Source of the DNA: Pseudomonadota bacterium | GTDB taxonomy: Bacteria > Desulfobacterota > Binatia > Binatales > Binataceae | Reading direction: 5' to 3' | Length of the DNA stretch: 64,000 bases | NCBI GenBank assembly: GCA_021323675.1 | Contig: JAJPKP010000071.1 | Coordinates: 64,969 to 128,968 of the forward strand | Shown: one piece after another, positions 1 to 64,000 of the stretch | Numbering within the stretch: the first letter of the stretch is position 1 | Layout: every line of letters begins with the position of its first letter | Made by a program: the position numbers and the translations under genes | Notes under the pieces: generated by a model | What the model was told of the DNA's origin: nothing | Databases searched by the model: none | The model's input: the letters and a program-made list of their open reading frames with translations, nothing else

Positions 1-505
1 CATGCATCGGCGGAAACCCCTTATAGCCGGTCAGCGACGAAAGGCCGGAAAGCGGCACCTGCGCGGGGCCGTAGGCGACGTATTCGTGATACGGCCCCGT
101 ATCGCCGTAGCCGCTCAGTGAGATCATGATGATGTCGGGCTTCACCTTGCGGATCGCCTCGTAGCCGAAGCCCATCTTCTCCATCACGCCGGAGGCGAAA
201 TTGTTGACGACGACGTCGGCCTCCTTGATGAGCCTCCATGCGACTTCCTTGGCTTCGGGATGCTTGAAGTTGAGCGAGAGGGATTTTTTGCCCTGGTTGT
301 ACTGGTTGAAATATCCGGACTTGTTGAGGCTGTCGAACTTTCCGTCCGGCCACGGCGGCAGCATCCGCGTAACGCAGGGCCGGGTTTTGGTTTCGATCCG
401 GGTGACTTCGGCGCCGAGATGGGCGAGTTGGAGGGTGCAGTACGGACCCGCCCACACCCAGGTGAAGTCGGCGATCTTTATTCCTGAAAGAGGTGGTTTG
501 GCCAT
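1..505 (-). CDS. CoA transferase family III (CaiB/BaiF), 5' part; the gene runs off the window start
   Basis: The reverse-strand frame (not in the ORF track because it has no stop within the window) translates MAKPPLSGIKIADFTWVWAGPYCTLQLAHLGAEVTRIE...VVNNFASGVMEKMGFGYEAIRKVKPDIIMISLSGYG, typical of a family-III CoA-transferase N-terminus. ATG is at 505-503, 2 nt after the stop of the upstream paralogue. Confidence 0.75.
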   Translation of the reverse strand, partial: MAKPPLSGIKIADFTWVWAGPYCTLQLAHLGAEVTRIETKTRPCVTRMLPPWPDGKFDSLNKSGYFNQYNQGKKSLSLNFKHPEAKEVAWRLIKEADVVVNNFASGVMEKMGFGYEAIRKVKPDIIMISLSGYGDTGPYHEYVAYGPAQVPLSGLSSLTGYKGFPPMH

Positions 506-507
506 TG

Positions 508-1716
508 CTAGATAACACCCTTGCGCTTGAGTTCGTCGATTCGCGCCTGCGTAAGGCCGAGCCTGCCGCCGAAGATCTCGGAATTATGCTGTCCGAGGGT
601 CGGGGCGGGCATCCGGATTTCCCAGGGCGTGCGATGGTACTTCAGCGGAGCGCCGGGATATTTCCAGGTTCCGGCGACCGGGTGGGTGATTTCGACGAAG
701 AAGCCGCGCGCCTTGAGATGCTCGCTGTTCAGCAGATCGCCCATCGTGGATACGGGCGCGAAGGGGACGCGTTTGGCCTGAGCCTTGCGGTAGATATCGA
801 GGACGGTATGTTGGCCGACCCATTCCTCAAGAAAGACTTTAAGTACGTCCCAATTGAGCGCGCGGGTCAGGCGATCCTTGAAAATCTCTTCGCCCGCCCA
901 CTCCGGATTGCCCATGATCTCGACGAAGCCGCGCCATTGATGCTCTTCGATGCAGCAGAGGTAGATGTATCCGTCCTTGCATCGCATCGTCTCGACCGGC
1001 TGGATTGGCTTTTGGCCGAGCCGGGTCGCGATCATCTTCATGTACGGCCAGTACTCGAAGGTCATTTCGAGTTGCGATGTGATCGCTTCCTGAACTGACA
1101 CTTCGATATGTTGGCCGGCCTCGCCGTTGAGCCGCGCGAAAGCCGCCGCGAGGGTAGGCACGGCGGCGTGGACGCCGCCCTGGTAGCCGGCCTGATGGCC
1201 GAAGGTTTTGAGGGGCGGCAAATCGGCATGCTCAGGACCGCCGCCGTTGAGAACACAGACGCCGCCCGCGGCCCACACCGTCAGGTCCTCGGCCCGCCAG
1301 TTGCGCTTTGGACCCGACAGGCCAAACGGCGCGATAGTGGTCATGATCAGGTCCGGGTTCACCCGCTTCATGCGGTCGTAGGTGAGTCCGACGCGGTCCA
1401 TGTCCGGTGGCGTTACGTTGTGGATCAGGATGTCAGCGCCGGCAGCGAGTTTTTCGAGCAGCTCCATCCCCTCGGGCTGCGCGATATCGAGCGTGATGCC
1501 CTTCTTGTTGGCATTGAGGTAAAGGAAGAGGCCGCTCTTTTCCGGATGCGCCTCGTCGCGCGGAAATGGTCCGCGCGTACGGGCGGGGTCGCCAACGCCC
1601 GGCCGTTCGACCTTGACGACGTCGGCGCCCAGGTCCGCGAGCAGTTTGCCGCAATAAGGGGCGGAGACCATCTCGCCCACTTCAAGAATTTTGAGATCTG
1701 ACAATGCGCCTGCCAT
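508..1716 (-). CDS. CoA transferase family III (CaiB/BaiF)
   Basis: 402 aa. N-terminal LKILEVGEMVSAPYCGKLLADLGADVVKVE motif; full-length family-III CoA transferase. Confidence 0.85.
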   Translation of the reverse strand: MAGALSDLKILEVGEMVSAPYCGKLLADLGADVVKVERPGVGDPARTRGPFPRDEAHPEKSGLFLYLNANKKGITLDIAQPEGMELLEKLAAGADILIHNVTPPDMDRVGLTYDRMKRVNPDLIMTTIAPFGLSGPKRNWRAEDLTVWAAGGVCVLNGGGPEHADLPPLKTFGHQAGYQGGVHAAVPTLAAAFARLNGEAGQHIEVSVQEAITSQLEMTFEYWPYMKMIATRLGQKPIQPVETMRCKDGYIYLCCIEEHQWRGFVEIMGNPEWAGEEIFKDRLTRALNWDVLKVFLEEWVGQHTVLDIYRKAQAKRVPFAPVSTMGDLLNSEHLKARGFFVEITHPVAGTWKYPGAPLKYHRTPWEIRMPAPTLGQHNSEIFGGRLGLTQARIDELKRKGVI

Positions 1717-1746
1717 TCAAACTCCCGCCGATAATGATTCGAACTT

Positions 1747-2019
1747 TTATTCAGGAAATACCCGCCTGAACGGTTTCACCTCGATGCGCTCGAACACACC
1801 CTCTTTGGTGTACGGGTCGCTGTTGGCGAATGCGACCGCCTCGGCCTGGCTCTCCATGTCCACGATGATGAGGCTTCCGCTGCCGTCGGCGAACGGTCCG
1901 GCGATAACCACCTTACCCTTGTCAACCAGCGGCCGCAGATTGTCCAGATGAGCGGGCCTGATTTTGGGCCTGAGCTCGGCGCCGCGAGGTCCGTCGTGGC
2001 CGATAATCACAAAGAGCAT
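1747..2019 (-). CDS. YciI-like (Dabb-fold) protein
   Basis: 90 aa with YciI-family similarity. GGTGGAGGGG Shine-Dalgarno upstream of ATG 2019. Confidence 0.75.
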   Translation of the reverse strand: MLFVIIGHDGPRGAELRPKIRPAHLDNLRPLVDKGKVVIAGPFADGSGSLIIVDMESQAEAVAFANSDPYTKEGVFERIEVKPFRRVFPE

Positions 2020-2183
2020 CGCATCCCCTCCACCGGCAAAGGCGGGTCAATCCGTCTTAATTAGCACGCTGCGGCGCGAGGAAAAAAGCAATGGGAAAGG
2101 GCCACCACCAGTCGTAGCCTACGATCGGGCGGGTTCGCTATTATCGAGATTTCGATGCCGGCCGTTGGCAGTTCGAGCCTCCA

Positions 2184-2567
2184 ATGAATTCGACGAACAA
2201 GGTCGTTCCCTTCCGGAGACCTTCGAGGCGAAACGGGTCTTCAGGCGCGATCGATCGCGCCGAGGAGACGCGCACGAAACGGCACCTGTGGATTCACGCG
2301 ATGTTGTTTACGGCGGTCGCGCTCATCGTGTACACGGCGGCGGTCCTCGCCGTTCCCGGAGAGGAAGTCGAAACGCTGTGGTTCGTATGGCTGATCTTCG
2401 TGGTCGCGGTGAGCAAGCTGCTCTTGGCGAACGGATTTATCTTCGCCGCGATCGGCGCGGATAAGAGAGAGTCCGCGCGACGGACCACGAAACTCGGGCC
2501 CCTGCCCTTCAGATCCGGCCATCGCCACCAGCGTTTTCAGGCGGCGCCTCGGTTTCCCCGCCGCTGA
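2184..2567 (+). CDS. hypothetical small membrane protein (2 predicted TM helices)
   Basis: ORF with two hydrophobic helices; no family recognised. Confidence 0.4.
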   Translation: MNSTNKVVPFRRPSRRNGSSGAIDRAEETRTKRHLWIHAMLFTAVALIVYTAAVLAVPGEEVETLWFVWLIFVVAVSKLLLANGFIFAAIGADKRESARRTTKLGPLPFRSGHRHQRFQAAPRFPRR

Positions 2568-2588
2568 CCGGCCTCCGCCTGCTCTGCG

Positions 2589-3629
2589 TCAGGCGTCGAG
2601 CCGGCTTGCCCATTTGCGCGCGGGACGCCGTTCCCATCCGCGCTTGTGGTAGCCGTATGCGGCGATCAAGGGAACCGCGATCGACGCCTCGCAATACACC
2701 ATCTGCTCGAAGGTCGTATCGACCTTGCCCCAGCTTGACGCTTCCTTGAGGGTCGAGCCCGACAGCGCGCCGTCGCGGACATCAGCCACCGTCACCTGGA
2801 TCGCGTATTTGTGCATCGGAACGTCGTGGCCGAGAATTTCGGCGGCGACGACGATGTCTTGGGCGAAGTTTTTGGGCACGCCGCCGCCGATCATGAGAAG
2901 CCCGGTCTCGTTGCCGAGCACCTTGATACGGGTGAGCTCGTGAAAATCCTGCGCGCTGTCGATTGTAACCCTGGCGCCCTTGGCTCGCGCCGCCTGATGC
3001 GCAACCAGGCCAAAGCCCGCGGAACAATCGCTGAAGGCCGGACAGAAGATAGGGACGTGCTCGCGATAGGCTTCGAGCACGATGCTGTTGTCGGCGCGGG
3101 CTCCCGTCTCGGCGAGATACTTACCCATCTCGCCCACGAACTCCCGCGATGAGTATGGGCGCGGTTCGAGCTGATCGGCGATTTTCCTGATCGTTTCGTC
3201 GCAAATGCGAAGCTCGTCTTCGTCGATGAGGGTGTCGTAGATGCGATCGATGTGAAGTTCGCGCAGCACTCCGTCCTCCAGCCCGGCGCGCAGGCGTTCG
3301 TCGGCGATATAGTGGCGGAAGCCGAGCGCCTCGAAGAAGTCCTGATCGACGATATTCGCGCCGGTGCTCACGACCGCATCGACCATCCGGTTGCGGATCA
3401 TGTCGGCGAACACTTTCTTGAGACCCGCGCTGACCAGCGATCCGGCGAGGCACAGGATGACGGAGCAGTTCGCATCGCGGAGCATCCGGTCGTAAATTTC
3501 GGCGGCCCGCGCCAGGTCGCGCGCGCTGTACGCCATATGCTTCATGGCTTCGACCAGCGGCACAACGTCGTGGCGGGTAATATCGACGTGCTGGATGGTT
3601 TCGGAGAGATATTCAGATTTTGACGGCAT
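2589..3629 (-). CDS. deoxyhypusine synthase homologue (DHS-like)
   Basis: 346 aa with DHS-family motifs (GANIVDQD, IGGGVPKNF) and the conserved catalytic-lysine context EASSWGKV. AGGAAGGA Shine-Dalgarno before ATG 3629; 24 nt downstream of the ECF T-component gene. Confidence 0.85.
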   Translation of the reverse strand: MPSKSEYLSETIQHVDITRHDVVPLVEAMKHMAYSARDLARAAEIYDRMLRDANCSVILCLAGSLVSAGLKKVFADMIRNRMVDAVVSTGANIVDQDFFEALGFRHYIADERLRAGLEDGVLRELHIDRIYDTLIDEDELRICDETIRKIADQLEPRPYSSREFVGEMGKYLAETGARADNSIVLEAYREHVPIFCPAFSDCSAGFGLVAHQAARAKGARVTIDSAQDFHELTRIKVLGNETGLLMIGGGVPKNFAQDIVVAAEILGHDVPMHKYAIQVTVADVRDGALSGSTLKEASSWGKVDTTFEQMVYCEASIAVPLIAAYGYHKRGWERRPARKWASRLDA

Positions 3630-3653
3630 CGCGTCCTTCCTGTCTTCTGCCTG

Positions 3654-4439
3654 CTATCCGGGCGTGATAGCGCCGTAGCCGGTGTAATAGATGAGAAAAT
3701 ATCCGGTCGCGATGGCGAACAGAGTGAGCCCCGCGACCACGTCCGCAGGCATCACAGGATACTCGATCAAGGTTGTGGGATTATTACGCAGGCCGAAGCC
3801 GCGCGCCTCGAGCGCCATCGCCATGTTGTTCGCCCTGCGCAGGGCAGACATAAAGACCGGAATAACCACGGTCACGTAGCGGCGCATCCGCTCGAAAAGC
3901 CCGCCCTTCTCGAAATCGTAACCGCGCAGCTTCTGCGCATCGACAATCGTCATCGCGGAGTCGATGAACAGCGGCACCAGCCGGAACGCGAGCGAGATCG
4001 CGAAGCCGACGCGGTAGGATACTCCGAGCTTGGCCAGGCCGACGGTGAACTCTTCCACCCGCGTGGTCGAAAGGAACAGCACCGAAGCGCCGAGTAATTC
4101 GGCAAGTTTGATTCCCCGGCCAAGCCCGTACACGAGCGAGCCGCGGCTGACGTGGACGAACGGCAGGTTTATCAGGGGCGTGCCCTGCCGATAGAAGAAA
4201 AGCCAGACGATGGTGGTCGTGAAGACGAGGATTATGAAGTACCAGCGATAGCGGTAGAAGTTGCGCCACGAACCGGTAAGCTGCGCAACCCACAGCATGA
4301 AGATGCCGATCGGCAGAAGCGCGATCGGATTGTCGACCCAGTAGACCGACCAGAACATCACGAACAACGCGATCACCTTGACGGTGGGATGCAGCCGATG
4401 AACGAAGGTGCCGCGATCGAGATAGAGCTGAATCGCCAT
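3654..4439 (-). CDS. ECF transporter T component (EcfT/CbiQ family)
   Basis: Polytopic membrane protein of the CbiQ/EcfT family. Start moved to the internal ATG (MAIQLYLDRG...) that forms an ATGA overlap with the stop of the upstream ATPase gene at 4439-4441. Confidence 0.8.
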   Translation of the reverse strand: MAIQLYLDRGTFVHRLHPTVKVIALFVMFWSVYWVDNPIALLPIGIFMLWVAQLTGSWRNFYRYRWYFIILVFTTTIVWLFFYRQGTPLINLPFVHVSRGSLVYGLGRGIKLAELLGASVLFLSTTRVEEFTVGLAKLGVSYRVGFAISLAFRLVPLFIDSAMTIVDAQKLRGYDFEKGGLFERMRRYVTVVIPVFMSALRRANNMAMALEARGFGLRNNPTTLIEYPVMPADVVAGLTLFAIATGYFLIYYTGYGAITPG

Positions 4440-6175
4440 CAGGCCCGCTCCTTGATCCAATCGGCCAGCGCCTGCGGGGTCAGGGCCAGCGCGCCGAAGC
4501 GGCGGCTGAGCCGGGTCACTTCCGGCGCGCGAAACGACGAATGCGCAAGAAGATCATCCTGAGCGAAAAATTCCGCGACGGTGCCGTCAAACAGCTTGCG
4601 GCCCTTGCGGATCAGAACGACGCGGCGCGCGTATTCCGCGACCAGCCACGGCGTATGGGTGATCATCACGATTGCGATTCCGCTGCGGTTCAGATCCTCC
4701 ACCAGCGCCATCATCCGGCGCTGTTCGCGATGGTCGAGGCCGGTGGTCGGCTCATCAAGAATCAAAAGCCGGGGACGCAGCGCCAGCACGCTCGCCACCG
4801 CGACCCGCTGGCGCTCGCCCTTGCTGAGCAGGAACGGATCCTTGTCGCGCGCGTCCAGGAGTCCGACGGCTTCGAGCACCTCGGCGCATCGGCGCTCAAT
4901 CTCCCGCTTGTCGAAGCCGAAGTTGCGCGGACCGAAAGCGACTTCGTCCCAGACCGTCGCGGCGGAAATCTGATGGTCCGGGTTCTGGAACACGTAGGCG
5001 ACCTCGCGCGCGGTCTCTGCCGCTCGCAGCGACGCGCGGTCGCGTCCTTCCAGCATCACGCGCCCTTCGTTGGGCTTGAGCAGCCCCACGATATGCTTGG
5101 CGAGAGTGGTCTTGCCGGAGCCGTTCTGCCCGACGATCGCGAGAAAGTCCCCGCGCTCGATGCGCAGATCGATGCCCTTCAGCGCGTGGACGTTTTCCGA
5201 ATAGCTGAAGGAAAGACCCGTCACCTCCACCAGCGGCGGCTCCCCGGATCCCGCCGGATCGGGATCTTTCGAGAGCGCCGTTGGCGAGGCGGGCGAGAAT
5301 GTCCGCAGGCGCGGAAAGGTCCGCACGATCGCTTCATACGCCTGGTCAACGCTGTCGGCATGCCCGCCGATGCCGAGCAAATGCAGGACGCGATTGAGTC
5401 CGGGAACGTGCACGCCGCACTCTTCGAGCAGATCGAAGTTTGTCATCACCTCCGCGGGAGGCGCGTCGGCGACGATCGTTCCGTCGTGGAGCAGAATGAT
5501 GCGGTCGGCGCGCATCAGTTCCTCGGACTCGTGCTCGATTACCACCAGGCTGAACCCCTGCTCGCGCAGCTTTGCGATGAGCGCGAAGACTTCCGCTTTG
5601 CCTTCGGGATCGAGATCGGTGGTGGGTTCGTCCAGGACGATGATCGAGGGCCTGAGCGCGAGCACGGAGGCGATCGCGAGCCGCTGCTTCTCTCCTCCGG
5701 AAAGCGAAGTCGGGTCGCGATGCTCAAAGCCCGCCAGTCCGACCGCTTCGAGCGCCGGGCGCAGGCGAGCCTGCATTTCGCCGCGCGCCATCCCCACCTG
5801 CTCCATGGCGAAAGCGACCTCGAGCTCGACGCTGGTCGAAAAGAGTTGCGCCTCGAAGTCCTGAAACACCATCCCGACCTCGGCGGCGGCCTCGCATATG
5901 CGCATCGCGTCGAGGCGGCTCTTTCCAATCATCACGATTCCGCGAAAGTCGCCTCCCTCGAATTCCGGAACGAGGCGATTGAGGCATTTGGCCAGGGTGG
6001 ATTTTCCCGCGCCCGACGCGCCCATAATCGCGATCATCTCGCCATGCGCTTGATCGAGACTGAGCGCGCGCAGCGCCGGTCCCGGTTCGCTCGGGTAGGT
6101 GTAGGTAACGTCCCGGACGGACAGAGCGGTATCGGCGGGCGTTCCCGCAATCGCGCTTTGCAGCTCGGTCTTCAC
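4439..6175 (-). CDS. ECF/ABC transporter ATPase with duplicated ATP-binding cassettes (EcfA1-EcfA2 fusion type)
   Basis: 578 aa. Two Walker A motifs (GASGAGKST and GQNGSGKTT) and two ABC signature regions. Confidence 0.85.
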   Translation of the reverse strand: MKTELQSAIAGTPADTALSVRDVTYTYPSEPGPALRALSLDQAHGEMIAIMGASGAGKSTLAKCLNRLVPEFEGGDFRGIVMIGKSRLDAMRICEAAAEVGMVFQDFEAQLFSTSVELEVAFAMEQVGMARGEMQARLRPALEAVGLAGFEHRDPTSLSGGEKQRLAIASVLALRPSIIVLDEPTTDLDPEGKAEVFALIAKLREQGFSLVVIEHESEELMRADRIILLHDGTIVADAPPAEVMTNFDLLEECGVHVPGLNRVLHLLGIGGHADSVDQAYEAIVRTFPRLRTFSPASPTALSKDPDPAGSGEPPLVEVTGLSFSYSENVHALKGIDLRIERGDFLAIVGQNGSGKTTLAKHIVGLLKPNEGRVMLEGRDRASLRAAETAREVAYVFQNPDHQISAATVWDEVAFGPRNFGFDKREIERRCAEVLEAVGLLDARDKDPFLLSKGERQRVAVASVLALRPRLLILDEPTTGLDHREQRRMMALVEDLNRSGIAIVMITHTPWLVAEYARRVVLIRKGRKLFDGTVAEFFAQDDLLAHSSFRAPEVTRLSRRFGALALTPQALADWIKERA

Positions 6176-6957
6176 ATCAATGCGAGCCCGGCGAATGCGA
6201 GCAGGATCAGCGGACTGACGAGAATAGCGATCGACTTGTCATGGGGCGCCGCGTTCATCCAGGCCGGAAGGAATGCCGGCACCCAATATCCCGTGGAGAG
6301 CAGATTTCCGAGCGCCCACGCGCCCCCCTCTCCAATCATCAGCAGCGCGATTCCGGCGACCCTGAGCGCGGCCGGCGGCGGCGTGAGCTCCGGCATCACG
6401 TCCTGATAAAGCATCCGGCCCTTGCGCACGCGCGGATATACGGCGGCAAGGATGAACGGCGACAGGACCATCGCCGAAGCCATGTTATTCAGGATGATGA
6501 CGTTGCCGAGCATCGCAAACGGCCGTATCGCAAGCAGATTATCACCCCATCCGACCAGATCGGCGCACAGCACGCTGGCGAGCAGACAGGCGAAGACGTA
6601 CTTCGCAAGGCCGAGCGGAGAACGGGGAACGGGGCTCTCGCCGCCTCCGATAGTCTCCCAGACCTTGAACGGCACCAGACCATAAACGAGGTTGGCGAAG
6701 AACCCGAAGATGTCTCCGGGCGAGGCACCGCCGAAGAAATCGCCGATCATGTTCCCGATCGCGCTTCCCCACGCCGCAGCCGGGCCGAACAGAAACGAGC
6801 ATACGACGGGGATTGCGTTGGCCGGCCTGAGCTCGGTGACGCCGGGAATCAGCGGCACGACCTTGAACGGCACCAGCACCGCCGCATACAGCGCCGCCGA
6901 AATCGCGCATAGCACGACCATCCGCGTGTTGCGCCACATCAATCTGAGGCCGTTCAT
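6172..6957 (-). CDS. ECF transporter substrate-specific (S) component-like membrane protein (QueT-like)
   Basis: Polytopic membrane protein directly upstream of the ECF A and T genes. The start is ambiguous: the ORF reaches 7104, but the hydrophobic core begins around MNGLRLMW (ATG 6957; alternatives 6939 and 6921). Confidence 0.55.
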   Translation of the reverse strand: MNGLRLMWRNTRMVVLCAISAALYAAVLVPFKVVPLIPGVTELRPANAIPVVCSFLFGPAAAWGSAIGNMIGDFFGGASPGDIFGFFANLVYGLVPFKVWETIGGGESPVPRSPLGLAKYVFACLLASVLCADLVGWGDNLLAIRPFAMLGNVIILNNMASAMVLSPFILAAVYPRVRKGRMLYQDVMPELTPPPAALRVAGIALLMIGEGGAWALGNLLSTGYWVPAFLPAWMNAAPHDKSIAILVSPLILLAFAGLALM

Positions 6958-7046
6958 TCGACGAATGATTACGCCAGCAACGCGAGCATGCGATAAGATT
7001 TCCGTCCGGAGCGGCGGGGAGGCACGCCCTGTCCGAAGCCAATTGC

Positions 7047-7820
7047 GTGATCGACAGCCACGTTCATCTCGACGCTGACCAGTATGCCGACCCATCAGGC
7101 GCAATCAAGCGTGCGGTTGAAGCCGGTGTTACAGCGATGGTCGCGCCCGGAACCGGGGGAGCATCGAATCGCCGCGTGATCGAACTGTCCCGCCGATATC
7201 CAAAGGTGGTCTATGCCGCCTGCGGGTTCCATCCGGAGCGATTCGACCTGACGGATGCGGACCTGGAGGAGGCCCTGGAGACGATTCGCCGCGAGAGAGA
7301 CTCGCTATGCGCCGTGGGCGAGGTCGGGATGCCCTGGTATGGCGACCGGGCCCGCGATCCGCGCCTTATCGCGCGGGCAAGGCGGGTCCTGGAGCGATGC
7401 GCGAGCGCCGCGGTCGAAGCTGATTTGCCGATGATCATACATGCGCCTCACGACAGCGCGCGCGAGGCGCTCGGGATTATCAAGGAGGCCGGCGTGCGGA
7501 TGGCGGTTTTTCATTGGCACAAGTCCGACGATTCGACCACCCGCGCTATCCTCGATGCGGGCTATTTCATTTCGCTAACACCGGAAGTCGCCTACCGAGA
7601 TCGCGACATCCGGCTGGCCAGGATGGTGCCGCTCGAAAGCATGCTGCTTGAGACGGACGGACCGTGGCCGTATCGAGGTCCTTTCGAGGGACGCGCGACT
7701 GAGCCGGCGATGGTACTCGACGCGGCGGGCGCGGTTGCCCGCGCGCTAAGCCTTGAGCGCGAGATGGTGGGCGCGATGACGACCGCCAACGCCCGAAAGC
7801 TGTTCCGCATCGCGACCTGA
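7047..7820 (+). CDS. TatD family hydrolase
   Basis: 257 aa. IDSHVHLD metal-binding motif and TatD-family architecture. GTG start. Confidence 0.85.
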   Translation: MIDSHVHLDADQYADPSGAIKRAVEAGVTAMVAPGTGGASNRRVIELSRRYPKVVYAACGFHPERFDLTDADLEEALETIRRERDSLCAVGEVGMPWYGDRARDPRLIARARRVLERCASAAVEADLPMIIHAPHDSAREALGIIKEAGVRMAVFHWHKSDDSTTRAILDAGYFISLTPEVAYRDRDIRLARMVPLESMLLETDGPWPYRGPFEGRATEPAMVLDAAGAVARALSLEREMVGAMTTANARKLFRIAT

Positions 7821-7878
7821 GAGGCTTTTCGATTGCTCTACTCGCAAACCCGCGGCAAATTATCGAGGGGGTACTGCG

Positions 7879-8244
7879 ATGCCGATCTACGAATACGAGT
7901 GCGAAGCTTGCCATCGCCGCACCAGCGTGCTGACCACGCGAATCAGCGAGCGGGTTCGCGCCCAATGCAGCCACTGCGGCGGAACGAAGATGCGCCGGTT
8001 GATGTCGCGATTCGCGATGCCGAAGAGCGAGGAACAGAGGCTCGACGCGCTCGCGGACCCATCGAAACTCGGCGATCTCGACGAGAACGATCCGCGCAGC
8101 GTCGCCCGCTTCATGAAGAAGATGGGCAAGGAGATGGGCGAGGATTTCAGCGGCGAAGACTTCGACGAGGCGATGGAGGAGATGGAATCGGGCGGCGACC
8201 TCGACGAAGGCAACGGCCCCAACTCCAACACCGACGACCTCTAG
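7879..8244 (+). CDS. FmdB-family zinc-ribbon protein
   Basis: MPIYEYECEACHRR...CSHCGG, a CxxC...CxxC zinc ribbon with an acidic C-terminal tail. Confidence 0.8.
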   Translation: MPIYEYECEACHRRTSVLTTRISERVRAQCSHCGGTKMRRLMSRFAMPKSEEQRLDALADPSKLGDLDENDPRSVARFMKKMGKEMGEDFSGEDFDEAMEEMESGGDLDEGNGPNSNTDDL

Positions 8245-8266
8245 CCTCCGCCACCCGGGCGGCCAT

Positions 8267-8508
8267 GACCTCGCCCCGTCGGGAGAGGTCGGCGCGAAGC
8301 GCCGGGTGAGGGTCCCCTTTCAGCGCGAGCATCGCACGCGCGACTAAGGAATTCTGGACTCCTTCTTTCTCGCCACCCCCGCGCGATCGCTCGCCAGCCT
8401 GCAGAGCAGCATCTTTGAATCGCGCGCGTTGCGCGCGCTGAACAGCGTCCCTCACCCGAAGCCAAAAAGATGGCGCCGGCCTCTCCCGATCGGGAGAGGC
8501 ATCAGGTC
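8267..8508. repeat. long imperfect inverted-repeat element (MITE/REP-like) between convergent genes
   Basis: Arms of about 50 bp at 8267-8315 and 8447-8508 are inverted copies (shared blocks gacct / cgggagagg / cggcgc / cgggtgaggg) flanking a ~130-bp spacer. A perfect 20-bp palindrome sits inside the second arm (8480-8499), and a GC hairpin lies in the spacer. Confidence 0.3.
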
Positions 8509-8531
8509 ACGCGCGCCACCAGGGCGCCCCG

Positions 8532-9332
8532 TTACTCGGGCATGAACGACGGACTGCCCGTCTTGGCGGTCTGGCCGCCGTCCGCGACAAACGCGGCACC
8601 GGTGACGAACGATGCCAGGTCTGAGGCGAGGAACAGGACCACGTTCGCCATCTCCTCGGGCTTGCCCAAACGTCCCATCGGGATCGCCTCGCGAAAGCGA
8701 TCTCCGAAACCCGGCATCTCCAGCGCCGGCGCGAGCAGCGGCGTATCGATCGCTCCGGGGCAGATGCAATTGACGCGAATTCCGTCGCGCGCGTATTCGA
8801 TGGCCGCCACCCGGGTAAGGTTGATAACGCCGGCTTTGGCGGCGTTGTACGCGGCGATGCCGTAATCGGCGCGAAGTCCGGAAATCGAGGCGGTGTTAAC
8901 GATCGCGCCCGAACGCTGGGCGCGCATGATCGGCAGCACGCATTTCATCGCGCGCCACACCGCCGTCAGACCGACATCGATCATGTAGCCCCATACGCCG
9001 TCTTCCACGTCCGCAAGCCGCCCCGCGGCCTGTGTGCTGGTCTGCGCGGCCGGCAGCCCGAAGGCGTTGTTGTGAACAAAATCGATTCGGCCGAAACGCC
9101 GATTCGTATCGGAAATCATCTTCTCGATATCGGCGGGCTTGGTGACGTCGATGGTCATCGCGGCCGCGCGGCCTCGGGCCTCGACAATCTCGTGCGCGAC
9201 CTTTTCGGCATTCTCGCCGTTGATGTCGGCGATGACGACCGTGCCGCCGCGCGCGGCAAACCCTATCGCGGTGGCGCGCCCGATTCCGGAGCCGCCACCG
9301 GTTACAATTCCAACTTTGCCGTCAAAACGCAT
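8532..9332 (-). CDS. SDR family oxidoreductase
   Basis: GKVGIVTGGGSGIGRA Rossmann motif. Start set at MRFDGK (ATG 9332), which has a GGGAGA Shine-Dalgarno 7 nt upstream. Confidence 0.85.
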   Translation of the reverse strand: MRFDGKVGIVTGGGSGIGRATAIGFAARGGTVVIADINGENAEKVAHEIVEARGRAAAMTIDVTKPADIEKMISDTNRRFGRIDFVHNNAFGLPAAQTSTQAAGRLADVEDGVWGYMIDVGLTAVWRAMKCVLPIMRAQRSGAIVNTASISGLRADYGIAAYNAAKAGVINLTRVAAIEYARDGIRVNCICPGAIDTPLLAPALEMPGFGDRFREAIPMGRLGKPEEMANVVLFLASDLASFVTGAAFVADGGQTAKTGSPSFMPE

Positions 9333-9503
9333 CGCAGTGTCTCCCAATGCAGATGTTCGTTCATAGTCGATGAAGAACAAATTTTCGAGAGTTCGCCCGC
9401 CTGCTGAAGACGTGCCTCGGGGCGGACGCGGCTCCCGCTAACCGATGCGGCGGCGAATACGCTATGGTCCCGCGTGGACAATCTCACTCAGGGAGATATT
9501 TCT

Positions 9504-10259
9504 ATGAGGCTTGCGGGAAAGGTTGCGCTGATTACCGGCGCCGGCTCGGGAATGGGACGCGCAGCGGCATCGCTGTTCGCGCGCGAAGGGGCGAAGGTCG
9601 CCGCGGTCGATATAAATGAAGCATCCGCCAAGGATACCGTGGCGGCCATCGCGCGTGAGGGCGGAGAAGCGTTCGCGATGCGGGTGGACGTTTCCAACTC
9701 CGAGGACGCGCGCGCGATGTGCGACGAGACGGTGCGGCGCTTCGGCGGCCTGGACATCCAGTACAACAACGCAGGCATCGAGGGTGAAGGCGGGTTTCTC
9801 GCCCAGCTCAGCGAGGAAGCTTTTGACCGTGTAATCGCGATCAACCTGCGCGGCGTATGGCTGGGAATGAAATACGCCCTGCCCCACATGATCGAGCGCG
9901 GCGGAGGATCGATCATCAACACGGCGTCGGTCGCCGGACTGGTCGGTATCAAAGGTGCCGCGGCGTATTGCGCCGCCAAGGCGGGCGTTATCTCGCTCAC
10001 CCGCGTCGCCGCGATCGAGTACGGCCGCTACAAAATTCGCGTGAACTGCATCTGTCCGGGAGTGATCGACACTCCGATGGTGGAGCGGGTGTCGGAAGAA
10101 GGCGGCGTCACCGCGCAGGCCAACGATCGCCTCTCGGTGCTGGGGAGAATCGGCAAGCCCGAGGAGATAGCGCGAACCGCCCTGTTCCTTGCCAGCGACG
10201 AGGCGGGATTCGCCACCGGCGCTCCGTTCGTCATCGACGGCGGATGGGTCGCGCGCTGA
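9504..10259 (+). CDS. SDR family oxidoreductase
   Basis: MRLAGKVALITGAGSGMGRA. ATG 9504 is preceded by GGGAGA. Confidence 0.85.
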   Translation: MRLAGKVALITGAGSGMGRAAASLFAREGAKVAAVDINEASAKDTVAAIAREGGEAFAMRVDVSNSEDARAMCDETVRRFGGLDIQYNNAGIEGEGGFLAQLSEEAFDRVIAINLRGVWLGMKYALPHMIERGGGSIINTASVAGLVGIKGAAAYCAAKAGVISLTRVAAIEYGRYKIRVNCICPGVIDTPMVERVSEEGGVTAQANDRLSVLGRIGKPEEIARTALFLASDEAGFATGAPFVIDGGWVAR

Positions 10260-10274
10260 GCAGGAGAGACTTCG

Positions 10275-11045
10275 ATGCCCACCGCGATAAGCAGGCTTCA
10301 AGGCAAAGTTGCGATTGTAACCGGGGCCGCACAGGGGATCGGACGCGCGATTGCGATGCGGCTTGCGGCTGAGGGCGCGGCCGTCGCGATAGCCGATGTG
10401 CTGGAGGACGCGGCGGAGCGCACGGCCGCGGAAATCCGGTCTTCGGGAGCAAAGGCGATTGCCGTCGCGCTCGATGTGACGAAATTCGACGATGCGGTCC
10501 GGGCGGCGGACATGGTCGAAAAAGAACTCGGCCCTATCGACATCCTCGTGAACAACGCGGGATGGGACAAGCTCGAGCCCTTTGTGAACAGCTCGCCCGA
10601 GACCTGGGACAAGATCATCGCGATTAACTACCGCGGGGTTCTCAACTGCTGCCGCGCGATCGCGCCAAAGATGCAGGCGCGCAGCTCCGGAAAGATCGTA
10701 TCGATTGCCTCGGACGCGGGTCGCGTCGGTTCGACTGGAGAGGCGGTATACGCGGGGTGCAAAGCCGGCATCATCGGCTTTTCCAAGACGCTCGCCCGCG
10801 AGCTCGCTCGCAACCGGATCAACGTGAATGTCGTATGCCCCGGTCCGACCAAGACCGCGCTGTTGCGCGAAGCGATGGCGGGGCGCGAGGGAGTCCTGGA
10901 GGCGATGGCGAAGGGAATTCCGTTTCGGCGGCTGGGGCAGCCGGAGGACCTCGCGGGCGCGGTAGCGTTTTTGGCTTCATCCGACGCGGACTACGTGACC
11001 GGCCAGGTGCTGAGCGTGAGCGGAGGTCTCACGATGGCGGGTTAG
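10275..11045 (+). CDS. SDR family oxidoreductase (FabG-like 3-oxoacyl reductase type)
   Basis: LQGKVAIVTGAAQGIGRA with the NNAG and YxxxK motifs. AGGAGA Shine-Dalgarno. Confidence 0.85.
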   Translation: MPTAISRLQGKVAIVTGAAQGIGRAIAMRLAAEGAAVAIADVLEDAAERTAAEIRSSGAKAIAVALDVTKFDDAVRAADMVEKELGPIDILVNNAGWDKLEPFVNSSPETWDKIIAINYRGVLNCCRAIAPKMQARSSGKIVSIASDAGRVGSTGEAVYAGCKAGIIGFSKTLARELARNRINVNVVCPGPTKTALLREAMAGREGVLEAMAKGIPFRRLGQPEDLAGAVAFLASSDADYVTGQVLSVSGGLTMAG

Positions 11046-11122
11046 AGCGGCTCGCCTTGATCGCCGGCGATGCCTGAACTATCGTTCAGAACGTCAGCTT
11101 TGATAAACGGAGCGTTGTCCGC

Positions 11123-11863
11123 ATGGCCGCAGGCGAATCCTACACCGCACTCAAATTTTCCGGACCCGATGGGCTGCCCGCGGAGTACAAGGATCTGCTG
11201 GTCCGGATGCTGTCGATCCAGTCGCGCATCGAGTCCGAATATATGCTGGCGCCGGAGCGCACTCTGATGAAGCCGCTCGCGATGGCGCCGACCGCGGAGG
11301 ACAAGGCCGAGTACGCGGCGTTCTGGTCCGACGAGGTCCGCCATGCCAGCTACTGGATGAAGCTGCTCGAAGACCTTGGGGTTCACGTCGATGACGCCTT
11401 CATGGCGACACCGATGCCTATCTACATCTTCGAGATGCGCGATCGGGCGGAGGATTGGATCGAGTACGGCCTGTTCAGCTTTTTCGCGGACCGCCAGGGC
11501 GCGTACATGGGTTACGAGTGGGTGGGATGCTCGTACGAACCGCTCGCGCGGATCGCGGACCGCGTGCATAAGGAAGAACTGGGGCACGCCGCGTTCGGCT
11601 ACAAGCTGCTGCGGCGCAATCTGCAGCGCGACCCCGAGCACGGCCGTGAAAAGCTCATCCACTATCTGAAGAAGTGGTACCCGGCGGGGCTGGATATGTT
11701 CGGCAAGTCGGGATCGAAGCGCCAGCACGAGTTCATGCGATGGGGACTCAGGCGGCGCACCAACGAGCAGATGCGCGAAGAGTTTGAAGAGGAAGTGAAC
11801 GCACTTCTCGATCGCCTCGAAGTTCCGATTCCGGATGCGACCGCGGGCCGCCGCTTCCTGTAG
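11123..11863 (+). CDS. ferritin-like diiron protein of the phenylacetate-CoA oxygenase PaaA/PaaC family (short form)
   Basis: Two E-x2-H diiron motifs (DEVRH and KEELGH) positioned as in PaaA, but only 246 aa, and no paaBDE partner genes nearby. Confidence 0.6.
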   Translation: MAAGESYTALKFSGPDGLPAEYKDLLVRMLSIQSRIESEYMLAPERTLMKPLAMAPTAEDKAEYAAFWSDEVRHASYWMKLLEDLGVHVDDAFMATPMPIYIFEMRDRAEDWIEYGLFSFFADRQGAYMGYEWVGCSYEPLARIADRVHKEELGHAAFGYKLLRRNLQRDPEHGREKLIHYLKKWYPAGLDMFGKSGSKRQHEFMRWGLRRRTNEQMREEFEEEVNALLDRLEVPIPDATAGRRFL

Positions 11864-11914
11864 CACAGCCTTGAGCCGGGCCATCGCGCCCGGTTGCCCG
11901 GGGAGGAAAGCACC

Positions 11915-12580
11915 TTGAAGAAGTCAGCAGCCGAGCCGCTTGTTCCGCGGCGAATCGCGAAAGTCAAATCCGCCGCCCGGCAGCCAAGTCCGGACGAGCG
12001 CTACGATGCGAACATCGATCATATCCTGCGCGCGGCGGCGGCGGTCTTCGCGGAGAAGAGCTTCGGGCTCGCATCGATAAGAGACATCGCCGCCCACGCG
12101 CACATCTCCTTTCCGCGCATCTATTACTACCTGCGCAACAAGGAGGAATTGCTTTATCTCATCTCGCGCCGCGCATTCGAGGAATTGCTGAGGCGCGCGG
12201 ACGAAGCGGCGCGCGGCGCTCCCGATGCCGCCGCGCGGCTGCGCAAATTTATCGCAGGCCATCTCGAATACCACATGGACAATCTCGCCGAGATGAAGGT
12301 GCTGGTGCGCGAGGCCGACTCGCTCTCCGGGCGCTACTCGGCCGACATCGCGCGGCTCAAGCGCGACTACTCGCGGCTGTGCCGCAGGATAATCGAGCAA
12401 TTCGCGGAAGAAAGCGGCCATACGCTGGATCGCGAGCGAAGCCGAATTCTGACGTCGCTTCTGTTCGGGTCGATGAACTGGTTTTACACCTGGTACGAAC
12501 CGTCGCGCGATTACGAGCAGCGCTCGCGCATCATGGACGAAGTTTTTCGGATGGTCGCCGGATCGATAGCGGAGCACTAG
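11915..12580 (+). CDS. TetR/AcrR family transcriptional regulator
   Basis: N-terminal HTH (FAEKSFGLASIRDIAAHAHISFPRIYYYLRNKEEL). Start taken as TTG 11915 with a GGGAGG Shine-Dalgarno 8 nt upstream; the ORF could alternatively begin at TTG 11894. Confidence 0.75.
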   Translation: MKKSAAEPLVPRRIAKVKSAARQPSPDERYDANIDHILRAAAAVFAEKSFGLASIRDIAAHAHISFPRIYYYLRNKEELLYLISRRAFEELLRRADEAARGAPDAAARLRKFIAGHLEYHMDNLAEMKVLVREADSLSGRYSADIARLKRDYSRLCRRIIEQFAEESGHTLDRERSRILTSLLFGSMNWFYTWYEPSRDYEQRSRIMDEVFRMVAGSIAEH

Positions 12581-12586
12581 CGCCGA

Positions 12587-14254
12587 ATGATCGACGGCTG
12601 CACGCCATATCCCGCGGAATTTCGCGATCGCTACATTCGCGATGGATATTGGCGCGCCGAGACCATCTTCGATGCGGTGGCGGATTCGGCGCGCCGCAAT
12701 AACGATCGGCTCGCCGTAGTCGATTCGCACCGCTCTTTGACCTTCGGACAACTGCTGGAGGAATCGCGAAGGTTTCGCGCGACGATGGCGGCATGCGGCC
12801 TGAGCCGCGGCGACCGGGTGATAATCCAGCTCCCCAATTGCGCGGAATTTGCGAGCCTGACGCTGGCCTGCTTTGAACTGGGCGTCATTCCAGTGATGGC
12901 GCTGCCGGCGCTCCGGCGCGCGGAACTCGAGCATCTGGCTAAGCTTTCGGCGGCGAAGGCCATCGCGATCGTGCCCGAGTATCGAGGCTTCGATCATGCG
13001 GGTCTGGCGCGCGAGTTGATGCGCGATTGCCCCTCTTTGGAGCGCATCTTCAGCGTTTCCGCGGCGCCGGGATGCGTGGAGCTGGGCGGCGCTCCTTCGG
13101 CGCATGCGCCCGCAAGGGTTGCAGGCGGCGATGCGTTCGCGGCAGCCCTTTTCCTGCTGTCCGGCGGAACGACGGGGCTTCCCAAGCTGATTCCGCGAAC
13201 CCACGCCGATTACCTGTACAACGCGCGGGCGGCATCGGAGGTCTGCGGGCTCGACGGGTCGAGCAGAATTCTGATTGCGCTTCCGGCCGAACATAATTTT
13301 CCACTGGCGTGCCCCGGAATGATCGGCGCGATGCTGACGGGAGCGGCGACGGTGTTTGCGCAATCGACGCGGGCGGCCGACCTCGCGGCAACGATCGCGC
13401 GCGAGCGCATCACGCACTTCCCATGCGTGCCCGCCCTGGCGATCGCGCTGTTGGAGCTGCCGGAGCGCGACCGCGAACAACTCGCGCCGCTGCGGGTGAT
13501 AACCGTCGGCGGCCAGCGCCTTCAGGAACCCACGGCGCGCGCGCTCAAGCTTGCCTGCCCCTGGCTCACGGTCCAGCAGGTGTTCGGAATGGCGGAAGGC
13601 CTGCTTTGTTACACTCGTCTTGACGATCCGGAAGATATCGCGTGCACGACGCAGGGCCGTCCTCTTTCGCCCGGCGATGAAATCCGCATCGTCGATGCGT
13701 TCGGCCGCGATGTCCCACAGGGCGAACCAGGCGAGCTGTGGTGCCGCGGACCTTACACTATTCGCGGCTACTATCGAGCGCCCGAGGTTAACCGCGATGC
13801 GTTCAGTGCGGACGGTTTCTACCGCACCGGCGATATCGTGCGCATGACGCCTTCGGGCAACATCACCGTCGAAGGGCGCATCAAGGATCAGATAAATCGG
13901 GGCGGCGAGAAAATCAGCGCCGAAGAAGTCGAATCGCACCTGATCGCGCATCCGGCGGTTTCGTCCGCCGCGGTGGTGGCAATGCCCGATCGCACGCTCG
14001 GCGAGCGCGCCTGCGCGTACGTAACGCTGCGGCCGGGCGCGGCCCTCACCCTGGACGCGATTCGCGAGTATTTGTTGAGCCGCGGCCTGGCGCGCTTCAA
14101 ATGGCCGGAACGCCTTGAGATCATCGACGCGATGCCGCTGACGAACGTGGGAAAGATCAAGAAGGCCGAGCTTCGACGCGACCTCGAGACTCGGCTGGAT
14201 GTCGAGGAGCAGGCCGGGCGGCGCCGCGACGCGCGCGACGAGAAGCGCGCGTAG
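12587..14254 (+). CDS. aryl-acid adenylating enzyme, DhbE/EntE-like ((2,3-dihydroxybenzoyl)adenylate synthase family)
   Basis: Close sequence match to DhbE/EntE throughout (YIRDGYWRAET, GGTTGLPKLIPRTHADYLYN, QQVFGMAEGL, YRTGDIVR, GGEKISAEEVE). No aryl-carrier-protein gene is adjacent. Confidence 0.85.
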   Translation: MIDGCTPYPAEFRDRYIRDGYWRAETIFDAVADSARRNNDRLAVVDSHRSLTFGQLLEESRRFRATMAACGLSRGDRVIIQLPNCAEFASLTLACFELGVIPVMALPALRRAELEHLAKLSAAKAIAIVPEYRGFDHAGLARELMRDCPSLERIFSVSAAPGCVELGGAPSAHAPARVAGGDAFAAALFLLSGGTTGLPKLIPRTHADYLYNARAASEVCGLDGSSRILIALPAEHNFPLACPGMIGAMLTGAATVFAQSTRAADLAATIARERITHFPCVPALAIALLELPERDREQLAPLRVITVGGQRLQEPTARALKLACPWLTVQQVFGMAEGLLCYTRLDDPEDIACTTQGRPLSPGDEIRIVDAFGRDVPQGEPGELWCRGPYTIRGYYRAPEVNRDAFSADGFYRTGDIVRMTPSGNITVEGRIKDQINRGGEKISAEEVESHLIAHPAVSSAAVVAMPDRTLGERACAYVTLRPGAALTLDAIREYLLSRGLARFKWPERLEIIDAMPLTNVGKIKKAELRRDLETRLDVEEQAGRRRDARDEKRA

Positions 14255-14284
14255 CCGCAATTCGAACTATCGGGAGAGACGGCA

Positions 14285-14986
14285 GTGGATGTGCAAAAAG
14301 GACTTCGCGAGCTTGATGGATTGATCCGGCGGCTGGAGCGCAACAATCGCACCCTGAAATCGCATCCGACCATCGAGAAGATCGAACGCGGCGAGCTGAC
14401 GATGCCGCAGTTGCGGCATTGGGCCACTCAACTCTTCGTCGGCAACAAAGGCCACAACGCGAAGATCCTCGGGCTCATCTACGCCAAATGCGACGATTTC
14501 CCCGCGCGCAAGGCGATCGTCGAAAACCTGATCGAAGAGGAACTCGGCCGCGTCTCAGGCGTCAACCGGTCGCATCCCGAACTCTACCTCGAATTCGGCG
14601 AAGCCATCGGCATTCCGCGCGACGCGCTTCTGCACGCGGCGATGACGCCCGATGCGACAGCGATGATGCATTGGATGTACTGGCTGGCCGATTCGAAGCC
14701 CTGGTACGTGACGCTGGCGGGCATCAGCCTGGGATCGGAGTTGTTCAATCCCGATGCCTATGTTCGGGTGATCGACGGGCTCAAGCGTCATTACCATCTT
14801 TCGGATGACGCCCTGCTCTTCTTCTCGGTTCACGTGAAGGTGGACAAGGATCACGGCGATTCGAGCGCCGGCTCGATCTTCCGTGCGATCCCGGAAAGCG
14901 CCGCCGCCGAGACACTGTGGGCGGTGGAGACGCACATCGAGTTCATGCGCCGCCTCTGGTCGGATATCGACCCGCCCGCCGCGTAG
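14285..14986 (+). CDS. CADD/PqqC/TenA-like haem-oxygenase-like diiron oxidase (HDO) family protein
   Basis: Alignable to the chlamydial CADD protein: KCDDFPARKAIVENLIEEELG...SHPELY and H-x3-D-x2-H (HVKVDKDH) supply the six metal ligands. GTG start with a GGGAGA Shine-Dalgarno. Confidence 0.7.
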   Translation: MDVQKGLRELDGLIRRLERNNRTLKSHPTIEKIERGELTMPQLRHWATQLFVGNKGHNAKILGLIYAKCDDFPARKAIVENLIEEELGRVSGVNRSHPELYLEFGEAIGIPRDALLHAAMTPDATAMMHWMYWLADSKPWYVTLAGISLGSELFNPDAYVRVIDGLKRHYHLSDDALLFFSVHVKVDKDHGDSSAGSIFRAIPESAAAETLWAVETHIEFMRRLWSDIDPPAA

Positions 14987-15059
14987 TCGGGAAGATTCAA
15001 ACGCGGCAGGCGCCTGCCGCCCGAACGTAGCAATCGCGCTCGCGAGGAAAGGCGAGCGG

Positions 15060-16142
15060 CTACGGCCGCTTGAGGTCCTGGATGATCTCCTTGAGCACGC
15101 CGCGGTCGTGATCGTTGCGGACCGGCATATCGAAGCTGAGACGATTCACGCCGGCGAACCGCTTTTTGATCCTCGCGGCGATTTCATCGTAGGTGCCGAC
15201 TGCGGCGAACGCATGGACCATCTCTTCGCTGACCAGCTTCGCCATCTCGCGCCATCTCTGCTGGACTGAAAGCTTGTGCAGCTCCTCGGCGGTATCGGCC
15301 CATCCATCGAGCTCGAAACTGGAACGGTACGAGCGGGTGGAACCATAGAACGCGATGGTCGCTTTCATGTTCTCGACGCCGCGGGCAACCGCGTCCTTGT
15401 CCTTGCCGGCTATCAGGAACCCGCCGCCGCCGATCTGAAACTGGTCCCATTCTGAAGCGGGCCGGCCGGACTTCTCGAAGCCCTTTTTGAGGTTGGGAAA
15501 CGCGATCTGGTCGAGATATTTGCGCGTTACGATTCCGTGCAGGCGGACGCCATCGCACACCTCGCCGGCAACCTGCAGCATCCGTTCCTGCACGGCGGCA
15601 ATCAGCACGGGGATATGCGGATGCGCCTGCGGGGGCGGCGAAAAGTTCGGCGTCATCAGCGAGATATTGTAGTGCTCGCTGCGAAAGTTGAGCGGCTCGC
15701 CCGTCTGCCACGTGCGCCAGCACGCGCGCATCGCGCCGACATAGTCTTTCATCCGCTGCGCAGGCTTCGACCACGGCATCCCGAATCTGCGCGTGACATG
15801 GCCCTTCACCTGTGATCCGAGACCCAGGACCAGCCGTCCACCGCTCATTCGTTGCAGGTCCCAGGCAGTGTAAGCGGTGGCGACGGGGCTCTTGGTGAAG
15901 CAGAGGGCGATTCCGGTTCCCAGCTCGATCTTCGCGGGCTCCTGCGCGGCGATCGCAAGCGCAAGGTAGGGATCGTGCTGGGTTTCAACCGCGATAGCGG
16001 TGTCGTATCCCAGCGACTCGGCATCGCGCACCTGGTCTCTCAGCGTTGACCAGGTGGGCTCGGGCCGCTTGCCCTCCTGCTGCATGTCGGGCGAGTAGGG
16101 AGTTCCGAAATGAAGTCCGCGTTCTACCTTGATGGTGGCCAT
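15060..16142 (-). CDS. LLM-class (luciferase-like) flavin/F420-dependent oxidoreductase
   Basis: Luciferase-like monooxygenase fold similarity. Start ambiguous between TTG 16178 and ATG 16142. Confidence 0.75.
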   Translation of the reverse strand: MATIKVERGLHFGTPYSPDMQQEGKRPEPTWSTLRDQVRDAESLGYDTAIAVETQHDPYLALAIAAQEPAKIELGTGIALCFTKSPVATAYTAWDLQRMSGGRLVLGLGSQVKGHVTRRFGMPWSKPAQRMKDYVGAMRACWRTWQTGEPLNFRSEHYNISLMTPNFSPPPQAHPHIPVLIAAVQERMLQVAGEVCDGVRLHGIVTRKYLDQIAFPNLKKGFEKSGRPASEWDQFQIGGGGFLIAGKDKDAVARGVENMKATIAFYGSTRSYRSSFELDGWADTAEELHKLSVQQRWREMAKLVSEEMVHAFAAVGTYDEIAARIKKRFAGVNRLSFDMPVRNDHDRGVLKEIIQDLKRP

Positions 16143-16208
16143 GCGCCGTTTATCTCGTTGCGCAGGCAATGATGTCAAGCGCGCATGGCAGAGAATATCG
16201 CGCCCGGT

Positions 16209-17456
16209 CTATGCGATTGCGATCCCGGGGGCCGGAAAGCCGCGGCACATCTCGCTGACCTCCGCGGCGATCCGCTTGAGGGCAGCTTCGTCATCCGCGC
16301 GCGCGATCGCATCGTCCATCCAGCCGGCAATCCGCTTCATCTCGGCTTCCTTCATCCCGCGCGAAGTCACCGCGGGAGTGCCGAGCCTGATGCCGCTGGG
16401 GCTGAAGGGTTTGCGCGGGTCGTAGGGAACGGTGTTGAAATTGCAGATGATCGCGGCGGTTTCGAGCGCCTTGGCGCCCTTCTTTCCGATCACGCCCTTG
16501 TTGGTTAGGTCGACCAGCACCAGATGATTGTCGGTGCCGCCTGAGATCACGCGGAAACCGCGCGCCATCAGCTCCTCGGCGAGCGCCTTTGCATTGGCGA
16601 CCACCTGGCGCGCGTAGGCCTTGAACTCCGGCGTCGCGGCCTCCTTGAGCGCGACTCCGATTGCGGCCGTGGTGTGATTGTGCGGGCCTCCCTGGAGCCC
16701 GGGGAAAACGGCCCGGTCGATTTTGTCGGCCAATTCAGCCTTGCACATGATCATCGCCCCGCGCGGGCCGCGCAGCGTCTTGTGCGTGGTGGTCATGATC
16801 ACGTCGGCGTGAGGGGCGGGATCCGGATGAACCCCGCCGACAATCAGGCCCGCGACGTGGGAGATGTCGGCCAACAGGTAAGCGCCCGCCTCTTTCGCGA
16901 TTTCGCCGAAGAGCTTGAAGTTGAGCTCCCGAGGATATGCGGTAGTGCCGGCGATTATGATTTTCGGACGTTCCTTGAGAGCCAGATCGCGGAGCGCATC
17001 GTAGTCGATTCGATGCGTCTCGCGGTCCACGATGTAAGGCACGGTGGTCCAAAGGCTGCCCGAGAGCGTGACGCCCCAGCCGTGGCTCAGATGGCCGCCG
17101 TGAGGCAGCGACAGACCCATCAGCTTTTCGCCCGGCTTCGCGAGCGCGTAGTAAACGGCAAGATTTGCGGGAGAGCCCGAGTACGGCTGCACGTTGGCAT
17201 GATCGACCCCGAACAGCTTTCGTGCGCGATCGACCACGATGCTTTCGACCTGATCGATGTACCGCTGGCCCTCGTAGTAGCGGCGCCCGGGATAGCCTTC
17301 GGAATACTTGTTGGTGAGGACCGAGCCAGTCGCCTCGAGTACCGCCTTCGAAACGTAATTTTCGGACGGTATCAGCCGCACGGTCTCGAGTTCGTACCGT
17401 TCTTCCTGGCGAATTATGTCGTAAAGTTCGGGGTCAGTTCGCTTTAGTTCGTCCAC
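16209..17456 (-). CDS. glyA: serine hydroxymethyltransferase
   Basis: Full SHMT similarity (RLIPSENYVS, PLP-binding region). Start chosen as GTG 17456 (VDELKRTDPELYD...), which has a GGGAGG Shine-Dalgarno 7 nt upstream, rather than the ORF-track GTG 17477. Confidence 0.9.
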   Translation of the reverse strand: MDELKRTDPELYDIIRQEERYELETVRLIPSENYVSKAVLEATGSVLTNKYSEGYPGRRYYEGQRYIDQVESIVVDRARKLFGVDHANVQPYSGSPANLAVYYALAKPGEKLMGLSLPHGGHLSHGWGVTLSGSLWTTVPYIVDRETHRIDYDALRDLALKERPKIIIAGTTAYPRELNFKLFGEIAKEAGAYLLADISHVAGLIVGGVHPDPAPHADVIMTTTHKTLRGPRGAMIMCKAELADKIDRAVFPGLQGGPHNHTTAAIGVALKEAATPEFKAYARQVVANAKALAEELMARGFRVISGGTDNHLVLVDLTNKGVIGKKGAKALETAAIICNFNTVPYDPRKPFSPSGIRLGTPAVTSRGMKEAEMKRIAGWMDDAIARADDEAALKRIAAEVSEMCRGFPAPGIAIA

Positions 17457-17559
17457 ACCCGCACCTCCCGGAGACACTCAAGCCTATAGACCGGTGCATC
17501 CTGAGGCAAAACCTACGGGCGCATCGCGCGAGGAGCAACAGTTGCTCTATGGGCCAGGC

Positions 17560-18921
17560 TTACTGGAGATCGGGAGGGGTGACCTTGGCAATCCACTCGC
17601 GGAAACTGCCGGTGTAGCCGACGGACTGCTGCCGATCGCGAACCCGGCGGACGATACCTTCGACCTGGTCGGCCGAGAGCTTGGGCCGCGCATCAACCAG
17701 CGACGCGATCTTTTCGCCCTCGGCATGCGCCTCTTTGCGCGCTCCATCAGCAATCGGTATCTGTTCGCCGCTAAGACCCAGGTATGCCTCGGCAACCCGG
17801 ATACCGACCTCGGTTCCGCTCTCGAGCGAGTCCTTGATGTTGCCTTTGCCGGTCAGAACGTTGCCCGCGGCAAACACCGCCGTGGGTCCGTCGATCAGCA
17901 AGCCGGCTTTTTCGTCGGCGTACCTGTAGGTCTCGCCCTTCTGCGGAATTCCGGGGATCGGCTCGGGAATACTGCCGATCGAGCTGATCGTAAGGGGCGC
18001 TCGCACCGTTTCGACCCGGTTGGGGAGAATCCGCACCTGGCCATCGGAGACTTCGGTGACGCTGAACTGAACCCCCACCATCCTGCCCTCTTCGACCACG
18101 ATACCGGTGGGGGCGCGCAATTCCTGAAACTCGAACAGGAACTTGCGCATCGCTTTTTCCAGGATCTTGGTCCGGGCCATCCGCAGGCTTTCAACGCGTT
18201 TCGCGGGCGCGTCCGGCGGAATATCGGACAGGGGCATGTCGAGCACCCGCCGGCGGTAGAAGAGCTTGCAGGGGGCGATACCCAGGTCCGCCCAGGTGAG
18301 ATTGTGGCCCTGCAGCACGGCGTCGATTCCCTCGCGCTCGAGCCGCACCATTTCTTCGCGGATGCCGCGGGCGGCCAGAGTCCTCTGCGCCATCTCGATT
18401 TGCAGGACCTTGACCACGTCGATCGACGCGAGCCCGCCGCCGACGACGATGGCTCCCGGCTTCAGGTCGTAGCGCGGACCTTTGTAGCCTTGCTCCTGGT
18501 AGTGATTGAACCAGTAGATGAGCGCGTTCTGGTAAATCAGGCCCTTGTCGACGAACTGATCGGCGCCCTCGACGGGCAAGGGGCGGTCGCGCCATGCGCC
18601 GTGCGTGAGCACGATCGCGTTAAGGCCCCATCCGGTGCGCAAAGTTTCGAAGTCGATATCGCGGCCCAACCTGGTAAGAGGGACGAAGGCAACGTTGGGA
18701 TGGTCGAGGCGGCGATTAATCTCCTCGTATTCGTCCTTGCGCTGCTTTACATGCCATCGCGGCAGACCGTCCTCGATCTTGCCGTAGGGTCGCGGATTCT
18801 GCTCGAACACGATCACCAAGGCGCCGCGTTCGGCGAGAATACGGGCAATCTCGGAGCCTGCGGTCGCCGCTCCGATGACCGCGACGATGTGTCGCGCGGC
18901 AACTTTGTCCGGTTCAGCCAT
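17560..18921 (-). CDS. FAD/NAD(P)-binding oxidoreductase (two-dinucleotide-binding-domain flavoprotein; function unknown)
   Basis: N-terminal Rossmann motif IVAVIGAATAGSEIA and a second GxGxxG region (IVVGGGLASIDV), 453 aa. Confidence 0.6.
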   Translation of the reverse strand: MAEPDKVAARHIVAVIGAATAGSEIARILAERGALVIVFEQNPRPYGKIEDGLPRWHVKQRKDEYEEINRRLDHPNVAFVPLTRLGRDIDFETLRTGWGLNAIVLTHGAWRDRPLPVEGADQFVDKGLIYQNALIYWFNHYQEQGYKGPRYDLKPGAIVVGGGLASIDVVKVLQIEMAQRTLAARGIREEMVRLEREGIDAVLQGHNLTWADLGIAPCKLFYRRRVLDMPLSDIPPDAPAKRVESLRMARTKILEKAMRKFLFEFQELRAPTGIVVEEGRMVGVQFSVTEVSDGQVRILPNRVETVRAPLTISSIGSIPEPIPGIPQKGETYRYADEKAGLLIDGPTAVFAAGNVLTGKGNIKDSLESGTEVGIRVAEAYLGLSGEQIPIADGARKEAHAEGEKIASLVDARPKLSADQVEGIVRRVRDRQQSVGYTGSFREWIAKVTPPDLQ

Positions 18922-19031
18922 AGGGGAATATTTGATTACCGTCTCGTCGCTCGGGGTGCAATCGCCCGCGAGGGTAGTTTATCTTGCGCGTGCGAGCCGG
19001 GCGTGGTTTGCTATTCGGTGACTTTGGAGCG

Positions 19032-19721
19032 ATGCGGCTGCTGCGGTTTCAACCTCTCATTAACCTCGCAATTGCCGGCTTTTTCGCGATCGCGCTTAGC
19101 GGATGCATCGCCGGCTATTGGACCTACAACGCCTCCGGCGGAGGAAACGAGGGGGCCAACGGCGAGCAGCACGACACGCCATATCCCGCAAAAGACGCCC
19201 TCCATGTAACGGAGGACGTCCTGCGCGGAGAGGGCGTGCTCTTTCATCTGCAACCTGACGACAAGATCGAGACCGATTGGCGGCCGGCCGATACTCCGGC
19301 AAGCATGTGGGCAAGCATGCTCGGAGTGAATCCGCAGTACCGATACCTGATCGAAGTCGTTCCGACCGGAACGCACTCCAGCCGCATCGTCGCAAACGTC
19401 GAAACTCAGGACATCGCCGACAACGAGATGAATTCGTATCTGGCGAGCAAGAAGCTCCAGCTCTTCAGCAAGTTCGATCAGCTTGCGGCGCAATTCCCTC
19501 CCCCGTCTGGCACCCCGCGTGAAGGTGGCGTCAACTTCGCTCTGCTTCCCGGTGAAACGCTGAAAGCCCTTGCCAAACGAGCAACCGGCAACGAGGCAAA
19601 CTGGGAACAAATAGCCAAAGACAACGGCCTGACCTCGTCGACGGATCTGAGCACGATTCAGAGCGTATGGATTAGCGATTCTCTTCTGGCCCAAAAGAAG
19701 GGGATGACCGCTGCTCACTAA
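19032..19721 (+). CDS. lipoprotein with C-terminal LysM-like domain
   Basis: Signal peptide with a lipobox (AIALSGC) when started at ATG 19032. C-terminus LLPGETLKALAKRATGNEANWEQIAKDNGL resembles LysM. Confidence 0.6.
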   Translation: MRLLRFQPLINLAIAGFFAIALSGCIAGYWTYNASGGGNEGANGEQHDTPYPAKDALHVTEDVLRGEGVLFHLQPDDKIETDWRPADTPASMWASMLGVNPQYRYLIEVVPTGTHSSRIVANVETQDIADNEMNSYLASKKLQLFSKFDQLAAQFPPPSGTPREGGVNFALLPGETLKALAKRATGNEANWEQIAKDNGLTSSTDLSTIQSVWISDSLLAQKKGMTAAH

Positions 19722-19765
19722 GCTCAAATCGGCGGCCGGAACGCCTGGACGCCTTTGGCCAGAAA

Positions 19766-19800
19766 TGCAAAAGCGCGCTTCGGAATTGCCGAAACGCGCT
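19766..19800 (-). terminator. rho-independent terminator for the minus-strand gene 19828-20154
   Basis: Stem of 11 bp (19773-19783 / 19789-19799, one mismatch) with a 5-nt loop. On the minus-strand transcript it is followed by UUUUGCAUUUCU. Confidence 0.45.
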
Positions 19801-19827
19801 TCGCTTATCTGTCCTTTGCCTAACCGA

Positions 19828-20154
19828 CTAGTCGCTGAGCCCGAGTTCGGCGGGATCGTATTCCGGGCAGAGACCGGAAGGGCTGACCGCAGCAACCACG
19901 GCCAGAAACTGCTCGAAAGTCATCTGAAGGTTCAGAAACCCGCCCTGACAGAAAACCCATCCGTAGTAGTCCAGAATCTCGTCGGGAATCGAAACGGGCA
20001 GTTTCGGCAGAGTGTTGACGGTCGGGAAAGGGCGTGGTTCGCCGGGGGCTACCGTTTCAAACAGGCGAACATTGGAAGAATCCGCCTCGTCGTCGACGAT
20101 ACTTCCCTCGCGAAGCGGAATCACTTTGCCCCTGATACTCCGGCTCATAGCCAT
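19828..20154 (-). CDS. hypothetical protein
   Basis: AGGAGG Shine-Dalgarno 5 nt upstream of ATG 20154 (MAMSRSIRGK...). No family recognised. Confidence 0.45.
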   Translation of the reverse strand: MAMSRSIRGKVIPLREGSIVDDEADSSNVRLFETVAPGEPRPFPTVNTLPKLPVSIPDEILDYYGWVFCQGGFLNLQMTFEQFLAVVAAVSPSGLCPEYDPAELGLSD

Positions 20155-20330
20155 AGGGCCTCCTGATAAGCAGACCACCCCACCGTCGATCTACCTGAGG
20201 CTAATTCTAGACCATGCGATATCGGGGTCAAGGGAAACTGAGGGTAACCCAGACCCATAAGATTTTGCGTTTATTGAAGCATAAGCGTGCATTTTTTTGC
20301 CAAACCTCCGGTTAACCGACGAATTTATCT

Positions 20331-21110
20331 ATGTTTTCTACGCTTCAAGCGGTCATTCTGGGCGCAATTCAGGGTCTCACCGAGTTTCTTCCCGTCTCCA
20401 GTTCGGCACATCTGATACTCGTTCCGTGGCTCTTCGGATGGGATGATCCGGGGCTTGCCTTCGATGTGGCCCTCCATCTCGGAACCCTGCTCGCGCTTCT
20501 CATCTATTACTGGAAGGTTTGGTTTGACCTCGCCCATTCCTTGATAACCGGACAAAAGGCATCTAGACGCCTTCTATTTCTGCTCATCGTTGCTTCTATT
20601 CCTGGCGCCCTTATCGGGCTGCTCCTTGAAAAAGAAGCTGAGACGATTTTCCGCTCGCCCCTGCTTATCGCCTGCACGATGTCGCTCCTGGGAATCGCCC
20701 TGTGGCTCTGTGACAAGGTTGCTCGTTCGACGCGGACGATGACCGAGTTGACCTTTACGGACGCGCTCCTGATAGGACTCAGCCAGGCTCTCGCCATCAT
20801 CCCGGGCGTGTCGAGGTCCGGGGCAACCATCACGATGGCGCGGGCGCTGGGCATCGAACGCGAGGATGCCGCCAATTTTTCGTTCCTGATGGCCACCCCG
20901 ATTATCGCGGGGGCGGGCCTGCTGGAAAGCCGAAAGCTGATGGCATCAGGAATACATGCCTCGCTCGTGCTGGGATTCGCCGCATCCGCCGTCTTTGGCA
21001 TCGCGGCGATTGCCGGACTTATCCGCTTTGTCCGCACCCGGACGTACAGCGTCTTTGCCTGGTATCGCCTGGCTCTCGCCGCCGTCGTGCTCCTCGCGAT
21101 ATTGGTCTGA
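20331..21110 (+). CDS. uppP: undecaprenyl-diphosphate phosphatase
   Basis: BacA/UppP family throughout (GLTEFLPVSSSAHL, PGVSRSGATI). Confidence 0.9.
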   Translation: MFSTLQAVILGAIQGLTEFLPVSSSAHLILVPWLFGWDDPGLAFDVALHLGTLLALLIYYWKVWFDLAHSLITGQKASRRLLFLLIVASIPGALIGLLLEKEAETIFRSPLLIACTMSLLGIALWLCDKVARSTRTMTELTFTDALLIGLSQALAIIPGVSRSGATITMARALGIEREDAANFSFLMATPIIAGAGLLESRKLMASGIHASLVLGFAASAVFGIAAIAGLIRFVRTRTYSVFAWYRLALAAVVLLAILV

Positions 21111-21111
21111 C

Positions 21112-22107
21112 GTGGACGCTTCGGCATCGGCGGGCGAGGCTGCGGGGCGCCGGATTTCCCGCGCTCACGAGCGAAGCCGGGCCTTCAAGGCGGGTGTGGC
21201 GCTCGCGGTCGCCAATACGATCATCGGAGCGGGACAGCCCGCTCTCACCCGATGGGGAGCCGTCAATCTCGACCCGCTCCTCTTCTGCACCGGCGCGGTT
21301 GTGATAGCCGCGGTCTGCAGCATCTCGCTGCTCCAGATGCGCGGAGAGCTGAAGCTTCTTTTCGATCGCCGCTTCAGGCTGCGGCTGGCGGCGATGTCGG
21401 CGGTCGGGACGATCGCGACCAGCCTGCTCGTTACGTTCGGGATGACCCGGATTAACGCGATTGCCGCGACCATATTGCTGCAGACCGAACCGGTTTATTC
21501 GCTGCTGCTCGCGGTTGTTGTGGTCAAGGAACGGCCATCGGGGCGGCAACTGCTCGCCACGGCGACGATTTTAGTCGGCATCGCCTCGGTGTTTGGCGCG
21601 GGAGGAACTTTTTCGCCGATGTGGGCGGCGACGATGGTACTGATAACTCCGCTGTTCTGGCAGAGCTCGCACGTGATGGGGCTCAGGCTGATGCCGCCGC
21701 TTTCGCCGTTGACGGTGACGGCGGGCCGGATGGTCTACGCCGCTCTCGGCCTTGGCCTCCTGTTGATTCTGACCCGTCCGGGGACATTGCCGCAGGCGGC
21801 CGGTCCGCAGGCGATGGCGGTGATCGCGGTTACCGGGTTTTTCATCTACTTCCTGAGCGCCCTTACCTGGTACGGCGCGATAAGCCGGTTGTCATTGGCG
21901 TGGACCACGGCGCTGGTCGTACCGGCGATACCGCTGCTTTCGATTCTTTTCGCGATCGTCTTTCTGGGCGAGCATGCGACCAGCCGCGAGATCCTTGGCG
22001 TGCTTATCGCGATCGCTGGAGTTCTTGCGCTGGTACTCGGATCCGACGCTCACCGAAAACATCCCGATCCCGAAGCGGCGGAGGCAATCCATCAACCGCT
22101 TGCGTGA
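21112..22107 (+). CDS. EamA/DMT-superfamily transporter
   Basis: Ten predicted TM helices with two EamA-like halves. The ORF track extends it into uppP; the start was placed at GTG 21112, immediately after the uppP stop. Confidence 0.65.
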   Translation: MDASASAGEAAGRRISRAHERSRAFKAGVALAVANTIIGAGQPALTRWGAVNLDPLLFCTGAVVIAAVCSISLLQMRGELKLLFDRRFRLRLAAMSAVGTIATSLLVTFGMTRINAIAATILLQTEPVYSLLLAVVVVKERPSGRQLLATATILVGIASVFGAGGTFSPMWAATMVLITPLFWQSSHVMGLRLMPPLSPLTVTAGRMVYAALGLGLLLILTRPGTLPQAAGPQAMAVIAVTGFFIYFLSALTWYGAISRLSLAWTTALVVPAIPLLSILFAIVFLGEHATSREILGVLIAIAGVLALVLGSDAHRKHPDPEAAEAIHQPLA

Positions 22108-22232
22108 GAACGCAACCCTTGCAAGGTAAATTTTCCAATTGACTATGGTGGCCGCGACGAATTAAGTCAGCGGATTAGCACCCAAACGCCGGCGGTTCGC
22201 CGCCGCATCCAAACCAGACGAGGAAACCAATC

Positions 22233-22436
22233 ATGGCCCGACTCGTGAGGCACGACGCCAACGCTCCATACGAAATTCCCGAAGGGACGGAGCTGCCCGT
22301 TTACATCTGCGCTTGCGGCCTTTCGAAGAACAAGCCGTTCTGCGACGGTACCCACAAGAAAACGCGGGACGAGAACGCGGAAGATACCTACGTCTACGAC
22401 GACGCCGGGCGCGCCCGCGTCATCAAGCAGTACTAG
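22233..22436 (+). CDS. CDGSH iron-sulfur domain protein
   Basis: CxC...CDGTH motif (ICACGLSKNKPFCDGTHKK), 67 aa. GAGGAAA Shine-Dalgarno. Confidence 0.8.
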   Translation: MARLVRHDANAPYEIPEGTELPVYICACGLSKNKPFCDGTHKKTRDENAEDTYVYDDAGRARVIKQY

Positions 22437-22445
22437 GCTGTGAGT

Positions 22446-22469
22446 CCGGGGCGGGACGACCCGCCCCGG
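22446..22469. terminator. perfect GC-rich hairpin between convergent genes (bidirectional terminator-like; no U tract)
   Basis: ccggggcggg-acga-cccgccccgg: a 10-bp perfect stem with a 4-nt loop. Confidence 0.3.
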
Positions 22470-22504
22470 ACCGAATCGAAGTCAAAGACCGCGCCGGCCG
22501 CGCG

Positions 22505-23335
22505 TCAGTGCATCTCGACGCCGCCGCAGATGTTCAGCGCCTGCCCGGTCATGTAGCCTCCGTCGTCGGACGCGAGAAACGCGACCACGTTGGCCACATC
22601 GTCGCCGGTTTCCATCCGGCCCATCGGCACCTGGTCCACAAATGTCTTGATCACCTGCTCGCGGTTAAGATTGCGGGTGACGCCGACCATATTGATGAGA
22701 CCTTCGAGGAGCTGGGTTTCCACGAAGCCGGGGCATACCGCATTGACCGTGATGCCGAACTGTCCCAGTTCGAGCGCCAGGCTGCGGGTTAATCCGATGA
22801 CGCCGTGCTTGGCGGCGCAATAGGCGGCCATGCCGGGACCGCCGCGCTTGCCGGCAATCGAGGCGGTATTGATGATTCTGCCGCCGCGGCCGCCCGCGAT
22901 GATCCTGGGAGCAACGTGCTTCGCGCACAAAAACGCGCCCGTCAGGTTCATCGCGACCGTTCGGTTCCACGAATCGAGGGTCTGCTGAACGACGGGTCCG
23001 CCGCCAACGCCGCCGCCGGCGTTGTTGCACAGGATGTCGATACGGCCGAATTCCTTCATCGCCGCCTCCGTCATCCGGGCGACTTCGCCTTCGTCGGTCA
23101 CATCGACCTTGACGGCGATTGCGCGCCGTCCGAGGTCGCGGATGGTGGCGGCTACGCGCTCGAGTTCCTCCATCTGTCCGAACCTGGCATCTGGATATTC
23201 CGAGATCGAGCGGCAGAAATCGGCAGCCACGATATGCGCGCCCTCGCGCGCAAGCCGCATCGCGATCGCGCGTCCGATCCCGCGATCGCGCGCGCACCCG
23301 GTCACAATTGCCACCTTGTCTTGCAATCTCATCAT
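22505..23335 (-). CDS. SDR family oxidoreductase, subfamily with the insertion typical of mycofactocin-coupled SDRs
   Basis: MMRLQDKVAIVTGCARDRGIGRA. The insert AADFCRSISEYPDARFGQMEELERVAATI after the second beta-strand matches the D-x-C...YP...EL signature of TIGR03971-type SDRs. Start ATG 23335 with a GGAG Shine-Dalgarno. Confidence 0.8.
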   Translation of the reverse strand: MMRLQDKVAIVTGCARDRGIGRAIAMRLAREGAHIVAADFCRSISEYPDARFGQMEELERVAATIRDLGRRAIAVKVDVTDEGEVARMTEAAMKEFGRIDILCNNAGGGVGGGPVVQQTLDSWNRTVAMNLTGAFLCAKHVAPRIIAGGRGGRIINTASIAGKRGGPGMAAYCAAKHGVIGLTRSLALELGQFGITVNAVCPGFVETQLLEGLINMVGVTRNLNREQVIKTFVDQVPMGRMETGDDVANVVAFLASDDGGYMTGQALNICGGVEMH

Positions 23336-23444
23336 TATTGCTCCTGCCGGTTCGATTCCCGCCGCTGACGGAGCGATGCGCCGCCAGAATCTCGCACAGC
23401 GATGCCGGCGCCGGTATGTTAATCGGTGCCGCGGTCGCTTGGAA

Positions 23445-25385
23445 ATGAATAACAGGCTGGAGAGCGCAAGACAGGACGACGAGACCGAACCGCCCGTTGC
23501 GGTCGCGACATCATCGGCAGCACCGCCGGACACAACCGACTCCGCGATCGCGAGGCTCGCGGCGCCGCGCTTTGCCGTGCCGATCCTGATTGCGCTCGGC
23601 GCGGTGCTGTTTCTCTCCAACCTGGGCGGATACCCCCTTTATACCAAGGGGGAGCCCCGCGAGGCGGTAACGGTGCTGGGGATGCTGCATGGGGCGGGAA
23701 TCCTCCTGCCCCTGCGCGCCGGAGTCGAAATTCCATCGAAGCCGCTGTTGATGCACTGGATGGCGGCGGCGGTTTGCTGGGCCTTGGGCGGCGTGACGGA
23801 ATTTTCCGTGCGGTTGCCTTCCGCGATACTCGCGATCGCGGGCATGCTGGTCTGCTACTTCTACGGGCGAAAATTGTTCGATGAGGCCGCAGCGCTTCTG
23901 GCGGCTGTTTTTCTCGGCACGACTTTTCAGTATCTGCAGGCCGGAACGGGAGCGCGCGTCGATATGACGCTGACGTTCTTTCTGGAAGTGGCTTTCTTCG
24001 AATTCATCTCCATCGCAGAGGGCCTCACGGAGCGCCGGCTCCTGCTTTATGCCGCCATCGCCCTCGCGATCCTGGCCAAAGGCCCGGTCGGACTGGCCCT
24101 GCCGGTCATCGTGGCTGTCGTCTGGATGGTTCTCTATCGTCGATGGAGTTTGATCGGCGAACTCGACCTGTTTCGCGGCGCCGCGATCGTCGCAGTTCTG
24201 GGCGGGGGATGGTACGTGGCGGCGGCTTATATCGGCGGGATGGAGTTCGTGCGCAAGCAGATCTTCGCCGAGAATTTCCAGCGCTTCATCGGCGGTCCCG
24301 GCTTCCACGAAGGCCACGCCCATCCGTTTTATTACCTCGAGTTCGCTCTGGTCGGCGGATATCTGCCGTGGAGTTTCCTTTTGCCCGTGCCAGTCATTCA
24401 GGCCATTCGCCGCCGCCTGAAGCTCAATTCCAGGCTCGCGTATTTGTTCATCTGGGCGGGTGTGGTGCTCGCCTTTTACAGTATCGCGGAGAGCAAACGC
24501 GGAGTTTATCTGCTTGGCCTGTATCCGGCGCTCGCGACGATTCTTGCGGTTTATATCGAGGATGCGATCCGAGAAGGGGGCGCCGCGATCGCGCGCTACC
24601 TCGCTTATCTGACCACGCTGGCAGGCATCGCGATGCTGCTGGCGGGAATCGCGGCGCTGGTCGCGATCGCGGTCATTATCGTGTCGCCGGCGACGATGCG
24701 TGATTTCTTTGCGTTCTGGGGAATCACTGCGGCGGGGTTCGTTCCAGCGCTCAGCTCTCAAATTGCCGATCGATGGATTCTTGCCGCCCTGCTGCCGATG
24801 GGGTTCGAAATTCTGGGCGTGATCGCGCTGCGCTCGCGGTCGGCGATGAGCCGGCTGATTGCACTGATCACCGCCGCTACCGCGGCAGGAGCGTTGGCGG
24901 CGAACTTCGTCGTAGTTCCCGCTATCGCCACGACGCTCTCGCTGAGAACCTTCGCGCTCGAGATGGTGAACATGGTCGGTTCCAACCGGGTCGGATATCT
25001 CGGCGCGCTCGACTACGACGTCGCGTTCTACAGCGCAAAGGTAATCCCGATCGTCCATCTGACCGATCCCGATCTGCCCGACTACCTGATTTGCTGGCAG
25101 ACCATATACCGGCGCCTGCCCGAGGAGCAGAAGGCGCGCTTCGCGGTCGCACTGACCAGCAACCCGACGGAGCTGGATGGGAGCGGAGCGATGGTGCTGC
25201 TCAGGCGCACTACGCTTCCGCAGCCTGATTCGAACTCTCTGAAAGTACGATTCGATCCCGAAACGGAAAGCTACGACGCGCGCGAGCGGCGCAGGCTGGA
25301 GACCGCCTTTACCAGCCTCGGCAACACGTCGGCGGAGCCTCCGCCCAGGCTGAAGTCGCAAACGCGCGTGATTTCGGACTCGTAG
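23445..25385 (+). CDS. glycosyltransferase family 39 (ArnT/PMT-like) membrane protein
   Basis: Polytopic N-terminal domain with GT39/ArnT similarity. Start at ATG 23445 (MNNRLESAR); the ORF track extends further upstream over the antisense SDR gene. Confidence 0.75.
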   Translation: MNNRLESARQDDETEPPVAVATSSAAPPDTTDSAIARLAAPRFAVPILIALGAVLFLSNLGGYPLYTKGEPREAVTVLGMLHGAGILLPLRAGVEIPSKPLLMHWMAAAVCWALGGVTEFSVRLPSAILAIAGMLVCYFYGRKLFDEAAALLAAVFLGTTFQYLQAGTGARVDMTLTFFLEVAFFEFISIAEGLTERRLLLYAAIALAILAKGPVGLALPVIVAVVWMVLYRRWSLIGELDLFRGAAIVAVLGGGWYVAAAYIGGMEFVRKQIFAENFQRFIGGPGFHEGHAHPFYYLEFALVGGYLPWSFLLPVPVIQAIRRRLKLNSRLAYLFIWAGVVLAFYSIAESKRGVYLLGLYPALATILAVYIEDAIREGGAAIARYLAYLTTLAGIAMLLAGIAALVAIAVIIVSPATMRDFFAFWGITAAGFVPALSSQIADRWILAALLPMGFEILGVIALRSRSAMSRLIALITAATAAGALAANFVVVPAIATTLSLRTFALEMVNMVGSNRVGYLGALDYDVAFYSAKVIPIVHLTDPDLPDYLICWQTIYRRLPEEQKARFAVALTSNPTELDGSGAMVLLRRTTLPQPDSNSLKVRFDPETESYDARERRRLETAFTSLGNTSAEPPPRLKSQTRVISDS

Positions 25386-26071
25386 AGATTTACCTCTATC
25401 ATTACTCCGCCCCGCTGCTTTACTTCCAGCGCGAATCCGGCCGCCGGGTAAACCGTGGCGGAGGTGCCGGCCACGATGACCAGATCGGCTTTGGCGGCGT
25501 GCGTGGCGCAGAGATGCAACACATCGGAGGGAATTGGCTCGCCGAATGACACTGTATCGCTCTTGAGAATCCCGCCGCATTCGGGGCATCGCGGCGGCAA
25601 CACACTGAAGTCCACCTGCTCGCGCCGAAAACGCAGGTTGCAGTCCAGGCATCGGATCAGCTTCCAATTGCCGTGAATCTCGGCGAGGGACTTCTGTCCC
25701 GCCTGCCGATGCAGGTCATCGACGTTCTGCGTAATCACAAAGCGGAGCACGCCGATCGATTCCAGTTCGGCGAGCGCGAAGTGGCCTGGGTTCGGCTTTG
25801 CCTCGGTCAGCGGCTTGTAGAATTCGTCATTGCGCGTGCTCAGGCGCTCCTCCCAGGCTTTTTTGGGATTCGCCATAAAGCGCTGAAACTGGTTCATCGG
25901 GGGCTCGCCGTACTTGGTCCAGAGGCCGCCGGGACCACGAAACGGAGGGATGCCGCTTTCGACCGACATGCCCGCGCCGGTCAGGGCGATCGGATAGCCG
26001 GCATCGAGGATGGCTTCGGCCGCGCTCTGAATCTCTTCATCCGTTGCTTTTCTGGGTGTCTCGCTGCTCAT
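25271..26071 (-). CDS. cobB: Sir2-family NAD-dependent protein deacylase
   Basis: ALTGAGMSVESGIPPFRGPGG, QNVDDLH, and a Zn-binding pair (CLDC...CPEC). Start at ATG 26071 (MSSETPRK). Confidence 0.8.
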   Translation of the reverse strand: MSSETPRKATDEEIQSAAEAILDAGYPIALTGAGMSVESGIPPFRGPGGLWTKYGEPPMNQFQRFMANPKKAWEERLSTRNDEFYKPLTEAKPNPGHFALAELESIGVLRFVITQNVDDLHRQAGQKSLAEIHGNWKLIRCLDCNLRFRREQVDFSVLPPRCPECGGILKSDTVSFGEPIPSDVLHLCATHAAKADLVIVAGTSATVYPAAGFALEVKQRGGVMIEVNLYESEITRVCDFSLGGGSADVLPRLVKAVSSLRRSRAS

Positions 26072-26424
26072 GCGAATATCCCCGCATCGCGGAAACGGGA
26101 CGGCCACGCCCCATTCCATCAGCCTATCGCACAAGCAATCGAATGCGGCAAGCTCATCCAATCTGAGAGCAGACGTGGACGATGAGATTGGCGGGGTAAT
26201 GCGGATTCGCCATCGAGGCAGCGGGGTTCGGGAGGTCGTCGCGGTCTTCGGGACGACAGCCGAACAAGCCACCGCCAACGTCCTCAAAGAAGGGGCCGAG
26301 TCGCCCAGATTGCCGCGCAGCGGCGAAGTTACTATCGAAGCGGATAGCCGCCTCATTGGAAAGCGAGAGGTTCATCTTGTGTGATTGATTGACGACGAGA
26401 GCCCGCAAGCGATAGTCAGCCGAT

Positions 26425-26862
26425 ATGGATCAAGCGCTGGAGGTTGTTCATGCGAGCACGCCGCAGCAGATGGCGCAGGCGTGGACGATTCGCCGCCGGG
26501 TGTTTATCGAGGAGCAGCACGTACCTGAAGAGATCGAACTCGACGAGGATGACGCGCGCGCCTTTCATGCGCTGGCCCGGCTTGGGACGCGCGCGGTCGG
26601 ATGCGGCAGATTCGTCGCCCTCGGCGATGACGAGATAAAGATCGGCAGGATGGCGGTGCTGCGCGAGCTGCGCGGACGCGATATCGGACGCGCGATTCTC
26701 AATTTCCTGATGGACGAGGCGCGCCGTCAGGGTTTTCGGCGCGCCGTGCTGCACGCACAGTTGTCAGCGGAAGGGTTCTACCTGAAGCACGGCTTCGAGC
26801 CGAGGGGAGAGGTCTTCGAAGAAGCAGGCATCCCGCATCGGAAGATGGAACGGCCGCTGTAG
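26425..26862 (+). CDS. GNAT family N-acetyltransferase
   Basis: 145 aa with the acetyl-CoA-binding motif RGRDIGRAIL. Confidence 0.8.
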   Translation: MDQALEVVHASTPQQMAQAWTIRRRVFIEEQHVPEEIELDEDDARAFHALARLGTRAVGCGRFVALGDDEIKIGRMAVLRELRGRDIGRAILNFLMDEARRQGFRRAVLHAQLSAEGFYLKHGFEPRGEVFEEAGIPHRKMERPL

Positions 26863-26902
26863 CGGCGCCGTCGGCTCCGCCCGACGCGGCTCAGCGCGCG
26901 TG

Positions 26903-27733
26903 TTATCCAAGATCCGCGGCGAATTCTTCGATCGCTCTGGCCACCGCGTCGGGCTTCTCGAGAAGCACGTGATGGTGCGCGGCGGGGACGGTGATAAGGC
27001 GGACATGCCGATTGGCCTCGCGAGCCGATGCCGCCGCTTCCGCCGTCATGATCCTGCTCATCTCCGCGCGCAGCAGGAGCGTCGGCAGCCGGACCGCCCG
27101 GATCGCCTCCATCGCGTCGATTCCGTCGCCGCCGAAAAAGCTCTCGCGATCGAACTTGAGCGTCCATCGGCCTTCGTCGGTGATAGCCAGGCTCTTCTCC
27201 GCAATCGCGTTAAGCGTCGCGGACGGGATGTCGCCCTCGTTCGGCATCAGGCGAAAACGCTCCTTCGCGGTCTCGAGGTCGGGATAGGTCACGACCGGCA
27301 ATGACTTGAGGCGTTGCAGAAAGCGGTCGCGGCGGCGGGTGGAAGTGATTGCCGCGTCGATTATTACGGCGGCGCGCGCCATGCGGCCGTGATGGGCGGC
27401 GAAGGCGAGCGTGGTCAGGCCGCCCATGCTGTGCCCCACCACGATCGGCTTTTCATCGCCGCGGGCGACGTGGCGGAGAAATGCCGCCAGGTCGCCCGCA
27501 TAGTCGGCGGGCGTGTACGCCGCCGGTCGCACCCATTCGCTGTCGCCGTGGCCGCGCTGATCCAGCGCTATCAATCTGAACGCGCGCGGCATCTCGCGCG
27601 CGACCGGCTCCCACCACCATGCGTTGGCGGAATTGCCGTGCAGCAAAACCACCGTGGTGCTACCCGACGGGTTCCATTCGAGGTAGTGCAGACGCGGCGA
27701 AGAATCGACCAGATGGCTTGAAGGCTCGGTCAT
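26903..27733 (-). CDS. alpha/beta hydrolase
   Basis: HGNSANAWWW and GHSMGG nucleophile elbow. ATGA overlap with the upstream paralogue. Confidence 0.8.
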   Translation of the reverse strand: MTEPSSHLVDSSPRLHYLEWNPSGSTTVVLLHGNSANAWWWEPVAREMPRAFRLIALDQRGHGDSEWVRPAAYTPADYAGDLAAFLRHVARGDEKPIVVGHSMGGLTTLAFAAHHGRMARAAVIIDAAITSTRRRDRFLQRLKSLPVVTYPDLETAKERFRLMPNEGDIPSATLNAIAEKSLAITDEGRWTLKFDRESFFGGDGIDAMEAIRAVRLPTLLLRAEMSRIMTAEAAASAREANRHVRLITVPAAHHHVLLEKPDAVARAIEEFAADLG

Positions 27734-28545
27734 GGAAGCAGGGCGGTAAACTCCTTGAGCGCCGCTATCAATGCGACCGGATTGTCGAACATCACGTGAT
27801 GGAAGGAATCGCCGATCTCCGCAAGCGAGCCCTTCGGCAGCGTCGCGACCATCCGGCGCGCCGCCTCAATGTCCAGAACGGGACTGCGGGTCACCTTGAC
27901 GATTAGCGCCGGACACTCGATCTGCGACAACTGATCCCACACCTGCAGCGGTTCGCGTATCAGTGTGCGGCGATCCAGCTTGTGTGTCCAGCTACCGTCT
28001 TCGAGCTTGCGGTAAGTGTGGCGGGCGATGTGGCTCAGGATTTCCTTGCGCGCAAGCGTCTCGCGCGGCAGGACCTTGAAGCTTGCCACCGCCTCTTCCA
28101 GAGATTCGAAGCGCCGCGGAGGTTTGACGGCGTAAGTTCGCAGAAACTCGACCGCGCGTTCCGAATAGTCGGGCGGCGTGTCGATCGCGATCATGGCGCG
28201 CAGCCTGGCGCTGTTGCGCGACGCATAGACCAGGACGTTGTGCGCCCCCATCGAATGTCCGATGAGAACAGGAGCCCCAAATCCCCAGTTGTTGATTATC
28301 TGCTCGAGGTCGGAGACGTAGTCGAGCGAGCTGTATTGCCATTCCTTCGGCCACTGGCTTTCGCCATGGCCTCGCTGGTCGAGCGCAAGCACGTGGAAGT
28401 CGTCAACAAAGGCCGGCGCGATGAAGTCCCACCAATGCGCATGCGCCGAGCCGCCGTGAATGAAAAGCATCGGGGGTTTCCCCGCCCCCCCGTAGTCGAG
28501 ACAGTTGAGGACCAGTCCGTTGGCACGAAATCGAAGCTGCTTCAT
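27730..28545 (-). CDS. alpha/beta hydrolase
   Basis: HGGSAHAHWW and GHSMGA nucleophile elbow. Confidence 0.8.
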   Translation of the reverse strand: MKQLRFRANGLVLNCLDYGGAGKPPMLFIHGGSAHAHWWDFIAPAFVDDFHVLALDQRGHGESQWPKEWQYSSLDYVSDLEQIINNWGFGAPVLIGHSMGAHNVLVYASRNSARLRAMIAIDTPPDYSERAVEFLRTYAVKPPRRFESLEEAVASFKVLPRETLARKEILSHIARHTYRKLEDGSWTHKLDRRTLIREPLQVWDQLSQIECPALIVKVTRSPVLDIEAARRMVATLPKGSLAEIGDSFHHVMFDNPVALIAALKEFTALLP

Positions 28546-28588
28546 TTCCCCGCGTTCTTCCCCCTGATACCGGCAATTCCGCCTATCA

Positions 28589-29239
28589 ATGGCCTATGCC
28601 CCGGCGCCTTTGCAACCCGCGCCGTTCATGTCACGATTTGATACACCGATGGTGCCTTGCATGCTTGCCGTTCGCCGGCGTTCAGGATTTTTTCGCAGCC
28701 GCGCCGGCTCCGCTATTGTAGCCGTTCTTTCAGTCCTTTTGTTGGCGACTCGAAGCGCAATGGCCCAGGACAATTCCGCGAAGGCCCGGGCGCTGGTGAA
28801 CTCCGCAATCCAGATGACCGACAGCAAGGAGGCGGTGAAGCTGCTCTGGCAGGCAACCGACCTCGACCCGACGCTGGAAGACCCCTACGTCTATCTCGGC
28901 GTCTATTACAACTCGCGCTCCGATTTCGACGGGATGATCAAGGTTTACCAGAAGCTGATCAAATATCGTCCCAACGAAGTCAGCGCTTACCTGAATATCG
29001 GCGAGGCGTACATGTCTTTCAGCCCGCCCCGCACCCAGGAAGCGCTTGGCTATTACAAGAAAGCATACGCGCTCGATCCCAAAAACTCCTGGACCGCGCT
29101 CAGGATCGGGCAAATCCTCGCCCAGCAGGGTAACCGCGACGAGTCGGTGAAATATCTGAAACAGGCGCTGGCAGACACCAGGAATCCGTCGGCATCTTCA
29201 GAAGCGGAGAAGATGCTGCGCCAGATGGGCATGCTGTAA
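28589..29239 (+). CDS. secreted TPR-repeat protein
   Basis: Signal peptide (AIVAVLSVLLLATRSAMA) followed by TPR-like repeats. The true start is probably internal (ATG 28649 or 28661). Confidence 0.6.
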   Translation: MAYAPAPLQPAPFMSRFDTPMVPCMLAVRRRSGFFRSRAGSAIVAVLSVLLLATRSAMAQDNSAKARALVNSAIQMTDSKEAVKLLWQATDLDPTLEDPYVYLGVYYNSRSDFDGMIKVYQKLIKYRPNEVSAYLNIGEAYMSFSPPRTQEALGYYKKAYALDPKNSWTALRIGQILAQQGNRDESVKYLKQALADTRNPSASSEAEKMLRQMGML

Positions 29240-29247
29240 GGCTGTCG

Positions 29248-29646
29248 CTAGGGAGGCGGCGGGGCGTCGCGCTGCGGCATCTCCCGGCCTTCCCGCGAAT
29301 TGCGCCGCGTTGCGTAGGGCAGGAACTCGCGATCGAACTTTTCCTGCTGCTCCGGCGTGAGCGTGGCGCGAATCTGCTGGAGAGCCTGCGCAAATGCCTG
29401 GCGGCGCGCGCGCCGATAGTCCTGCTGGAACTGAATAATCTTTACGCGAGTGTCCGCCATGATGTCGCGTATCTGGACCATCTGCGCCTGGCTCAGGCGA
29501 AGTTCACGCTCCATCCGAAGCACCATCGGTTCCCCCGGCACGCGCAGAATCCGGTACCGGTACGCGAGCGAACTGGCGGTAAACCCGATTAGCAGCGAAG
29601 CAACCACTGCCAGAACGAGGGTCGAAGTGTTGAACCTATCCGGCAA
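29248..29646 (-). CDS. periplasmic LTXXQ/CpxP-Spy-like stress protein
   Basis: Signal peptide plus LxxxQ-type repeats (LSQAQMVQIR, LTPEQQEKF). TTG start overlapping the anti-sigma gene end. Confidence 0.5.
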   Translation of the reverse strand: MPDRFNTSTLVLAVVASLLIGFTASSLAYRYRILRVPGEPMVLRMERELRLSQAQMVQIRDIMADTRVKIIQFQQDYRRARRQAFAQALQQIRATLTPEQQEKFDREFLPYATRRNSREGREMPQRDAPPPP

Positions 29647-30070
29647 GGTCTTCGCTCTGAGGGTTCAGGTCCGAACCGAACATCAGCGTCGCGATCGGAT
29701 CGGTGCTCAGTTCCTCGCTCAGCGTCCCGACAGGAGCGGTTACGGAAAGATAGGCCGCTACTGAGGCGGCGATCAGAGCCGCCGCCGCGGCGCTCACTGC
29801 AAGCCGCCCTCTCCTCCTGACACTGGCGCGCATCATCGCCGCGGGACGGCGGGCGGCGGGAGAATCAGCCGGTTCGGGCCGGTCAGCGGCCGGACGGCGA
29901 GGCGGCTCGACGGCGGACTGCAGCACCGGCGCGCTCATCGCAAAGGTCCGAAAGGCACGATCGCACTTTGGACAGGCGGCCAGATGGGCGGTCAGAGCGG
30001 CGCGACGATCGGGCGCAAGCTCGCGCCGCCAAAAGGCGGCGAATTCCTGTCTGGCTTCAAAGCAATCCAT
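29636..30070 (-). CDS. anti-sigma factor, zf-HC2 type (RsrA/ChrR-like)
   Basis: MDCFEARQEF...AHLAACPKCDRAF carries the H-x3-C-x2-C zinc motif, followed by a TM segment. Start set at ATG 30070, 10 nt after the sigma-factor stop. Confidence 0.65.
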   Translation of the reverse strand: MDCFEARQEFAAFWRRELAPDRRAALTAHLAACPKCDRAFRTFAMSAPVLQSAVEPPRRPAADRPEPADSPAARRPAAMMRASVRRRGRLAVSAAAAALIAASVAAYLSVTAPVGTLSEELSTDPIATLMFGSDLNPQSEDLAG

Positions 30071-30080
30071 GATCGTTCTT

Positions 30081-30716
30081 CTATCGGTCACTCCGCTCGG
30101 CCGATCTCAGCCGCTCGGCATACTTTCGCAACGCCTGGCGCGCCCTGAAAGCCCTGATCTTAACTTTCGCCTCGCTCCAGCCCATTATTCCGGCTATCTC
30201 GCTCACGTTCAGGCCCTCGCTGTCCTTCAGAATCAGCACGGTCCGGTCTTCCGGCTTGAGCGTGTCGAGCAGGCAATGCGCTACGTCGTGCGCCTCGCGC
30301 ATTTCTTCCGCGGCGGCGACGATCTCTTCCGGCGTCGCATCGTTGACCAGATGCATCCATTGGACTTCTGGCGCCGTGAAGTCCGCGATCAACTCCTCCG
30401 GGCGCCTGCGCCTGCGTCTCAACTCGTCATAGCACAGGTTGGTCGCAATCGCGCGGAGCCATCCTGTGAACGGCATCTCCCGCCGGTAGCTGGCCAATGC
30501 CGTGTATGCGCGGATGAAGCATTCCTGCGCAAGATCGCGCGCAATCTCCGGGTCCGAAAAGAAGCGCTGACAAAGCCGTTCAACGTACGAACGATGGCGC
30601 CCAGCCAGCTCCGAAAAAGAGGCCGTCTGACCGCCCAGAATTTCGGCTATCAGCTCCTCGTCGGTTCGAACCGCCAATCTCCAACCGGTCTTTCTGCTCG
30701 CGGCGACGCCCAGCAT
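30081..30716 (-). CDS. ECF (group 4) sigma-70 factor
   Basis: Sigma-70 region 2 and region 4 motifs. Start ATG 30716 with an AAGAGGA Shine-Dalgarno 5 nt upstream. Confidence 0.8.
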   Translation of the reverse strand: MLGVAASRKTGWRLAVRTDEELIAEILGGQTASFSELAGRHRSYVERLCQRFFSDPEIARDLAQECFIRAYTALASYRREMPFTGWLRAIATNLCYDELRRRRRRPEELIADFTAPEVQWMHLVNDATPEEIVAAAEEMREAHDVAHCLLDTLKPEDRTVLILKDSEGLNVSEIAGIMGWSEAKVKIRAFRARQALRKYAERLRSAERSDR

Positions 30717-30797
30717 GGTTGTCCTCTTGATAATACGAACGCCCCGCAAAGCGGTTACGCGATTATGGACGGCCGGCAAACGCCCCAACCATCGAGG

Positions 30798-31415
30798 CTA
30801 TTCGGGCTCGTTCTTCGGCGGAGGACCAAGCCCCGCCCGCGCCAGATCGCCGGGCGTGTCCAGGTCCAGGGTGACGCCCGGATCTTCGACGTCAACGTAT
30901 GCGACCCGAGCCGGGTCCGCATTGACAACCCATCGCGCCCCCTGCTCTTCGGGCGCATCCAGCAGCTCGCCAAAGACTTCCTTCGCGAAGAGGACCGGAT
31001 GCCCCCTGCGGCCGGCATAGCGCGCTATCACGATCGGATATCGCCGCGATGCGAACTCATCGGCAACCGCCTGGAAGGTCGAAGCGAGGACCAGGGGATG
31101 ATCAGCCAGATGGACAATCACCGCGGCCGCATCGGCATCGATCGCCCTGAGAGTGCATTTCAGCGACGAAAGCTGGCCCCGCTCAAAGCCGGGATTGTGA
31201 ACTGTCTTCACCCGATGGTCGGAGGGAATCTCGGCCCGTACGCGTTCTCGATGCGCGCCGGTGACGACGATCACATCGCGCACAACTTCGAGCATCGTGC
31301 GCAACGTTCGCCGGAGAAACGTTTCGCTATCGATCTTGAGGAGCGGCTTGGGAAATCCCATCCGGCGCGATTCGCCCGCCGCCAGCAGAACCCCTTCGAT
31401 TGGGAGCCGCGCCAT
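30798..31415 (-). CDS. MobA-like NTP-transferase domain protein (molybdenum-cofactor cytidylyltransferase MocA-like)
   Basis: LLAAGESRRMGFPKPLL N-terminal signature. Confidence 0.7.
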   Translation of the reverse strand: MARLPIEGVLLAAGESRRMGFPKPLLKIDSETFLRRTLRTMLEVVRDVIVVTGAHRERVRAEIPSDHRVKTVHNPGFERGQLSSLKCTLRAIDADAAAVIVHLADHPLVLASTFQAVADEFASRRYPIVIARYAGRRGHPVLFAKEVFGELLDAPEEQGARWVVNADPARVAYVDVEDPGVTLDLDTPGDLARAGLGPPPKNEPE

Positions 31416-31427
31416 GACGGCCGCTCG

Positions 31428-32579
31428 TCAAGCGGAGGGTTTGAGGCGGCCCAGCTTAACGCCCAGGTTGGCCGCATCGCGCGCGCCCGATCGCCGCTCA
31501 CGCACAATTTCCGCGATTATCGAGACCGCGATCTCTTCGGGAGTCTCCGCCGCGATATCCATCCCGAGCGGAGCGTGCACCTGGTCGAGCAGCTCGCGCG
31601 CGATGCCGGCTTCTTCGAGCCTGTCCAGCGTCGCCTTCACCCGCCGGCGCGATCCGATCATCCCGATAAAGGCTCCGCGCGAATGCCGCAGCGCGGTACG
31701 CACCACCTCTTCGTCGAAGGAATGGCCGCGGGTCACGGAGACCAGGTAGCAATGGCGGTCGAGCGCCAGGCTTTCGATCGCCGCGGCAAAGGGCCGTACC
31801 ATTATCTGATCGGCGGATGGGAACCGTTCGCGATTGGCGAACGACGCGCGGTCATCGATCACCGTCACATGAAATCCCAGCATCGATCCAAGCGCGGCGA
31901 GCGGCTGCGCAATATGGCCGGCTCCCGCGATCACGAGGCGTTGCGCTCCCGAGACCGGATCCAGAAACATCCGCGGCGCATCCCCTTCGACACGAGTAAC
32001 AGGATTTACGCCGCCGGTGTCGCTGATTTCGATCAAAGCCGGCACGCCATCCATGGTGCGCGCCACCAATTGGACCATCGCGCGCCGCGGAATCTCCAGA
32101 GCCGGCGCGAGGCGGCTTTCGCCGTCGGACGAATCGACGATCGATTTTGCGCCAACGGGATCATCCTGGCGCGGGCTGTGCACAAGGGTCAGCAGCGAAG
32201 CGGGCTGGCTGCGCTCGGCGGCGGAAGCAAGCCGCCTTGCAATATCGAGATCGCTGCCGGGCGCCCATATCGCGACGAACACATCCATGATGCCGCCGCA
32301 GGTGCCGATTTGCTGTTGGTCGAAGTCGCCGGTGAGATCCACTTCGGTCATGCGGGCGCCCTGCCCTTCATCGAGCAACAGCCGCGCCTTGCGAAAGACC
32401 TCGGCCTCGCCGCATCCTCCGCCGATAGTTCCGAACTGGCCGTCGTCGCGAACAATCATCTTCGCGCCGACTTCCCTGGGCGTGGAACCGCGTACGTTCA
32501 CCACGGTGGCGAGGGCGAACTTCCTGCCGCTTTCAAGGGTGCGGACGGCTTCGGGCCAAATCTGATCGGGTCCCATCAT
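31428..32579 (-). CDS. XdhC/CoxF-family molybdo-hydroxylase maturation factor
   Basis: XdhC_CoxI N-domain (ALATVVNVRGSTPREVGAKM) and a Rossmann-like XdhC C-domain (LVIAGAGHIAQPL). Confidence 0.8.
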   Translation of the reverse strand: MMGPDQIWPEAVRTLESGRKFALATVVNVRGSTPREVGAKMIVRDDGQFGTIGGGCGEAEVFRKARLLLDEGQGARMTEVDLTGDFDQQQIGTCGGIMDVFVAIWAPGSDLDIARRLASAAERSQPASLLTLVHSPRQDDPVGAKSIVDSSDGESRLAPALEIPRRAMVQLVARTMDGVPALIEISDTGGVNPVTRVEGDAPRMFLDPVSGAQRLVIAGAGHIAQPLAALGSMLGFHVTVIDDRASFANRERFPSADQIMVRPFAAAIESLALDRHCYLVSVTRGHSFDEEVVRTALRHSRGAFIGMIGSRRRVKATLDRLEEAGIARELLDQVHAPLGMDIAAETPEEIAVSIIAEIVRERRSGARDAANLGVKLGRLKPSA

Positions 32580-32617
32580 GCTTCTGATTTAACCGTATCA
32601 GAAAAGTCCCGCTCCGG

Positions 32618-32920
32618 TTACATGCCCAGGCGTCCGAGGATCGCGTTGGCCTTGACCAGGTTTTCCTCCGCTTGATCGTAGGCGCCGGCGGCCATCGCCT
32701 TCTCGGCGCTGGCATCCAGCTCCAGCGCCTGATGCAGTTGCGCGCGCACGGCGGGATCGGTCGGGCCTTCGTCGGAAAGATGGGCGAGCTTGAGCGATAC
32801 TTGGCGTTCGAGGCTGCGAAGCTCAGGCGACGGTTGCCTCTTCAGGTCAGCCGCGAAACTCGTCGCGGCTATCGCGGCGATGCCGGCCGCAATCGCAAGC
32901 ATCCTCAGCGGACCGCGCAT
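32618..32920 (-). CDS. small secreted hypothetical protein
   Basis: Signal peptide (MLAIAAGIAAIAATSFA); 3-nt gap to the upstream peroxiredoxin stop. Confidence 0.45.
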   Translation of the reverse strand: MRGPLRMLAIAAGIAAIAATSFAADLKRQPSPELRSLERQVSLKLAHLSDEGPTDPAVRAQLHQALELDASAEKAMAAGAYDQAEENLVKANAILGRLGM

Positions 32921-32923
32921 CGT

Positions 32924-33370
32924 TCAACCTCCGATCGCGTCGGCCAGCACGCTGGCCGGATGATCCCTCGGGTCCACCCGATCGTAAACGCGCGCGATAC
33001 GCCCCTGCTCGTCGATAAGGAAGCTGACCCGGTTCGGCCACTTCGCCTTCGCGTCGCCGCACGCGCCGTAGGCAAGCGCCACGGTGCGGTCGAGGTCGCT
33101 AAGCAGCGGGAACTTGAAATCGTTCTTGCGGGCGAAGGCGGCGTTGGCTTCGACGCTGTCGAAGCTCACTCCGAGGATCTGGATCTTGTTTTCGTCAAAA
33201 TAGTTCTGTTGGTCGCGGAACCCGCGGCCTTCGATGGTTCAGCCAGGGGTATCGGCCGCGGGATAGAACCATAGCAGCACCTTTTTGCCGCGCAGATCCT
33301 TGAGCGAGATGGTTGTTCCGTCGTGGGCCGCCAGAGAGAAATCTGGCGCGAGGTCTCCTTGCTTGACCAT
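32924..33370 (-). CDS. Bcp/PrxQ-type peroxiredoxin with an in-frame TGA (candidate selenocysteine) at the peroxidatic position
   Basis: ATG 33370 with a GGAGGTG Shine-Dalgarno 5 nt upstream, translating MVKQGDLAPDFSLAAHDGTTISLKDLRGKKVLLWFYPAADTPG-TGA(33241-33239)-TIEGRGFRDQQNYFDENKIQILGVSFDSVEANAAF...LIDEQGRIARVYDRV. The Bcp fold is continuous across the TGA, which occupies the T-P-G-[C] position. The ORF track shows only the C-terminal 81 aa. Confidence 0.6.
33211..33229 (-). other. SECIS-like hairpin 9 nt downstream of the in-frame UGA
   Basis: mRNA GGCCGCGG-GUU-CCGCGACC: 7 bp with one C·A mismatch, and an apical GGUUC resembling the GGUC loop of bacterial SECIS elements. Confidence 0.4.
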
Positions 33371-33406
33371 TGTGCACCTCCGCCGAGCGGTCGTCGGCCG
33401 CTCGAT

Positions 33407-33892
33407 TCAGTTAAGCATCGCGCGCAATCGCGCGAGCATCGAAAGACATCCCTGTTCGCCGGGCTGAATTTCCAGCGCCCGCTCGAGCTCGCCGATAGCC
33501 GCGGTGATCATTCCCTTCGCCGCGTAAACGCGCCCAAGGTTCATGAAAGGAAAGTGGCGCGGTTCGTAGCGCGGCGCGTGCTTGGCTTTTTCAAGCCAGG
33601 GAATCGCGCCGTCGAGGTCTCCTTTCGCGATCAGATATGCTCCTATGTCGTTGTAAGGATTACCATAGGACGGGTCGACTTCGATCGCCCGCCGGCATTC
33701 CGCAATCGCGTCATCGATTCGCCCCATCCCTTCGTAAGCCCATCCGCGAAACGTATACGCCTCGGCGGTGGGGAAGATTTCGATCGATTTGGTGTAGAGC
33801 TCGATCGCGCCGGCAAGGTCGTTGCCCATGTGCCGCTGATAACCGGCATTCCACAGTTCCAGCGCGCGCTTCTTTCGTTCGTCCTCGCTCAC
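33407..33892 (-). CDS. TPR-repeat protein
   Basis: Three to four TPR units (AYTFRGWAYEGMGRIDDAI...). Confidence 0.7.
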   Translation of the reverse strand: MSEDERKKRALELWNAGYQRHMGNDLAGAIELYTKSIEIFPTAEAYTFRGWAYEGMGRIDDAIAECRRAIEVDPSYGNPYNDIGAYLIAKGDLDGAIPWLEKAKHAPRYEPRHFPFMNLGRVYAAKGMITAAIGELERALEIQPGEQGCLSMLARLRAMLN

Positions 33893-34098
33893 ATTTGCAA
33901 CTGGTAACCACGCCCGGCCGACAAATCAATCGCTCTGATTCTACGCTCGGCATCGTCCATTTACGCGCGCCTGTGCGCGTCAGGCCGGGTTAGTTCCCGT
34001 CGCGGCGCATCCTCGATGCCACAAAGCGCTATCGCTGCGGCGCGAAAAAGTTTTCGTGGTTGGCGTAATCGAAATGAAAGATACTCCGAAGCAGGACC

Positions 34099-35046
34099 AT
34101 GCCTGTGCAGACCCGCGGAACTCGATTTGCCCTGCAGGACAGGCGAGTTCGCATCCGTTCGGCGCTTTCGCGGCTAATCGCCACCGCTCTCCTTTCGCTT
34201 CTTGCGGGATGCGCGCCCGCGGCCCTCACTTCCGCGCGAAGCAAGTTGAAAGCGGGAGACTACATGGGAGCGCATCGCGATCTGACCGCGCTCGCGGCGC
34301 ATCCGGAGAAGCTAAGTCCCGCACAACTCCGCGAGGTGAAGGACGACCTGTGCGTCACCGACTTCACCATCGGTCGTCCTTCATTCTCGCTTGCGGAGCA
34401 GCGCCGCGTATGCGCCGAAGCGGCTGAGCAGCCCGGAAGCCAGAGCGCGGCCATCCTTTCGCGCATCGACTCTTCGATCGAACAATCCGACGACGATCGC
34501 GTCGAAGCCGCGATCGCATCGGACGACCTCGCGGCGGCTGAAGCCGCGATCGAAGACTACGAGGAATTGCCCGACGCCGACGAGGCGCAGGTCCGGCGAT
34601 GGTCGAGCAGGCTCTGGCGGATGGTTGAGCAGAGGGAGGCGCGCGCTCCCTCCCGAAAAACGGTCCTGAACGGCGCCGTCGCCGCGCTGAAACGGGAGAA
34701 TCCCGACGCTCGCAGGATGAGCGAGGCGGCGTTCAAACGATGGGTGATCGAGACGGCGACTTTCGACGGAAACTCGATGGCGCACGCGCCGCATCTCGAG
34801 CACGGCAGGCTCAAGCTCGACCTCCCTCAGCCCGCGCTCGCGTCGGCGGCGCTGAACCTGGATCGACTCGCGCAGATCAACGATGCGGTCGTGGCGCGAT
34901 GCGGCTGCGACGCGAAGACGGAAGTTGGATTGGGCGCCAATGACCTGCCCGCTTACGTGGTGCGGCTGGACCCGGAAATCCGGCACTCCGAAGTTCTGAT
35001 TCTGCTGAGCGGCGCGAGGATCGGATCGCGCGCTTCGCTGCGCTAG
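34099..35046 (+). CDS. hypothetical lipoprotein
   Basis: Lipobox LLAGC after a signal peptide; acidic and alanine-rich. No family recognised. Confidence 0.5.
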   Translation: MPVQTRGTRFALQDRRVRIRSALSRLIATALLSLLAGCAPAALTSARSKLKAGDYMGAHRDLTALAAHPEKLSPAQLREVKDDLCVTDFTIGRPSFSLAEQRRVCAEAAEQPGSQSAAILSRIDSSIEQSDDDRVEAAIASDDLAAAEAAIEDYEELPDADEAQVRRWSSRLWRMVEQREARAPSRKTVLNGAVAALKRENPDARRMSEAAFKRWVIETATFDGNSMAHAPHLEHGRLKLDLPQPALASAALNLDRLAQINDAVVARCGCDAKTEVGLGANDLPAYVVRLDPEIRHSEVLILLSGARIGSRASLR

Positions 35047-35061
35047 CCGCCGCTCGCGTTT

Positions 35062-35265
35062 TCAGTGCAACCGCTGCGAGCGAGGCTCCGGCATTTCACT
35101 TAACGCCTCCGAAAGCATCGCTGCCATCTCGCGAAACGCGCCTTCGTCAAGCCGCATCGTGGTATAGCCGACGGTAAGATGAACCGCGCCGCAGTCGCAT
35201 ACATCGACGGAAAACGATGGACGAGCGGCCAACCTGCGTCGCCGGCAACCACTGCTCTCGATCAT
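35062..35265 (-). CDS. small hypothetical protein
   Basis: 67-aa ORF in the correct orientation within the operon; no other support. Confidence 0.25.
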   Translation of the reverse strand: MIESSGCRRRRLAARPSFSVDVCDCGAVHLTVGYTTMRLDEGAFREMAAMLSEALSEMPEPRSQRLH

Positions 35266-35285
35266 ACGCGCCTCCGAAAAGCGGT

Positions 35286-36137
35286 TTAGAAAAACCAGCT
35301 ATTCTCCGAAGATGGGCCGAACAGAGCGCCCACGTAGCGTTCCAATTCGATGTTGAACTTCATGATTACCCGGTCGGAGTTTGGCGTCAGGCCAGACCCG
35401 GGACCGACGCTGTACTCGATGCCGTTGGGAAGCGCGCCCCACAGGACCGGAAAGATGTAGTGCTGCTGGTCCCGCAGTGGATCCGTATCGTCGATAAGGC
35501 CGCATCCGCCGTAAAATTCCACGCCCGGCGACAAATACTTGAGCCATCGGTAATAGACGGCGTTGCGGTAGCCGAACTCGAAGCCCTGGTTGCGCCCCGC
35601 GCCGGAGAGCACCTTCTCGAAGACCGGGTTGGCAACCAGCGAGAGGCGGCCGAAGTCCTTCTCCATAATGGGGCGAAGCTCGAGTTCGAGGTTCGCATCG
35701 TCGAACTGCGGTGACTTGTGCCATTCCAGCTCGAGGTACCATCCGAGGTTCACCGGCAGAGTTTCTTCGTCGAAGAGCCTCCCGCGCAGCCGATATTTCG
35801 AGCCCGAATACCAAAGGCCCTGGCCGCGCGGCAGCGCCAGATTCAGATAGGCCGCGGCTTCGATCCGGTCGGTAAGCCCGTACGTCAGTTCGTACGCGTT
35901 AAACCAGGTGCTCTGACTGGGAAATTGGGCGCCGGTGCCAGCGTCGGGAGTGCTGTGGCCGTTTGCCACCACCGCGTTGAGCGTCTCGAGTTCGACAACC
36001 CCGCGCTGCTCGGTCGCGTACGGATAGACTTCAAATTCCCAGGGATCGATCTGCGCGTACGCGGATCCCGCGACGGCGGCACAGGCCGCAATCACCCCCG
36101 GCATCATCAACAACCAAGAGATACGTCGTCCAATCAT
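35286..36137 (-). CDS. outer-membrane beta-barrel protein (family unassigned)
   Basis: Signal peptide (AACAAVAGSAYA), alternating amphipathic strands, and a C-terminal aromatic residue (…NSWFF). Confidence 0.6.
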   Translation of the reverse strand: MIGRRISWLLMMPGVIAACAAVAGSAYAQIDPWEFEVYPYATEQRGVVELETLNAVVANGHSTPDAGTGAQFPSQSTWFNAYELTYGLTDRIEAAAYLNLALPRGQGLWYSGSKYRLRGRLFDEETLPVNLGWYLELEWHKSPQFDDANLELELRPIMEKDFGRLSLVANPVFEKVLSGAGRNQGFEFGYRNAVYYRWLKYLSPGVEFYGGCGLIDDTDPLRDQQHYIFPVLWGALPNGIEYSVGPGSGLTPNSDRVIMKFNIELERYVGALFGPSSENSWFF

Positions 36138-36589
36138 CGACCTGACTCATCGGCCGCCAGCTCCGCCGCAATCCATCGTTGAAGCCGATCGCGATCGGCC
36201 GGTCCAAGCCGCGAGGACGGATGCATCGCGCGGTACGGCCATGGCGGCATCGCCTCCCCGCGCAACGCGCGATCCATCCACTTCAGTTTTCGCGCGCGCG
36301 TCGCGGGAAAATAATCGCTCCATTGCGAGAAATTGATTTGCCTTCGTCCGGCGTTGACGTCATGAGCCACCAGCCACGAGAGCGGCGCGATCCTGGTGTA
36401 CCAGGGCCATTGCGTCTGGTTGGAATGGCAGTCGTAACAGGAGCGCCGCAGGGTCTGCTCAACCTCCGGCGGCGCCGCGACATCTCCCCGGGACGGCGGG
36501 TTCGCGATTCGCACCGGCACCAACTGCATCGCGAGAATCCCAACGACCAGCCCGGCCGCAATCGCAAACTTGTAACTGCGAGGCACGAC
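36134..36589 (-). CDS. haem-binding-domain protein with CxxCH motif (Haem_bd/PF14376-like small cytochrome)
   Basis: TM anchor followed by RRSCYDCHSNQTQWPWY. The start is probably GTG 36589, because the ORF-track start at 36661 would overlap the upstream gene. Confidence 0.5.
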   Translation of the reverse strand, partial: VVPRSYKFAIAAGLVVGILAMQLVPVRIANPPSRGDVAAPPEVEQTLRRSCYDCHSNQTQWPWYTRIAPLSWLVAHDVNAGRRQINFSQWSDYFPATRARKLKWMDRALRGEAMPPWPYRAMHPSSRLGPADRDRLQRWIAAELAADESGR

Positions 36590-36596
36590 TTTCAGG

Positions 36597-36944
36597 CTAC
36601 CGGGCGACGATGTTTCCCACGGGCACGTCCTGATGGAAATCGTCGTAAAAGTCGTAGTCACCGGGACTCAGCTCGGGGAGACGAACGGTAATCGTCTCGC
36701 CTGGAGAGACCACCTTTTCGCGATTCAGCTTGAAGCTCTCGAACTCGATGGTTTCATCGCTCGCGTTGATGACCTTGATGCTGAGCTTCTGCCCGGCTGG
36801 CACGGTCAGGCTGCTGGGGGTGAACTGATGGTTCTGAAAGCGAATCTCGACGGGCTCGACCGCGAGTGCGCGGACCGAGGAGCAATCGAACAGCATCGCA
36901 AACGAGACAGCAGCGGCAAGGATGAAGAGCTTTGAGCGAGACAC
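36597..36944 (-). CDS. secreted cupredoxin-like domain protein
   Basis: Signal peptide (VSRSKLFILAAAVSFAMLFDCSSVRA|LA) from GTG 36944, followed by a beta-sandwich-like domain. The ORF-track start at 37010 would read through the palindromic operator. Confidence 0.45.
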   Translation of the reverse strand: MSRSKLFILAAAVSFAMLFDCSSVRALAVEPVEIRFQNHQFTPSSLTVPAGQKLSIKVINASDETIEFESFKLNREKVVSPGETITVRLPELSPGDYDFYDDFHQDVPVGNIVAR

Positions 36945-36962
36945 GATGGGCGGCCCTCGGAT

Positions 36963-36987
36963 GATATTGAGAATGATTCTCAATATC
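36963..36987. promoter_or_regulatory. 25-bp perfect palindrome resembling a Fur box (GATATTGAGAATGATTCTCAATATC)
   Basis: 12-bp arms around a central G. It is an AT-rich island in GC-rich DNA, made of GATAAT-like hexamers comparable to the canonical Fur box GATAATGATAATCATTATC. It lies 19-43 nt upstream of the proposed start of the cupredoxin gene. Confidence 0.5.
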
Positions 36988-37717
36988 CTGAAAGCCGCGA
37001 ACCTTGTCAACCCCCTTCCCCGCCGGGATTCAGTTCAACCCCGATTCGCTCTTTTTATCGAAACGCGAGAATTGCGCCCATCCAATGGATTGGTAGCGTG
37101 TGTGCGCGCGCCCGTCGCGAAGTTCGAAAATGCCGGACAGGGTCCTTGCGCGAACGTCTCGATGCGGCGCGTCCTGGCGGGCTCCGGCAGTTCCATCCCG
37201 CTTGCGTCCAATGGGATTATCGAACCGGGCCGGTCATTCACCCTGAACGACCATTTGCATCGCATGCACGTGTAGCGGTACGGCTGCGGCGCGCGCCATC
37301 CCGATTTGGGCAAAGTCTCGATGACGAAGTTGTGGCGAGTCTCGCGCGCCGGAAACCCGTTGCCGAAGTTCCTGAGATGCGCCGCGTAAGAGACGCTAGC
37401 CGCCCGGCTCCTGCGCTCACGCCAGAACTCCTGGATGCGAGTCACCGTGGCCGCAAGCGAGACGGCTATAGGCCCGATCGATGCTCCAGGTTTTCCGTAG
37501 GCTTCCATCGCGGATCTCCCTGGATCCGACAACAGCAAGCAGCGCGCCGAATGCTGGATCGCGTTCGCGGACTTCGCCGCAGGGCCGGTTCATGCGGCAG
37601 CAGACCGCAATAAGGCGAACAAGAACGGGGATTTAATTCGATCGCCGCGCCATGGACAGAGCCTTATGGCCGCTTGTGCGCGCGGCGCGGGAGGGCGATC
37701 TCTCGATGCAAAATGAA

Positions 37718-37747
37718 GCGCGAGCATTCAAAATGAAATGCTCGCGC
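37718..37747 (-). terminator. hairpin overlapping and following the bioB stop codon (no U tract)
   Basis: 11-bp stem gcgcgagcatt / aatgctcgcgc with an 8-nt loop, extended by an outer aatgaa/ttcatt pairing (37712-37758). Confidence 0.25.
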
Positions 37748-37753
37748 TCGCCT

Positions 37754-38737
37754 TCATTCATCGACCGGCATCGGTTCAATCTTCAGGGAATCGAACAGCT
37801 TGCGGTCGCGGTTCAGCTCCGGGTTGGCGGTGGTCAGAAGCTTGTTTCCGACAAAGATCGAGTTGGCGCCCGCGAGATAGCAGAGCGCCTGGGCCTCGTC
37901 GGTGAGGCTTTCGCGGCCCGCCGACAGCCGCACCATCGAAAGCGGCATCGTAATTCGGGCGGCCGCGATGGTTCGAACCAGCTCGAAGACTTCGGGGCGT
38001 TCGCAGGCGCCCAGCGGCGTGCCCCGAGTCCGCGCCAGCAGATTGATGGGAACGCTTTCGGGATGCGCAGGAAGCGTGGCCAGGGTGTGGATCATTCCGA
38101 TCCGGTCCTCGCGCGCCTCGCCCATCCCGACAATTCCCCCGCAGCACACCTTGATGCCGGCGTTACGGACATTCGCGAGCGTATCGAGCCTGTCCTGATA
38201 GGTTCGCGTGGTTACGACCTTGCCGTAGTACTCCTCGGAAGTGTCGATATTGTGATTGTAGAAATCGAGGCCCGCGGCTTTCAGGCGCCGGCTCTGCTCA
38301 GCCGTCAGCATCCCGAGCGTCGCGCAGGTCTCGAGCCCCAATCGCCGCACACCTTCGACCATGGCGCACACCTTTTCAAGGTCGCTGTCGCGCGGATTGC
38401 GCCAGGCGGCGGCCATGCAGTAACGCGTGGCGCCGTTGGCCTTGGCGCGGGCCGCTTGAGCCAGCACGGCATCAAGAGGCATCAGCTTTTCCGACTTGAC
38501 GCCGGAGTCGAAGTGCGCGCTCTGCGCGCAATAGCCGCAATCTTCGGGGCATCCACCGGTCTTGATCGAGAGCAGAGTGGACAGTTGAACCTGGTTCGGC
38601 TTGAAATGCCGGCGATGAACCGTCTGCGCGAGATAGATCAGATCGGACAATGGCATCTCGAACAGCGCCGCGATTTCGGCCCGCGCCCAATCGTGGCGCG
38701 GCCTGGCCTCATCGGCCGGAAAGACACATTCCGCCAT
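37754..38737 (-). CDS. bioB: biotin synthase
   Basis: Radical-SAM motif CPEDCGYC and full BioB similarity. Confidence 0.9.
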
Positions 38738-38773
38738 CGCAAAATACTCCTTTGCAGGCTGCTCTCTATATGA

Positions 38774-39913
38774 CTAGTAGTGATTCAGGCGGGCCAGCTT
38801 GTCGGCGTGAAAATTCGCGTCGCCAAACAACTCCTGCCCCACGCGCACCCGTTTCATGAACAGGCCGGCGTCGAATTCGTCGGTCATCCCGATTCCGCCG
38901 TGCATCTGGACGCCCTCCTGCACGGCCAGGGTGGCGACGCTCCCCGCCTTGGCCTTGGCCATCGAGACTACCGCCCCGGCGTTTTCGAAGGATTCGTCCA
39001 GGGTTTGCAGCGCCTTGAGCACGGCGGATCGCGCCAGTTCGAGCTCGCAGTAAAGATGGGCCGCGCGATGCTGCAGCGCTTGAAATTCGCCAATCAGTTT
39101 GCCGAATTGCTTGCGCTCCCGGAGATAGGTGACGGTCCGCGCGAATATTTCATCCGCCGCGCCGAGCAATTCAGCGGCGATGGCGGCGCGTCCGGCATTG
39201 AGAGCGCCTTCCAGGGTTTTCCATCCCTGGCCGGGCGTTCCAAGAATCGCATCGGCCGCAACCGCGACGTTGTCGAATTCGAGCCGCGCCGAATTGTGCG
39301 CATCGACCATCGAAGTGCGCTCGACCTTGAGTCCCTTTGCCTTCCCGTCGACCAAAAAGAGGGTCAATCCCCTTTCTTCGCCGGGGGACCCCGACGTGCG
39401 CACGCCGACGATGATCAAATCGGCCACGTGGCCGTCGATCACGAAGGTTTTTGCGCCGCTTAGAACAAACCCGTTTGCCTTGTTGGAGGCTTTGAGCGCC
39501 GTTTTTTCGGGGCGATGCTTCGCGGCCTCATCGATGGCGAGCGTGGCGATCAGGTCACCGGCTGCGATGCGGGGCAGAAAGGCCTTCTTCTGCGCTTCGC
39601 TCCCCGAGCGCACCAGCGCGGTCGCGGCCACCACCGACGTCGCGAGCAGAGGCGACGGCGTGAGCGTATGCCCGAGTTCTTCCATCACGACGCCGGCCTC
39701 TACATATCCGAGGCCAAGGCCATCGTAATCGGGCGGCACCAGAATTCCCGCCCATCCCATCTCGGCAAATTCCTTCCAGAGTTTGCGCGAAAAGCCGACG
39801 GAATCAGGCGTGTCGCGCAGTTGGCGCAGATGAGCGATGGGAGCGTTCTTGCTCAGAAAACTCCGCGCGTTGTCGCGGAGCATCGATTGTTCAGAGGTAA
39901 GTACAAGAGCCAT
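38774..39913 (-). CDS. acyl-CoA dehydrogenase family protein
   Basis: ACAD N-terminal, middle and C-terminal domains (GGIGMTDEF). Confidence 0.85.
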   Translation of the reverse strand: MALVLTSEQSMLRDNARSFLSKNAPIAHLRQLRDTPDSVGFSRKLWKEFAEMGWAGILVPPDYDGLGLGYVEAGVVMEELGHTLTPSPLLATSVVAATALVRSGSEAQKKAFLPRIAAGDLIATLAIDEAAKHRPEKTALKASNKANGFVLSGAKTFVIDGHVADLIIVGVRTSGSPGEERGLTLFLVDGKAKGLKVERTSMVDAHNSARLEFDNVAVAADAILGTPGQGWKTLEGALNAGRAAIAAELLGAADEIFARTVTYLRERKQFGKLIGEFQALQHRAAHLYCELELARSAVLKALQTLDESFENAGAVVSMAKAKAGSVATLAVQEGVQMHGGIGMTDEFDAGLFMKRVRVGQELFGDANFHADKLARLNHY

Positions 39914-39949
39914 CTTTGCAAAACCAATTTTTCGGCAAATTACGCGGGG

Positions 39950-41134
39950 CTATGCGCCCGGGAGATTAAGGATACGTTTGGCGATGATGTTGAGCTGAAT
40001 CTCGCTGGTGCCGCCCTCGATCGAGTTGGCCTTCGATCGCAGCCATGACCGCACCGTGAAGCCGTCGCGCGAGCGCGGCCCCTCCCATTCGAGGGCCTCG
40101 GATCCGCCCGCCGCCACCATCAACTCCAACCGGCGCTTGTTCAATTCCGCGCCGTAGTATTTGAGCATCGAGGAGACCGCGGGATGCGCCTGTCCGGTCT
40201 TGAACAGGTCGCCGACTCGATCGAGCGTGAGCGCGAAGGCCCATGAATCGACCTCGAACGATGCGATCTGCGCCCGCAGCACAGGGTCCGCCAGTCTGCC
40301 ATCCTCCGTCCCCACCGTATCGGCGGCGACTTCACCGAGCGAGCGATGCCGCCCGCCGGTCATCCCCATTCCACCGATCATCTCGCGCTCGTGAGTCAGC
40401 AGGAATTTCGCGATCTCCCATCCCTTGTTCAACTGGCCGACGAGATTTGCCTTGAGAACCTGCACATCCTCGAAGAACGTCTGGCAGAAGGGAGACTTGC
40501 CCGAGATCAGAGTGATAGGCGAAGTCGAGACGCCGGGGCTTTCCATGTCGAAGAGAACAAAGCTGATCCCCTCGTGCTTGGGCGCCTTCGGATCCGTCCG
40601 CACGAGGCAGAAGATCCAGTCAGCCTTGTCGGCATACGAGGTCCAGATTTTCGATCCGTTAACGACGAAGTAGTCGCCGCGATCCTCGGCGCGCGTCTGC
40701 AGAGAGGCGAGGTCGGAACCGGATCCAGGCTCCGAGTAACCCTGGCACCATCGAATTTCGCCGCGCGCGATCTTGGGCAGATGCTCGCGCTTTTGTTGCT
40801 CGTTGCCGTACTTCAGCAGCGCCGGCCCGAGCATCCAGATGCCGAAGCTGTCGAGCGGCGAGCGGCAGCCGAGCGCGCGCATCTCCTCGCGCAAAATCTT
40901 GGCTTCCTCGTGCGAAAGACCACCGCCGCCATACTGCCGGGGCCATTCGGGAACGGTCCAACCCTTCGCCGCCATCCGCTCCAGCCATACGCGCTGTGCC
41001 TCGGACTTGAAGACCCATTTGCGTCCGCCCCAGCAGGTGTCTTCCTCGCTCTCGGGCGGCTGGCGCATCTCGGCCGGGCAATTCGCCTCGAGCCATGCGC
41101 GGGTTTCCTTGCGAAAGGTTTCCAGATCGGCCAT
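39950..41134 (-). CDS. acyl-CoA dehydrogenase family protein
   Basis: ACAD fold (CQGYSEPGSGSDLASL, EGGTSEIQLNIIAKRIL). Start placed at ATG 41134 (MADLETFRK) with an AGGAGA Shine-Dalgarno; the ORF track uses GTG 41173. Confidence 0.8.
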   Translation of the reverse strand: MADLETFRKETRAWLEANCPAEMRQPPESEEDTCWGGRKWVFKSEAQRVWLERMAAKGWTVPEWPRQYGGGGLSHEEAKILREEMRALGCRSPLDSFGIWMLGPALLKYGNEQQKREHLPKIARGEIRWCQGYSEPGSGSDLASLQTRAEDRGDYFVVNGSKIWTSYADKADWIFCLVRTDPKAPKHEGISFVLFDMESPGVSTSPITLISGKSPFCQTFFEDVQVLKANLVGQLNKGWEIAKFLLTHEREMIGGMGMTGGRHRSLGEVAADTVGTEDGRLADPVLRAQIASFEVDSWAFALTLDRVGDLFKTGQAHPAVSSMLKYYGAELNKRRLELMVAAGGSEALEWEGPRSRDGFTVRSWLRSKANSIEGGTSEIQLNIIAKRILNLPGA

Positions 41135-41274
41135 TTGTTCCGCTCTCTCCTGAAATCGAGTTTCGGACGCCACAGTTTGCCATGTCCTGCGCGGTTAATT
41201 CTACGGGAGACGAACGGCGGCTTTGACGTGCAAGGGCACTTGTTGGCTATATTCACGGCGGGAGAGAGACAGCG

Positions 41275-42339
41275 ATGGAATTCGGAACCCTGATTTTTAC
41301 CAAGCCCGAGCGCGCGATGCGCGATGTGCCGTATGCCGAGGAGCGCGGATTTTCGCACGCCTGGATTCCCGATTCTCACATGATCTGGGGCGACACCTAC
41401 GCGTGCATGGCGCTTGCCGCAGTCAATTCCAAACGCATCAAGCTCGGCACCGGCGTGGCGATCTCGACCAATCGCATCCCGCCCGTGACCGTCCATGCGA
41501 TCGCCACCATCAACCAGCTTGCACCCGGACGCACCATCCTTGGCTTCGGAACCGGACACACCGGGCGCAGGGTGATGGGACTGCCGCCCGTGAAGCAGGA
41601 AGTCTTCCGCGAAGAGGTGCGGGTCATCCACGATCTGCTTCGCGACGGCGAGGCCGACTACCGGACCGAAGGGATGGAGCGAAAGATCCGCTTTCTTCAT
41701 CGCGACCTTCGGTTTATCAATCTCGACGACAAGATTCCCTTCTATGTAGCGGCCAACGGCCCGAAGACGCTGGCGCTTGCGGGCGAATTCGGCGACGGTG
41801 TCATCACGACCGGCATCACCACGCCAGAGCGGATGGCGACGGTTCGCAAGCATATCGAAGAAGGAGCGCGAAGGTCGGGACGGTCGGGCAAGGATCTGCC
41901 GGTGGTCTCGCTGACTCACGTCTGCGTTCTCAGGCCGGGCGAGGCGATCGATTCGCCGCGAGTGAAGGCGATGACGGGACCGTGGGTGATGGCTTCGCTG
42001 CACGCGATTGCGGCCGGCTATGCGCGCCCTACTTCGCTTGCGCCCGAGGTCAGCAAGGTTTACGACGAATACGCGGCGCACGTCGCGCGGATGCCCGAAC
42101 GGGAGCGCTATCTCCATGTCCATCTCGGGCATTGCACGTTCGTAGCTCCCGAGGAGAGAAAATTCGTCACGGCGGAAACGATTCGCGCCACAACCATCGT
42201 TGGCGAGCGCGAAGCGGTGATCGATCAATTGCGCGCGCTGGATAAAGCGGGGCTGAGCCAGATTTTCCTGAATCCGCCGATGGACGGATTCAACGAGTGT
42301 CTTGACGACATCTCGCGCGAACTGATCGGCCGCGTGTAG
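41275..42339 (+). CDS. LLM-class flavin/F420-dependent oxidoreductase
   Basis: Luciferase-like TIM-barrel similarity. GGGAGAGAGA Shine-Dalgarno. Confidence 0.8.
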   Translation: MEFGTLIFTKPERAMRDVPYAEERGFSHAWIPDSHMIWGDTYACMALAAVNSKRIKLGTGVAISTNRIPPVTVHAIATINQLAPGRTILGFGTGHTGRRVMGLPPVKQEVFREEVRVIHDLLRDGEADYRTEGMERKIRFLHRDLRFINLDDKIPFYVAANGPKTLALAGEFGDGVITTGITTPERMATVRKHIEEGARRSGRSGKDLPVVSLTHVCVLRPGEAIDSPRVKAMTGPWVMASLHAIAAGYARPTSLAPEVSKVYDEYAAHVARMPERERYLHVHLGHCTFVAPEERKFVTAETIRATTIVGEREAVIDQLRALDKAGLSQIFLNPPMDGFNECLDDISRELIGRV

Positions 42340-42352
42340 CGCCCGACGCCGC

Positions 42353-43579
42353 CTAGAACGGGTAGTTGATGCCGGAGAAGATGGCGGCGCCTTCGCCGCC
42401 GTAGCCTATATCGACGAAACCGACCACGAAGGGATCCGCGATGCCGCGGAAGCCCACGCCGCCGACCGGATGAAGTTCGCTTACCGGATTGTAATTGAGG
42501 TTGTGCGCGACGCGCCCGGCTTCAGCGAAAGGCGCTACTTCCAGGGTGCCGTGGGTCCCGAACAGATTGGCGTCCCATACGCGAGTACGCATCTCGACGT
42601 TCGCCTCGACGAGGTTATTGTCGACGAAGCGGCCGGCGCCATAGCCGCGCAGCGTCTCCTGGTCGGTGAGGAGGCTTTCATCGCCGCCCAGCCGGGCCTG
42701 CGCCCAGAAAGGCATCTCGTTGCCGGCCGGTTCGTACTCCATGAACAGATGCCCCGCGAAGGTGATGCGCGGGTCCACCGTGAAATACTTGCGCAGCTCG
42801 TATCCGAAGCGGGTGTAAGAGGATGAGCTGCCGAGCGCGCGGTCGGCGACACTTCCGTAGATGCGATAGAGTCCGCCGCTTCTCGGAATATCCACGGAAT
42901 CGCGGTTGTCGTATTGAACCATCAACTGCGTCAGCACTTCGCTGCCGCCGTTGACTCCCTTCTGATTGGGAAAGAGCTGGAAAATCGGAGGAAGCGAAGT
43001 AAAGGCGCCGTCGTAGATCCGCACCCATCGCGGCCGCTCCATCAACTGCACCTGCAGCTTATCGGTGATATTGAGCCCGAGCGATGCCATCCCGTAGAGC
43101 TGCTGCGTGGTGTAGTTGGTTTCGTTGCCCTGAGAGGAGTCATTTCCCACTCCGTAGAACCGGTCAGTGGGATCGCGCTCGAAAAAGAAGCGGCCTTCAA
43201 AAGAAAGCAGGTCCTGATGCGTTCGGCCGGTCTGATAATCGAGGTCCACGTGGCGGGCGATCTGCTGCGCGCCCCCGGCCGTCGCGTACCAATTCGTATC
43301 TTCCGAGGGATACGAGAGATAGCGAAACGTGCCACCCGCCCCAAGCGTGGTGTTCCAATTGACATCCGGCGCGAAGATGTCGCGAATCTGGTTGCGGGTA
43401 TCGGTGAACAGAAAGACCGGCAGCACGCCTACCGTGGTGCCGCCATTCGGATCGGTCGCCACTTCGGGAACGGGGATGAACGGCCACGAGGCCGGATCCA
43501 TCAGATCGTAGGCAGACGCGATCGAAGTCCAGATTAGACTGGATAGCAGCAGCGCGGTTGCAGCGAGAGCCCGCTTCAT
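42353..43579 (-). CDS. Omp85/BamA-family (bacterial surface antigen) outer-membrane beta-barrel protein
   Basis: Signal peptide (MKRALAATALLLSSLIWTSIASA), 16-strand-type barrel similarity, and a terminal aromatic residue (…GINYPF). Confidence 0.65.
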   Translation of the reverse strand: MKRALAATALLLSSLIWTSIASAYDLMDPASWPFIPVPEVATDPNGGTTVGVLPVFLFTDTRNQIRDIFAPDVNWNTTLGAGGTFRYLSYPSEDTNWYATAGGAQQIARHVDLDYQTGRTHQDLLSFEGRFFFERDPTDRFYGVGNDSSQGNETNYTTQQLYGMASLGLNITDKLQVQLMERPRWVRIYDGAFTSLPPIFQLFPNQKGVNGGSEVLTQLMVQYDNRDSVDIPRSGGLYRIYGSVADRALGSSSSYTRFGYELRKYFTVDPRITFAGHLFMEYEPAGNEMPFWAQARLGGDESLLTDQETLRGYGAGRFVDNNLVEANVEMRTRVWDANLFGTHGTLEVAPFAEAGRVAHNLNYNPVSELHPVGGVGFRGIADPFVVGFVDIGYGGEGAAIFSGINYPF

Positions 43580-43892
43580 CACAATTCTCACAACGAACGC
43601 ACGCACCGCCACGGATCGGGTCTCGACACGGCAAGTCGCAGCGGGACTGACTCAAACTGACAGGCTTCAGGCGCTCGATCAATACACAAGTGGGCCGCGG
43701 ATGGGGGCATCGGGGACCGCCAATTGCCGGCGATGCGCTTTTCGCTGACGCGCAAAATGTGCAAGGATTCGGTTCCATAGGGAATCCGCTTCCTGCGCGC
43801 CGAGACCCGCAACACCTGCGGGCTCGTAGCGCCCTTCGCGCCACCGTGCCGGAGCTAAGGAGGCGGGGAATAATCCGACGGAGGACTCTTAG

Positions 43893-45584
43893 ATGGCAAA
43901 GGTAGACGGCGGCGAGTTGATCGCGCGCGTGATGCGGGAGAATCGGGTCCGCTATTGTTTCGCAATCAACGGCGGGCACCTGTTTCCGATCCTCGCGCAA
44001 CTGCGCGGCCACGACATCAAGCTCATCCATATGCGCCATGAGCAGGCCACTGCGTATGCCGCCGATGCGTACTCGCGCATCAGCGGAGAACCGGGGGTTT
44101 GTATGGTGACGGCGGGATGCGGCCTGACCAACGCCGTTACCGGGCTGTGCGTCGCGGGCCTGACGAACTCCGCCGTGGTCTGCATCTCCGGTCAGCATCC
44201 GAACACCGAGGATCACCTCGGATCGTTCCAGGAAGCCTACGGCTCGGAGGTCGTAAACAGCTTCTCCAAGTTCACCAAGCGCGTTACCGATTGGAGCACG
44301 ATCGAGTTCGACCTGCGATCCGCGTTTCGCGAGGCGATTTCTCCGCCGCAGGGCGTGGCGCTGTTCGAGATTCCGCAGAACATCCTCTACCATCACGACG
44401 AAGATGGGCGCCAGCGCAAGGGCGCGCGCGGCTTTACCGTGGACGATCTCCGATGCGAGGGCGACCCGGCGAAGATCGATCGTGCGGTCGAGATGCTGCA
44501 TGCCGCCGAACGGCCGCTGATCGCGGGCGGCGACGGCCTTTTCTGGTCGCAGGCCGCGCCCGAGATGAAGGAGTTTGTCGAGCTCACCGGCATTCCGATC
44601 TATGCGCGCCGCGCCGGCCAGGGCGTCGTCTCGGAAGAGCATCCGCTGGCGATTCGCGGTGCGTTCAAGAAGCCATTCACCGGCCGCGCGGATGTGGTGC
44701 TCGCGATCGGCTTTCGCTTCTGGAGCGGCGAGCATTTTGGCCAGCCGCCGACCTGGACCGACAAGGCGAAATATATTCAGGTCGATCCGACTCCCACGCG
44801 AATCGGATGGCAGGTCAACGCGGATTTGCCCATCGTCGGCGACCCGAAACTGGTCCTCCGCCAGCTCATCAATCGCATCAAGGAACTCAAGCTCGATTTC
44901 TCGAAGAACCGCACTTCGGAATGGACCAGGGAGGTCATGGCAACGCGCCAGCGCTTTGACGCCCAGATTCGCGAGCAGAACGCCAAGGTCAGCGGCGCGC
45001 GCCCGATTCATCCGGCGCGGCTGTGCGAAGACCTGATCAAGGTCATGGACAAGAATGCGACAACCATCATCGACAGCTTCACGCTATCCGGATGGATGAG
45101 CCGGGCGTTTACTTGCCGATTCATGGGACAGGTTGTCGATGCGGGTCCGCTCGCGCCCGTCGGCCACGGTGTCGGGATGGCGATCGGAGCGCAACTGGCG
45201 CGCCCCGGCCAGCAGATCGTGAACATCTCGGGCGACGGCGGCCTGGGGATCGGCGGCTTCGATATGGAGACGGCGGCGCGTTACAAACTGCCGATCGTCA
45301 CGGTGCTGTGGAACAACAGCTCATGGGGTCCGAACTTCGACCAGATGCCGGGACTCAAGGGCCGCACCGATCCTTTCAACATGCTGCCCGAGATCAGGTA
45401 CGACAAGATCTTCGAGGAGATGGGATGCCACGGCGAGCACGTCGCGACTCCCGAGCAGATCGTTCCCGCGCTCGAACGTGCTTTCAAATCGGGCAAGCCT
45501 GCGCTGATCAACGTCATCGGCGATACCAGCGTCGGCAACGCGACCCTGGGCGGCAATCTGCTGGGTTCCACGGGTTCCAACTGA
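43893..45584 (+). CDS. thiamine-pyrophosphate-dependent enzyme (acetolactate synthase large subunit / benzoylformate decarboxylase family)
   Basis: TPP N-terminal, central and C-terminal domains (GDGGLGIGGFDMETAARYKLPI). GGAGGA Shine-Dalgarno. Confidence 0.85.
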   Translation: MAKVDGGELIARVMRENRVRYCFAINGGHLFPILAQLRGHDIKLIHMRHEQATAYAADAYSRISGEPGVCMVTAGCGLTNAVTGLCVAGLTNSAVVCISGQHPNTEDHLGSFQEAYGSEVVNSFSKFTKRVTDWSTIEFDLRSAFREAISPPQGVALFEIPQNILYHHDEDGRQRKGARGFTVDDLRCEGDPAKIDRAVEMLHAAERPLIAGGDGLFWSQAAPEMKEFVELTGIPIYARRAGQGVVSEEHPLAIRGAFKKPFTGRADVVLAIGFRFWSGEHFGQPPTWTDKAKYIQVDPTPTRIGWQVNADLPIVGDPKLVLRQLINRIKELKLDFSKNRTSEWTREVMATRQRFDAQIREQNAKVSGARPIHPARLCEDLIKVMDKNATTIIDSFTLSGWMSRAFTCRFMGQVVDAGPLAPVGHGVGMAIGAQLARPGQQIVNISGDGGLGIGGFDMETAARYKLPIVTVLWNNSSWGPNFDQMPGLKGRTDPFNMLPEIRYDKIFEEMGCHGEHVATPEQIVPALERAFKSGKPALINVIGDTSVGNATLGGNLLGSTGSN

Positions 45585-45688
45585 TCGCCGTTTCAAACGA
45601 TCGATCAAACCGCGGGCGGAGGGCGAGACGCTTTCCGCCCGCGCTTCTCGCCAGACCTTCCCGACTACGCCCACGACGGCGATCAAAC

Positions 45689-46165
45689 ATGATGCGTACC
45701 TTGTCTCAAGCGTTACTTGCCACTCTGGTATCTCTGGTCGTATGCGCCTGCCATCCCGCCGCGCCCGGAACCATTTCCTGTCCTTCGGGCACCAAGGCGA
45801 TGGGAGAGCCGCCGCCCAACGGACAGGAAATGTGGTGCCAGAAGATGGTCAACGGCGAAGCCGTCAAGGATGGTCCCTTCGTCCTCTACCGTCCGGATGG
45901 TTCGCTGATGATGCGCGGGCAGTATCACGACGGGAAACAGGACGGCGAATGGACGATGTGGTACGACAACGGCCAGAAAGCCTCGATAGACCACTACAAA
46001 GACGGCGTGCAGGACGGCCAGCATATCGGCTGGTACACGAACGGCAAGATCTCCGCGATGGGCCAATACAAGGATGGCAAGCGCGAAGGCGTCTGGAAGC
46101 GATGGGACCCGCAGGGATTCCGGAACTGGGAAGAGACGTACAAGGACGACAAGCAGATCTCGTAA
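45689..46165 (+). CDS. lipoprotein with MORN-variant repeats (YwqK-like)
   Basis: Lipobox LVVCAC followed by repeated DG..G.W..Y..NG units. The ORF-track start at 45023 is a run-on extension. Confidence 0.65.
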   Translation: MMRTLSQALLATLVSLVVCACHPAAPGTISCPSGTKAMGEPPPNGQEMWCQKMVNGEAVKDGPFVLYRPDGSLMMRGQYHDGKQDGEWTMWYDNGQKASIDHYKDGVQDGQHIGWYTNGKISAMGQYKDGKREGVWKRWDPQGFRNWEETYKDDKQIS

Positions 46166-46249
46166 GCGCCGCTTTCGGCGTGAAGATGGTCGGAACGATT
46201 GGAGTTCCGGCGGAAAACCCTGAATGAATCCCCGACTTCGGCGGGTGGT

Positions 46250-47770
46250 CTAAGGGTTGGCGCCTATTTCAGCCATGGAGATGCCCTCGACCGCGATCGC
46301 CGGCACAAAATATGTCTCGGCCGAGCCCCACACTATGGTAGGAACGATCTTTGACGCGACTGCGATGGGCCGGCTGAACACCTCTGAGATATTCGCGTTG
46401 ATGCGCAGACAGTTGGGCGCGAGCGGTTCAGCAATCTTTCCGTCGCGAATCAGGTAGGAGTCCCCGCTCACGGTGCAGGTGAAGTCTCCCGCGCGCTGAC
46501 CATTGATAGGATAGGTGTACCAGACGCGCCCGACATAGAGTCCGTCGCCGACCGCCTCGAGAATCGCGCGATCCGAAACTCCACCGCGCGCCCGCATGAC
46601 GACATTGGTTCCCGCCGCGCCCACGTCCGCATCGAAGCGCCGTCCGCCGCCCTCGCCCAGCCGATATCCCGCCGACGGCGCAAACTTCGCATCGCCGCCC
46701 AACCGTCCAAGTTTTTCGACCCGCTCCGCGTCAGTCTCCAGCCGATGTGAGTCGTAAACATTGGAGAGCAATCCGACCAGGCGTCCGCTCTTGATTAGAT
46801 CGGTCCTGCGAGCGGGCAACCCCTCGCAGGTGATCTTGCGATGCACGGGCCCCGTGCGCAGCGCGGGATCGTCGAGAAGTGACAGACTTTCGTCGATAAT
46901 GCGATCGCCAAACCGGCCCTGGTATGCGGAACTCGCCGCGAAAAAAGCGCCGGTCGTAAGCGACCCCATCACCATGTAGTTGAGGATCTCCGCGACTGGC
47001 TGCGGACCCAGCACCACGCGATAACGTCCCGACCGCGGCCGCACTTCCGCGCCGAGCCGAAGCGCGCGGAGCACCGCGTTGCGTCCAAGGCTCCCGGCCG
47101 CGGTACGCATCCGCACAATACTCCCGCCGACGGCGCTGTCGGTACCTTTGGCATCGATCGATTCGACAAGTGCGGTCACGGACGAGACAAAATGTGCGCT
47201 CTCGTCGGTCCGAATCTCGGGGAAGTTGGAATTCGCAAGCGCGATTCGATCGTGAACTATCGTCACGTCGCCGCCAATCACGAGGCCGGGCGATCGGGAA
47301 GCGGGCGTGTATCTCGCGCCAAAGGCGCGCAGCGCGCCGTCCACTACCCGCCATGCGCACGAGGCAAGAGCGCCGTCGCTGGCACGCGCCAGATCGCCCG
47401 CGGCAGTGGGACGACGCGGCATCTTTTCGGTGTCGCGAGCCAGCCCGGGAAAGTGCGGATCGATGATCGCCGCTCGACGGGCACGATCGACGGCTCTTCT
47501 CAGGGCGTCGCGGCTCAAATCGCCGGCCTCCGAGGCGGTGCCGACTTCGTGCGGATTTCGGCGCATCACAACCCGCACTTGAAAGCCATCGGCGCCCAGC
47601 GACTTTATCTCCTCGACGCCGCGGCAAGGGATGTCGGAGGTGTAGGACAGGCGCGCAATTCGGCTCAGCGAAGAAGCGCAATAGACCTCGAACTCGGCGA
47701 ACTCGGGATGCCGCGACAGTTCGGCAGCGGCCGCGCGAGCGAAGCGCTGAAGTTCGCCAAGCGGCAACAT
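46250..47770 (-). CDS. TldD/PmbA-family metalloprotease homologue
   Basis: PmbA_TldD C-terminal domain. The start ATG 47770 overlaps the stop of the upstream paralogue (TGATG). Confidence 0.8.
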   Translation of the reverse strand: MLPLGELQRFARAAAAELSRHPEFAEFEVYCASSLSRIARLSYTSDIPCRGVEEIKSLGADGFQVRVVMRRNPHEVGTASEAGDLSRDALRRAVDRARRAAIIDPHFPGLARDTEKMPRRPTAAGDLARASDGALASCAWRVVDGALRAFGARYTPASRSPGLVIGGDVTIVHDRIALANSNFPEIRTDESAHFVSSVTALVESIDAKGTDSAVGGSIVRMRTAAGSLGRNAVLRALRLGAEVRPRSGRYRVVLGPQPVAEILNYMVMGSLTTGAFFAASSAYQGRFGDRIIDESLSLLDDPALRTGPVHRKITCEGLPARRTDLIKSGRLVGLLSNVYDSHRLETDAERVEKLGRLGGDAKFAPSAGYRLGEGGGRRFDADVGAAGTNVVMRARGGVSDRAILEAVGDGLYVGRVWYTYPINGQRAGDFTCTVSGDSYLIRDGKIAEPLAPNCLRINANISEVFSRPIAVASKIVPTIVWGSAETYFVPAIAVEGISMAEIGANP

Positions 47771-49350
47771 CAAGCGGCTCCTCCCAGGCGCGCCCGCGAA
47801 CGCAGCGTCGGCCCGCCGTTCGACATCCGCTTTACCTGCATCGGCTGCCCCTTGCCGCAATTCGGGATCGCAATCAGGCGAAGATCATTGCCGACTCCGT
47901 CCACGTTCATGAAGAACCGCTTGGAATCGGCAATCACGCTGCCGGAGCGGTAGAGCCGGCCCAATCGGCCGTTTTCGATTGCATAAACGCGGCGAGCCGA
48001 GATACGGAAGTTCTCGCGCGACTCCGCAATCGAAGGAACGAGATTCCCGCACACGTAGTAGCCGTGGTCAACTTCGGCAATCAGGCGCTCCGGAGAACTG
48101 TCACCCGGCAGAAAGAACGTGTTCGACATCCGGATTAGCGGGACGTGCCACATCTCGCTGGCACGGACAGATCCGTTGGGTTCCACACCCAGGACCGCGG
48201 CAGTCGCTCGCGAGTTGAGGAAGCCCGCGAACACTCCCCGGTCGATATGCATCACGCGACGCCCCGCCGTTCCTTCGTGGTCGTAGCGGTAATGGCCGTA
48301 ACCGTCGAGCGAAGGATCGGAGCATGCCGAGAGTATCGGCGAGCCGACGATGCGGCCGATCTCGCTGTCCGCCAGCGAGCGCAGAAACCAGCTCCGGCCG
48401 GCATACGCCGCCTCCATCTTCAAGGCGCGGTCCGCCTCGCTCGGATGACCCACGATTTCGTGCGCGATAAGCGCGTTGAAGTGCGGATCGGTTACAACCA
48501 CCACCTCGCCCTCGGACGGTTTGAGCGCGGGTGCAGCCGCGAGTTCCTGAGCCTCCTTTGCGAGATCGAGTGCAAACTCGCCCAAGGTTGGATTCGGCAT
48601 CAGCTCGCTTTGCCATCCTTCCTCAAGGCATTCGATGCCGCGTTGCTGGCCGATGGTGTCGTAGCTTTCCTGATGGCCGTCGCGGTTCTGCGCGACCACG
48701 TAGCAATCGCCCTGCGAAAACGAAAAGGCCTGCGTAATCACGCTGCCGGCGGTGTTGAGGAAGAGCTCGCGCCTGTATTCCGTCATCGCTGCCGCGACGT
48801 TGAAGGCGATGGACGAGCCGAGCGCCTTGACTCCGCGCGAAGCTTCAAGCGCGAGCTGCTTGAGTTCGTCGATATCGATGCCGCGCGGGTCGCGCTTGAA
48901 GGTCGCTTCCACAGAGTCGCGGATTGCGGGCGGATCGGGAACCTGCGCGGCGGCGAGGCTTCGCGCCGCGGAACCCATCGAGGCGACGATCGCCGCTTTC
49001 TCGCGCGCGCTGGCGCGCGCCCGATCGAAAGCTTGTTCGAGTGCGCCGCGGATTACGCTGGGCAATCGCGCGGGCTTGCGCGCCAGACCGCCGATTTCGG
49101 CTCCCGCCTGCCCATGCCCGACAACGCCCGAGCGGTCGGCAACCTGAACCGCAAGTCCGAATGCCGCGTTTTCGCTTTCGCTGCTGTCGCGCGGCTCGCC
49201 GTTGGTGGCAGCGGCGGAGCGGCCGGCCACAACTTCGAATCTGAGGTCGATGCAGGAAACACCGCGATGACTGCGCGCGAAACGGCGCAGAAGGCCCTCG
49301 CCTTCACGCTTCAGATATTCAACCGCTTCGAACAAATCCCGTTCGGCCAT
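47770..49350 (-). CDS. TldD/PmbA-family metalloprotease homologue
   Basis: TldD-like, with the HEIVGHPSE HExxxH motif. Confidence 0.8.
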   Translation of the reverse strand: MAERDLFEAVEYLKREGEGLLRRFARSHRGVSCIDLRFEVVAGRSAAATNGEPRDSSESENAAFGLAVQVADRSGVVGHGQAGAEIGGLARKPARLPSVIRGALEQAFDRARASAREKAAIVASMGSAARSLAAAQVPDPPAIRDSVEATFKRDPRGIDIDELKQLALEASRGVKALGSSIAFNVAAAMTEYRRELFLNTAGSVITQAFSFSQGDCYVVAQNRDGHQESYDTIGQQRGIECLEEGWQSELMPNPTLGEFALDLAKEAQELAAAPALKPSEGEVVVVTDPHFNALIAHEIVGHPSEADRALKMEAAYAGRSWFLRSLADSEIGRIVGSPILSACSDPSLDGYGHYRYDHEGTAGRRVMHIDRGVFAGFLNSRATAAVLGVEPNGSVRASEMWHVPLIRMSNTFFLPGDSSPERLIAEVDHGYYVCGNLVPSIAESRENFRISARRVYAIENGRLGRLYRSGSVIADSKRFFMNVDGVGNDLRLIAIPNCGKGQPMQVKRMSNGGPTLRSRARLGGAA

Positions 49351-49422
49351 CGCGCGTCAACCGCGTAACCATAGCCCAGCGTCACGCCCATCGCGAGAAT
49401 CAAAGGGCAGCCGGCAAAATCT

Positions 49423-50172
49423 CTACTGGACGCTGATCGGAATTCGGACATCGAACTCCGAGTCGATGGGAGCGCCGTCCTTTGTCGCTGGAAAAAACCG
49501 CCATTGCTGGAGCGTGTCAAGCAGGATCTGGTTGAGGCGTGGATTTGCGGTCTCGGTGGTCAGAGAAACGCTGACCTGACCGCCGGAGGTCACCTTGAAG
49601 TGGGCGACGGCGACGGTTTGAATAGCGTCCTCTCGCAAATCATCGGGAATCTCGGGCATCGGCGTATATATTGCGCGGGCGCCGAGACTGTCGGTACCGA
49701 TTCCGGTCCCGCCGCCTGTCCCGGTGACGGCCTGCTCTCCCGTGCTTTCCCCGGTCAATCTTCCCTTTTCTTCTGCCGTCGCGCCTTCGGGGGCAGCGGG
49801 AGCTTGCGCGGAATCGGACGGTGAAGTGGCGCCCTTGTCGGACGGCGGAGGCGGCGGCGTTTCCGGCTCCTTGTGATGAACTGCGGGCGGCACATGGGCC
49901 GGCCGGGTCTTCGGCTTCGCCGGGGCCGGAGCGGCAGGCGCGGAAGCTCCTGTTCCCGCAGCGAGACCGGCGGCGGGCTTCGGCGGCAACTCCACGATTC
50001 GCGCCTCCAGCGGCTTTGGTTCGGATCCCGGAGGCTGCGATCGCTCCAGCATCAGAGCGAAAGCGGCCAGCAGCCCAGCCCATAACAGGAGCGCGGCGAT
50101 GACGACCCAGGGGAGCCGCTTCCACGGATCGTCCAATTCGGGCATCCGCGGCAGGTGCGCAGCAGGGTTCAT
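49423..50172 (-). CDS. energy transducer TonB
   Basis: N-terminal TM anchor, Pro-rich spacer, and a TonB C-terminal domain. Confidence 0.75.
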   Translation of the reverse strand: MNPAAHLPRMPELDDPWKRLPWVVIAALLLWAGLLAAFALMLERSQPPGSEPKPLEARIVELPPKPAAGLAAGTGASAPAAPAPAKPKTRPAHVPPAVHHKEPETPPPPPSDKGATSPSDSAQAPAAPEGATAEEKGRLTGESTGEQAVTGTGGGTGIGTDSLGARAIYTPMPEIPDDLREDAIQTVAVAHFKVTSGGQVSVSLTTETANPRLNQILLDTLQQWRFFPATKDGAPIDSEFDVRIPISVQ

Positions 50173-50570
50173 TGGCGCTTGACGGCGATGAGAAACTGCT
50201 CGATGCCGGCGCGCCGCGCCTGCAGCATCGCTTGTACGACGATCCCCTCGGGAGCGGCGCTATCCGCATTGACGACCACGCTCTTGTCCCCCTCGTGAAG
50301 CATCGATTTCAGCGTCTCAGCCATCGACGTAATCTCGGTCGGGGTTTTATCCACAAAGACTCGGCTGTCACGGGTGATGGTGATCGTGACCGGCTCCTTT
50401 TGCTGAAGGTTGTCCGCGCTGCCCTGCGGCAGATTCACCGGGATGGAGTTGAGGCTTTGCATCGACAGCGAGGCAAGCATGAACGTCACCAGCAGAAAGA
50501 ACATCACATCGATCATTGGAATAATCTCGATGCGGCCGTGACGATATTTGCGTGAACGCCGGAGCTTCAT
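50169..50570 (-). CDS. ExbD/TolR biopolymer transport protein
   Basis: 133 aa (MKLRRSRKY...IPMIDVMFFLLVTFM). ATGA overlaps at both ends. Confidence 0.85.
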   Translation of the reverse strand: MKLRRSRKYRHGRIEIIPMIDVMFFLLVTFMLASLSMQSLNSIPVNLPQGSADNLQQKEPVTITITRDSRVFVDKTPTEITSMAETLKSMLHEGDKSVVVNADSAAPEGIVVQAMLQARRAGIEQFLIAVKRQ

Positions 50571-51253
50571 ACCGCCGCCCTGCCTTCGTCCGAGTCCTCG
50601 AGTCGGCCGCAAGCGCGCGCGTCTCCCGCTTCGTTGTCCAGCCGGATGTGATCGATGAGCTTTGAGCCCAGGCGTTCCATCTGATCGAGCGCTTGCGATT
50701 GCGCCCGCGAGAAGTAATTGAAGCCAAACAGCGCGATCAGCGCGATCAGCAGCCCGAGCGCGGTCGCAATCAGCGCCTGTGCAACTCCCGAAGTCACTTT
50801 TGCCGGCGCGACCAGGCCCGATCCGCCGATGATCTTGAACGCCTCCATCATGCCGGTGATTGTTCCGAGCAGGCCCAGCAGCGGCGCGGCGGTCACGACC
50901 GTTTCGAGAATCCACAGTCCCCGGCCCAGCGTCGCTTCGATGCGTCCGGCCTCGTCGCCGGCGCGCGATTCGATCCACCACGCCGGACGAGATCGGTTGG
51001 ACGAAATGACGCCGAAGAATCTTGCGTAGGCGTTGTGCGGGCCGAGCCGCTCGATTTGCCGGTTCAGATCGTTCCAGGCAAATCCGTAGGTTTCGATCAG
51101 CGCGGCCATCTCGCCGGGAAGCCGCAGGCATCGCCAATACGCGACCGCGCGATCGATCATGATCGCAAGCGCAAGGGCGCCGAGAGCCAGCAACGGATAG
51201 ACCATCGCGCCCCCGTAGCTGATCGCTTCCCACGCCAGTTTCAATTCGTTCAT
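50567..51253 (-). CDS. MotA/TolQ/ExbB proton-channel protein
   Basis: Three TM helices and the conserved LGLLGTITGM motif. Confidence 0.85.
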   Translation of the reverse strand: MNELKLAWEAISYGGAMVYPLLALGALALAIMIDRAVAYWRCLRLPGEMAALIETYGFAWNDLNRQIERLGPHNAYARFFGVISSNRSRPAWWIESRAGDEAGRIEATLGRGLWILETVVTAAPLLGLLGTITGMMEAFKIIGGSGLVAPAKVTSGVAQALIATALGLLIALIALFGFNYFSRAQSQALDQMERLGSKLIDHIRLDNEAGDARACGRLEDSDEGRAAV

Positions 51254-51286
51254 CGTCGCACCTCTGAGATCGATATTCAGATCGGC

Positions 51287-53674
51287 TTATCGCGGCGGCG
51301 GGTTCGTGAACGGCAATTCCCACCCGATTCCGCCATAGACCGCGCGCCTGGGACCGTATTGCGTCGCAAAGACTCCGATGCCGGTGCCGTTGCGAATCTG
51401 GTAGATGTGGTCGAAGAGATTCACGACCGCGCCTCTCACCACGAAGGCGCCCGCGCCGGGAATCTCGAACCGCTTGTTGATTCCTACGTTAACCTGCACG
51501 TAAAAGGGCATGTTCCCGGTATTGGCGAACCCGCGCCGCAGACCGCTTCCGTACAGGCCGTCCATCGTCAGCATCCAGCCCTTCATGCTGTAGGCCGCTC
51601 CCGCCGAGGACGTGAAAGTCTGATCGTGATCGAGAAACACGTAGCGATCGCTTATGTAGTGCAGCTCGTTCTTGTCGAAGTTGAACTGGCCGGACGTGAT
51701 CTGATTGCCCTGCGCAACGCTGTAGGTGAAATTGCCGTAGGCGCTCAGATTTTCATGGCTGTATGACGCGGTGGCCTCGACGCCGTAGTTGCGGCCCTTG
51801 TTGTAGTTGAAGTTCTCGTAGATAAGCGCGGGCCCGAACTGGCCTTCATCGATCACCTGGCTCGCCTTGCGAAAGTACGCGTCGACGCCAAGATTGAAAC
51901 GCGGCACGATCTCCTGCGCTATTCCCGCATCGAAGTAGTGGTCGCGTTCGACGGTCGGCGTGCTGTTGGCGCCGCTCGGCGGAGCGCCCGTCGTGTTTTC
52001 AAACAGTTTGATCGAAGTGGAAGGAACCATCTCGGTATCGGGCGGTGTGAAATAGCGCGCGTAGCCCGCGTGCAGAGCGGTGCGCTTGAATGGAGTGTAG
52101 GTGATGCCAACGCGCGGACTGGCCTGATCGGCGCGCACCAGGCCGTCATACAGATCGAATCGCACGCCGTAGTCGATCGTTACGGGCTCCAGCGGCTTCC
52201 ATTCGTCCTCGACGTAGCCGCTGTAGTACCAGGCGGTGATCGCGGTGTTGTCGGTGATCGAAATGGGCACCGTTTGAGGCACGCCGCCGACAATCGGAAA
52301 GGTTGCTTCATGGTTGTCGATCTCGGCGCGCTCGCCCCAAAAGGAACCGCCGAACCGGAAAACGTGCCGCGCGACGCCTCGATACGCCATATCGGTTTGC
52401 AACCCGCTGGCCCAATCGCTGCGAAAGGCCTTCGACGCCGCGCCATTGAAGATCAGGTCGCCATCGTGATCGGGATAGAACGACACCGTGGAATAGCGGC
52501 TGAATGGCGCGATCTGGTAGTCGAAGTTCCGGCCTATCGCGCCCTGCAACGCGAAGATCCCAAAGTAGTTCTGCTCGAACTGGCGCTCGTTGACGTCAGC
52601 CGATGGGTAGATGGGAACACCCTTCAGCGTGAACACCTGCGGCTGATTGGGATTGGCCGGGATGTGAAAGTAATTGATCGCCGTGCCCGTGATCAGGCTG
52701 AGGCGCGTCGTCGGATTCAGAAAGTAAGAGAAGTATCCGAAGCCCGATCCCTGATTGGTGTCATCGTTGATCGGCGTGGGTCCGGGGGTGGGCGGTTCGA
52801 GTCCGCGATTGCTGCCGAAATACTGACCCGTCATGAAGTAGCTGAAATTCCCCTTCGAGCCGCCGTACTCGAAGCTCGGCTGTTCAGTGCCGCGTTGACC
52901 GCCCCGAAACTCCACCGATTGCACGTCGTCCTGAAGGCCGTCTTTGGTCTTGATATCAACGATCCCCGCGGTCCGAAGCCCGTACTGCGCCGGCAGGACG
53001 CCGGTAAGCAGACTGATTTCGCGTGCGAAACGCGGCGTGAGTATCTGTCCGAATTGTGTAACGCCCTGCGGCAGTAGAATTCCGTTGAGGCGATACTGCA
53101 GATTGCCGTGATCGCCGCGCACATGAATTGCCCCGTAGGAGTCCTGAACCACGCCCGGCGCCTGAAGGAGCACCTGGTTGAGGGAGCTGTTGTTGCCCTC
53201 AGGGAGCTGCTGAATCGCCTTTTCGGTGAAGGTGTAGCTGCTGCCTCCGGTAGTTGGCGATAAACGGTTGCGCGCCCGATCCAGCCGGCGGGCGACGACG
53301 GGCAGGCTCAGCAAGGCCTGCGATTGCATCGCGATTTCAAGCGCCCTGGAGCCTTTCGCGCTCACTGTCGCGATTGCAACCGCGGTCTTGAAAGCGGGTT
53401 TGTTTACGACCACGGCGAAGGTTCCCGCCGCCACGCCGTGAAACACGAATTTGCCGCTCTGGTCGCTGGTCGTCCGCGCCACCGCTCGTCCATCGCGCGC
53501 CTGCAAAACCACCGCTGCGCCATCGATCGGGCGCCCTAGGGCATCCTTTACAATTCCCGTCACGGTTGCCCTCGCGCTCCTGGGACTTTCCGCCGCGCGA
53601 GCAACCGATCCGATCGCGGCCGCCTGGATTATCCAGAGGGCGGCCGCAACGACTCCAAACCGCCGCATCATCAA
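51287..53674 (-). CDS. TonB-dependent receptor with N-terminal carboxypeptidase-regulatory-like domain
   Basis: Signal peptide, CarbopepD_reg-like domain, plug, and a 22-strand barrel ending in an aromatic residue. Confidence 0.85.
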   Translation of the reverse strand: MMMRRFGVVAAALWIIQAAAIGSVARAAESPRSARATVTGIVKDALGRPIDGAAVVLQARDGRAVARTTSDQSGKFVFHGVAAGTFAVVVNKPAFKTAVAIATVSAKGSRALEIAMQSQALLSLPVVARRLDRARNRLSPTTGGSSYTFTEKAIQQLPEGNNSSLNQVLLQAPGVVQDSYGAIHVRGDHGNLQYRLNGILLPQGVTQFGQILTPRFAREISLLTGVLPAQYGLRTAGIVDIKTKDGLQDDVQSVEFRGGQRGTEQPSFEYGGSKGNFSYFMTGQYFGSNRGLEPPTPGPTPINDDTNQGSGFGYFSYFLNPTTRLSLITGTAINYFHIPANPNQPQVFTLKGVPIYPSADVNERQFEQNYFGIFALQGAIGRNFDYQIAPFSRYSTVSFYPDHDGDLIFNGAASKAFRSDWASGLQTDMAYRGVARHVFRFGGSFWGERAEIDNHEATFPIVGGVPQTVPISITDNTAITAWYYSGYVEDEWKPLEPVTIDYGVRFDLYDGLVRADQASPRVGITYTPFKRTALHAGYARYFTPPDTEMVPSTSIKLFENTTGAPPSGANSTPTVERDHYFDAGIAQEIVPRFNLGVDAYFRKASQVIDEGQFGPALIYENFNYNKGRNYGVEATASYSHENLSAYGNFTYSVAQGNQITSGQFNFDKNELHYISDRYVFLDHDQTFTSSAGAAYSMKGWMLTMDGLYGSGLRRGFANTGNMPFYVQVNVGINKRFEIPGAGAFVVRGAVVNLFDHIYQIRNGTGIGVFATQYGPRRAVYGGIGWELPFTNPPPR

Positions 53675-53777
53675 CTCCGATACGGTTCAAGGACCCCGCG
53701 ACAGATTCCGCGCACCAGCGCGCGCCAATCACATTCGCGAGTTCGTAAAACTCAAATCGTCTGGAAGAAATAACCGC

Positions 53778-54167
53778 TTAGAGCGAGGCGGGCGGAGCGC
53801 GGCCGAAGTGATCTTCGAGCGCCATTTGCGCCGGCTCGATCGCATCAACCGCGGCCGGCGCGTGCGCGAGAATCGGCGTCGAGACAGACGCCTGAGAAGG
53901 AGCCGCTACCACCGGGATGTGGCACGCGAGACAAAGCGCGCAAAGCTCGGACGCCGCGGCCAATTCGGCCTGCGCCGCGTTCTGCGATCGCGAGAAGCCG
54001 TGAAAATGCGCGGCTCCCGCGAGCTGAACGAAAACAATCAGCGCGGCCGCGAAAACGGCCAGCGCCGGACGGCGCGGCGATCGTTCGGACTGGATGTTGG
54101 TATTCAGGCGCCTAAGCCTCTTGCGCAGAGTGTCTGATTTCGTATCGCAAAGCAATTGCAAGTGCAA
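53778..54167 (-). CDS. small membrane-anchored Cys/His-containing protein (DUF2946-like)
   Basis: TM segment followed by AAHFHGF...CALCLACH. The start is uncertain. Confidence 0.35.
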   Translation of the reverse strand: MHLQLLCDTKSDTLRKRLRRLNTNIQSERSPRRPALAVFAAALIVFVQLAGAAHFHGFSRSQNAAQAELAAASELCALCLACHIPVVAAPSQASVSTPILAHAPAAVDAIEPAQMALEDHFGRAPPASL

Positions 54168-54194
54168 GTAGATTGTGCTTTTCTCGGGCCTGCG

Positions 54195-54668
54195 ATGAGT
54201 ATTCCATCCGCCGAACGGAACAAAGGGGGAAATCCACCGCCGGCCCGGCTCTCATCCGCCACGCAAGACGCGCGAACGGTCCTCAAAGGCGTGGGACTGC
54301 GCGGAACCGCCGCGCGCCTCGCGGTCCTCCGGCACATGCTCGAGACGCCGGGGCCCCTGAGCCACTCCGAAGTGTATGCATCGCTGGAAAGCGGCGGTTT
54401 TGACGCCGCGACCATCTACCGCAACCTTATCGAACTGACTCGCGTCGGCGTCCTGTCCCGAGTCGACCTCGGCGATCACATCTGGCGCTTTGAAAAGAAA
54501 CCAGCTCCGCGTAAGCGCCGCATAGCGCATCCCCACTTCGTATGCGACGAATGCGGCAGCGTAGCCTGCCTTGATGAAGGCGATGTGAAAATCTCGGGCA
54601 CACGCGGAATCCGCAGCGTCGGCGAAGTATCGAGCATCACGGTGAAAGGCCGCTGCCGAAAGTGCTAG
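54195..54668 (+). CDS. Fur-family transcriptional regulator (Fur/Zur/PerR type)
   Basis: Winged HTH plus an HPHFVCDECG...C metal site. Start set at ATG 54195. Confidence 0.75.
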   Translation: MSIPSAERNKGGNPPPARLSSATQDARTVLKGVGLRGTAARLAVLRHMLETPGPLSHSEVYASLESGGFDAATIYRNLIELTRVGVLSRVDLGDHIWRFEKKPAPRKRRIAHPHFVCDECGSVACLDEGDVKISGTRGIRSVGEVSSITVKGRCRKC

Positions 54669-55111
54669 ACCGCTCAAGCGGGCTTTCCCCTATTCTTCTG
54701 CTTGCGATTGTACCGGCAATTTTTCTTGCGGGATGCGAACTGGGCGCCGAACGCGGCGGCTACATCCCGTTTGCACAGCGCGACCCCGCGGTTAAGGCTT
54801 TTGCACTGCTACTCAACTATTACGCGTGGATCCTTGCGACGAACGGGGTTGCCGCTTACCGCGACGGTCCGGCGGGGGTGAAGTATGCGAAGGCGGCCTG
54901 CGCCGACACCTCGTGGAAGAACGCGGCGGTGCTGGACACCCTTGCCGCCTCCTATGCGCGCGATGGAAAATTCGACCTGGCAGTGAAGTGGCAAAAGGCC
55001 GCGATAGAGGCGAGCGGAGCCGGGAGTTCTTCGGTCTTTTCTCGCCGGCTCGATCTGTACGAAGAGCACGAACTTTGTAGTTCCGGACAATCGGCTTTCC
55101 CCTGGTTCTAG
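54662..55111 (+). CDS. hypothetical lipoprotein
   Basis: GTG start. Lipobox FLAGC. Confidence 0.45.
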   Translation: MLDRSSGLSPILLLAIVPAIFLAGCELGAERGGYIPFAQRDPAVKAFALLLNYYAWILATNGVAAYRDGPAGVKYAKAACADTSWKNAAVLDTLAASYARDGKFDLAVKWQKAAIEASGAGSSSVFSRRLDLYEEHELCSSGQSAFPWF

Positions 55112-55112
55112 A

Positions 55113-55829
55113 ATGGAAGAATCGCTCGATACGCTGGAGGCTCTTCGCGGACAGATAGCAGCGATCGAGCGCGACCTTGAGGCCGGTTCTTACCGGCCGG
55201 GCCCGTGGTCCCGGCTGACAAAGCAGGTGCGAGCGATGCCCGTCGATTCCCGCTGTTTGGTGGCCGAGGATCTGTCGCGCATCAGCCGCAAATTGCATCT
55301 CCGTGGCGAACGCCGGACGCTTTCGGTCCGCGCCGGCTACATCGCGGAAGCGATCTTCGCGCTGCTCGGCGCCGTCATCCTGGCCTTTGGCGCTGGAAAT
55401 CGCTCGAACGTTCTTGTCATTTTGGCCGCGTTGATATGGACGACGGCGTTTCAGCCCCTGATCAAGATCGGCACAGGGCACTTGCTGGGGATCGGCTATG
55501 AATATGCGTACCTCTACGGCATCGAGCCGCGGTTCAAGATGCGATTCGGCCAGTACCTGTCGAAGCCGCGCTATGTGCGCCTGCTGTTGCATCTGTCGGG
55601 CATGATTGGATCGCCGATCGGTGCGTGCCTGCCGATTCTGTTCATCGCGCCGACGATGCGTGTCGCGATCTACTTCTGCTGGGCGCTTTTCTGGATCGTC
55701 GTCGCGATCAACGTCGGCGCGTTTGTCGCGGCGCTCGCCGCGATCGGCGATCGTGTAGGTTCGGTGCGATTGACTGACAGCAGCGGCGGATTGGCCGCGC
55801 TGGAACTGCGCGAGGCCCTCGAAATCTGA
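55113..55829 (+). CDS. hypothetical membrane protein
   Basis: Five to six TM helices; no family recognised. Confidence 0.45.
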   Translation: MEESLDTLEALRGQIAAIERDLEAGSYRPGPWSRLTKQVRAMPVDSRCLVAEDLSRISRKLHLRGERRTLSVRAGYIAEAIFALLGAVILAFGAGNRSNVLVILAALIWTTAFQPLIKIGTGHLLGIGYEYAYLYGIEPRFKMRFGQYLSKPRYVRLLLHLSGMIGSPIGACLPILFIAPTMRVAIYFCWALFWIVVAINVGAFVAALAAIGDRVGSVRLTDSSGGLAALELREALEI

Positions 55830-55843
55830 GAAGGACTCGCTGG

Positions 55844-57046
55844 CTAAACGATGCCTTCGGTCTTGAGGCGCTCCAGGTCGCTGGCGGTCATCCCGAGCAT
55901 CTCTCCGTACACTTCGCCGTTATGCTGCCCGAGCAGGGGCGCCGGCTTCACCTCGACCGGCGAATGTTCGAGCCGCACCGGGCATCCCGGCATCGTGAAC
56001 TCACCGCGCGCGGGATGGTTTACGGTAACGATCATGCCGCGTTCCCTGAGATGCGGATCATTGAGTAGCTCGACGCTGTCCAGCACCTTGCCGCAGGGCA
56101 CTCCCGCTTCGCCGAGAATCTTCATCACCTCGTGCTTGGTATGGCGGCCGGTCCATTCATTGATGATGGCGGTAAGCGCCTCGACGTTTTGATTGCGCGC
56201 ACGCGCGTCCTTGAATCGCTCATCATCGGCAAGTTGCGGCTGGCCCATCGCCTTGCAGAGGTTCTGCCACATCTCGGGAGTGGTGCAGAGAACAAAGACG
56301 TAATCGTTGTCGCCGCCGGGAGCACACTTGAAAATATCGCCGGGGCCGCCGCCGAGACGGTTTCCGGTGCGAGGGACCGGCTTATGGGTCACATAGGTGC
56401 CCATCATCGGAACGCGGCAGAAATTGAGCACCGCCTCCTGCATCGCGACCTCGACCTTCTGCCCCTTGCCGGTCTGCTGCCGTTGGATGTAGGCGGCGAG
56501 CACGCCGATCGCCGCATGCATCCCGGTCCCCGTGTCTCCGATAGTCGGGCCGGGTTTAAGGGGCGGAGTGCCCGGAAATCCGGTGAGCCCCATCGCGCCG
56601 CCGGATGCCTGCGCGATCATGTCGAAGCTCTTGTATGAGCTGTAGGGGCCGGTTGTTCCGAACCCTTTGATAGTCAGATAGATGAGGCGCGGGTTTATTT
56701 CGCGAAGGCGGTCGTAACCGAGGCCCAATCCTTCGAGAGTGCCAAGGGAGTAGTTCTCGCTCAGGATGTCGACTCGTTTCACCAGCTCCAGGAAGATTTC
56801 GCGGCCCTTGTCGCTCTTCAGGTTGAGCGTGATGCTGCGTTTGTTGGCGTTGAGCAGCATGAAGTAATAGGAATCGACGCCGGGCTTTTCGGTCAGAAGC
56901 CACCGCCCCTGCTCGCCCATCTTCGGCGACTCTACCTTGATGACGTTTGCGCCGAGCCACGCGAGCATCTCGGTGCACGAGGTGCCGGCTTCGAACTGCG
57001 TCAGGTCGAGGACCTTCACACCCGCCAGAGCTTTTTCCATCGTCAT
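55844..57046 (-). CDS. CoA transferase family III (formyl-CoA transferase Frc-like)
   Basis: Family-III CoA-transferase fold, alignable with Frc (VLDLTQFEAGTSCTEMLAWLGANVIKVE). Confidence 0.85.
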   Translation of the reverse strand: MTMEKALAGVKVLDLTQFEAGTSCTEMLAWLGANVIKVESPKMGEQGRWLLTEKPGVDSYYFMLLNANKRSITLNLKSDKGREIFLELVKRVDILSENYSLGTLEGLGLGYDRLREINPRLIYLTIKGFGTTGPYSSYKSFDMIAQASGGAMGLTGFPGTPPLKPGPTIGDTGTGMHAAIGVLAAYIQRQQTGKGQKVEVAMQEAVLNFCRVPMMGTYVTHKPVPRTGNRLGGGPGDIFKCAPGGDNDYVFVLCTTPEMWQNLCKAMGQPQLADDERFKDARARNQNVEALTAIINEWTGRHTKHEVMKILGEAGVPCGKVLDSVELLNDPHLRERGMIVTVNHPARGEFTMPGCPVRLEHSPVEVKPAPLLGQHNGEVYGEMLGMTASDLERLKTEGIV

Positions 57047-57184
57047 CCTCCGAGGGCGCGCATTTGGGGCAACTGATTGCGCCTGAGCCTTCTATCTAGC
57101 TCCCCACGCGCAACCTCGGCAAGCGACCGCTGTGTGGGTGCGTGCTATTTGGCGCTGTCGCGGGGTCTGATAAATTTTGATCGG

Positions 57185-57209
57185 GCGCGGAAACGTTCAG
57201 GTTCCGCGC
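57185..57209 (+). promoter_or_regulatory. hairpin occupying the ribosome-binding-site position of the RavA-like gene
   Basis: gcgcggaa-acgttcagg-ttccgcgc: an 8-bp stem ending 2 nt before ATG 57211. Confidence 0.25.
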
Positions 57210-57210
57210 G

Positions 57211-58350
57211 ATGCTCATGGCTTCAACCGCAATCGCCAAGCTGGGGCGCATCCGCGACGAGTTGAACCGGATGTTCCTCGAGCGCGCCGAATTGATTGAC
57301 GGCGCGCTCGCCGCGCTGCTCTCGCGCAGCCACGTTTTGCTGATCGGACCGCCGGGCACGGCCAAGTCGATGCTGGCGGAGGAGCTCTGCACCCGGATCG
57401 AAGGAGCCCGCTACTTTCAATGGCTGCTGACCCGCTTCAGCACTCCGGAAGAGCTGTTCGGTGCGGTCAGCCTGAAGGGGCTCGAGCAGGACGACTATCG
57501 GAGGGTCACGACGCACAAGCTGCCCGAGGCGCACATCGCCTTTCTGGATGAAATCTTCAAGGCGAACTCGTCGATCCTGAACGCGCTGCTGACGATCATC
57601 AACGAGCGCGTCTTTCACAACGGGCGCGAACGAACGCTCGTTCCTCTCATCACAATGTTCGGGGCATCGAACGAACTGCCGGACGAAGAGGAACTGACCG
57701 CGCTCTACGATCGATTCATGTTTCGCTTCATCACGGGCTACATCGCCGAAGATTTCCGGTTCCTGAAGATGCTGGAAGGAGTCGCGCCCGAGACCCGCAC
57801 CATGCTGACCTTTGCGGAGCTGAACGACCTGGCGGCCGGCGCGTCTTCGGTGAAGGTCCCCGGTTCGGTGCTGAATGAAATCGCCGAGCTGCGCCGCACC
57901 CTGGCTCGCGAGCAAATCGTGGTTTCGGACCGGCGATGGAAAAACGCGCTGGAGGTCCTGCGGGCGCACGCAACCATCTTTGGACGCGACACCGTCATCG
58001 AAGACGACCTGATGTTCCTCGAGCACGTGCTGTGGAAGGACCCCGAGGAACGGCCGAAAGTCACCGACATCCTGCGCCGGCTGGTAAGAGGATTCGAGGA
58101 AGAAGCGCGCGAGCTGCTAATCCAGAGCCAGGAACTGCGCGATTACGCGCAGCGTCCGTGGGAAAGCGAGGAATTGCGCAAACGCGCCCTGGTCGAGGCT
58201 CACACCAAAATCGCCAACATCCTCGTCAAATTCGAAACCCTGCTGCAGGAAGCCTCCGAAGCGGGCCGCACCATCGCCGGCGCGGAGGCGATGCGCTCAG
58301 AGGTGCGCGATATTCAGCAGGCGATGCTGCGCCGAGCGATGGGTTCATAG
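57211..58350 (+). CDS. RavA-like AAA+ ATPase (AAA_5), short form without LARA domain
   Basis: Matches E. coli RavA over the ATPase core (LLIGPPGTAKS, LLTRFSTPEELFG, VSDRRWKNALEVLRAHA), but is only 379 aa. Confidence 0.75.
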   Translation: MLMASTAIAKLGRIRDELNRMFLERAELIDGALAALLSRSHVLLIGPPGTAKSMLAEELCTRIEGARYFQWLLTRFSTPEELFGAVSLKGLEQDDYRRVTTHKLPEAHIAFLDEIFKANSSILNALLTIINERVFHNGRERTLVPLITMFGASNELPDEEELTALYDRFMFRFITGYIAEDFRFLKMLEGVAPETRTMLTFAELNDLAAGASSVKVPGSVLNEIAELRRTLAREQIVVSDRRWKNALEVLRAHATIFGRDTVIEDDLMFLEHVLWKDPEERPKVTDILRRLVRGFEEEARELLIQSQELRDYAQRPWESEELRKRALVEAHTKIANILVKFETLLQEASEAGRTIAGAEAMRSEVRDIQQAMLRRAMGS

Positions 58351-58355
58351 CGGCA

Positions 58356-59117
58356 ATGCCGGCGGAGGAAACCACTCCCGCGATCGTCCTGCGGGCGCGC
58401 GACTACGCGGAGTCCGACAGAATCGTTACGCTGCTGACCCGCGACTACGGCAAGCTCGGCGGAATCGGCAAAGGCGCGAAGGCCTCGCGCCATCGCTTCG
58501 AGCGAAAGCTCGAGCCGTTCTCGCACGTGATGCTGCATTTCCGGCGCCGTCCGCACGGCCAGCTCGTGTTCATCACCCGCGCCGAAGCCGCGGACCTCGC
58601 CCAGTTTCGCATCGAGGAGGACCTCGGGCGAATCGCGCTGGGCTCGTACATGCTCGAGCTGACGGACACTCTGACTGCGGAGGCGAGCGAGGCCAACGAT
58701 GCCTACCACAGTCTGAGCAGTGCGCTGGCGGCATTGTCTTCCGGATGCGCTGACGCGGCGCTCAGGCAGGCATTCGAGCTGCGCGCGCTGGGATGGGCTG
58801 GTTACGGGCTGGAGTTTGCGCGATGCCGCGTATGTTCGAACGTGGCGGACACCGATTCGGTGTACTTTGTCGCCGGACGCGGCGGAGTGGTGTGCGCGCG
58901 ATGCCACGACAGGGTCGCCGAAGGGGCTATTCGTCTGCGCGCCGAAAGCGCGGCGGCGCTGGCGAAGCTGGGCGCGATGCGAATCGACGAAGTCGGCGGC
59001 GCGACGCCTGCGGGCCCCGACGGCGCACTTGCCATCTCGCGGTTCTTGAATTCGATACTCGATCGAAAGCTCAGAACCGCCGAGTTCCTGGATTCGATTC
59101 TGAACGGCGCAGGCTGA
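58356..59117 (+). CDS. recO: DNA repair protein RecO
   Basis: RecO N-terminal OB fold and C-terminal Zn motif (CRVCS...CARCHD). Confidence 0.8.
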   Translation: MPAEETTPAIVLRARDYAESDRIVTLLTRDYGKLGGIGKGAKASRHRFERKLEPFSHVMLHFRRRPHGQLVFITRAEAADLAQFRIEEDLGRIALGSYMLELTDTLTAEASEANDAYHSLSSALAALSSGCADAALRQAFELRALGWAGYGLEFARCRVCSNVADTDSVYFVAGRGGVVCARCHDRVAEGAIRLRAESAAALAKLGAMRIDEVGGATPAGPDGALAISRFLNSILDRKLRTAEFLDSILNGAG

Positions 59118-59126
59118 CCGCCTTGT

Positions 59127-59630
59127 TCAGGCGAAGCGGTTCCTGAGCTTCTCTACGACCGCGGCATGACGCTCGCCGGCGGCGCTGAATTCGATGCGCC
59201 GGCTGTTGGCGCTGGAATAGCTGATTCGAACCGCGAGGAAGTCGATCTCTTCGGCCTCGCGCAGCCGTTCAAACCATTCAACCGCCGCAATCCCTTCCGA
59301 GAACAGGTACTCCCGCAGACCAAGGTCATCGAGGCTCGCGGTGTCGAGCCGGTACAAATCGATATGGAAGAGCTGCAGCCTGCCACGATGCTCCTGGATA
59401 AGGGTGAACGTCGGGCTCAGGATGTCCTCCTCGCGAAGCGACAGCCCCTGGGCGAGCCCCTTGATGAAGCAGGTTTTGCCCGCGCCGAGATCGCCAATCA
59501 GGCCGAGCAGTTCGCCGCCTTCGAGCAGAGAGGCAAGGCGCCTGCCCCACATCTTGGTCTCGTGAGCCGATCGGCTTTCGACGGTGAGCGCCTGTCGCGA
59601 GCCTGCGCGTTGATGCTGCGGGCTGGTCAT
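59127..59630 (-). CDS. tsaE: tRNA threonylcarbamoyladenosine biosynthesis ATPase TsaE
   Basis: Walker A motif LIGDLGAGKT. Start at ATG 59630. Confidence 0.75.
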   Translation of the reverse strand: MTSPQHQRAGSRQALTVESRSAHETKMWGRRLASLLEGGELLGLIGDLGAGKTCFIKGLAQGLSLREEDILSPTFTLIQEHRGRLQLFHIDLYRLDTASLDDLGLREYLFSEGIAAVEWFERLREAEEIDFLAVRISYSSANSRRIEFSAAGERHAAVVEKLRNRFA

Positions 59631-59634
59631 ATGG

Positions 59635-61218
59635 TTAGTGTAACGCGTCGCCGGCGGCGCGCCCACGGGTCACCGCTTCCATCGCGGCGGGTAGATCATC
59701 GATTACGTCGCCGGCCAGGTACCCCACCCTCCCCATCCGCGCCGCGACCCTGTCGGCCGCATAGCCATGCAGAAATACTCCCAGCGTCAGCGCTTCAAAC
59801 GGCGGCATACGGCGGGCCAGCAACGCGCCGACCATCCCCGACAGCGCATCGCCCATGCCCGGCGTCGCCATACCGGGGTTGCCGCTGGAGTTGATGCACA
59901 CGACGCCATTCGAATCGGCCATGACAGAGCGAGCGCCCTTGAGGAGGACGCATGCGCCGGTTTTGTCAGCCAGAGCTCGCGCGGCCGAGATTCGGTCGGC
60001 GTTGACCTCTGCCGTGCCGATCCTCAACAGACGCGCCATCTCGCCCGGATGCGGCGTCATGACCAAAGGGCCGCGCGCGGTGGCCGCCTTCTCGCATCCA
60101 ATGGATGCGAGCGCATTCAAGCCGTCGGCATCGATCAGCATCGGCCGGTCGAGTGCGACGCCTTCGGCGAGCAGCCAAGACAGGAGTTCCACCGTGTCGT
60201 CGTTCATGCCGACGCCAGGCCCGAAAACGATCGCGTCCATCCCTCCGATCAATTGTTTGAAGGCGCCCGGCGCCAGACCCCCGTGAAAATGCCCCTCGCG
60301 CTCTGCAATCGGCTCCGTCATCAGCTCCGCCTGCGCGGATGCGACGATAGGTTGGACGGAATCCGGAATCGCCGCCGTGACCAAACCTGCGCCGGTTCTG
60401 AGCGCGGCACGCGAAGCGAGAATGGCGGCGCCCGACTTGCCGCGGCTGCCCGCGATCACAATCGGATGGCCGTAGTTGCCCTTGTGGGAATTATCGCGCC
60501 GCACGCCGATCAGAGGCGCGGCTTCCGCCGATTCGAAGAACCGGCCGCGCGGCGCGATAAGCTCAATTGCCTGCGGCGCAAACCCGATATCGACCACCTT
60601 CAGATCGCCGCAAAACTCCCGGCCTGGGTAAGAAACGTGCCCGAATTTCGCGAAGCCGAAGGTCACCGTCCGGGCCGCGCGCACCGCCGCTCCCATAATC
60701 GCGCCGGTATCGGAGCTGACTCCGGATGCGATATCGACCGCGACCACCGGCACTGAACGTTCATTGATCATCGCGATCGCGCGAGCGGCGACGCCTCGCA
60801 CCGGGGCGTTCAGACCGGTGCCGAAGATCGCATCGATGATTGCGCCGGGGGCGGCGTCGAACGCCGCTTCGAGGTCGGATTCTTCGGGTGCCTGGATGAT
60901 TGTGCCGCCGGCACCGACGTATTCATCGTGCGCGCGCGCCGCGTCGCCTTTTAAGTCGGAGCCCCATGCCAGCAGAATTACGCGCGTCGGAACGTTTTGT
61001 TCCAGTAGGCGGCGGCCCGCTACCAGACCGTCGCCTCCGTTGTTCCCTTTGCCCGCGACTATCAGCACACCGGTTTCGGTGCAGGACGGACAGGACGCGA
61101 TTACGGTATCGGCGACGGCTTCACCGGCCCGTGTCATCAGGTCGTAAGAGTCGATGCCGAACTTTTGCTGGCTCAGGCGATCGAGTTCACGGCTTTCGGC
61201 TGCGTTAAGGAGGATCAT
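59635..61218 (-). CDS. nnr: bifunctional NAD(P)H-hydrate repair enzyme (epimerase/dehydratase)
   Basis: YjeF N-terminal and carbohydrate-kinase-like C-terminal domains. Start ATG 61218 with a GCGGAG Shine-Dalgarno. Confidence 0.85.
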   Translation of the reverse strand: MILLNAAESRELDRLSQQKFGIDSYDLMTRAGEAVADTVIASCPSCTETGVLIVAGKGNNGGDGLVAGRRLLEQNVPTRVILLAWGSDLKGDAARAHDEYVGAGGTIIQAPEESDLEAAFDAAPGAIIDAIFGTGLNAPVRGVAARAIAMINERSVPVVAVDIASGVSSDTGAIMGAAVRAARTVTFGFAKFGHVSYPGREFCGDLKVVDIGFAPQAIELIAPRGRFFESAEAAPLIGVRRDNSHKGNYGHPIVIAGSRGKSGAAILASRAALRTGAGLVTAAIPDSVQPIVASAQAELMTEPIAEREGHFHGGLAPGAFKQLIGGMDAIVFGPGVGMNDDTVELLSWLLAEGVALDRPMLIDADGLNALASIGCEKAATARGPLVMTPHPGEMARLLRIGTAEVNADRISAARALADKTGACVLLKGARSVMADSNGVVCINSSGNPGMATPGMGDALSGMVGALLARRMPPFEALTLGVFLHGYAADRVAARMGRVGYLAGDVIDDLPAAMEAVTRGRAAGDALH

Positions 61219-61360
61219 CGACGGACTCCGCACCCGAAAGAATGCTAGCAGACCGCCGCCAGGGCCGCATCGCGGATCGTCGGGGCAGCGAGGCGTGCAA
61301 AATTGCCGCCCTGAACACCCTCTGTTAGCTTCGGGGCAGGGTCATGCGGAGAATAGCTGG

Positions 61361-62107
61361 ATGGTCAAGCTGAGCGTCAACGTCAACAAAATAGCGGTGC
61401 TGCGCAACTCGCGCGGCGGCGAAATCCCCAGCGTGCTCAAGGCGGCACGCACGGCGATCGCGGCAGGATGCCACGGTATTACGGTTCATCCGCGGCCCGA
61501 CGCGCGCCACATCACGCGCCGCGACGTGCTTGAGCTGGCGGAAATGTTGACGGTCGAATTCAACATCGAGGGCTATCCGAGTCCCGAGTTCCTGGAGCTT
61601 GTATGCCAGGTGCGTCCTGCTCAATGCACTCTCGTTCCCGACCCGCCCGGAGTGCTCACGTCGAACGCCGGATGGGATCTGTCATCGGGCAAGGATTGGC
61701 TGCGCGATGTGCTCGCGCGGCTGCGCGACAACGGAATCCGCACCAGCCTTTTCGTCGAGGCCGATGTGCGCCAGATGCAGCCAGCGCGAAGGTTGGGAGC
61801 GGACCGAATCGAGCTGTTCACGGGTCCCTACGCGCACGCATTTGGAACGCCCGACGGCAAGCGCATCCTCGAGATGCATCGAGAGGCGGCGCGTGTGGCC
61901 CGCGAGGAAGGATTGGGCGTAAACGCCGGCCACGATCTGAACCTGCAAAATATTCCGTTGTACGTGAAGACCGTGAAGGGGCTGGCCGAAACCTCGATAG
62001 GACACGCGCTCATTTCGGATGCCCTGTACCTGGGCCTGACCAGAGCCGTTAAGGCCTACCTGAAGGCCCTCGGCTCGAAGCCGCGCATCGCCGCCAAGCG
62101 CAGGTAG
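61361..62107 (+). CDS. pdxJ: pyridoxine 5'-phosphate synthase
   Basis: LSVNVNKIAVLRNSRGG...GITVHPRPDARHI with PdxJ similarity throughout. Confidence 0.85.
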   Translation: MVKLSVNVNKIAVLRNSRGGEIPSVLKAARTAIAAGCHGITVHPRPDARHITRRDVLELAEMLTVEFNIEGYPSPEFLELVCQVRPAQCTLVPDPPGVLTSNAGWDLSSGKDWLRDVLARLRDNGIRTSLFVEADVRQMQPARRLGADRIELFTGPYAHAFGTPDGKRILEMHREAARVAREEGLGVNAGHDLNLQNIPLYVKTVKGLAETSIGHALISDALYLGLTRAVKAYLKALGSKPRIAAKRR

Positions 62108-62113
62108 GCCGGG

Positions 62114-63481
62114 TCAGGCGCCCAGATGCTTTCGGATGGCCGCGCCGATTTCCTTTGCGATCGCGCTGATCCTGCCGGCATCTTCGCCTTCGACCATCAC
62201 GCGAGCGAGCATTTCGGTGCCTGAATAGCGGACGAGCAGACGTCCCGTTCCGTTCAACTGCCGCTCGGCGGCCGTAATTGCGCGCTGGACGGCGGGAATC
62301 TCGGAGAGCGGGCGGCGCTCGCGGATTCTCACATTCTCAAGCACCTGCGGAACGCGCTGCATCGCACGAAGCTCGCTGAGCGGTCGTCCGCTTTCCGCCA
62401 TCACGGTGAGCACCAAAAGTGCCGTGATAAGCCCGTCGCCGGTGGTCGAATGATCCATGAAGATGACGTGGCCGGACTGCTCGCCGCCGAGGTTGTAGGA
62501 GTTGGTACGCATCTCGCGCGCGACGGCGGGGTCGCCCACATCGGTGCGCACCAGCCTGATTCCCGCGTTGCGCAGGGCGAGCTCGAGGCCGAAATTGCTC
62601 ATCACTGTCGCAACGACGGTTTTGGCGCTGAGCTTCCCTTCGGAAGCCATCCTGATTCCGAGCAACGCCATCACGTCATCGCCGTCGAACAACTCTCCTT
62701 TTTCATCGACCAGGATCGCGCGGTCTCCGTCACCATCGAGGGCGATACCGATATTGGCCCGCTCCTCGATAACCGCGCGCTGGACGTTTGTGGGATGGGT
62801 GGCGCCGCAGTTCAGATTGATGTTTTTGCCGTCGGGATCGACTCCGAGCGCGACCACATCCGCGCCGAGTTCATCCAGCGCTTCGGGGCCGACCTTGTAG
62901 CCGGCGCCGTTGGCGCAATCGATCACGACTTTCAGCCCGTCGAACATCACGGTTCGCGGCACGCACGCCTTCAGAAAGACCAGGTAGCGTCCGTGCGCAT
63001 CGTCGATGCGCGCCGCTTTGCCGAGGTCGCCCGCGGCGGCGCGATGCGCGGTCAGGGCGGTTTCGTCGAATACCAGCTCCTCGATGCGCGTTTCGGTGTC
63101 GTCATCGAGCTTGAACCCGTCGCGCGAGAAGAACTTGATTCCGTTGTCCTGAAAAGGATTGTGAGAAGCGGAAATGACAACGCCTGCATCGGCGCGCATG
63201 CTGCGGGTAAGGAACGCGATTGCAGGCGTGGGCAGCGGACCCACCAACCACACGTCTGAGCCCATCGAGCAGATCCCGGACTCCATCGCGGTTTCGAGCA
63301 TATAGCCCGACAGGCGCGTGTCCTTGCCGATCAGTATTTTGTGCCGGCGGCCGGAGGTATTGCGGAACACCACCGCCAGCGCGCGGCCGAGTTTCAGTGC
63401 GGTCTCGGGCGTGATCGGCTCGATATTGGCAACGCCGCGAACTCCGTCGGTACCAAAGAGCTTAGGACGTTTTTCCGTCAT
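62114..63481 (-). CDS. glmM: phosphoglucosamine mutase
   Basis: Active-site SASHNP and full GlmM similarity. Confidence 0.9.
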   Translation of the reverse strand: MTEKRPKLFGTDGVRGVANIEPITPETALKLGRALAVVFRNTSGRRHKILIGKDTRLSGYMLETAMESGICSMGSDVWLVGPLPTPAIAFLTRSMRADAGVVISASHNPFQDNGIKFFSRDGFKLDDDTETRIEELVFDETALTAHRAAAGDLGKAARIDDAHGRYLVFLKACVPRTVMFDGLKVVIDCANGAGYKVGPEALDELGADVVALGVDPDGKNINLNCGATHPTNVQRAVIEERANIGIALDGDGDRAILVDEKGELFDGDDVMALLGIRMASEGKLSAKTVVATVMSNFGLELALRNAGIRLVRTDVGDPAVAREMRTNSYNLGGEQSGHVIFMDHSTTGDGLITALLVLTVMAESGRPLSELRAMQRVPQVLENVRIRERRPLSEIPAVQRAITAAERQLNGTGRLLVRYSGTEMLARVMVEGEDAGRISAIAKEIGAAIRKHLGA

Positions 63482-64000
63482 TGGCGTCGGTTCGCTTCTC
63501 CCTGAAGATTCTGAGCCGCACCCGATCCGGCGACTGCTTCACCAACTGCGTCCCTTCCGGCAGGTCGACCTGAAGCGGCAGGTCGTGAGCACCCGGGTCG
63601 CCGTTTTTTGCATCCACAAAAACCAGACCTCTTGGGTCGAGCCCATCCAGCTTGCTGGCCGGACCGCGCAAAGTGATTGTCGCCTTCTGGGGCGACACGC
63701 GGAACTTGAAGTCCGTGTCCCGAACCTCGACCGGAACTCCCCTGAACTCACGATTAGCGATCACCTCCGCTATGTCCAGATGCACCTGGACGCGGCTGGC
63801 GCTTACGTGAACATTCGGGTCGGGACTCTGCAAGGCCAGCCGCGCATCCACATCCGCGGTCTCCCCCTTCAGTTCCAGCGGTTCGGTATCGATCTCCTGA
63901 AGGGCCATCACATACCGGCTCGGACCGCTCACTGACACGGTCGAGGGTTTCAGTTCGGTGCCCGCGATCTGGTACTTCGCGGCGGGCTGGCCTTCAATAT
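63462..64000 (-). CDS. YbbR-like domain protein (CdaR-type), 3' part; gene continues past window end
   Basis: YbbR repeat similarity. Typical position immediately upstream of glmM. Confidence 0.55.
   Translation of the reverse strand, partial: IEGQPAAKYQIAGTELKPSTVSVSGPSRYVMALQEIDTEPLELKGETADVDARLALQSPDPNVHVSASRVQVHLDIAEVIANREFRGVPVEVRDTDFKFRVSPQKATITLRGPASKLDGLDPRGLVFVDAKNGDPGAHDLPLQVDLPEGTQLVKQSPDRVRLRIFREKRTDANDGKTS

Follow-up and report, generated by a model that had tools for sequence, protein, structure and literature searches.

We analysed a 64-kb window, meaning the whole 64,000-nucleotide stretch of DNA, from the genome of an uncultured soil bacterium of the Candidatus Binataceae (Binatota). 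It contains a tightly packed operon of putative aromatic-acid genes, including those for an adenylating enzyme and two unrelated candidate diiron oxygenases. The genes are listed below, with positions counted from the first letter of the window.

8532-9380 (called gene 8532-9332), minus strand: SDR1, a short-chain dehydrogenase (SDR), divergent from the operon (Pfam adh_short_C2, 3e-64)
9474-10259 (called gene from 9504), plus strand: SDR2, which opens the co-directional block (Pfam adh_short_C2, 5.9e-72)
10275-11045, plus strand: SDR3, a BadH-like SDR (best NCBIfam match TIGR03206)
11123-11863, plus strand: stand-alone PaaA-like ferritin-fold diiron protein, 246 amino acids (Pfam PaaA_PaaC, 85 bits)
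11894/11915-12580, plus strand: TetR-family regulator, inside the operon (Pfam TetR_N and TetR_C_24)
12587-14254, plus strand: aryl-acid adenylating enzyme of the EntE/DhbE family, 555 amino acids (TIGR02275, 556 bits)
14285-14986, plus strand: CADD-like haem-oxygenase-like dimetal oxidase (HDO) (Pfam Haem_oxygenas_2, 94.6 bits)
15060-16178 (called gene 15060-16142), minus strand: F420-type luciferase-like oxidoreductase (LLM), convergent with the HDO gene (TIGR03617, 380.7 bits)

All of these genes had been described in a sequence-only reading of the same DNA, and we recovered each of them at the same position or within a few codons of it, including the three SDR genes over 8532-11045 and the TetR gene between the PaaA-like and adenylase genes. 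The same gene block was found again in 113 related loci, with protein identities of 60-94%, and we therefore regard the listed genes as real rather than as chance open reading frames (ORFs). The intergenic gaps within the operon are 6 to 77 bp, with 15 bp between SDR2 and SDR3, 6 bp between the end of the TetR gene and the adenylase gene, and 30 bp between the adenylase and HDO genes, which point in the same direction. A minus-strand ORF overlapping SDR2 (9462-10301) gave no Pfam matches, and SDR2 was placed on the plus strand. The LLM exceeded the cut-off of the TIGR03617 (MSMEG_2256 family) model (278.15 bits), from which F420 use is predicted; its position next to the HDO gene was as first described. 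A second LLM gene lies in the window at 41275-42339.

The Pfam-scanned ORFs of the window contained no PaaB, PaaC, PaaD or PaaE partner and no nonribosomal peptide synthetase (NRPS) or carrier-protein domain, in agreement with the absences that the earlier reading had reported for both the PaaA-like protein and the adenylase. A phosphopantetheine-site motif was absent from every ORF of at least 60 amino acids in the window, and no condensation domain or isochorismate/salicylate synthase was found there.

Orthologues of SDR1 (>70% identity) occur in only about one-third of the Binataceae loci, which makes it a variable neighbour. SDR2 has a median identity of 75% across these loci, and SDR3 is kept in 80 loci with a median identity of 79%. 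The best NCBIfam match of SDR3, TIGR03206 (2-hydroxycyclohexanecarboxyl-CoA dehydrogenase, BadH), scored 320 bits, short of the 431-bit cut-off, which places SDR3 below the level of a predicted BadH orthologue. Among NCBIfam models, the TetR protein weakly resembled FadR (Bacillus) and FasR, two regulators that respond to acyl-CoA.

Conservation of the gene block

Pairing of the adenylase gene with the PaaA-like gene is conserved across three separate lineages, namely, the Binataceae, a second clade of metagenome-assembled genomes (clade 2) and a subclade of the Chloroflexota. Outside the Binataceae, the adenylase gene is directly beside the PaaA-like gene in 28 of 38 PaaA-like loci, from a locus list with a few duplicates (L005=L063, L009=L166, L010=L164). 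At least four PaaA-like loci in Chloroflexota and Methylomirabilota lack an adenylase gene. The pair is followed by a BenC/MmoC-like reductase gene in L005 and L065 and by a 2Fe-2S ferredoxin gene in L011. A BenC-like reductase gene adjoins the PaaA-like gene only in clade 2, where the neighbours also include an intradiol dioxygenase gene, a PnpD-like gene and a hydrolase gene. Neither a reductase nor a ferredoxin gene was found inside the Binataceae operon.

The HDO gene was present in the operon in all 75 Binataceae loci long enough to show it, and directly after the adenylase gene in 66 of 68. The 38 PaaA-like loci from outside the family all lacked it. With a median identity of 89%, the HDO gene is better conserved than any other gene of the block, and also than the nearby housekeeping gene for serine hydroxymethyltransferase (SHMT). 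One locus (L007) carries an HDO copy apart from any adenylase gene. Thus, of the three-gene linkage put forward in the sequence-only reading, the adenylase/PaaA-like pair extends over three lineages, while the full set is limited to one family, so that the association of the HDO gene with the pair could be inherited synteny.

These distributions bear on a rather unlikely alternative, namely, that the locus holds two independent units. The adenylase, PaaA-like protein and SDRs would then form one pathway, and an unrelated small molecule would be the substrate of the HDO together with the convergent LLM, and perhaps also with the SHMT and a flavoprotein farther on; the position of the HDO gene would be an accident of gene order in this family. 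Such a division is consistent with six distant HDO relatives, which sit in unrelated contexts and have no adenylase or PaaA-like gene nearby. Two of the six have a co-directional F420-type LLM gene immediately downstream (L082, TIGR03619 family; L083, Mer-like), and a third (L086) has a divergent gene for an F420H2-dependent quinone reductase. The HDO and the LLM (median identity, 84%) are also the two best-conserved proteins of the region, compared to 65% for the adenylase across the Binataceae loci. However, the HDO gene shares its strand with the closely preceding adenylase gene, whereas the LLM gene is on the opposite strand. Moreover, where synteny breaks (L034, L041, L043, L093 and L101), the HDO gene stays with the adenylase gene and the LLM gene is lost; in L034, L041 and L043 the block is whole even though both the LLM and SHMT genes are missing. 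The LLM gene lies beside the HDO gene in most but not all Binataceae loci, with an insertion between them in 12 of 54. Finally, the LLM beside the HDO gene and those of L082 and L083 represent different subfamilies, and LLM genes are common in these genomes, as the additional copy in the window illustrates.

The PaaA-like protein and the adenylase

The PaaA-like protein belongs to the broad PaaA_PaaC family (85 bits against a Pfam threshold of 28.5) but scored far below the cut-offs of the orthologue models for PaaA (TIGR02156, 83 versus 280 bits) and BoxB (23 versus 499). Its AF2 model (pLDDT 92.6) matched PaaA, SSO1313, BoxB and PaaC best among PDB entries, and the PaaA chains 4ii4, 3pvr and 4iit headed the Foldseek list (TMq 0.77 to 0.79). 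The two E-x2-H motifs noticed at the outset are part of a set of six diiron ligands (E37, E71, H74, D123, E152 and H155), which do not vary among 19 homologues and occupy the ligand columns of PaaA in the alignment. The modelled fold and the complete six-ligand metal site are those of the aryl-CoA epoxidases PaaA and BoxB. In PaaA, Lys68 forms a "lysine bridge" to Glu49, Glu72 and Asp126 (PMC4498308). The PaaA-like protein has Phe67 at the position of Lys68 (FWSDEVRH versus AKVQDEAGH) and therefore lacks this bridge. As in the window, no PaaB, PaaC, PaaD or PaaE partner was found in locus L001.

The adenylase aligned over residues 5 to 530 of 555 with positions 3 to 526 of the TIGR02275 profile (E value, 6.5e-167), and end to end with DhbE (1md9, residues 1 to 532), which bears out the whole-length DhbE/EntE alignment that had been described. 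Because the alignment is full length and the TIGR02275 score is below the cut-off of 723 bits, we assign the protein by sequence to the EntE/DhbE family as a member, not an equivalog. Its PDB matches were FscC (6e8o, 532 bits), the salicylate-AMP ligase CahJ (517), PchD (491), DhbE (482) and chain 5kei (441), which we take to be MbtA.

According to structural work on DhbE, Tyr236, Ser240 and Val337 define its specificity. In the adenylase these positions are occupied by Phe, Cys and Leu, a departure from the 2,3-dihydroxybenzoate (2,3-DHB) pocket. The same three residues occur in CahJ and 5kei; in PchD, Phe and Cys are kept but the third is Ile. The pocket motif of the adenylase, HNFPLACPG, recurs unchanged in 5kei and is close to those of CahJ and PchD, and the pattern HNF.L.CPG is common to the adenylase, the salicylate-specific CahJ, PchD and 5kei. 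These few residues point to a pocket of the salicylate type, as in activators such as MbtA, rather than of the 2,3-DHB type. Among the substrates suggested beforehand, a salicylate-like acid is accordingly the predicted one, and 2,3-DHB is disfavored.

Overall similarity placed the adenylase no closer to the other PaaA-linked adenylases (498 to 574 bits) than to the siderophore enzymes (482 to 532 bits). All PaaA-linked adenylases have the family motif HNF..PG, with varying pocket residues. The even similarity, with scores of 441 to 532 bits for FscC, CahJ, PchD, DhbE and 5kei, would also suit a biosynthetic role, as would the pocket motif shared with 5kei. The adenylase would then be a siderophore/NRPS-type aryl-capping enzyme that charges a carrier protein, encoded elsewhere, with salicylate, and both oxygenases would tailor the aryl group on that carrier. 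We consider this improbable. The carrier protein, condensation domain and isochorismate/salicylate synthase missing from the window were likewise not found among the neighbours identified in flanks of 20 kb, for which about 55 related genomes were compared. The surrounding genes have a catabolic look, with TetR and SDRs in this operon and the three genes named above in clade 2, and the nearest structural relatives of the PaaA-like protein both use CoA thioesters. Given its pairing with a PaaA/BoxB-like oxygenase and the lack of a carrier protein, the adenylase is instead probably an aryl-CoA ligase.

The haem-oxygenase-like oxidase

The AF2 model of the HDO (pLDDT 93.8) matched CtCADD best in the PDB (TM 0.83/0.90, 22% identity). 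All six metal ligands (E,H,E / H-x3-D-x2-H) that the sequence-only reading had recognized are in place as E85, H97, E152, H183, D187 and H190, which complete a 3-His/3-carboxylate dimetal site. The best NCBIfam match, the CADD family model TIGR04305, scored 85 bits against a cut-off of 200. The protein falls in a tight Binataceae clade, and its nearest other relatives are only 30 to 37% identical. The PqqC model TIGR02111 gave 30.8 bits against a cut-off of 240, and the JGI label "pyrroloquinoline-quinone synthase" on homologues is thus an over-annotation.

p-Aminobenzoate (pABA) synthesis of the CADD type needs the sacrificial Tyr27 and Lys152 and the relay residues Tyr141 and Tyr170 (PMC13108848). 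The HDO has Ile30 at Tyr27, a loss already remarked upon, and Val162 at Lys152; Ser151 and Phe179 align with the radical-relay residues Tyr141 and Tyr170. Since both sacrificial residues are missing, the HDO, judged from its sequence, cannot be a CADD-type pABA synthase. The idea of a self-sacrificing enzyme feeding folate or methanopterin synthesis, which would fit the SHMT gene two genes away, CtCADD as the nearest solved structure and TIGR04305 as the top NCBIfam match, is effectively refuted by these four substitutions and the low TIGR04305 score.

A candidate pathway for salicylate-like acids

Our preferred reading, which we hold tentatively and with slightly less than even confidence, is that the region is a Binataceae-specific, TetR-controlled operon that oxidizes an ortho-substituted, most likely salicylate-like, aromatic acid via an activated acyl intermediate. 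The operon would comprise, in order, SDR2, SDR3, the PaaA-like oxygenase, the TetR regulator, the adenylase and the HDO. Because no carrier protein is present, the adenylase would transfer the activated aryl group to CoA. The PaaA-like protein would serve as the hydroxylase of a diiron mono-oxygenase with two components, epoxidizing or hydroxylating the ring of the aryl-CoA, and a reductase whose gene lies elsewhere would supply the electrons. The resulting hydroxylated or alicyclic CoA esters may be processed by the BadH-like SDRs, and the TetR protein may act as an acyl-CoA sensor. The HDO, which presumably joined the pathway in the Binataceae lineage, would use O2 for another step, oxidizing or fragmenting a small-molecule intermediate. 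Several points argue against this scheme. The usual task of EntE-family enzymes is to load carrier proteins, and the genome could encode one outside the window. By sequence, the oxygenase also lacks the PaaA Lys68 and is remote from both orthologue models, and the operon appears to lack its own electron-transfer proteins.

Among the aerobic CoA-dependent pathways for aromatic acids, the operon probably represents a new variant. In line with the sequence-only reading, the literature searched contained no description of a pathway that combines adenylase, PaaA-like oxygenase and HDO. The PaaABCE and BoxAB systems follow the same logic, with an acid-thiol ligase and then a ferritin-fold diiron oxygenase; PaaA and BoxB share the fold and six-ligand site with the PaaA-like protein, and a BenC/PaaE-type reductase gene adjoins it in the sister clade. 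In contrast to PaaABCE, the oxygenase here is a single protein of 246 residues without PaaB, PaaC, PaaD or the lysine bridge. The ligase is an EntE/DhbE-type aryl-acid adenylase instead of PaaK or benzoate-CoA ligase, and the BoxC- or PaaG/Z-type ring-opening enzymes of those systems are not present in the operon. The siderophore NRPS enzymes EntE, DhbE, MbtA and PchD resemble the adenylase in full-length homology and pocket motif but differ in context, as no carrier or NRPS lies near this catabolic-looking operon, and the adenylase scores below the TIGR02275 cut-off. Similarly, CADD and NePabS share the fold and dimetal site of the HDO but not its residues at Tyr27, Lys152 and the Tyr relay, or its separate clade.

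SdgABC and the 2-aminobenzoyl-CoA mono-oxygenase/reductase pathway likewise begin with CoA activation of an ortho-substituted benzoate, followed by ring oxygenation. Their ring oxygenases are flavoproteins, whereas the candidate oxygenase here is a diiron ferritin-fold protein, accompanied by an HDO. Streptomyces SdgABC degrades salicylate via salicylyl-CoA, with SdgA as the salicylate-CoA ligase (PMC11848710), and the p-hydroxybenzoyl-CoA hydroxylase PhgA is a further precedent for a CoA-dependent route.

If the pair works as proposed, it would couple a one-subunit diiron aryl-CoA oxygenase to a siderophore-type adenylase and would widen the known bacterial breakdown routes for salicylate-like plant and soil aromatics. 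A bolder proposal, which we think unlikely, is that the pair represents a hitherto unrecognized fourth type of aerobic CoA-dependent ring attack, to be added to Paa, Box and the flavin-dependent 2-aminobenzoyl-CoA route, with ortho-substituted benzoates as its specific substrates. In the Binataceae, the non-aromatic CoA ester or free acid so formed would then be fragmented at a C-C or C-N bond by the new HDO clade, in a novel reaction that depends on O2. HDOs have repeatedly been found to catalyse unusual chemistry, and this clade, conserved and with an intact metal site, is a good target for enzyme discovery. The operon offers a first handle on a concrete catabolic trait of the Binataceae, an abundant uncultured group. 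The analysis also corrects the labels "PQQ synthase," "TenA regulator" and "PaaA" attached to these proteins.

Gene order and content of the cluster

Annotation of the window (G+C content, about 62%) confirmed that the genes of the cluster are present as the sequence-only reading had listed them. That list was accurate except that the middle short-chain dehydrogenase gene (SDR2) lies on the plus strand, and that the gene for the luciferase-like oxidoreductase (LLM) is convergent with the haem-oxygenase-like dimetal oxidase (HDO) gene rather than following it in an operon.

Genes of the cluster and its downstream side (window positions, strand, product)
8532-9380, minus, SDR1
9474-10259, plus, SDR2
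10275-11045, plus, SDR3
11123-11863, plus, PaaA_PaaC-family (PaaA-like) protein
11894-12580, plus, TetR regulator
12587-14254, plus, AMP-binding enzyme (adenylase)
14285-14986, plus, Haem_oxygenas_2/TENA protein (HDO)
15060-16178, minus, LLM
16209-17477, minus, SHMT
17560-18921, minus, 453-aa flavoprotein resembling the glutamate-synthase small subunit

The six genes from SDR2 through SDR3, the PaaA-like gene, TetR, and the adenylase to HDO are co-directional, with gaps of 15, 77, 30, 6, and 30 bp in that order. Rfam returned neither a riboswitch nor any other RNA family in the window, and neither of the two intergenic regions considered as candidates contains a TetR operator palindrome. An ENA metagenome contig (L001) carries genes identical to the window proteins, and the closest homologues are named Candidatus Binataceae, Binatus, or Binatia. 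An actinobacterial origin, initially suggested by G+C content and F420 hits, was rejected on the basis of these names.

Just upstream of the cluster lies an ECF-type transporter (3654-7104, minus strand) whose T component is CbiQ, whose S component is QueT-like, and whose ABC ATPase is duplicated. A deoxyhypusine-synthase-family gene (2589-3629, minus strand; Pfam DS, 315 bits) is, in this bacterium, probably homospermidine-synthase-like. CoA-transferase family III genes occur at 508-1716 and 55844-57046, and at 38774-42339 two acyl-CoA dehydrogenase genes (minus strand) stand beside a second, Mer-like LLM gene (41275-42339, plus strand). The region is rich in CoA-ester metabolism. An 868-aa ORF (30069-32675, plus strand), considered as a possible gene of NRPS size, had no Pfam match and lies opposite three genuine genes on the minus strand; we rejected it as a high-GC antisense artefact.

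Genes opposite the 868-aa ORF
30081-30788, minus, ECF sigma-70 factor
30798-31415, minus, MobA-like NTP transferase
31428-32579, minus, XdhC

The adenylase and the PaaA-like protein

The adenylase aligned over its full length with the 2,3-dihydroxybenzoate (DHB)-AMP ligase model TIGR02275 (E value, 6.5e-167) but scored 556 bits against an equivalog cut-off of 723. Its best solved relatives were all aryl-acid adenylating enzymes: the DHB-AMP ligase 6e8o (532 bits), which we take to be FscC, the salicylate-AMP ligase CahJ (5wm2; 517 bits), PchD (491 bits), DhbE (1md9; 482 bits), and 5kei (441 bits), presumably MbtA. The next class, the 4-coumarate-CoA ligases, reached only about 150 bits. In residue-level alignments, the pocket segment HNFPLACPG was identical in 5kei and close to those of CahJ (HNFALACPG) and PchD (HNFTLCCPG), whereas DHB enzymes have HNYPLSSPG or HNFPMSSPG; at a later segment the adenylase has GLLCYT and the DHB enzymes have GLVNYT. 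Structural work on DhbE reportedly identified Ser240 to Cys and Val337 to Leu or Ile as marks of specificity for salicylate rather than DHB. For this reason, the substrate is predicted from the pocket residues to be a salicylate-like, ortho-substituted acid. The Pfam-scanned ORFs of the window yielded neither a carrier-protein nor a condensation, isochorismatase, or isochorismate-synthase domain, and the phosphopantetheine-site motif was absent from every window ORF of at least 60 aa. The description of a full-length DhbE/EntE relative with no carrier protein or NRPS nearby therefore stands.

With 85 bits, the PaaA-like protein passed the Pfam threshold for the PaaA_PaaC family, but it fell far below the orthologue cut-offs of PaaA (83 versus 280), PaaC, and BoxB. 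Six residues (E37, E71, H74, D123, E152, and H155) were invariant among 19 homologues (47 to 90% identity) and matched the ligand columns of PaaA. The AlphaFold model (pLDDT, 92.6) was nearest to PaaA (TMq, 0.77 to 0.79), followed by SSO1313, an uncharacterised relative from Sulfolobus, and then BoxB and PaaC. Both relatives that have been characterised, PaaA and BoxB, epoxidise aryl-CoA esters. In PaaA, the "lysine bridge" residue is Lys68 (PMC4498308); the PaaA-like protein has Phe67 at this position. With six ligands kept and no PaaB, PaaC, PaaD, or PaaE gene in the window, the protein is, as originally proposed, a diiron PaaA-family member without these partners. The missing PaaBCDE genes and the score below the orthologue cut-off led us to reject a canonical Paa pathway, and the public label of homologues as "ring-1,2-phenylacetyl-CoA epoxidase subunit PaaA" is unsupported by family cut-offs.

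Conserved neighbourhoods and a proposed route

To compare neighbourhoods, we used the PaaA-like alignment to search GTDB species genomes and JGI metagenomes, and scored every window gene by tblastn in 166 loci. In 113 Binataceae-type loci, the block from SDR2 to HDO was always there where the contig allowed. HDO was present in all 75 loci extending far enough and directly followed the adenylase in 66 of 68. The exceptions, L053 (approximately 13094-14905) and L056 (approximately 3314-5482), hold an insert of about 2 kb with a 603- or 722-aa ORF, which may be a mobile element. Median identities were 89% for HDO, 84% for LLM, 81% for the PaaA-like protein, 79% for SDR3, 76% for SHMT, 72% for TetR, and 65% for the adenylase.

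Beyond Binataceae, a second clade of metagenome-assembled genomes (PaaA-like identity, 63 to 71%) has an adenylase gene (45 to 50% identity; pocket HNFGLAAPG) directly preceding the PaaA-like gene wherever the locus reaches that far. The flanks vary, with a BenC/MmoC-type reductase added in L005 and L065 and an intradiol dioxygenase, a PnpD-like gene, and a hydrolase upstream in L005. A Chloroflexota subclade (54% identity) shows the PaaA-like gene followed by a 111-aa ORF and then the adenylase (52% identity; pocket HNFPLSSPG). One locus of this subclade (L011, 375-1854) shows the PaaA-like ORF fused to an adenylase C terminus, probably through a sequencing frameshift, with a 90-aa 2Fe-2S ferredoxin next to it. 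At least four PaaA-like loci have no adenylase (L006, L073, L081, and L163); in L006 the gene adjoins acyl-CoA dehydrogenase, CoA-ester lyase, and MaoC genes. HDO occurred in none of the 38 PaaA-like loci outside Binataceae, a set that includes a few duplicates (L005=L063, L009=L166, and L010=L164). The proposed association of the three enzymes was thus borne out for the adenylase and the PaaA-like protein, while the link to HDO was not seen outside Binataceae. The former pair is the best-supported unit, a two-gene module in three lineages, sometimes with an oxygenase reductase or ferredoxin alongside.

In the most economical mechanism, the adenylase would convert an aryl acid to its aryl-CoA ester, and the PaaA-like protein would then oxygenate the ring. 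This scheme is suggested by the ortho-hydroxy aryl acids taken by the adenylase family, the aryl-CoA esters used by the only characterised oxygenase relatives, and the lack of a carrier protein nearby. A precedent for a salicylate-CoA ligase is SdgA (PMC11848710). BadH-like SDR3 would fit a later step acting on hydroxylated or alicyclic CoA esters, and TetR, which weakly resembles the acyl-CoA-responsive regulators FadR and FasR, could be an acyl-CoA sensor. Such a route, with diiron oxygenation, would count as a variant both of the "hybrid" Paa and Box pathways and of the salicylyl-CoA and 2-aminobenzoyl-CoA routes, which depend on flavin. The suggestion that the pathway is undescribed agrees with the open-access literature searched, in which neither the HDO clade nor the pairing of an EntE-type adenylase with a stand-alone PaaA-like oxygenase was described. 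Most likely, the cluster represents a new variant of CoA-dependent aerobic aromatic-acid oxidation with an unusually conserved HDO; a fourth system of aryl-CoA ring attack together with new HDO chemistry appears unlikely.

The HDO and its possible partner

The HDO model (pLDDT, 93.8) best matched CtCADD (TM, 0.83/0.90; 22% identity), with PqqC, BesC, and UndA next. Ligands E85, H97, E152, H183, D187, and H190 were invariant or nearly so in 40 family members. In CtCADD, pABA arises from cleavage of the enzyme's own Tyr27 and Lys152, with a Tyr relay via Y141 and Y170 (PMC13108848). The HDO has Ile30, Val162, Ser151, and Phe179 at the positions of Tyr27, Lys152, Y141, and Y170, which excludes CADD-type chemistry and bears out the earlier claim of a six-ligand CADD/PqqC-like protein without the sacrificial Tyr. 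Identity as PqqC or TenA was rejected on profile scores, and the public labels of homologues ("pyrroloquinoline-quinone synthase" and "TenA family transcriptional regulator") are unsupported by family cut-offs. An exhaustive HMMER search placed the HDO in a tight clade, with an abrupt fall to 30 to 37% identity beyond it; an apparent 51%-identical outlier (P0091) was a frameshifted copy. The HDO is uncharacterised and unusually conserved and is very probably co-expressed in Binataceae; judging by its sequence, it is catalytically competent.

A genuine rival to the adenylase side as its partner is the adjacent LLM, since F420-type enzymes adjoin distant HDO relatives. Among six such contexts, none with an adenylase or PaaA-like gene beside the HDO relative, an F420-type LLM lies immediately downstream in two (L082, 161-1560; L083, 2369-4040), and a divergent F420H2-dependent quinone reductase precedes the relative in a third (L086, 5431-6708). 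These three relatives are 31 to 34% identical to the HDO; the remaining contexts contain TRAP or MFS transporters, an amidohydrolase, and CoA-transferases. A recurrent association of HDOs with F420 enzymes is possible. However, the LLMs of the window, L082, and L083 fall in different subfamilies, and genes of this type are common in these genomes, a second one lying within the window itself. Moreover, strand arrangement and synteny breaks in Binataceae link the HDO to the adenylase side. Stability is lower on the LLM/SHMT side, with an insertion between HDO and LLM in 12 of 54 loci, and L034, L041, and L043 lack the downstream LLM while retaining HDO with the adenylase.

The only case of an HDO uncoupled from the operon was in L007 (502-2566), where a frameshifted copy with a tblastn identity of about 77% has an SDR3-like fragment and a ZIP metal transporter as neighbours; this 10-kb contig carries no adenylase, PaaA-like gene, or LLM. 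The genes for LLM, SHMT, and the 453-aa flavoprotein (15060-18921, minus strand) are kept together in most Binataceae loci. The window LLM belongs to the F420-type family TIGR03617, and its next-best matches are methylene-H4MPT reductases; a C1- or folate-linked role is conceivable.

Follow-up and report, generated by a model that had tools for sequence, protein, structure and literature searches.

A peroxiredoxin gene from an uncultured soil bacterium of the Binataceae almost certainly encodes a small antioxidant enzyme with selenocysteine (Sec) in its active site. The gene lies on the minus strand of the window (the whole stretch of DNA that was analysed, 64,000 nucleotides long), and comparison with its relatives strongly supports Sec recoding at codon 44. 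According to the preferred reading, to which a probability of about 0.88 is given, UGA 33241-33239 would be decoded as Sec by means of a hairpin, SelB and tRNA-Sec, yielding a 148-residue thiol peroxidase of the Bcp/PrxQ type. The direct evidence comprises the reading frame, the alignment column in which the TGA falls, the persistence of both TGA and an open frame in many phyla, purifying selection acting 3' of the TGA and an RNA-level constraint that is specific to TGA forms.

Reading frame, active site and family of the interrupted gene

The elements of the gene on which the analysis is based are the following:

33375..33381, minus strand: Shine-Dalgarno GGAGGTG, 4 nt 5' of the ATG, read directly from the sequence
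32924..33370, minus strand: predicted Sec-containing Bcp/PrxQ-type peroxiredoxin, 148 codons including UGA codon 44, from ATG 33370-33368 to the true stop TGA 32926-32924
33239..33241, minus strand: in-frame UGA, codon 44, predicted selenocysteine at the peroxidatic position of P37-x-x-x-T41-x-x-U44
33211..33229, minus strand: SECIS-like hairpin GGCCGCG-GGUUC-CGCGACC, starting 9 nt 3' of the UGA and present in both the MFE and the centroid folds
33059..33061, minus strand: Cys104 codon TGC, candidate for the resolving residue, the protein having no further Cys
33029..33031, minus strand: codon of Arg114, the conserved peroxiredoxin active-site Arg, 3' of the UGA

Read from ATG 33370, the part of the protein that precedes the TGA is MVKQGDLAPDFSLAAHDGTTISLKDLRGKKVLLWFYPAADTPG. 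TGA 33241-33239 is the sole interruption of the frame, and the 104 codons that follow are free of stops up to TGA 32926-32924; this translation agrees exactly with that of the first-pass annotation, which had reported a frame with a single internal TGA. Gene callers split the gene because of the TGA codon at the active site, which is almost certainly Sec. The mechanical ORF list thus holds a 43-aa piece (33370-33239) and a GTG-started 81-aa piece (33169-32924), as expected from the earlier remark that the ORF track breaks the gene and displays the 81-aa C-terminal part. The good Shine-Dalgarno sequence GGAGGTG that had been described is present, with a spacer to the ATG of 4 nt rather than the 5 nt originally given.

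For profile and structure comparisons, Cys was modelled at codon 44. The protein matches Pfam AhpC-TSA (PF00578) over residues 5-126 (E = 4.8e-35) and Redoxin (E = 2e-23), and the best solved-structure matches are Bcp proteins such as 3drn, 5enu, 2ywn and 3gkk. The top NCBIfam match is Bcp NF006960, with 125.9 bits; since this best score falls under the equivalog cut-off of 140, the protein is assigned to a Bcp-like branch and not to the strict Bcp equivalog. The match to the PrxU model NF040737 (233 positions) is poor, with 43.7 bits against a cut-off of 270, so the window peroxiredoxin is not a PrxU orthologue, and the Prx-SUH selenoprotein model gives 21.5 bits, far under its cut-off. Among full-length database proteins, the nearest are peroxiredoxins of 148 aa with no more than 76% identity, and many of these are labelled Candidatus Binataceae.

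The first-pass annotation had placed the TGA exactly on the peroxidatic Cys, and the alignment agrees: the stop column is Cys in 15 of the 15 close full-length homologues aligned, which read TPG-C-T-x-EGRGFRD, this residue being the peroxidatic Cys of PxxxTxxC. Among 190 aligned homologues (109 Sec forms and 81 Cys forms), T41, U/C44 and R114 are invariant. A resolving Cys at CP+5 is typical of the Bcp/PrxQ subfamily, without being universal. In the window protein this site, which holds the resolving Cys of canonical Bcp, is occupied by Arg49, and throughout the branch CP+5 is Arg or Ser. The replacement of the CP+5 Cys by Arg had led to the proposal of a 1-Cys/Sec type; the replacement itself stands, but the label is not established by it and is best regarded as plausible but unproven, since Cys104, which is present in 77% of Sec forms and in 91% of Cys forms, is a possible resolving residue. 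Most Sec forms elsewhere also carry Cys91, a position at which the window protein has Ser.

The bacterial selenoprotein family Peroxiredoxin (Prx), PF00578, with the motif TxxU, has long been known and is abundant (Zhang and Gladyshev surveys; 2026 review PMC13188914), and 253 members were counted in the GOS metagenomes (PMC2398784). Switches between Sec and Cys, including inferred conversions from Cys to Sec, have been reported for this family (PMC1794560). The member cited as its experimental benchmark (Sohling et al. 2001, as cited in PMC13188914) is PrxU of Eubacterium acidaminophilum. The window gene shares with the family the AhpC-TSA domain, a predicted Sec at the peroxidatic site of PxxxTxxU and Cys homologues that are far more numerous. 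There is no essential difference, the window gene belonging to a Bcp/PrxQ-type branch from Binataceae marked by U-T-x-EGRGFRD. As the TxxU peroxiredoxin is already an established bacterial selenoprotein, the gene is, at the level of sequence motifs, a predicted further member of a known family, in the form of a Bcp-like branch with EGRGFRD. PrxU of E. acidaminophilum is likewise a Sec peroxiredoxin, with a longer profile that the window protein matches poorly. With Cys-type Bcp/PrxQ proteins (NF006960; 3drn Bcp1 and 3gkk Bcp) the common features are the set of P, T, CP and R residues and the FRD motif after the CP helix, whereas the window protein has a predicted Sec in place of Cys and Arg49 at the resolving-Cys site CP+5 of Bcp.

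The TGA column across genomes and the SECIS-like hairpin

A species-representative scan (one genome per GTDB species) was carried out with the pattern ACN CCN GGN TGA NNN NNN GAR GGN MGN GGN TTY MGN GAY. TGA was found in the peroxidatic column at at least 120 loci from about ten phyla, and the matches listed, which come from more than 120 species genomes, reduce to 116 unique TGA genes. In nearly all of the listed loci the peroxiredoxin frame is intact: about 43 codons lead from the start to the TGA, and the frame then stays open for about 100-110 codons. The pattern TPG-TGA-xx-EGRGFRD amounts to about 47 bits, so that fewer than 0.1 matches would be expected by chance over the approximately 1.2e12 positions searched; the recurrence of at least 120 loci, nearly all in intact frames, is therefore far beyond chance. 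The listed loci carry the labels Binatia/Binataceae, Thermoanaerobaculia, Vicinamibacteria and other Acidobacteriota, Eisenbacteria, Planctomycetota, Marinimicrobia, Myxococcota, Actinomycetota and Methylomirabilota, and their proteins diverge widely from the window protein.

The nearest relatives among the matches listed are both TGA forms, L087 (Binataceae) with 82% identity and L024 with 79%. On the 3' side of the TGA, dN/dS of the window gene is 0.055 against L087 and 0.080 against L024, with dS above 1 and synonymous sites saturated; on the 5' side the values are 0.10 and 0.083. Such values, at dS above 1, indicate that the segment 3' of the TGA has been translated throughout the divergence from these two relatives, and a TGA that truly terminates is incompatible with purifying selection on the downstream codons. 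The earlier claim of Sec recoding rather than decay is thus upheld by a conserved TGA column with both halves of the frame intact, by the downstream dN/dS of 0.055-0.08 and by the hairpin constraint of TGA forms described below, as well as by orthologues that have either Cys or TGA within one and the same gene neighbourhood and by identical copies of the gene in independent assemblies.

Several individual loci depart from this general picture. Three of them look decayed or mis-assembled: in L006 (Binatia chromosome OZ241744.1) codon 50 is GGA and a TAG occurs nine codons past the TGA, an extra TGA is found at codon 129 of L100, and in L105 the frame is broken both before and after the TGA. The genome OZ240210.1 (Marinacidobacterales, 9.2 Mb) harbours at least four to five near-identical Sec-form copies (L029, L057, L066 and L069), in one of which, L069, the N-terminus is replaced. 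Furthermore, Binatia-like versions of the gene (L007, L056, L071, L102 and L115) occur on records labelled Klebsiella pneumoniae or uncultured Enterobacteriaceae MAGs, labels that are probably taxonomic errors in public records.

Hairpin 33229-33211 spans the codons G48-R49-G50-F51-R52-D53 and the first base of Q54. The stem consists of 7 pairs with one C.A mismatch, the apical GUU/GGUUC loop lies at 33222-33218, and the energy of the 19-mer is -8.9 kcal/mol. The window hairpin is not thermodynamically exceptional in comparison with expectation (z = -0.70 for a 47-mer and +0.55 for an 81-mer), and folding energy by itself therefore lends no support to a SECIS. In 78 sequences analysed by RNAalifold and pair counting, 89.6% of cells were paired with no compensatory changes, and shuffles equalled the observed value. 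Compensatory covariation is not possible in this hairpin because the arms of the stem encode the invariant G-R-G-F-R-D. Rfam searches of the whole window at the gathering threshold, and of 32850-33450 at E up to 10, gave only chance miRNA and snoRNA matches.

Covariation being uninformative, synonymous sites were compared between the 116 Sec forms and a control set of 90 Cys-codon forms of the same motif from metagenomes. Gly50 is GGG in 110 of the 116 Sec forms but in only 7 of the 90 Cys forms (Fisher 2.6e-41), GGG being a minor Gly codon in the window (about 15%), and Phe51 is TTC in 114/116 against 19/90 (Fisher 1.1e-34). Gly48 is GGU in 61/116 Sec forms and 11/90 Cys forms (Fisher 7.3e-10), which gives a U-A pair at the site of the C.A mismatch of the window. 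The six-base loop string GGUUCC occurs in 108/116 and 2/90, respectively, and the mean energy of the 19-mer is -10.3 kcal/mol in Sec forms compared with -6.4 kcal/mol in Cys forms (Mann-Whitney 3e-18). Restricting the comparison to sequences with 68% or more identity to the window gene leaves the synonymous contrast in place, which means that more than an ancient phylogenetic division is involved. The window gene has the full Sec-form consensus (GGG TTC, CGC, GAC C), while the signature of the Cys forms is GGC/GGA-TTT. The hairpin, in its loop and closing-pair bases, is therefore constrained at the RNA level in TGA forms only.

Like the SECIS of E. coli fdhF, the window hairpin lies within the coding sequence directly 3' of the UGA, and in both the apical loop is G-G-U and begins some 20 nt past the UGA. 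It differs in its shorter stem (7-8 pairs), in its spacer of 9 nt instead of the 11 nt of fdhF and in having no bulged U, with a C.A mismatch in the window that is U-A in 61 of 116 relatives.

Two variants of the element were observed among the Sec forms. In a minority (L010, L017, L074, L015, L029, L032 and L036), the region 20-40 nt past the TGA contains GGAUUC or GGGUUC, then CGYGAUC, then GAAUCC; the alternative hairpin that these form has 6 bp and a 7-nt loop and lies a few bases further 3', with codon 50 often GGA. Two SECIS designs may thus coexist within the Sec peroxiredoxin family. In Sec forms with Ser49 (AGC), e.g., L055, L067, L068, L083, L090, L091, L095, L107 and L120, the stem gains a tandem G.A/A.G at the opposite position and is lengthened by A-U pairs between GAA (Glu47) and CUU (Leu54), which looks like a compensating rearrangement of the hairpin.

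Probable Sec decoding and rival readings of the in-frame TGA

Three other origins of the TGA have been weighed against Sec decoding. A Cys-type bcp gene that acquired the TGA by nonsense mutation, leaving a pseudogene, or through faulty sequencing or assembly, as an artefact, would require only one substitution from either Cys codon (TGC or TGT to TGA), and the closest full-length database proteins, at no more than 76% identity, all have Cys. This origin is nevertheless very improbable. The exact 43-aa product is on record in 18 contigs, with the TGA recurring in four independent sources, and the exact 81-aa product in 16; the 447-nt gene, TGA and hairpin included, is base-identical in nine of the nine contigs read of the 18 on record. 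These nine derive from three NCBI assemblies, ENA ERZ27279671, JGI 3300005607 and Logan runs, and differ slightly in their neighbouring-gene calls. Sequencing error is excluded because the gene is identical in nine contigs from independent assemblies, and no frame disruption beyond the single stop first reported appears in these independent data. A mutated Cys gene is also at odds with TGA forms being the closest relatives among the matches listed, with a synonymous signature of GGG-TTC (Sec) and not GGC/GGA-TTT (Cys), and with the purifying selection 3' of the TGA. A variant genetic code, in which TGA would be a sense codon, e.g., for Trp or Gly, has nothing in its favour except the in-frame TGA itself and can be dismissed almost entirely. 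TGA ends 17 of the 50 well-supported ORFs of the window, the peroxiredoxin among them; it is thus an ordinary stop in this genome, and recoding must be site-specific. No second TGA-interrupted gene was found in the window, the other candidates being adjacent same-frame genes or non-coding frames. Moreover, the genome has 62% G+C, which is unlike the known lineages with reassigned TGA.

A gene that is of Sec type by descent but not decoded as Sec in this organism would yield either, the machinery having been lost, a 43-residue fragment (a very recent pseudogene) or a product of low-level read-through by a near-cognate tRNA (Trp or Cys). This reading is unlikely. In its favour, Sec and Cys have switched frequently (at least 11 times by parsimony), the decayed appearance of L006, L100 and L105 indicates that such genes can be lost, and the roughly 84 kb covered contained neither sel genes nor tRNA-Sec. 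The 64-kb window has no tRNA genes according to ARAGORN, and searches with ARAGORN and tblastn of the window plus 10 kb past each end found no selA, selB, selD or tRNA-Sec. This absence is uninformative rather than negative, since about 84 kb represent about 2% of a genome. The probes were E. coli SelA, SelB and SelD sequences, validated by scores of 632, 920 and 621 bits against their respective NCBIfam models; over about 220 fetched loci, neither tblastn with these probes nor ARAGORN gave a genuine match to the Sec machinery. A match with 26% identity (E = 0.002) inside a QueT-like gene was rejected as spurious. Against a loss of decoding, the window gene has no second lesion and retains the exact Sec-form hairpin consensus and the Shine-Dalgarno sequence, it is identical in nine contigs although the neighbouring genes differ slightly, and, compared with its nearest TGA relatives, it has dN/dS values of 0.055-0.10 both 5' and 3' of the TGA.

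Under Sec decoding, the reading preferred here, we infer the insertion of Sec itself, a sel machinery elsewhere in the genome and the chemistry of recycling. By analogy with the fdhF SECIS of E. coli, hairpin 33229-33211, with its apical GGUU loop, would recruit SelB carrying Sec-tRNA(Sec), and the ribosome would then insert Sec at UGA 33241-33239 rather than terminate. The full-length enzyme would retain the peroxiredoxin active site formed by P37, T41, U44 and R114. The selenolate of U44 would attack peroxides to produce a selenenic acid, and the reduction of this intermediate would proceed by one of two routes: directly, as in 1-Cys enzymes, by a partner resembling thioredoxin or glutaredoxin, or by way of a selenenylsulfide formed with Cys104.

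Gene neighbourhood, evolution and wider context

The peroxiredoxin gene belongs to a same-strand block (29636-33892, minus strand), whose other members are the following:

33407..33892, minus strand: TPR-repeat protein gene, the conserved upstream neighbour, 36 nt from the peroxiredoxin start and adjoining Sec and Cys forms in many loci
32618..32920, minus strand: 100-aa protein with a signal-peptide-like N-terminus, downstream, its ATG 3 nt past the peroxiredoxin stop
32579-31428, minus strand: XdhC-family (aldehyde oxidoreductase) maturation factor, by family profile match
31415-30798, minus strand: MocA-like molybdenum cofactor cytidylyltransferase, by family profile match
30788-30081, minus strand: ECF sigma factor, by family profile match
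30091-29636, minus strand: anti-sigma factor, by family profile match

The order TPR, Sec-peroxiredoxin, 100-aa protein, XdhC, MocA, ECF sigma and anti-sigma is common to Binataceae loci of the Sec and Cys forms. In the closest loci the TPR gene upstream and the 100-aa, XdhC, MocA and ECF sigma genes downstream are shared, so the Cys and TGA forms are positional orthologues. The 100-aa protein gene, which is kept downstream in L087, L024, L100 and the closest Cys-form loci, is probably co-transcribed with the peroxiredoxin gene, to judge from its position; a profile search gave no family match for its product. The downstream genes at 29636..32579 are taken as genomic context only. An inverted repeat, GAGCGG-CCGACGA-CCGCTC, lies at 33403-33385 (minus strand), within the 36-nt gap, 3' of the TPR stop codon (TGA 33409-33407) and 5' of the Shine-Dalgarno sequence of the peroxiredoxin gene, without a following T-run. 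A promoter and terminator scan around the peroxiredoxin operon gave no signal exceeding the shuffled expectation.

In a neighbour-joining tree, which is weak, being built on 148 residues, the window gene, L087 and L024 form a three-leaf Sec clade inside a 70-leaf clade of otherwise Cys forms. The remainder of the tree is mostly Sec, and parsimony needs at least 11 switches. The topology suggests that the EGRGFRD branch might be ancestrally Sec, with the GRG tripeptide fixed for the sake of the SECIS. The Gly-Arg-Gly codons (GGY CGC GGG) occupy the place of x-Ala-Cys in canonical Bcp, including the resolving Cys, and provide the 5' arm that pairs, codon for codon, with the Phe-Arg-Asp codons (UUC CGC GAC); the matched Bcp structures also carry FRD. 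It can tentatively be proposed, as a possibility that we consider somewhat doubtful, that the whole U-T-x-E-G-R-G-F-R-D Bcp branch goes back to a selenoprotein and that the SECIS moulded its amino-acid sequence, the abundant Cys forms of soil Binataceae being secondary reversions from Sec to Cys. If so, a resolving Cys would have been surrendered to build a recoding signal, and the Cys forms would keep a 'fossil' GRG, with drift having changed the loop bases to GGC/GGA and UUU.

The understanding of how Sec peroxiredoxins work is unchanged by these results, which bear mainly on annotation and distribution. The window gene and its relatives in species-representative genomes, at least 120 of them, are currently split in two or would be called pseudogenes. 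No dedicated NCBIfam model attains its cut-off for this branch, Bcp being the best but below it and PrxU and Prx-SUH far below. The string TGA-N9-GGN-CGC-GGG-TTC-CGC-GAY-C constitutes a simple and specific nucleotide marker that could rescue the split genes. Sec decoding of the window gene would also imply Sec-decoding members within the Binataceae, an uncultured soil lineage, and no report of Sec use in Binatota/Binatia was found in the literature searched. Finally, orthologous peroxidase genes that switch between Cys and Sec offer a compact natural system for studying when Sec pays off.

Some other genes of the window are also worth recording. Neither the 621-aa ORF at 4541-6406 (plus strand) nor the 453-aa ORF at 17560-18921 (minus strand) matches Pfam at E up to 1e-5; the former has an unusually high first-position G+C (0.76), and it may not be a real gene. 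LLM-class oxidoreductases of the F420-dependent type are encoded at two sites, at 15060-16178 (minus strand), above the TIGR03617 cut-off, and at 41275-42339 (plus strand), which matches such models only below their cut-offs. A homologue of 1,9-bis(guanidino)-5-aza-nonane synthase is encoded at 2589-3629 (minus strand), with a score of 598.8 bits, above the cut-off.

Follow-up and report, generated by a model that had tools for sequence, protein, structure and literature searches.

A hairpin directly downstream of an in-frame UGA is a probable SelB-binding SECIS element in a peroxiredoxin gene of a Binataceae-like lineage

The SECIS element of E. coli fdhF is a stem-loop that lies about 9-12 nt after the UGA, with a G-U in its small apical loop and a G+C-rich upper stem. 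Bacterial elements are captured by the bSECIS model of Zhang and Gladyshev (summarised in PMC13188914), in which the apical loop has 3-9 nt and the upper stem 4-16 bp, a G is among the first two loop positions and is usually followed by G or U, 16-37 nt separate the UGA from the apical loop, and the minimum free energy is at most -7.5 kcal/mol. Remnant ("fossil") SECIS structures have also been described 3' of Cys codons after selenocysteine (Sec)-to-Cys conversion (PMC1794560). Sec-containing peroxiredoxins and bacterial SECIS elements are both already well known; what is new at the locus described here is a member in an uncultured Binataceae-like lineage.

The locus lies in a 64-kb stretch of DNA, the whole of which was analysed and is called the window below. 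It contains a peroxiredoxin (Prx) gene on the minus strand (32924..33370), which runs from an ATG at 33370 to a stop TGA at 32926-32924. Its translation gives an AhpC/TSA protein of 148 residues with a single internal TGA. This in-frame UGA (33239..33241, minus strand), which we read as Sec, is codon 44, at the peroxidatic position in the motif P-A-A-D-T-P-G-U-T, and orthologues carry either TGA or a Cys codon there. A Shine-Dalgarno-like GGAGG (33377..33381, minus strand), 6 nt 5' of the ATG, presumably serves the gene. With Cys put in place of the stop, Prx scored 120.6 bits against Pfam AhpC-TSA (PF00578). The top NCBIfam match was the Bcp thiol peroxidase PRK09437, at 125.9 bits and under its cut-off of 140, and the PrxU equivalog NF040737 gave only 43.7 bits against a curated cut-off of 270 bits. 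Prx thus belongs to the BCP/PrxQ branch rather than to the PrxU equivalog.

The first-pass annotation had described a GC-rich stem of 7 bp with one C·A mismatch at 33229-33211, capped by an apical GGUUC and beginning 9-11 nt after the UGA. The sequence is as described, and RNAfold draws the hairpin in a 56-nt piece (33190-33245). Behind the UGA comes a spacer of 9 nt (ACCAUCGAA, 33230..33238, minus strand), which encodes Thr-Ile-Glu. It is followed on the same strand by the 5' arm GGCCGCGG (33222..33229), the apical loop GUU (33219..33221) and the 3' arm CCGCGACC (33211..33218), which includes the closing G-C pair by way of a UUC codon. The arms form seven standard pairs, with C33227 opposite A33213 as the mismatch. 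In the loop, G33221 supplies the third position of a rare Gly codon (GGG) and U33220 the first of a Phe codon; the earlier GGUUC is obtained when the closing G-C pair opens, and the loop is GUU otherwise. The upper stem and loop coincide with the 12 nt of codons +5 to +8 (CGC GGG UUC CGC, 33215..33226, minus strand).

This hairpin is located in the coding region, directly after an in-frame UGA that is aligned with Cys in homologues. It has a loop of 3 nt that starts with GU, an upper stem of 5 bp, a total distance of 17 nt from the UGA to the apical loop (33238-33222), and an energy of -8.9 kcal/mol for the 19 nt by themselves, which places it within the bSECIS model on all four counts. When we scanned 400 random TGA triplets of the window with the same model (as implemented: loop of 3-9 nt, upper stem of 4 bp or more, a G at loop position 1 or 2, 16-37 nt from the UGA, -7.5 kcal/mol or below), 39.5% were followed by a compliant hairpin, and behind 33% there was a hairpin that equalled or exceeded this one in stability. 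Membership by the bSECIS model alone is therefore weak, and the claim is carried by the comparative data below.

Two checks proposed in the first-pass annotation came out against it or empty. The folding energy of the 56-nt piece is no better than that of dinucleotide-shuffled controls (z = -0.06), and a 111-nt piece (33170-33280) gave z = -0.99. Since compliant hairpins follow about 40% of random TGAs, the shuffle z-score is an invalid test for so small an element in DNA of 62% G+C. A bacterial-SECIS covariance model search also lent no help, as Rfam had no match in the window at gathering score. At E ≤ 10 the region 32900-33420 gave only chance matches to miRNAs and snoRNAs, one of which, mir-492 (E = 1.2), lies over the hairpin. 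On single-sequence evidence the hairpin is not above chance.

The hairpin also has a competitor in its own transcript. An upstream segment, CCCGCGGCC (33254..33262, minus strand; codons Pro-Ala-Ala), is the perfect complement of GGCCGCGGG (33229-33221), that is, of the 5' arm plus the loop G. In the minimum-energy fold of the 111-nt context the 5' arm pairs with CCCGCGGCC and the base-pair probability of the hairpin is 0.0. We rejected this long-range pairing with 33262-33254 as a conserved feature, because the codons involved vary synonymously and the local hairpin survives in the minimum-energy fold of 21 of 27 orthologues. Capture of the SECIS 5' arm in whole-transcript folds occurs in this window only, and the complementarity is probably a chance match. 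Once the UGA occupies the A site, the segment would be within or behind the ribosome. With its C·A mismatch, its competing upstream complement and no lower extension, the window hairpin is a weak variant of the family's element. The palindrome was considered separately as a dispersed repeat; this was ruled out by the single exact copy of CGCGGGTTCCGCG and by near-matches at chance level (18 observed, 14.9 expected).

To compare the element among relatives, we used 91 loci encoding Prx relatives, obtained by scanning metagenome contigs as well as contigs from one genome per species. The closest, with up to 84% identity, are from Binataceae or "Deltaproteobacteria" metagenome-assembled genomes and from soil metagenomes. 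The catalytic codon was readable in 85 orthologues, with TGA in 58 and Cys (TGC/TGT) in 27. Because the peptide seeds of the scans do not cover the hairpin peptide, there is no ascertainment bias at the hairpin codons. The codon comparison uses the 28 distinct Sec-form and 16 distinct Cys-form sequences that have the peptide EGRGFRD in common. Changes among the Sec-forms, whose pairwise nucleotide distances average 0.31 and reach 0.49, were counted by Fitch parsimony on a neighbour-joining tree.

Codons +5 to +8 read CGC GGG UUC CGC in all 28 Sec-forms, with zero parsimony changes each, so that the 12 nt of CGCGGGUUCCGC carry no synonymous change across 28 divergent sequences. The other 35 fully conserved degenerate codons underwent 2-12 changes each (mean 6.5), and per-residue means of 10 for Arg, 7.6 for Gly and 3.2 for Phe put the expectation for these four codons at about 31 changes. 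They are the gene's only run of conserved degenerate codons in which the Sec-forms show no synonymous variation. The flanking codons do vary (GAR 14/14, GGN 4/7/15/2, GAY 24/4), and synonymous sites in the spacer vary freely. GGG makes up about 10% of codons at other conserved Gly columns, and yet the loop-G site is G in 30 of 30 Sec-forms. G33221 is therefore invariant although it is a free synonymous third position and, as the first loop nucleotide, unpaired.

The Cys-forms are polyphyletic, forming about five lineages among the Sec-forms. At the loop codons the 16 Cys-form sequences have GGC (13), GGG (2) or GGT (1), followed by UUU (14) or UUC (2). GGG is thus found in 28/28 Sec-forms vs 2/16 Cys-forms, as is UUC, and the two codons occur jointly in 28/28 vs 1/16 (Fisher p = 7e-11, ignoring phylogeny). 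All Cys-forms except L010 replaced one or both codons, usually with GGC UUU, and in doing so lost the loop G and the closing G-C pair. The exception (L010:3130-3171) keeps the complete hairpin with GGG UUC and is an apparent fossil SECIS; two further Cys-forms, L007 and L054, have each kept a single diagnostic codon. The two CGC codons do not vary in the Cys-forms either (16/16), which may be due to a strong CGC preference of those lineages or to lingering structure. Constraint on the synonymous sites of the hairpin is Sec-specific.

Sec- and Cys-forms also differ next to this core. Codon +4 is GGU in 15/28 Sec-forms vs 2/16 Cys-forms, and GGU gives a U-A pair instead of C·A; in the wider set of Sec-form orthologues the mismatch position is U, and so paired, in 18 of 30. 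The hairpin with this common U-A variant folds at -14.0 kcal/mol. Two differences were seen upstream of the UGA: the Gly codon at -1 (33242-33244, minus strand) is GGC or GGU in 26/28 Sec-forms and GGA in 14/16 Cys-forms, and residue -6 (33257-33259, minus strand) is Ala in 22/28 Sec-forms and Glu in 12/16 Cys-forms. These could reflect UGA-decoding context effects or adaptation of the active site.

The first-pass annotation had also made conservation of the structure in orthologous Sec-Prx genes a point on which its reading would turn, and here it held. We aligned 30 distinct Sec-forms with the window's hairpin type, for which RNAalifold recovers exactly the helix first proposed. There are no insertions or deletions between the UGA and the hairpin, G21 and U22 of the loop are invariant, and the helix is kept in register in 29 of the 30. 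Paired cells amount to 92.9% vs 31-51% in controls with the partners slid by 1-3 columns. Changes in the helix are of wobble type only (G-C/G-U, C-G/U-G) apart from two double changes, both from the other-register sequence L027. Compensatory covariation in this hairpin type is close to nil, and the structure is backed by conservation and wobble changes only. Coding leaves few free sites, and a near-absence of double changes is what one would expect with most stem positions fixed by the protein. Across all relatives, a bSECIS-compliant hairpin follows the catalytic codon in 46/47 distinct Sec-forms (median -13.1 kcal/mol) vs 9/22 Cys-forms.

Some relatives have a different peptide at this site and a hairpin nonetheless. 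In a group with EGCGYRD the stem is unchanged and the loop is GUA. The distant Sec-form L027 (L027:3112-3153; peptide EAVEFNG) has a hairpin of its own, GCCGUUG-AGUU-CAACGGC, which stands at the same distance from the UGA but one register off, and its loop again contains G-U. Sec-Prx genes of Kofleriaceae and related Myxococcota (L018, L020-L026, L073-L080, L086) form another helix at columns +18 to +38, GGAUUC-CGUGAUC-GAAUCC, with a 7-nt loop. This helix lies on the same Gly-Phe-Arg-Asp codons and makes use of GGA, CGU, GAU and CGA, an unusual choice of codons in a G+C-rich genome. Over 16 sequences its pairing is 99%, with one covarying pair (C-G/U-A), and it suggests SECIS turnover inside one gene family.

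Taken together, the data point to the hairpin at 33229-33211 very probably being the SelB-binding SECIS of a Sec-containing, BCP/PrxQ-type Prx gene, with the role of SelB inferred. This rests on the hairpin accompanying the UGA, decaying where the UGA has been replaced, and placing a G-U 18-19 nt after the UGA. In the proposed mechanism, a ribosome arriving at the UGA (33241-33239) would allow the mRNA just beyond its entry channel to refold into the stem CGCGG/CCGCG, lengthened by two G-C pairs beneath the mismatch, with G-U exposed in the loop some 18-19 nt past the UGA. SelB would bind this stem-loop through its C-terminal winged-helix domains and, competing with release factor 2, bring Sec-tRNA(Sec) to the A site. 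The peroxidatic residue of Prx would then be selenocysteine. The ribosome geometry assumed for the hairpin is likewise inferred.

The same association with the UGA would be seen if the element were Sec-linked without being a SelB site, for example a hairpin that acts as a pause or roadblock, slowing the ribosome or getting in the way of release factor 2 at the UGA, or an mRNA-stability element. Ribosomes in general could be held up by a stable hairpin at the entry channel, and there is some constraint on stem stability, as UUC is favoured over UUU and GGU is preferred at codon +4. Against this, an unpaired loop G would be needless in a pure stability element but is invariant, the position and the GU loop fit the consensus recognised by SelB, and we know of no SelB-independent Sec insertion in bacteria. 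We therefore regard such an element as improbable.

Less probable again, and in our view very unlikely, is a hairpin that is a functionless by-product of coding. Arg-Gly-Phe-Arg-Asp in GC-rich codons (CGC GGN UUY CGC GAC) is itself palindromic, and its CGCG...CGCG core is partly forced wherever CGC is the preferred Arg codon. The z-score near zero, the compliant hairpins after 39.5% of random TGAs, the CGC...CGC retained in 16/16 Cys-forms and the compliant hairpins still given by 9/22 Cys-forms are all as such a by-product would have them. However, coding does not account for the fixation of the rare GGG and of UUC in 28/28 divergent Sec-forms, when all other conserved Gly, Phe and Arg codons vary, nor for these two codons changing once UGA becomes UGC or UGU, and the hairpin is present also in orthologues with other peptides. 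The by-product explanation is already largely refuted.

That the UGA is a real stop, in a pseudogene, a split gene or an assembly error to which the hairpin is irrelevant, is for practical purposes already refuted and has next to no probability: public gene calls do divide the locus into products of 43 and 81 residues and the window has no Sec machinery, but TGA occupies exactly the same codon in 58 orthologues from many independent assemblies, the 104 downstream codons are conserved as protein with synonymous sites free to vary, and the window's sequence is identical in three assemblies. In these public assemblies the locus is L092:3523-3969 (GCA_037025385.1, contig JBAIHN010000073.1), L093 and L094. 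That the protein is conserved 3' of the UGA while synonymous sites vary was seen in the orthologue comparison, and since the 104 codons are under protein-level purifying selection in dozens of TGA-forms, we conclude that the UGA is read through. TGA is also the terminator of many ordinary genes in the window, which indicates site-specific recoding at 33241-33239 and not a genome-wide reassignment of the codon. The two called products both match AhpC-TSA, and a gene called as two in this way is a selenoprotein unrecognised in public annotation.

We looked around the locus for Sec machinery and for further selenoprotein genes whose loops could be compared. ARAGORN found no tRNA, and hence no tRNA-Sec, within the 64 kb, and Pfam annotation of about 46 window proteins gave no SelA, SelB or SelD; selA, selB, selC and selD are presumably present elsewhere in the genome. 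Neither a scan for hairpins after TGA nor a search, based on GC3, for pairs of ORFs in one frame with a TGA between them revealed a second selenoprotein gene in the window. Two short-chain dehydrogenase (SDR) genes at 9474-11045 (plus strand) stand in one frame with a TGA (10257-10259) and five codons between them. We rejected this tandem pair (9474-10259 and 10275-11045) as a second Sec site, as each gene is a complete, independent SDR. The search for TGA-split ORF pairs in the 91 related loci yielded Prx genes and adjacent-gene junctions only. Finally, a covariance model built from the 30 Sec-form hairpins (R1) had its sole match in the window at the Prx site (62 bits; next best 12.6 bits), and in 335 kb of related loci all of its matches were homologous Prx sites; R1 is dominated by coding conservation and is no general SECIS detector.

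The neighbourhood of the gene has several features of its own. The intergenic gap between an upstream TPR gene, whose stop is at 33409-33407, and the Prx Shine-Dalgarno sequence contains an inverted repeat, CGAGCGG-CCGACGA-CCGCTCG (33384-33404, minus strand), with no T-run after it. In at least three relatives (L033, L046, L053) synteny extends to the TPR gene upstream of Prx. Three genes follow Prx on the same strand (30798-32920, minus strand). The first (32920-32618) encodes a protein of 100 residues that has a signal-peptide-like N-terminus and matches nothing in Pfam, the second (32579-31428) a member of the XdhC family and the third (31415-30798) a MobA-like nucleotidyltransferase. The XdhC and MobA-like families are linked to molybdenum-cofactor maturation. 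About 60 GC3-supported ORFs of the window end in roughly 28 TAG, 20 TGA and 13 TAA codons, counted by eye and with some spurious ORFs included. TGA is normally the dominant stop in DNA of 62% G+C, and a window in which TAG is commonest is unusual. There are also runs of genes in one frame separated by single TAG codons, at 11078-14986 (plus strand) and 37754-41194 (minus strand).

The hairpin variants and the Cys-forms can be joined in a wider reading, which we put forward as possible but rather doubtful. It would have at least two non-homologous SECIS solutions arise on the conserved Gly-Phe-Arg-Asp codons, namely the GUU/GUA triloop at +13 to +31 and the Kofleriaceae helix at +18 to +38, together with about five independent Sec-to-Cys conversions in which exactly two synonymous sites, those of the loop G and of the closing G-C pair, decayed step by step. 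In that case the Prx family would amount to a natural series of mutants in which the determinants of SelB recognition in uncultured phyla are mapped. The window's weak, maskable variant, with its C·A mismatch and upstream complement, might then tune the efficiency of Sec insertion.

The locus matters in several ways. A recoding signal is identified for a selenoprotein gene that public calls split into 43 and 81 residues, and a Binataceae-like soil bacterium must accordingly decode selenocysteine. The series of Sec- and Cys-forms singles out G-U in the loop and the closing G-C pair as the nucleotides of importance. Selenoprotein gene finders still struggle to tell a Sec-UGA from a stop-UGA, and the series could serve as a training or test case for them. 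In G+C-rich genomes, folding z-scores neither validate nor refute a bacterial SECIS, whereas synonymous-site conservation can. Understanding of the mechanism is unchanged by the finding, which is a well-supported but ordinary example.

We conclude with how the element and its gene compare with known systems. The first-pass annotation likened the hairpin to SelB-binding bacterial SECIS elements such as that of fdhF, and the likeness stands. As in the fdhF element, the hairpin starts shortly after the UGA, exposes a G-U and has a G+C-rich upper stem, and it is presumably read by the C-terminal domains of SelB near the mRNA entry channel. Unlike fdhF, with its GGUC loop, the window has GUU (or GGUUC), and there is no detectable sequence similarity between the two. 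The window hairpin also differs in having no conserved bulged U and no lower helix that includes the UGA, and its C·A is not a conserved irregularity, being replaced by a U-A pair in 18 of 30 relatives. Parts of the hairpin are retained in Cys relatives, much like the remnant SECIS structures reported after Sec-to-Cys conversion (PMC1794560); this concerns the relatives, since the window gene has UGA. Like other Sec-containing peroxiredoxins (PF00578, TxxU), the window Prx combines an AhpC/TSA domain and a PxxxTxxU motif with orthologues that contain Cys. In contrast to PrxU of Eubacterium acidaminophilum, it stands on the BCP/PrxQ branch, and its host is an uncultured, Binataceae-like lineage.

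Follow-up and report, generated by a model that had tools for sequence, protein, structure and literature searches.

A conserved Fur-box-like palindrome upstream of a cupredoxin and haem protein operon in Binataceae, a putative operator of a variant FTR1-type iron-uptake module

A 25-bp perfect palindrome found in 64,000 nucleotides of DNA from a member of the Binataceae (the whole stretch that was analysed, referred to here as the window) is probably the operator of an iron-responsive repressor of the Fur family, most probably a canonical Fur that is encoded outside the window. The element lies over the -10 hexamer and the presumed point of transcription initiation of a three-gene operon, such that bound Fur would exclude RNA polymerase until iron becomes scarce, and the operon itself would supply those components of an FTR1-type uptake module that are periplasmic or lie further out. 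To this reading as a whole we give a probability of roughly 0.78. From the comparisons set out below we infer what binds the site, that its action depends on iron, in which direction it regulates and what part the operon plays in transport.

The palindrome occupies positions 36963 to 36987 of the window (no strand assigned) and was delineated by a repeat finder (I20), a weight matrix and conservation. It reads GATATTGAGAATGATTCTCAATATC, which is made up of the arms GATATTGAGAAT and ATTCTCAATATC around a central G, and in the orientation of the downstream gene it can be written as the hexamers GATATT GAGAAT and ATTCTC AATATC on either side of a single C. The initial annotation of this DNA had described the element as perfectly self-complementary, as a sharp AT-rich island in GC-rich DNA and as lying 19-43 nt upstream of the most plausible start of the first gene, GTG 36944. 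All three descriptions hold: the two arms of 12 nt are 100% complementary with one base between them, the GC content is 28% as against 62% for the window, and the coordinates of the palindrome and of the GTG agree with the distance given. No other sequence in the window forms a perfect palindrome whose arms reach 12 nt or more around a spacer of 0-1 nt. When the window was simulated 100 times with a first-order Markov model, such palindromes arose with a mean of 0.04 per simulation, and 4 of the 100 runs contained at least one. Considered by itself the palindrome is only moderately improbable, and the case is therefore carried by its conservation.

Evidence for this conservation came from 80 loci encoding an orthologous cupredoxin, obtained by a scan of one genome per species. 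The window and these loci, amounting to 641,805 nt, were searched for sequences with no more than two mismatches to the core TGAGAATNATTCTCA. By this measure the box is present directly upstream of the cupredoxin gene in the window and in 64 of the 80 orthologous loci, usually at 0-45 nt from the estimated start of the gene in those 64. All 66 near-matches to the core in the 641,805 nt were situated immediately 5' of a cupredoxin gene and none was seen at any other place in the window or the 80 loci. The consensus of the sites in gene orientation is GATATTGAGAATCATTCTCAATATCA. The best-conserved part of the operator, as judged from an alignment of 65 sites and from the identity to an Enterococcus faecalis site described below, is a 7-1-7 inverted repeat, TGAGAAT-N-ATTCTCA, at 36968-36982 (again with no strand assigned), and 10 of the 14 arm positions of this core are either invariant or altered in just one of the 65 sites. 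The changes that do occur in the arms are uncompensated, with position 8 being G in 13 sites and its partner, position 6, being C in only one; this pattern speaks for a site in the DNA to which a protein binds and against a stem in the RNA. When a weight matrix was derived from the conserved sites, the box of the window scored 50.5 bits and the runner-up position 2.4 bits. A scan with the matrix revealed no second box elsewhere in the window and none at the TonB receptor gene (51287-53674), past whose stop codon there is a weak match to the core (51265-51279, 14.8 bits).

The position of the box relative to the promoter is also conserved. A promoter scan located a sigma-70-type -35 hexamer, TTGACA, at 37005-37010 on the minus strand and a -10 hexamer, GATATT, at 36982-36987 on the same strand, the latter being identical with the first hexamer of the palindrome. 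The combination TTGACA-17 nt-GATATT has 10 of 12 matches, and one such site was found where 0.1 were expected from shuffled sequence. A TTGAC lies within 45 nt upstream of the box at 64 of 65 sites; in control windows shifted a further 300 nt upstream it was seen in 0 of 65. At 37 of the 65 sites the gap between TTGAC and box has the modal length of 15-17 nt. The arrangement in which promoter and box overlap is thus kept in most of the 65 sites. A protein sitting on the box would occupy both this hexamer and the point at which transcription is expected to begin, as is usual for repressors that act by promoter occlusion.

The same promoter bears on the start of the first gene, for which automatic ORF calling gave position 37010 and the initial annotation preferred GTG 36944. 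Because the conserved promoter TTGACA-17-GATATT has its -10 hexamer within the box, what had been called as the ORF start at 37010 belongs to the -35 box, and the TTG at that position is simply the first three bases of TTGACA. The GTG start is in turn borne out by 24 homologues, whose N-termini agree with it, by the start that the public annotation assigns to a 99%-identical protein (P0001) and by a Shine-Dalgarno-like GAGG, read from the sequence, at 36955-36958 on the minus strand, 10 nt 5' of GTG 36944. A GGAGG or GAGG is found at a similar distance from the start in most of the orthologous loci. A recurring annotation error is corrected by this, as certain gene-calling programs carry the reading frame of the cupredoxin upstream into the AT-rich operator; the predicted proteins P0051 and P0079 are lengthened at the N-terminus by segments with hydrophobic tracts (for example IITLNI and ILIIILNL).

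The operon downstream of the box is encoded on the minus strand. Gene 1 (36597-36944) begins with the GTG and encodes a secreted cupredoxin of 115 aa of the Cup-II (FtrB/EfeO) type (Pfam Cupredoxin_1, E = 3.5e-27), the closest solved structure being that of Brucella FtrB (8VUK, E = 5.5e-13). In the FtrABCD system of Fe(II) uptake FtrB serves as the periplasmic Cup-II cupredoxin, and E84, E86 and E93 have been proposed as its iron ligands and D118 and H121 as its copper ligands (PMC11966278). The gene 1 motifs EFES..(R/K)EK (iron site; EFES..REK in the window) and DDFH (copper site) align with the motifs of FtrB and are invariant in 25 gene 1 homologues. Where the homologues are named they are assigned to Candidatus Binataceae/Binatia. 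Gene 2 (36134-36661) is a 175-aa ORF, for which the public gene call gives a start at 36586 and a length of 150 aa, and encodes a membrane-anchored Haem_bd protein with the motif CYDCH (CxxCH; Pfam Haem_bd, E = 4.5e-36). It is found in 62 of the 80 loci. The initial annotation spoke of a haem-binding / OM-barrel operon; its first gene encodes the cupredoxin and not a haem protein, and the haem protein is gene 2.

Gene 3 (35286-36137), whose start shares 4 nt with the end of gene 2, encodes a secreted protein of 283 aa that belongs to an unclassified family. The gene adjoins the cupredoxin gene in 79 of the 80 loci, with 48-80% identity between the products. No Pfam relative was seen even at E = 1 and no PDB relative at E = 10 with a 21-sequence profile, and comparison with a neighbouring Phenol_MetA_deg outer-membrane protein by hhalign gave a probability of 0.5%. 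A single-sequence AlphaFold model was unusable (pLDDT 29). From the signal peptide and the C-terminal WFF only, we infer that this is an outer-membrane protein, putatively a channel. Directly downstream there may be a fourth gene, a 67-aa ORF (35062-35265, minus strand) taken from the public annotation, the membership of which in the operon is uncertain; a tblastn match to it is present at the same relative position in seven loci.

There is no FTR1 gene in the window. Further evidence that the box is concerned with this permease family came from contigs that lack the operon and resemble the window in composition (tetranucleotide r >=0.91, the range shown by operon-carrying contigs when compared with the window), in which the box was found 12-40 nt upstream of a gene for an FTR1 protein of about 280 aa in five cases. 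The sole taxon name attached to this family of ~280-aa proteins is Candidatus Binataceae. Three distinct Binataceae FTR1 loci, including those in GCA_035279875.1 and GCA_037025245.1, were next collected by protein identity without recourse to the motif, and in all three a box scoring 27-30 bits is present 24 nt upstream of the ATG with a TTGACA further upstream. The occurrence of the box at FTR1 and cupredoxin loci means therefore that at least two separate iron-related units stand under this box in Binataceae.

Outside the family the genes are arranged differently. In nine non-Binataceae loci (L053, L058, L059, L061, L063, L065, L070, L071 and L073) a region homologous to FTR1 lies immediately 5' of the cupredoxin gene on the same strand. 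These loci come from other Binatia and from MAGs labelled Syntrophobacteraceae or Verrucomicrobiia, and they have no box directly upstream of the cupredoxin gene. In each of the three loci examined by Pfam the FTR1-homologous region proved to be a gene for a cytochrome c-FTR1 fusion of 648-676 aa, and in loci with FTR1 homology upstream a separate Haem_bd gene is mostly absent. FTR1, the cupredoxin, the haem domain and the 283-aa protein thus co-occur across loci, and it follows that these components travel together. In the Binataceae the module appears to be split, with the haem protein encoded in the operon and FTR1 elsewhere under the same box.

The resemblance of the box to known Fur sites is close. 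It matches the 19-bp E. coli Fur consensus GATAATGATAATCATTATC at 16 of 19 positions and the 7-1-7 consensus of Bacillus subtilis Fur, TGATAATNATTATCA, at 13 of 15. The Fur-box consensus of Xanthomonas campestris, AATGAgAATcATTctCATT, which was derived from Fur-regulated TonB receptor genes (PMC1790865), is matched at 17 of 19. The core TGAGAATGATTCTCA is identical to the Fur box listed for E. faecalis EF3082-85, which encode an iron ABC transporter and are derepressed 12-18-fold in a fur mutant (PMC6056675). Together with the overlap of the -10 hexamer, the conservation among orthologues and the association with iron genes, these matches sustain the original description of the element as Fur-box-like. 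No earlier description of a Fur regulon of Binataceae or Binatota was found in the literature searched.

The association with iron genes extends well beyond the cupredoxin operon. The exact 19-mer ATTGAGAATCATTCTCAAT was found in at least 119 metagenome stretches ranging in GC content from 26 to 71%, and only 12 among the matches listed carry the cupredoxin operon. From the non-operon stretches 125 proteins were collected whose ORFs begin no more than 300 nt from the box in either direction, a set for which ORF calling is crude and which is an arbitrary sample among the matches listed. By Pfam these neighbours include, among the matches listed, FTR1 (11), iron-type solute-binding proteins (8), FeoB, FUR and Rrf2 (6 each), FeoA and Plug (3 each) and FecCD, ZnuA and HemS (2 each), with the qualification that the neighbours are phylogenetically non-independent, nine of the FTR1 proteins being members of one family and the six Rrf2 proteins representing one closely related, 31%-GC, SAR11-like IscR lineage. 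The six fur genes among the matches listed that have the box upstream are all on low-GC contigs. As a control, 125 distal ORFs were taken from the same contigs at 1.5 kb or more from the box, and FTR1, FeoB, FeoA, FUR and Rrf2 were all absent from the top 25 families of this set. Enrichment of the box upstream of iron-uptake genes, which had been named beforehand as the test of a Fur reading, is therefore seen in this metagenome sample when it is compared with the distal controls.

Two further observations concern the distribution of the box. A 17-mer of it is present in at least 120 stretches of viral contigs. At one locus, L043, the gene immediately following a similar box is ferritin-like. 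As storage genes of the ferritin type do not usually come under Fur repression, the L043 gene counts against the Fur reading.

Operators of the Fur family resemble one another, and it is conceivable that the box belongs to another sensor of this family (Zur, Mur, PerR or an Irr-like protein), in which case the operon would respond to zinc, manganese, peroxide or haem. The box does match the ICE consensus of Irr, TTTRGAAYNRTTCYAAA (TTTAGAA-N3-TTCTAAA), at 15 of 17 positions, and there are the two ZnuA genes among the metagenome box neighbours listed. We nevertheless consider such a sensor unlikely. The matches to the Zur consensus TCGTAATNATTACGA (9 of 15) and to the PerR consensus TTATAATNATTATAA (11 of 15) are both poorer than the 13 of 15 for Fur, the box neighbours are overwhelmingly iron transporters among the matches listed, and the families into which gene 1 and the co-regulated permease fall are specific for iron. 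As regards Irr, this regulator is by description alpha-proteobacterial (PMC1698941), whereas the host of the present sequence is a member of the Binataceae. The box also fits the loose pattern TGA-N9-TCA, which is the RirA-box consensus, and as it fits both this and the ICE the binding protein cannot be named from the motif alone. The Irr/ICE and RirA readings are retained as rivals of low probability on the grounds of taxonomy and of conservation over the full length of the site.

A very unlikely alternative, in our estimate, is that the palindrome is bound by the Fur-family protein encoded within the window at 54195-54668, to which the initial annotation had drawn attention. That this protein belongs to the family is confirmed (Pfam FUR, E = 7.1e-11); it keeps the ATxYR motif of the recognition helix and two CxxC pairs, and its gene is 17 kb from the palindrome on the same contig. 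Its candidacy as regulator of the box has fared less well, the protein being a divergent paralogue with an upstream element of its own. Its best score with an NCBIfam model is 35.5 bits, where 220 would be required, all of the Fur, Zur, PerR and Irr cut-offs are missed by far, and with the Irr models it scores 17-19 bits where the cut-offs are 150-170. There are some 10 close homologues of this protein, as against hundreds for the cupredoxin and FTR1 families, and its next relatives, at ~45% identity, are from Myxococcota. In every context examined the gene is divergent from that of a CarboxypepD_reg-TonB receptor, which is followed by ExbB-ExbD-TonB, and in one locus a ZIP permease follows the homologue. 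Upstream of the gene there is a strongly conserved element, GTATCGCAAA...ATTGCArGTGCAAG...ATTGTGCTTTTCT (54141-54190), which is unlike the cupredoxin box, and the weight-matrix scan found no box near either the gene or the adjacent receptor. This tie to a TonB receptor cluster and the possession of a distinct upstream element indicate that the protein is probably not the cognate regulator of the box; it is possibly a local, Zur-like regulator. When E. coli Fur was used as a tblastn query against the window and the 80 loci, only the divergent 54195-54668 paralogue was matched. That no canonical fur was found in the window or in any of the fetched Binataceae loci counts against the Fur reading, and the assumed cognate Fur would most likely be encoded outside the window.

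It is more improbable again that the site is read by a regulator from outside the Fur family, for example an Rrf2-family protein, RirA- or IscR-like, that recognises TGA-N9-TCA. Such a protein would be in agreement with the fit to the RirA pattern and with the presence, among the matches listed, of six Rrf2 genes beside the exact 19-mer. These six genes, however, derive from the single SAR11-like lineage of 31% GC, while conservation takes in the full 15-19 bp and so goes beyond TGA and TCA, the sequence is identical to Fur boxes linked to derepression in a fur mutant, and six fur genes among the matches listed themselves carry the box upstream. Least likely of all is the notion that the palindrome is no repressor site and serves only as AT-rich promoter sequence or, in the mRNA, as a hairpin of the 5' leader. 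Its first hexamer does double as the -10, and a hairpin would be possible if transcription started upstream, but a -10 accounts for 6 nt and not for 25 conserved symmetric nt, the same 19-mer is found at many unrelated iron-gene promoters of 26-71% GC among the matches listed, and the RNA hairpin is rejected on account of the uncompensated substitutions between the arms.

An operator for canonical Fur is therefore the reading that is preferred here, and a mechanism may be proposed for it. When iron is sufficient, Fe(II)-Fur dimers would occupy the 7-1-7 core, and the GATAT/ATATC flanks, which bring the site to four hexamers, may give room for a second dimer. Fur on the box would exclude RNA polymerase. 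When iron is scarce Fur would leave the DNA and the three-gene operon would be transcribed, providing the predicted periplasmic and outer components of an iron-uptake module of the FTR1 (oxidase-dependent) type.

As a switch the box is conventional, and the variant FTR1-type module is the more interesting by-product of the analysis. Binatota are a widespread uncultured soil phylum, and the box is the first concrete regulatory signal of iron homeostasis that we could find for them. The weight matrix and the two target units can be used for mapping the regulon in complete MAGs. Shared regulation, together with gene fusion and gene order elsewhere, ties the FtrB-like cupredoxin, the haem protein and the 283-aa protein to FTR1 and suggests a hypothetical variant pathway of iron uptake that is open to test.

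As an operator the palindrome shares with the classical Fur box an AT-rich dyad of GATAAT-like hexamers, a position over the -10 and a location upstream of iron-uptake genes. It differs in having G for T at the fourth position of the half-site (GAGAAT in place of GATAAT) and in the extent of its symmetry, which reaches a perfect 12-1-12, or four hexamers. The Irr ICE is a similar dyad and is likewise bound by a Fur-family protein that controls iron genes, but the invariant G at core position 2 of the box and its GATAT flanks suit Fur boxes better.

As an uptake system the module may be compared with the oxidase-dependent, FTR1-type systems FtrABCD (Brucella, Bordetella, Burkholderia) and EfeUOB. 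In common with these it has a Cup-II cupredoxin, which is related to FtrB and carries the acidic iron-site motif and DDFH; at the other loci compared, an FTR1-family permease shares either its control or its operon. The periplasmic copper-iron protein P19/FtrA, the polyferredoxin FtrD, the M75 EfeO and the peroxidase EfeB were not seen among the genes around the operon or the FTR1 loci, and for that reason the system is regarded as related to FtrABCD and EfeUOB and is not filed as either. In contrast to FtrABCD, a CxxCH haem protein (or a cytochrome c-FTR1 fusion) and the 283-aa protein are found in the place of P19/FtrA and FtrD, and in contrast to both systems the Binataceae permease gene is unlinked from the cupredoxin operon. 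The name cFTR1 has been given to an FTR1-family iron permease of Campylobacter (P19-cFtr1) and of cyanobacteria, and in the latter it is reported to be induced by iron starvation. The same permease family is contained in the cytochrome c-FTR1 fusions of the non-Binataceae loci. Here, however, the permease is accompanied by the cupredoxin and the 283-aa protein, and the haem domain in Binataceae, unfused to the permease, forms a Haem_bd protein of its own. These comparisons lead us to suggest, tentatively and at somewhat less than even odds, an undescribed envelope-spanning, oxidase-dependent route of iron uptake made up of a new family of small outer-membrane channels represented by the 283-aa protein, an FtrB-like cupredoxin, a c-type haem carrier, either as a Haem_bd protein in its own right or as a domain joined to the permease, and an FTR1 permease, in which a haem protein would stand in place of P19/FtrD and of which the Binataceae module would be divided into two unlinked units joined only by their shared Fur box.

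The cupredoxin gene that lies under the Fur-type box in the window was found in an altered arrangement at a number of the 80 fetched cupredoxin loci. At nine of these (L053, L058, L059, L061, L063, L065, L070, L071 and L073) the region directly upstream of the cupredoxin gene, on the same strand and at approximately 300-2300 nt, is homologous to FTR1, and no box is present directly before the cupredoxin gene itself. A separate Haem_bd gene is mostly absent from these loci. Pfam analysis of three of them (L058, L070 and L073) identified a gene encoding a cytochrome c-FTR1 fusion of 648-676 aa in every case. Scanning with the Binataceae matrix, a weight matrix built from the conserved boxes at cupredoxin loci, gave no good box upstream of the fusion gene. 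In L043 a gene for a ferritin-like protein (3339-3815; Pfam Ferritin, E = 2.4e-35) is inserted between the cupredoxin gene and a box-like site, GATATTGAGAACAAGTTTCAATTTC (3062-3086, 18 bits). The placing of an iron-storage gene downstream of a repressor-type box is unexpected. L024 is the sole cupredoxin locus with tandem boxes, which lie upstream of the gene at 3950-3964 and 3972-3986, 22 bp apart. The public gene calls for two cupredoxin homologues, P0051 and P0079, carry N-terminal extensions containing hydrophobic tracts, IITLNI and ILIIILNL among them. Judged from the protein sequence, these extensions look like translated AT-rich operator region and, if so, the start-codon error would be the same as that made in the window by the ORF-track start at 37010.

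The 283-aa secreted protein of unclassified family encoded in the window operon has homologues in two metagenome stretches that contain the exact 19-mer of the box. In L247 the homologue (3216-2449) adjoins the 19-mer at 3289-3307 and in L261 (43% GC) a homologue adjoins the 19-mer at 7268-7286; the cupredoxin gene is absent from both, and the pair includes one host of much lower GC. This family may therefore also stand behind the box in gene arrangements of other kinds. A 67-aa ORF on the minus strand (35062-35265), immediately 3' of the 283-aa gene, is called in the public annotation and was matched by tblastn in the same relative position at 7 of the 80 loci; this ORF is a possible fourth, small member of the operon.

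The sequence-divergent Fur-family gene (54195-54668) is closely preceded by an element of approximately 45 bp (54141-54190), GTATCGCAAAnnnATTGCArGTGCAAG..ATTGTGCTTTTCT, that is strongly conserved between the window and four homologue loci of the gene (L326, L328, L329 and L330). A cluster encoding a CarboxypepD_reg-TonB receptor and ExbB-ExbD-TonB is always divergent from the Fur-family gene, and in L330 a ZIP permease gene is found 3' of it. The Fur-family gene and this element may represent a local regulon of Zur-like type whose putative operator is unusual. A weak core match, TGAGATCGATATTCA (51265-51279, 14.8 bits), occurs just past the TonB receptor stop codon and is probably due to chance; in related loci ExbB occupies the corresponding position after the receptor gene.

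Exact words of the box were also found in viral and marine contigs. The 17-mer TTGAGAATCATTCTCAA is present in at least 120 viral contigs (L082-L201); those listed span 25-67% GC, and in them the palindromic pattern often continues into the sequence flanking the 17-mer. By impression the 17-mer looks commoner in viral contigs than expected by chance, and this apparent excess suggests that phage genomes carry candidate Fur-type boxes. In six SAR11-like marine contigs of 30-33% GC (L222, L234, L259, L272, L298 and L303) the exact 19-mer precedes a conserved gene for an IscR-type Rrf2 regulator. If the host is alpha-proteobacterial, the 19-mer before this gene could represent an Irr/ICE site instead of a Fur box.
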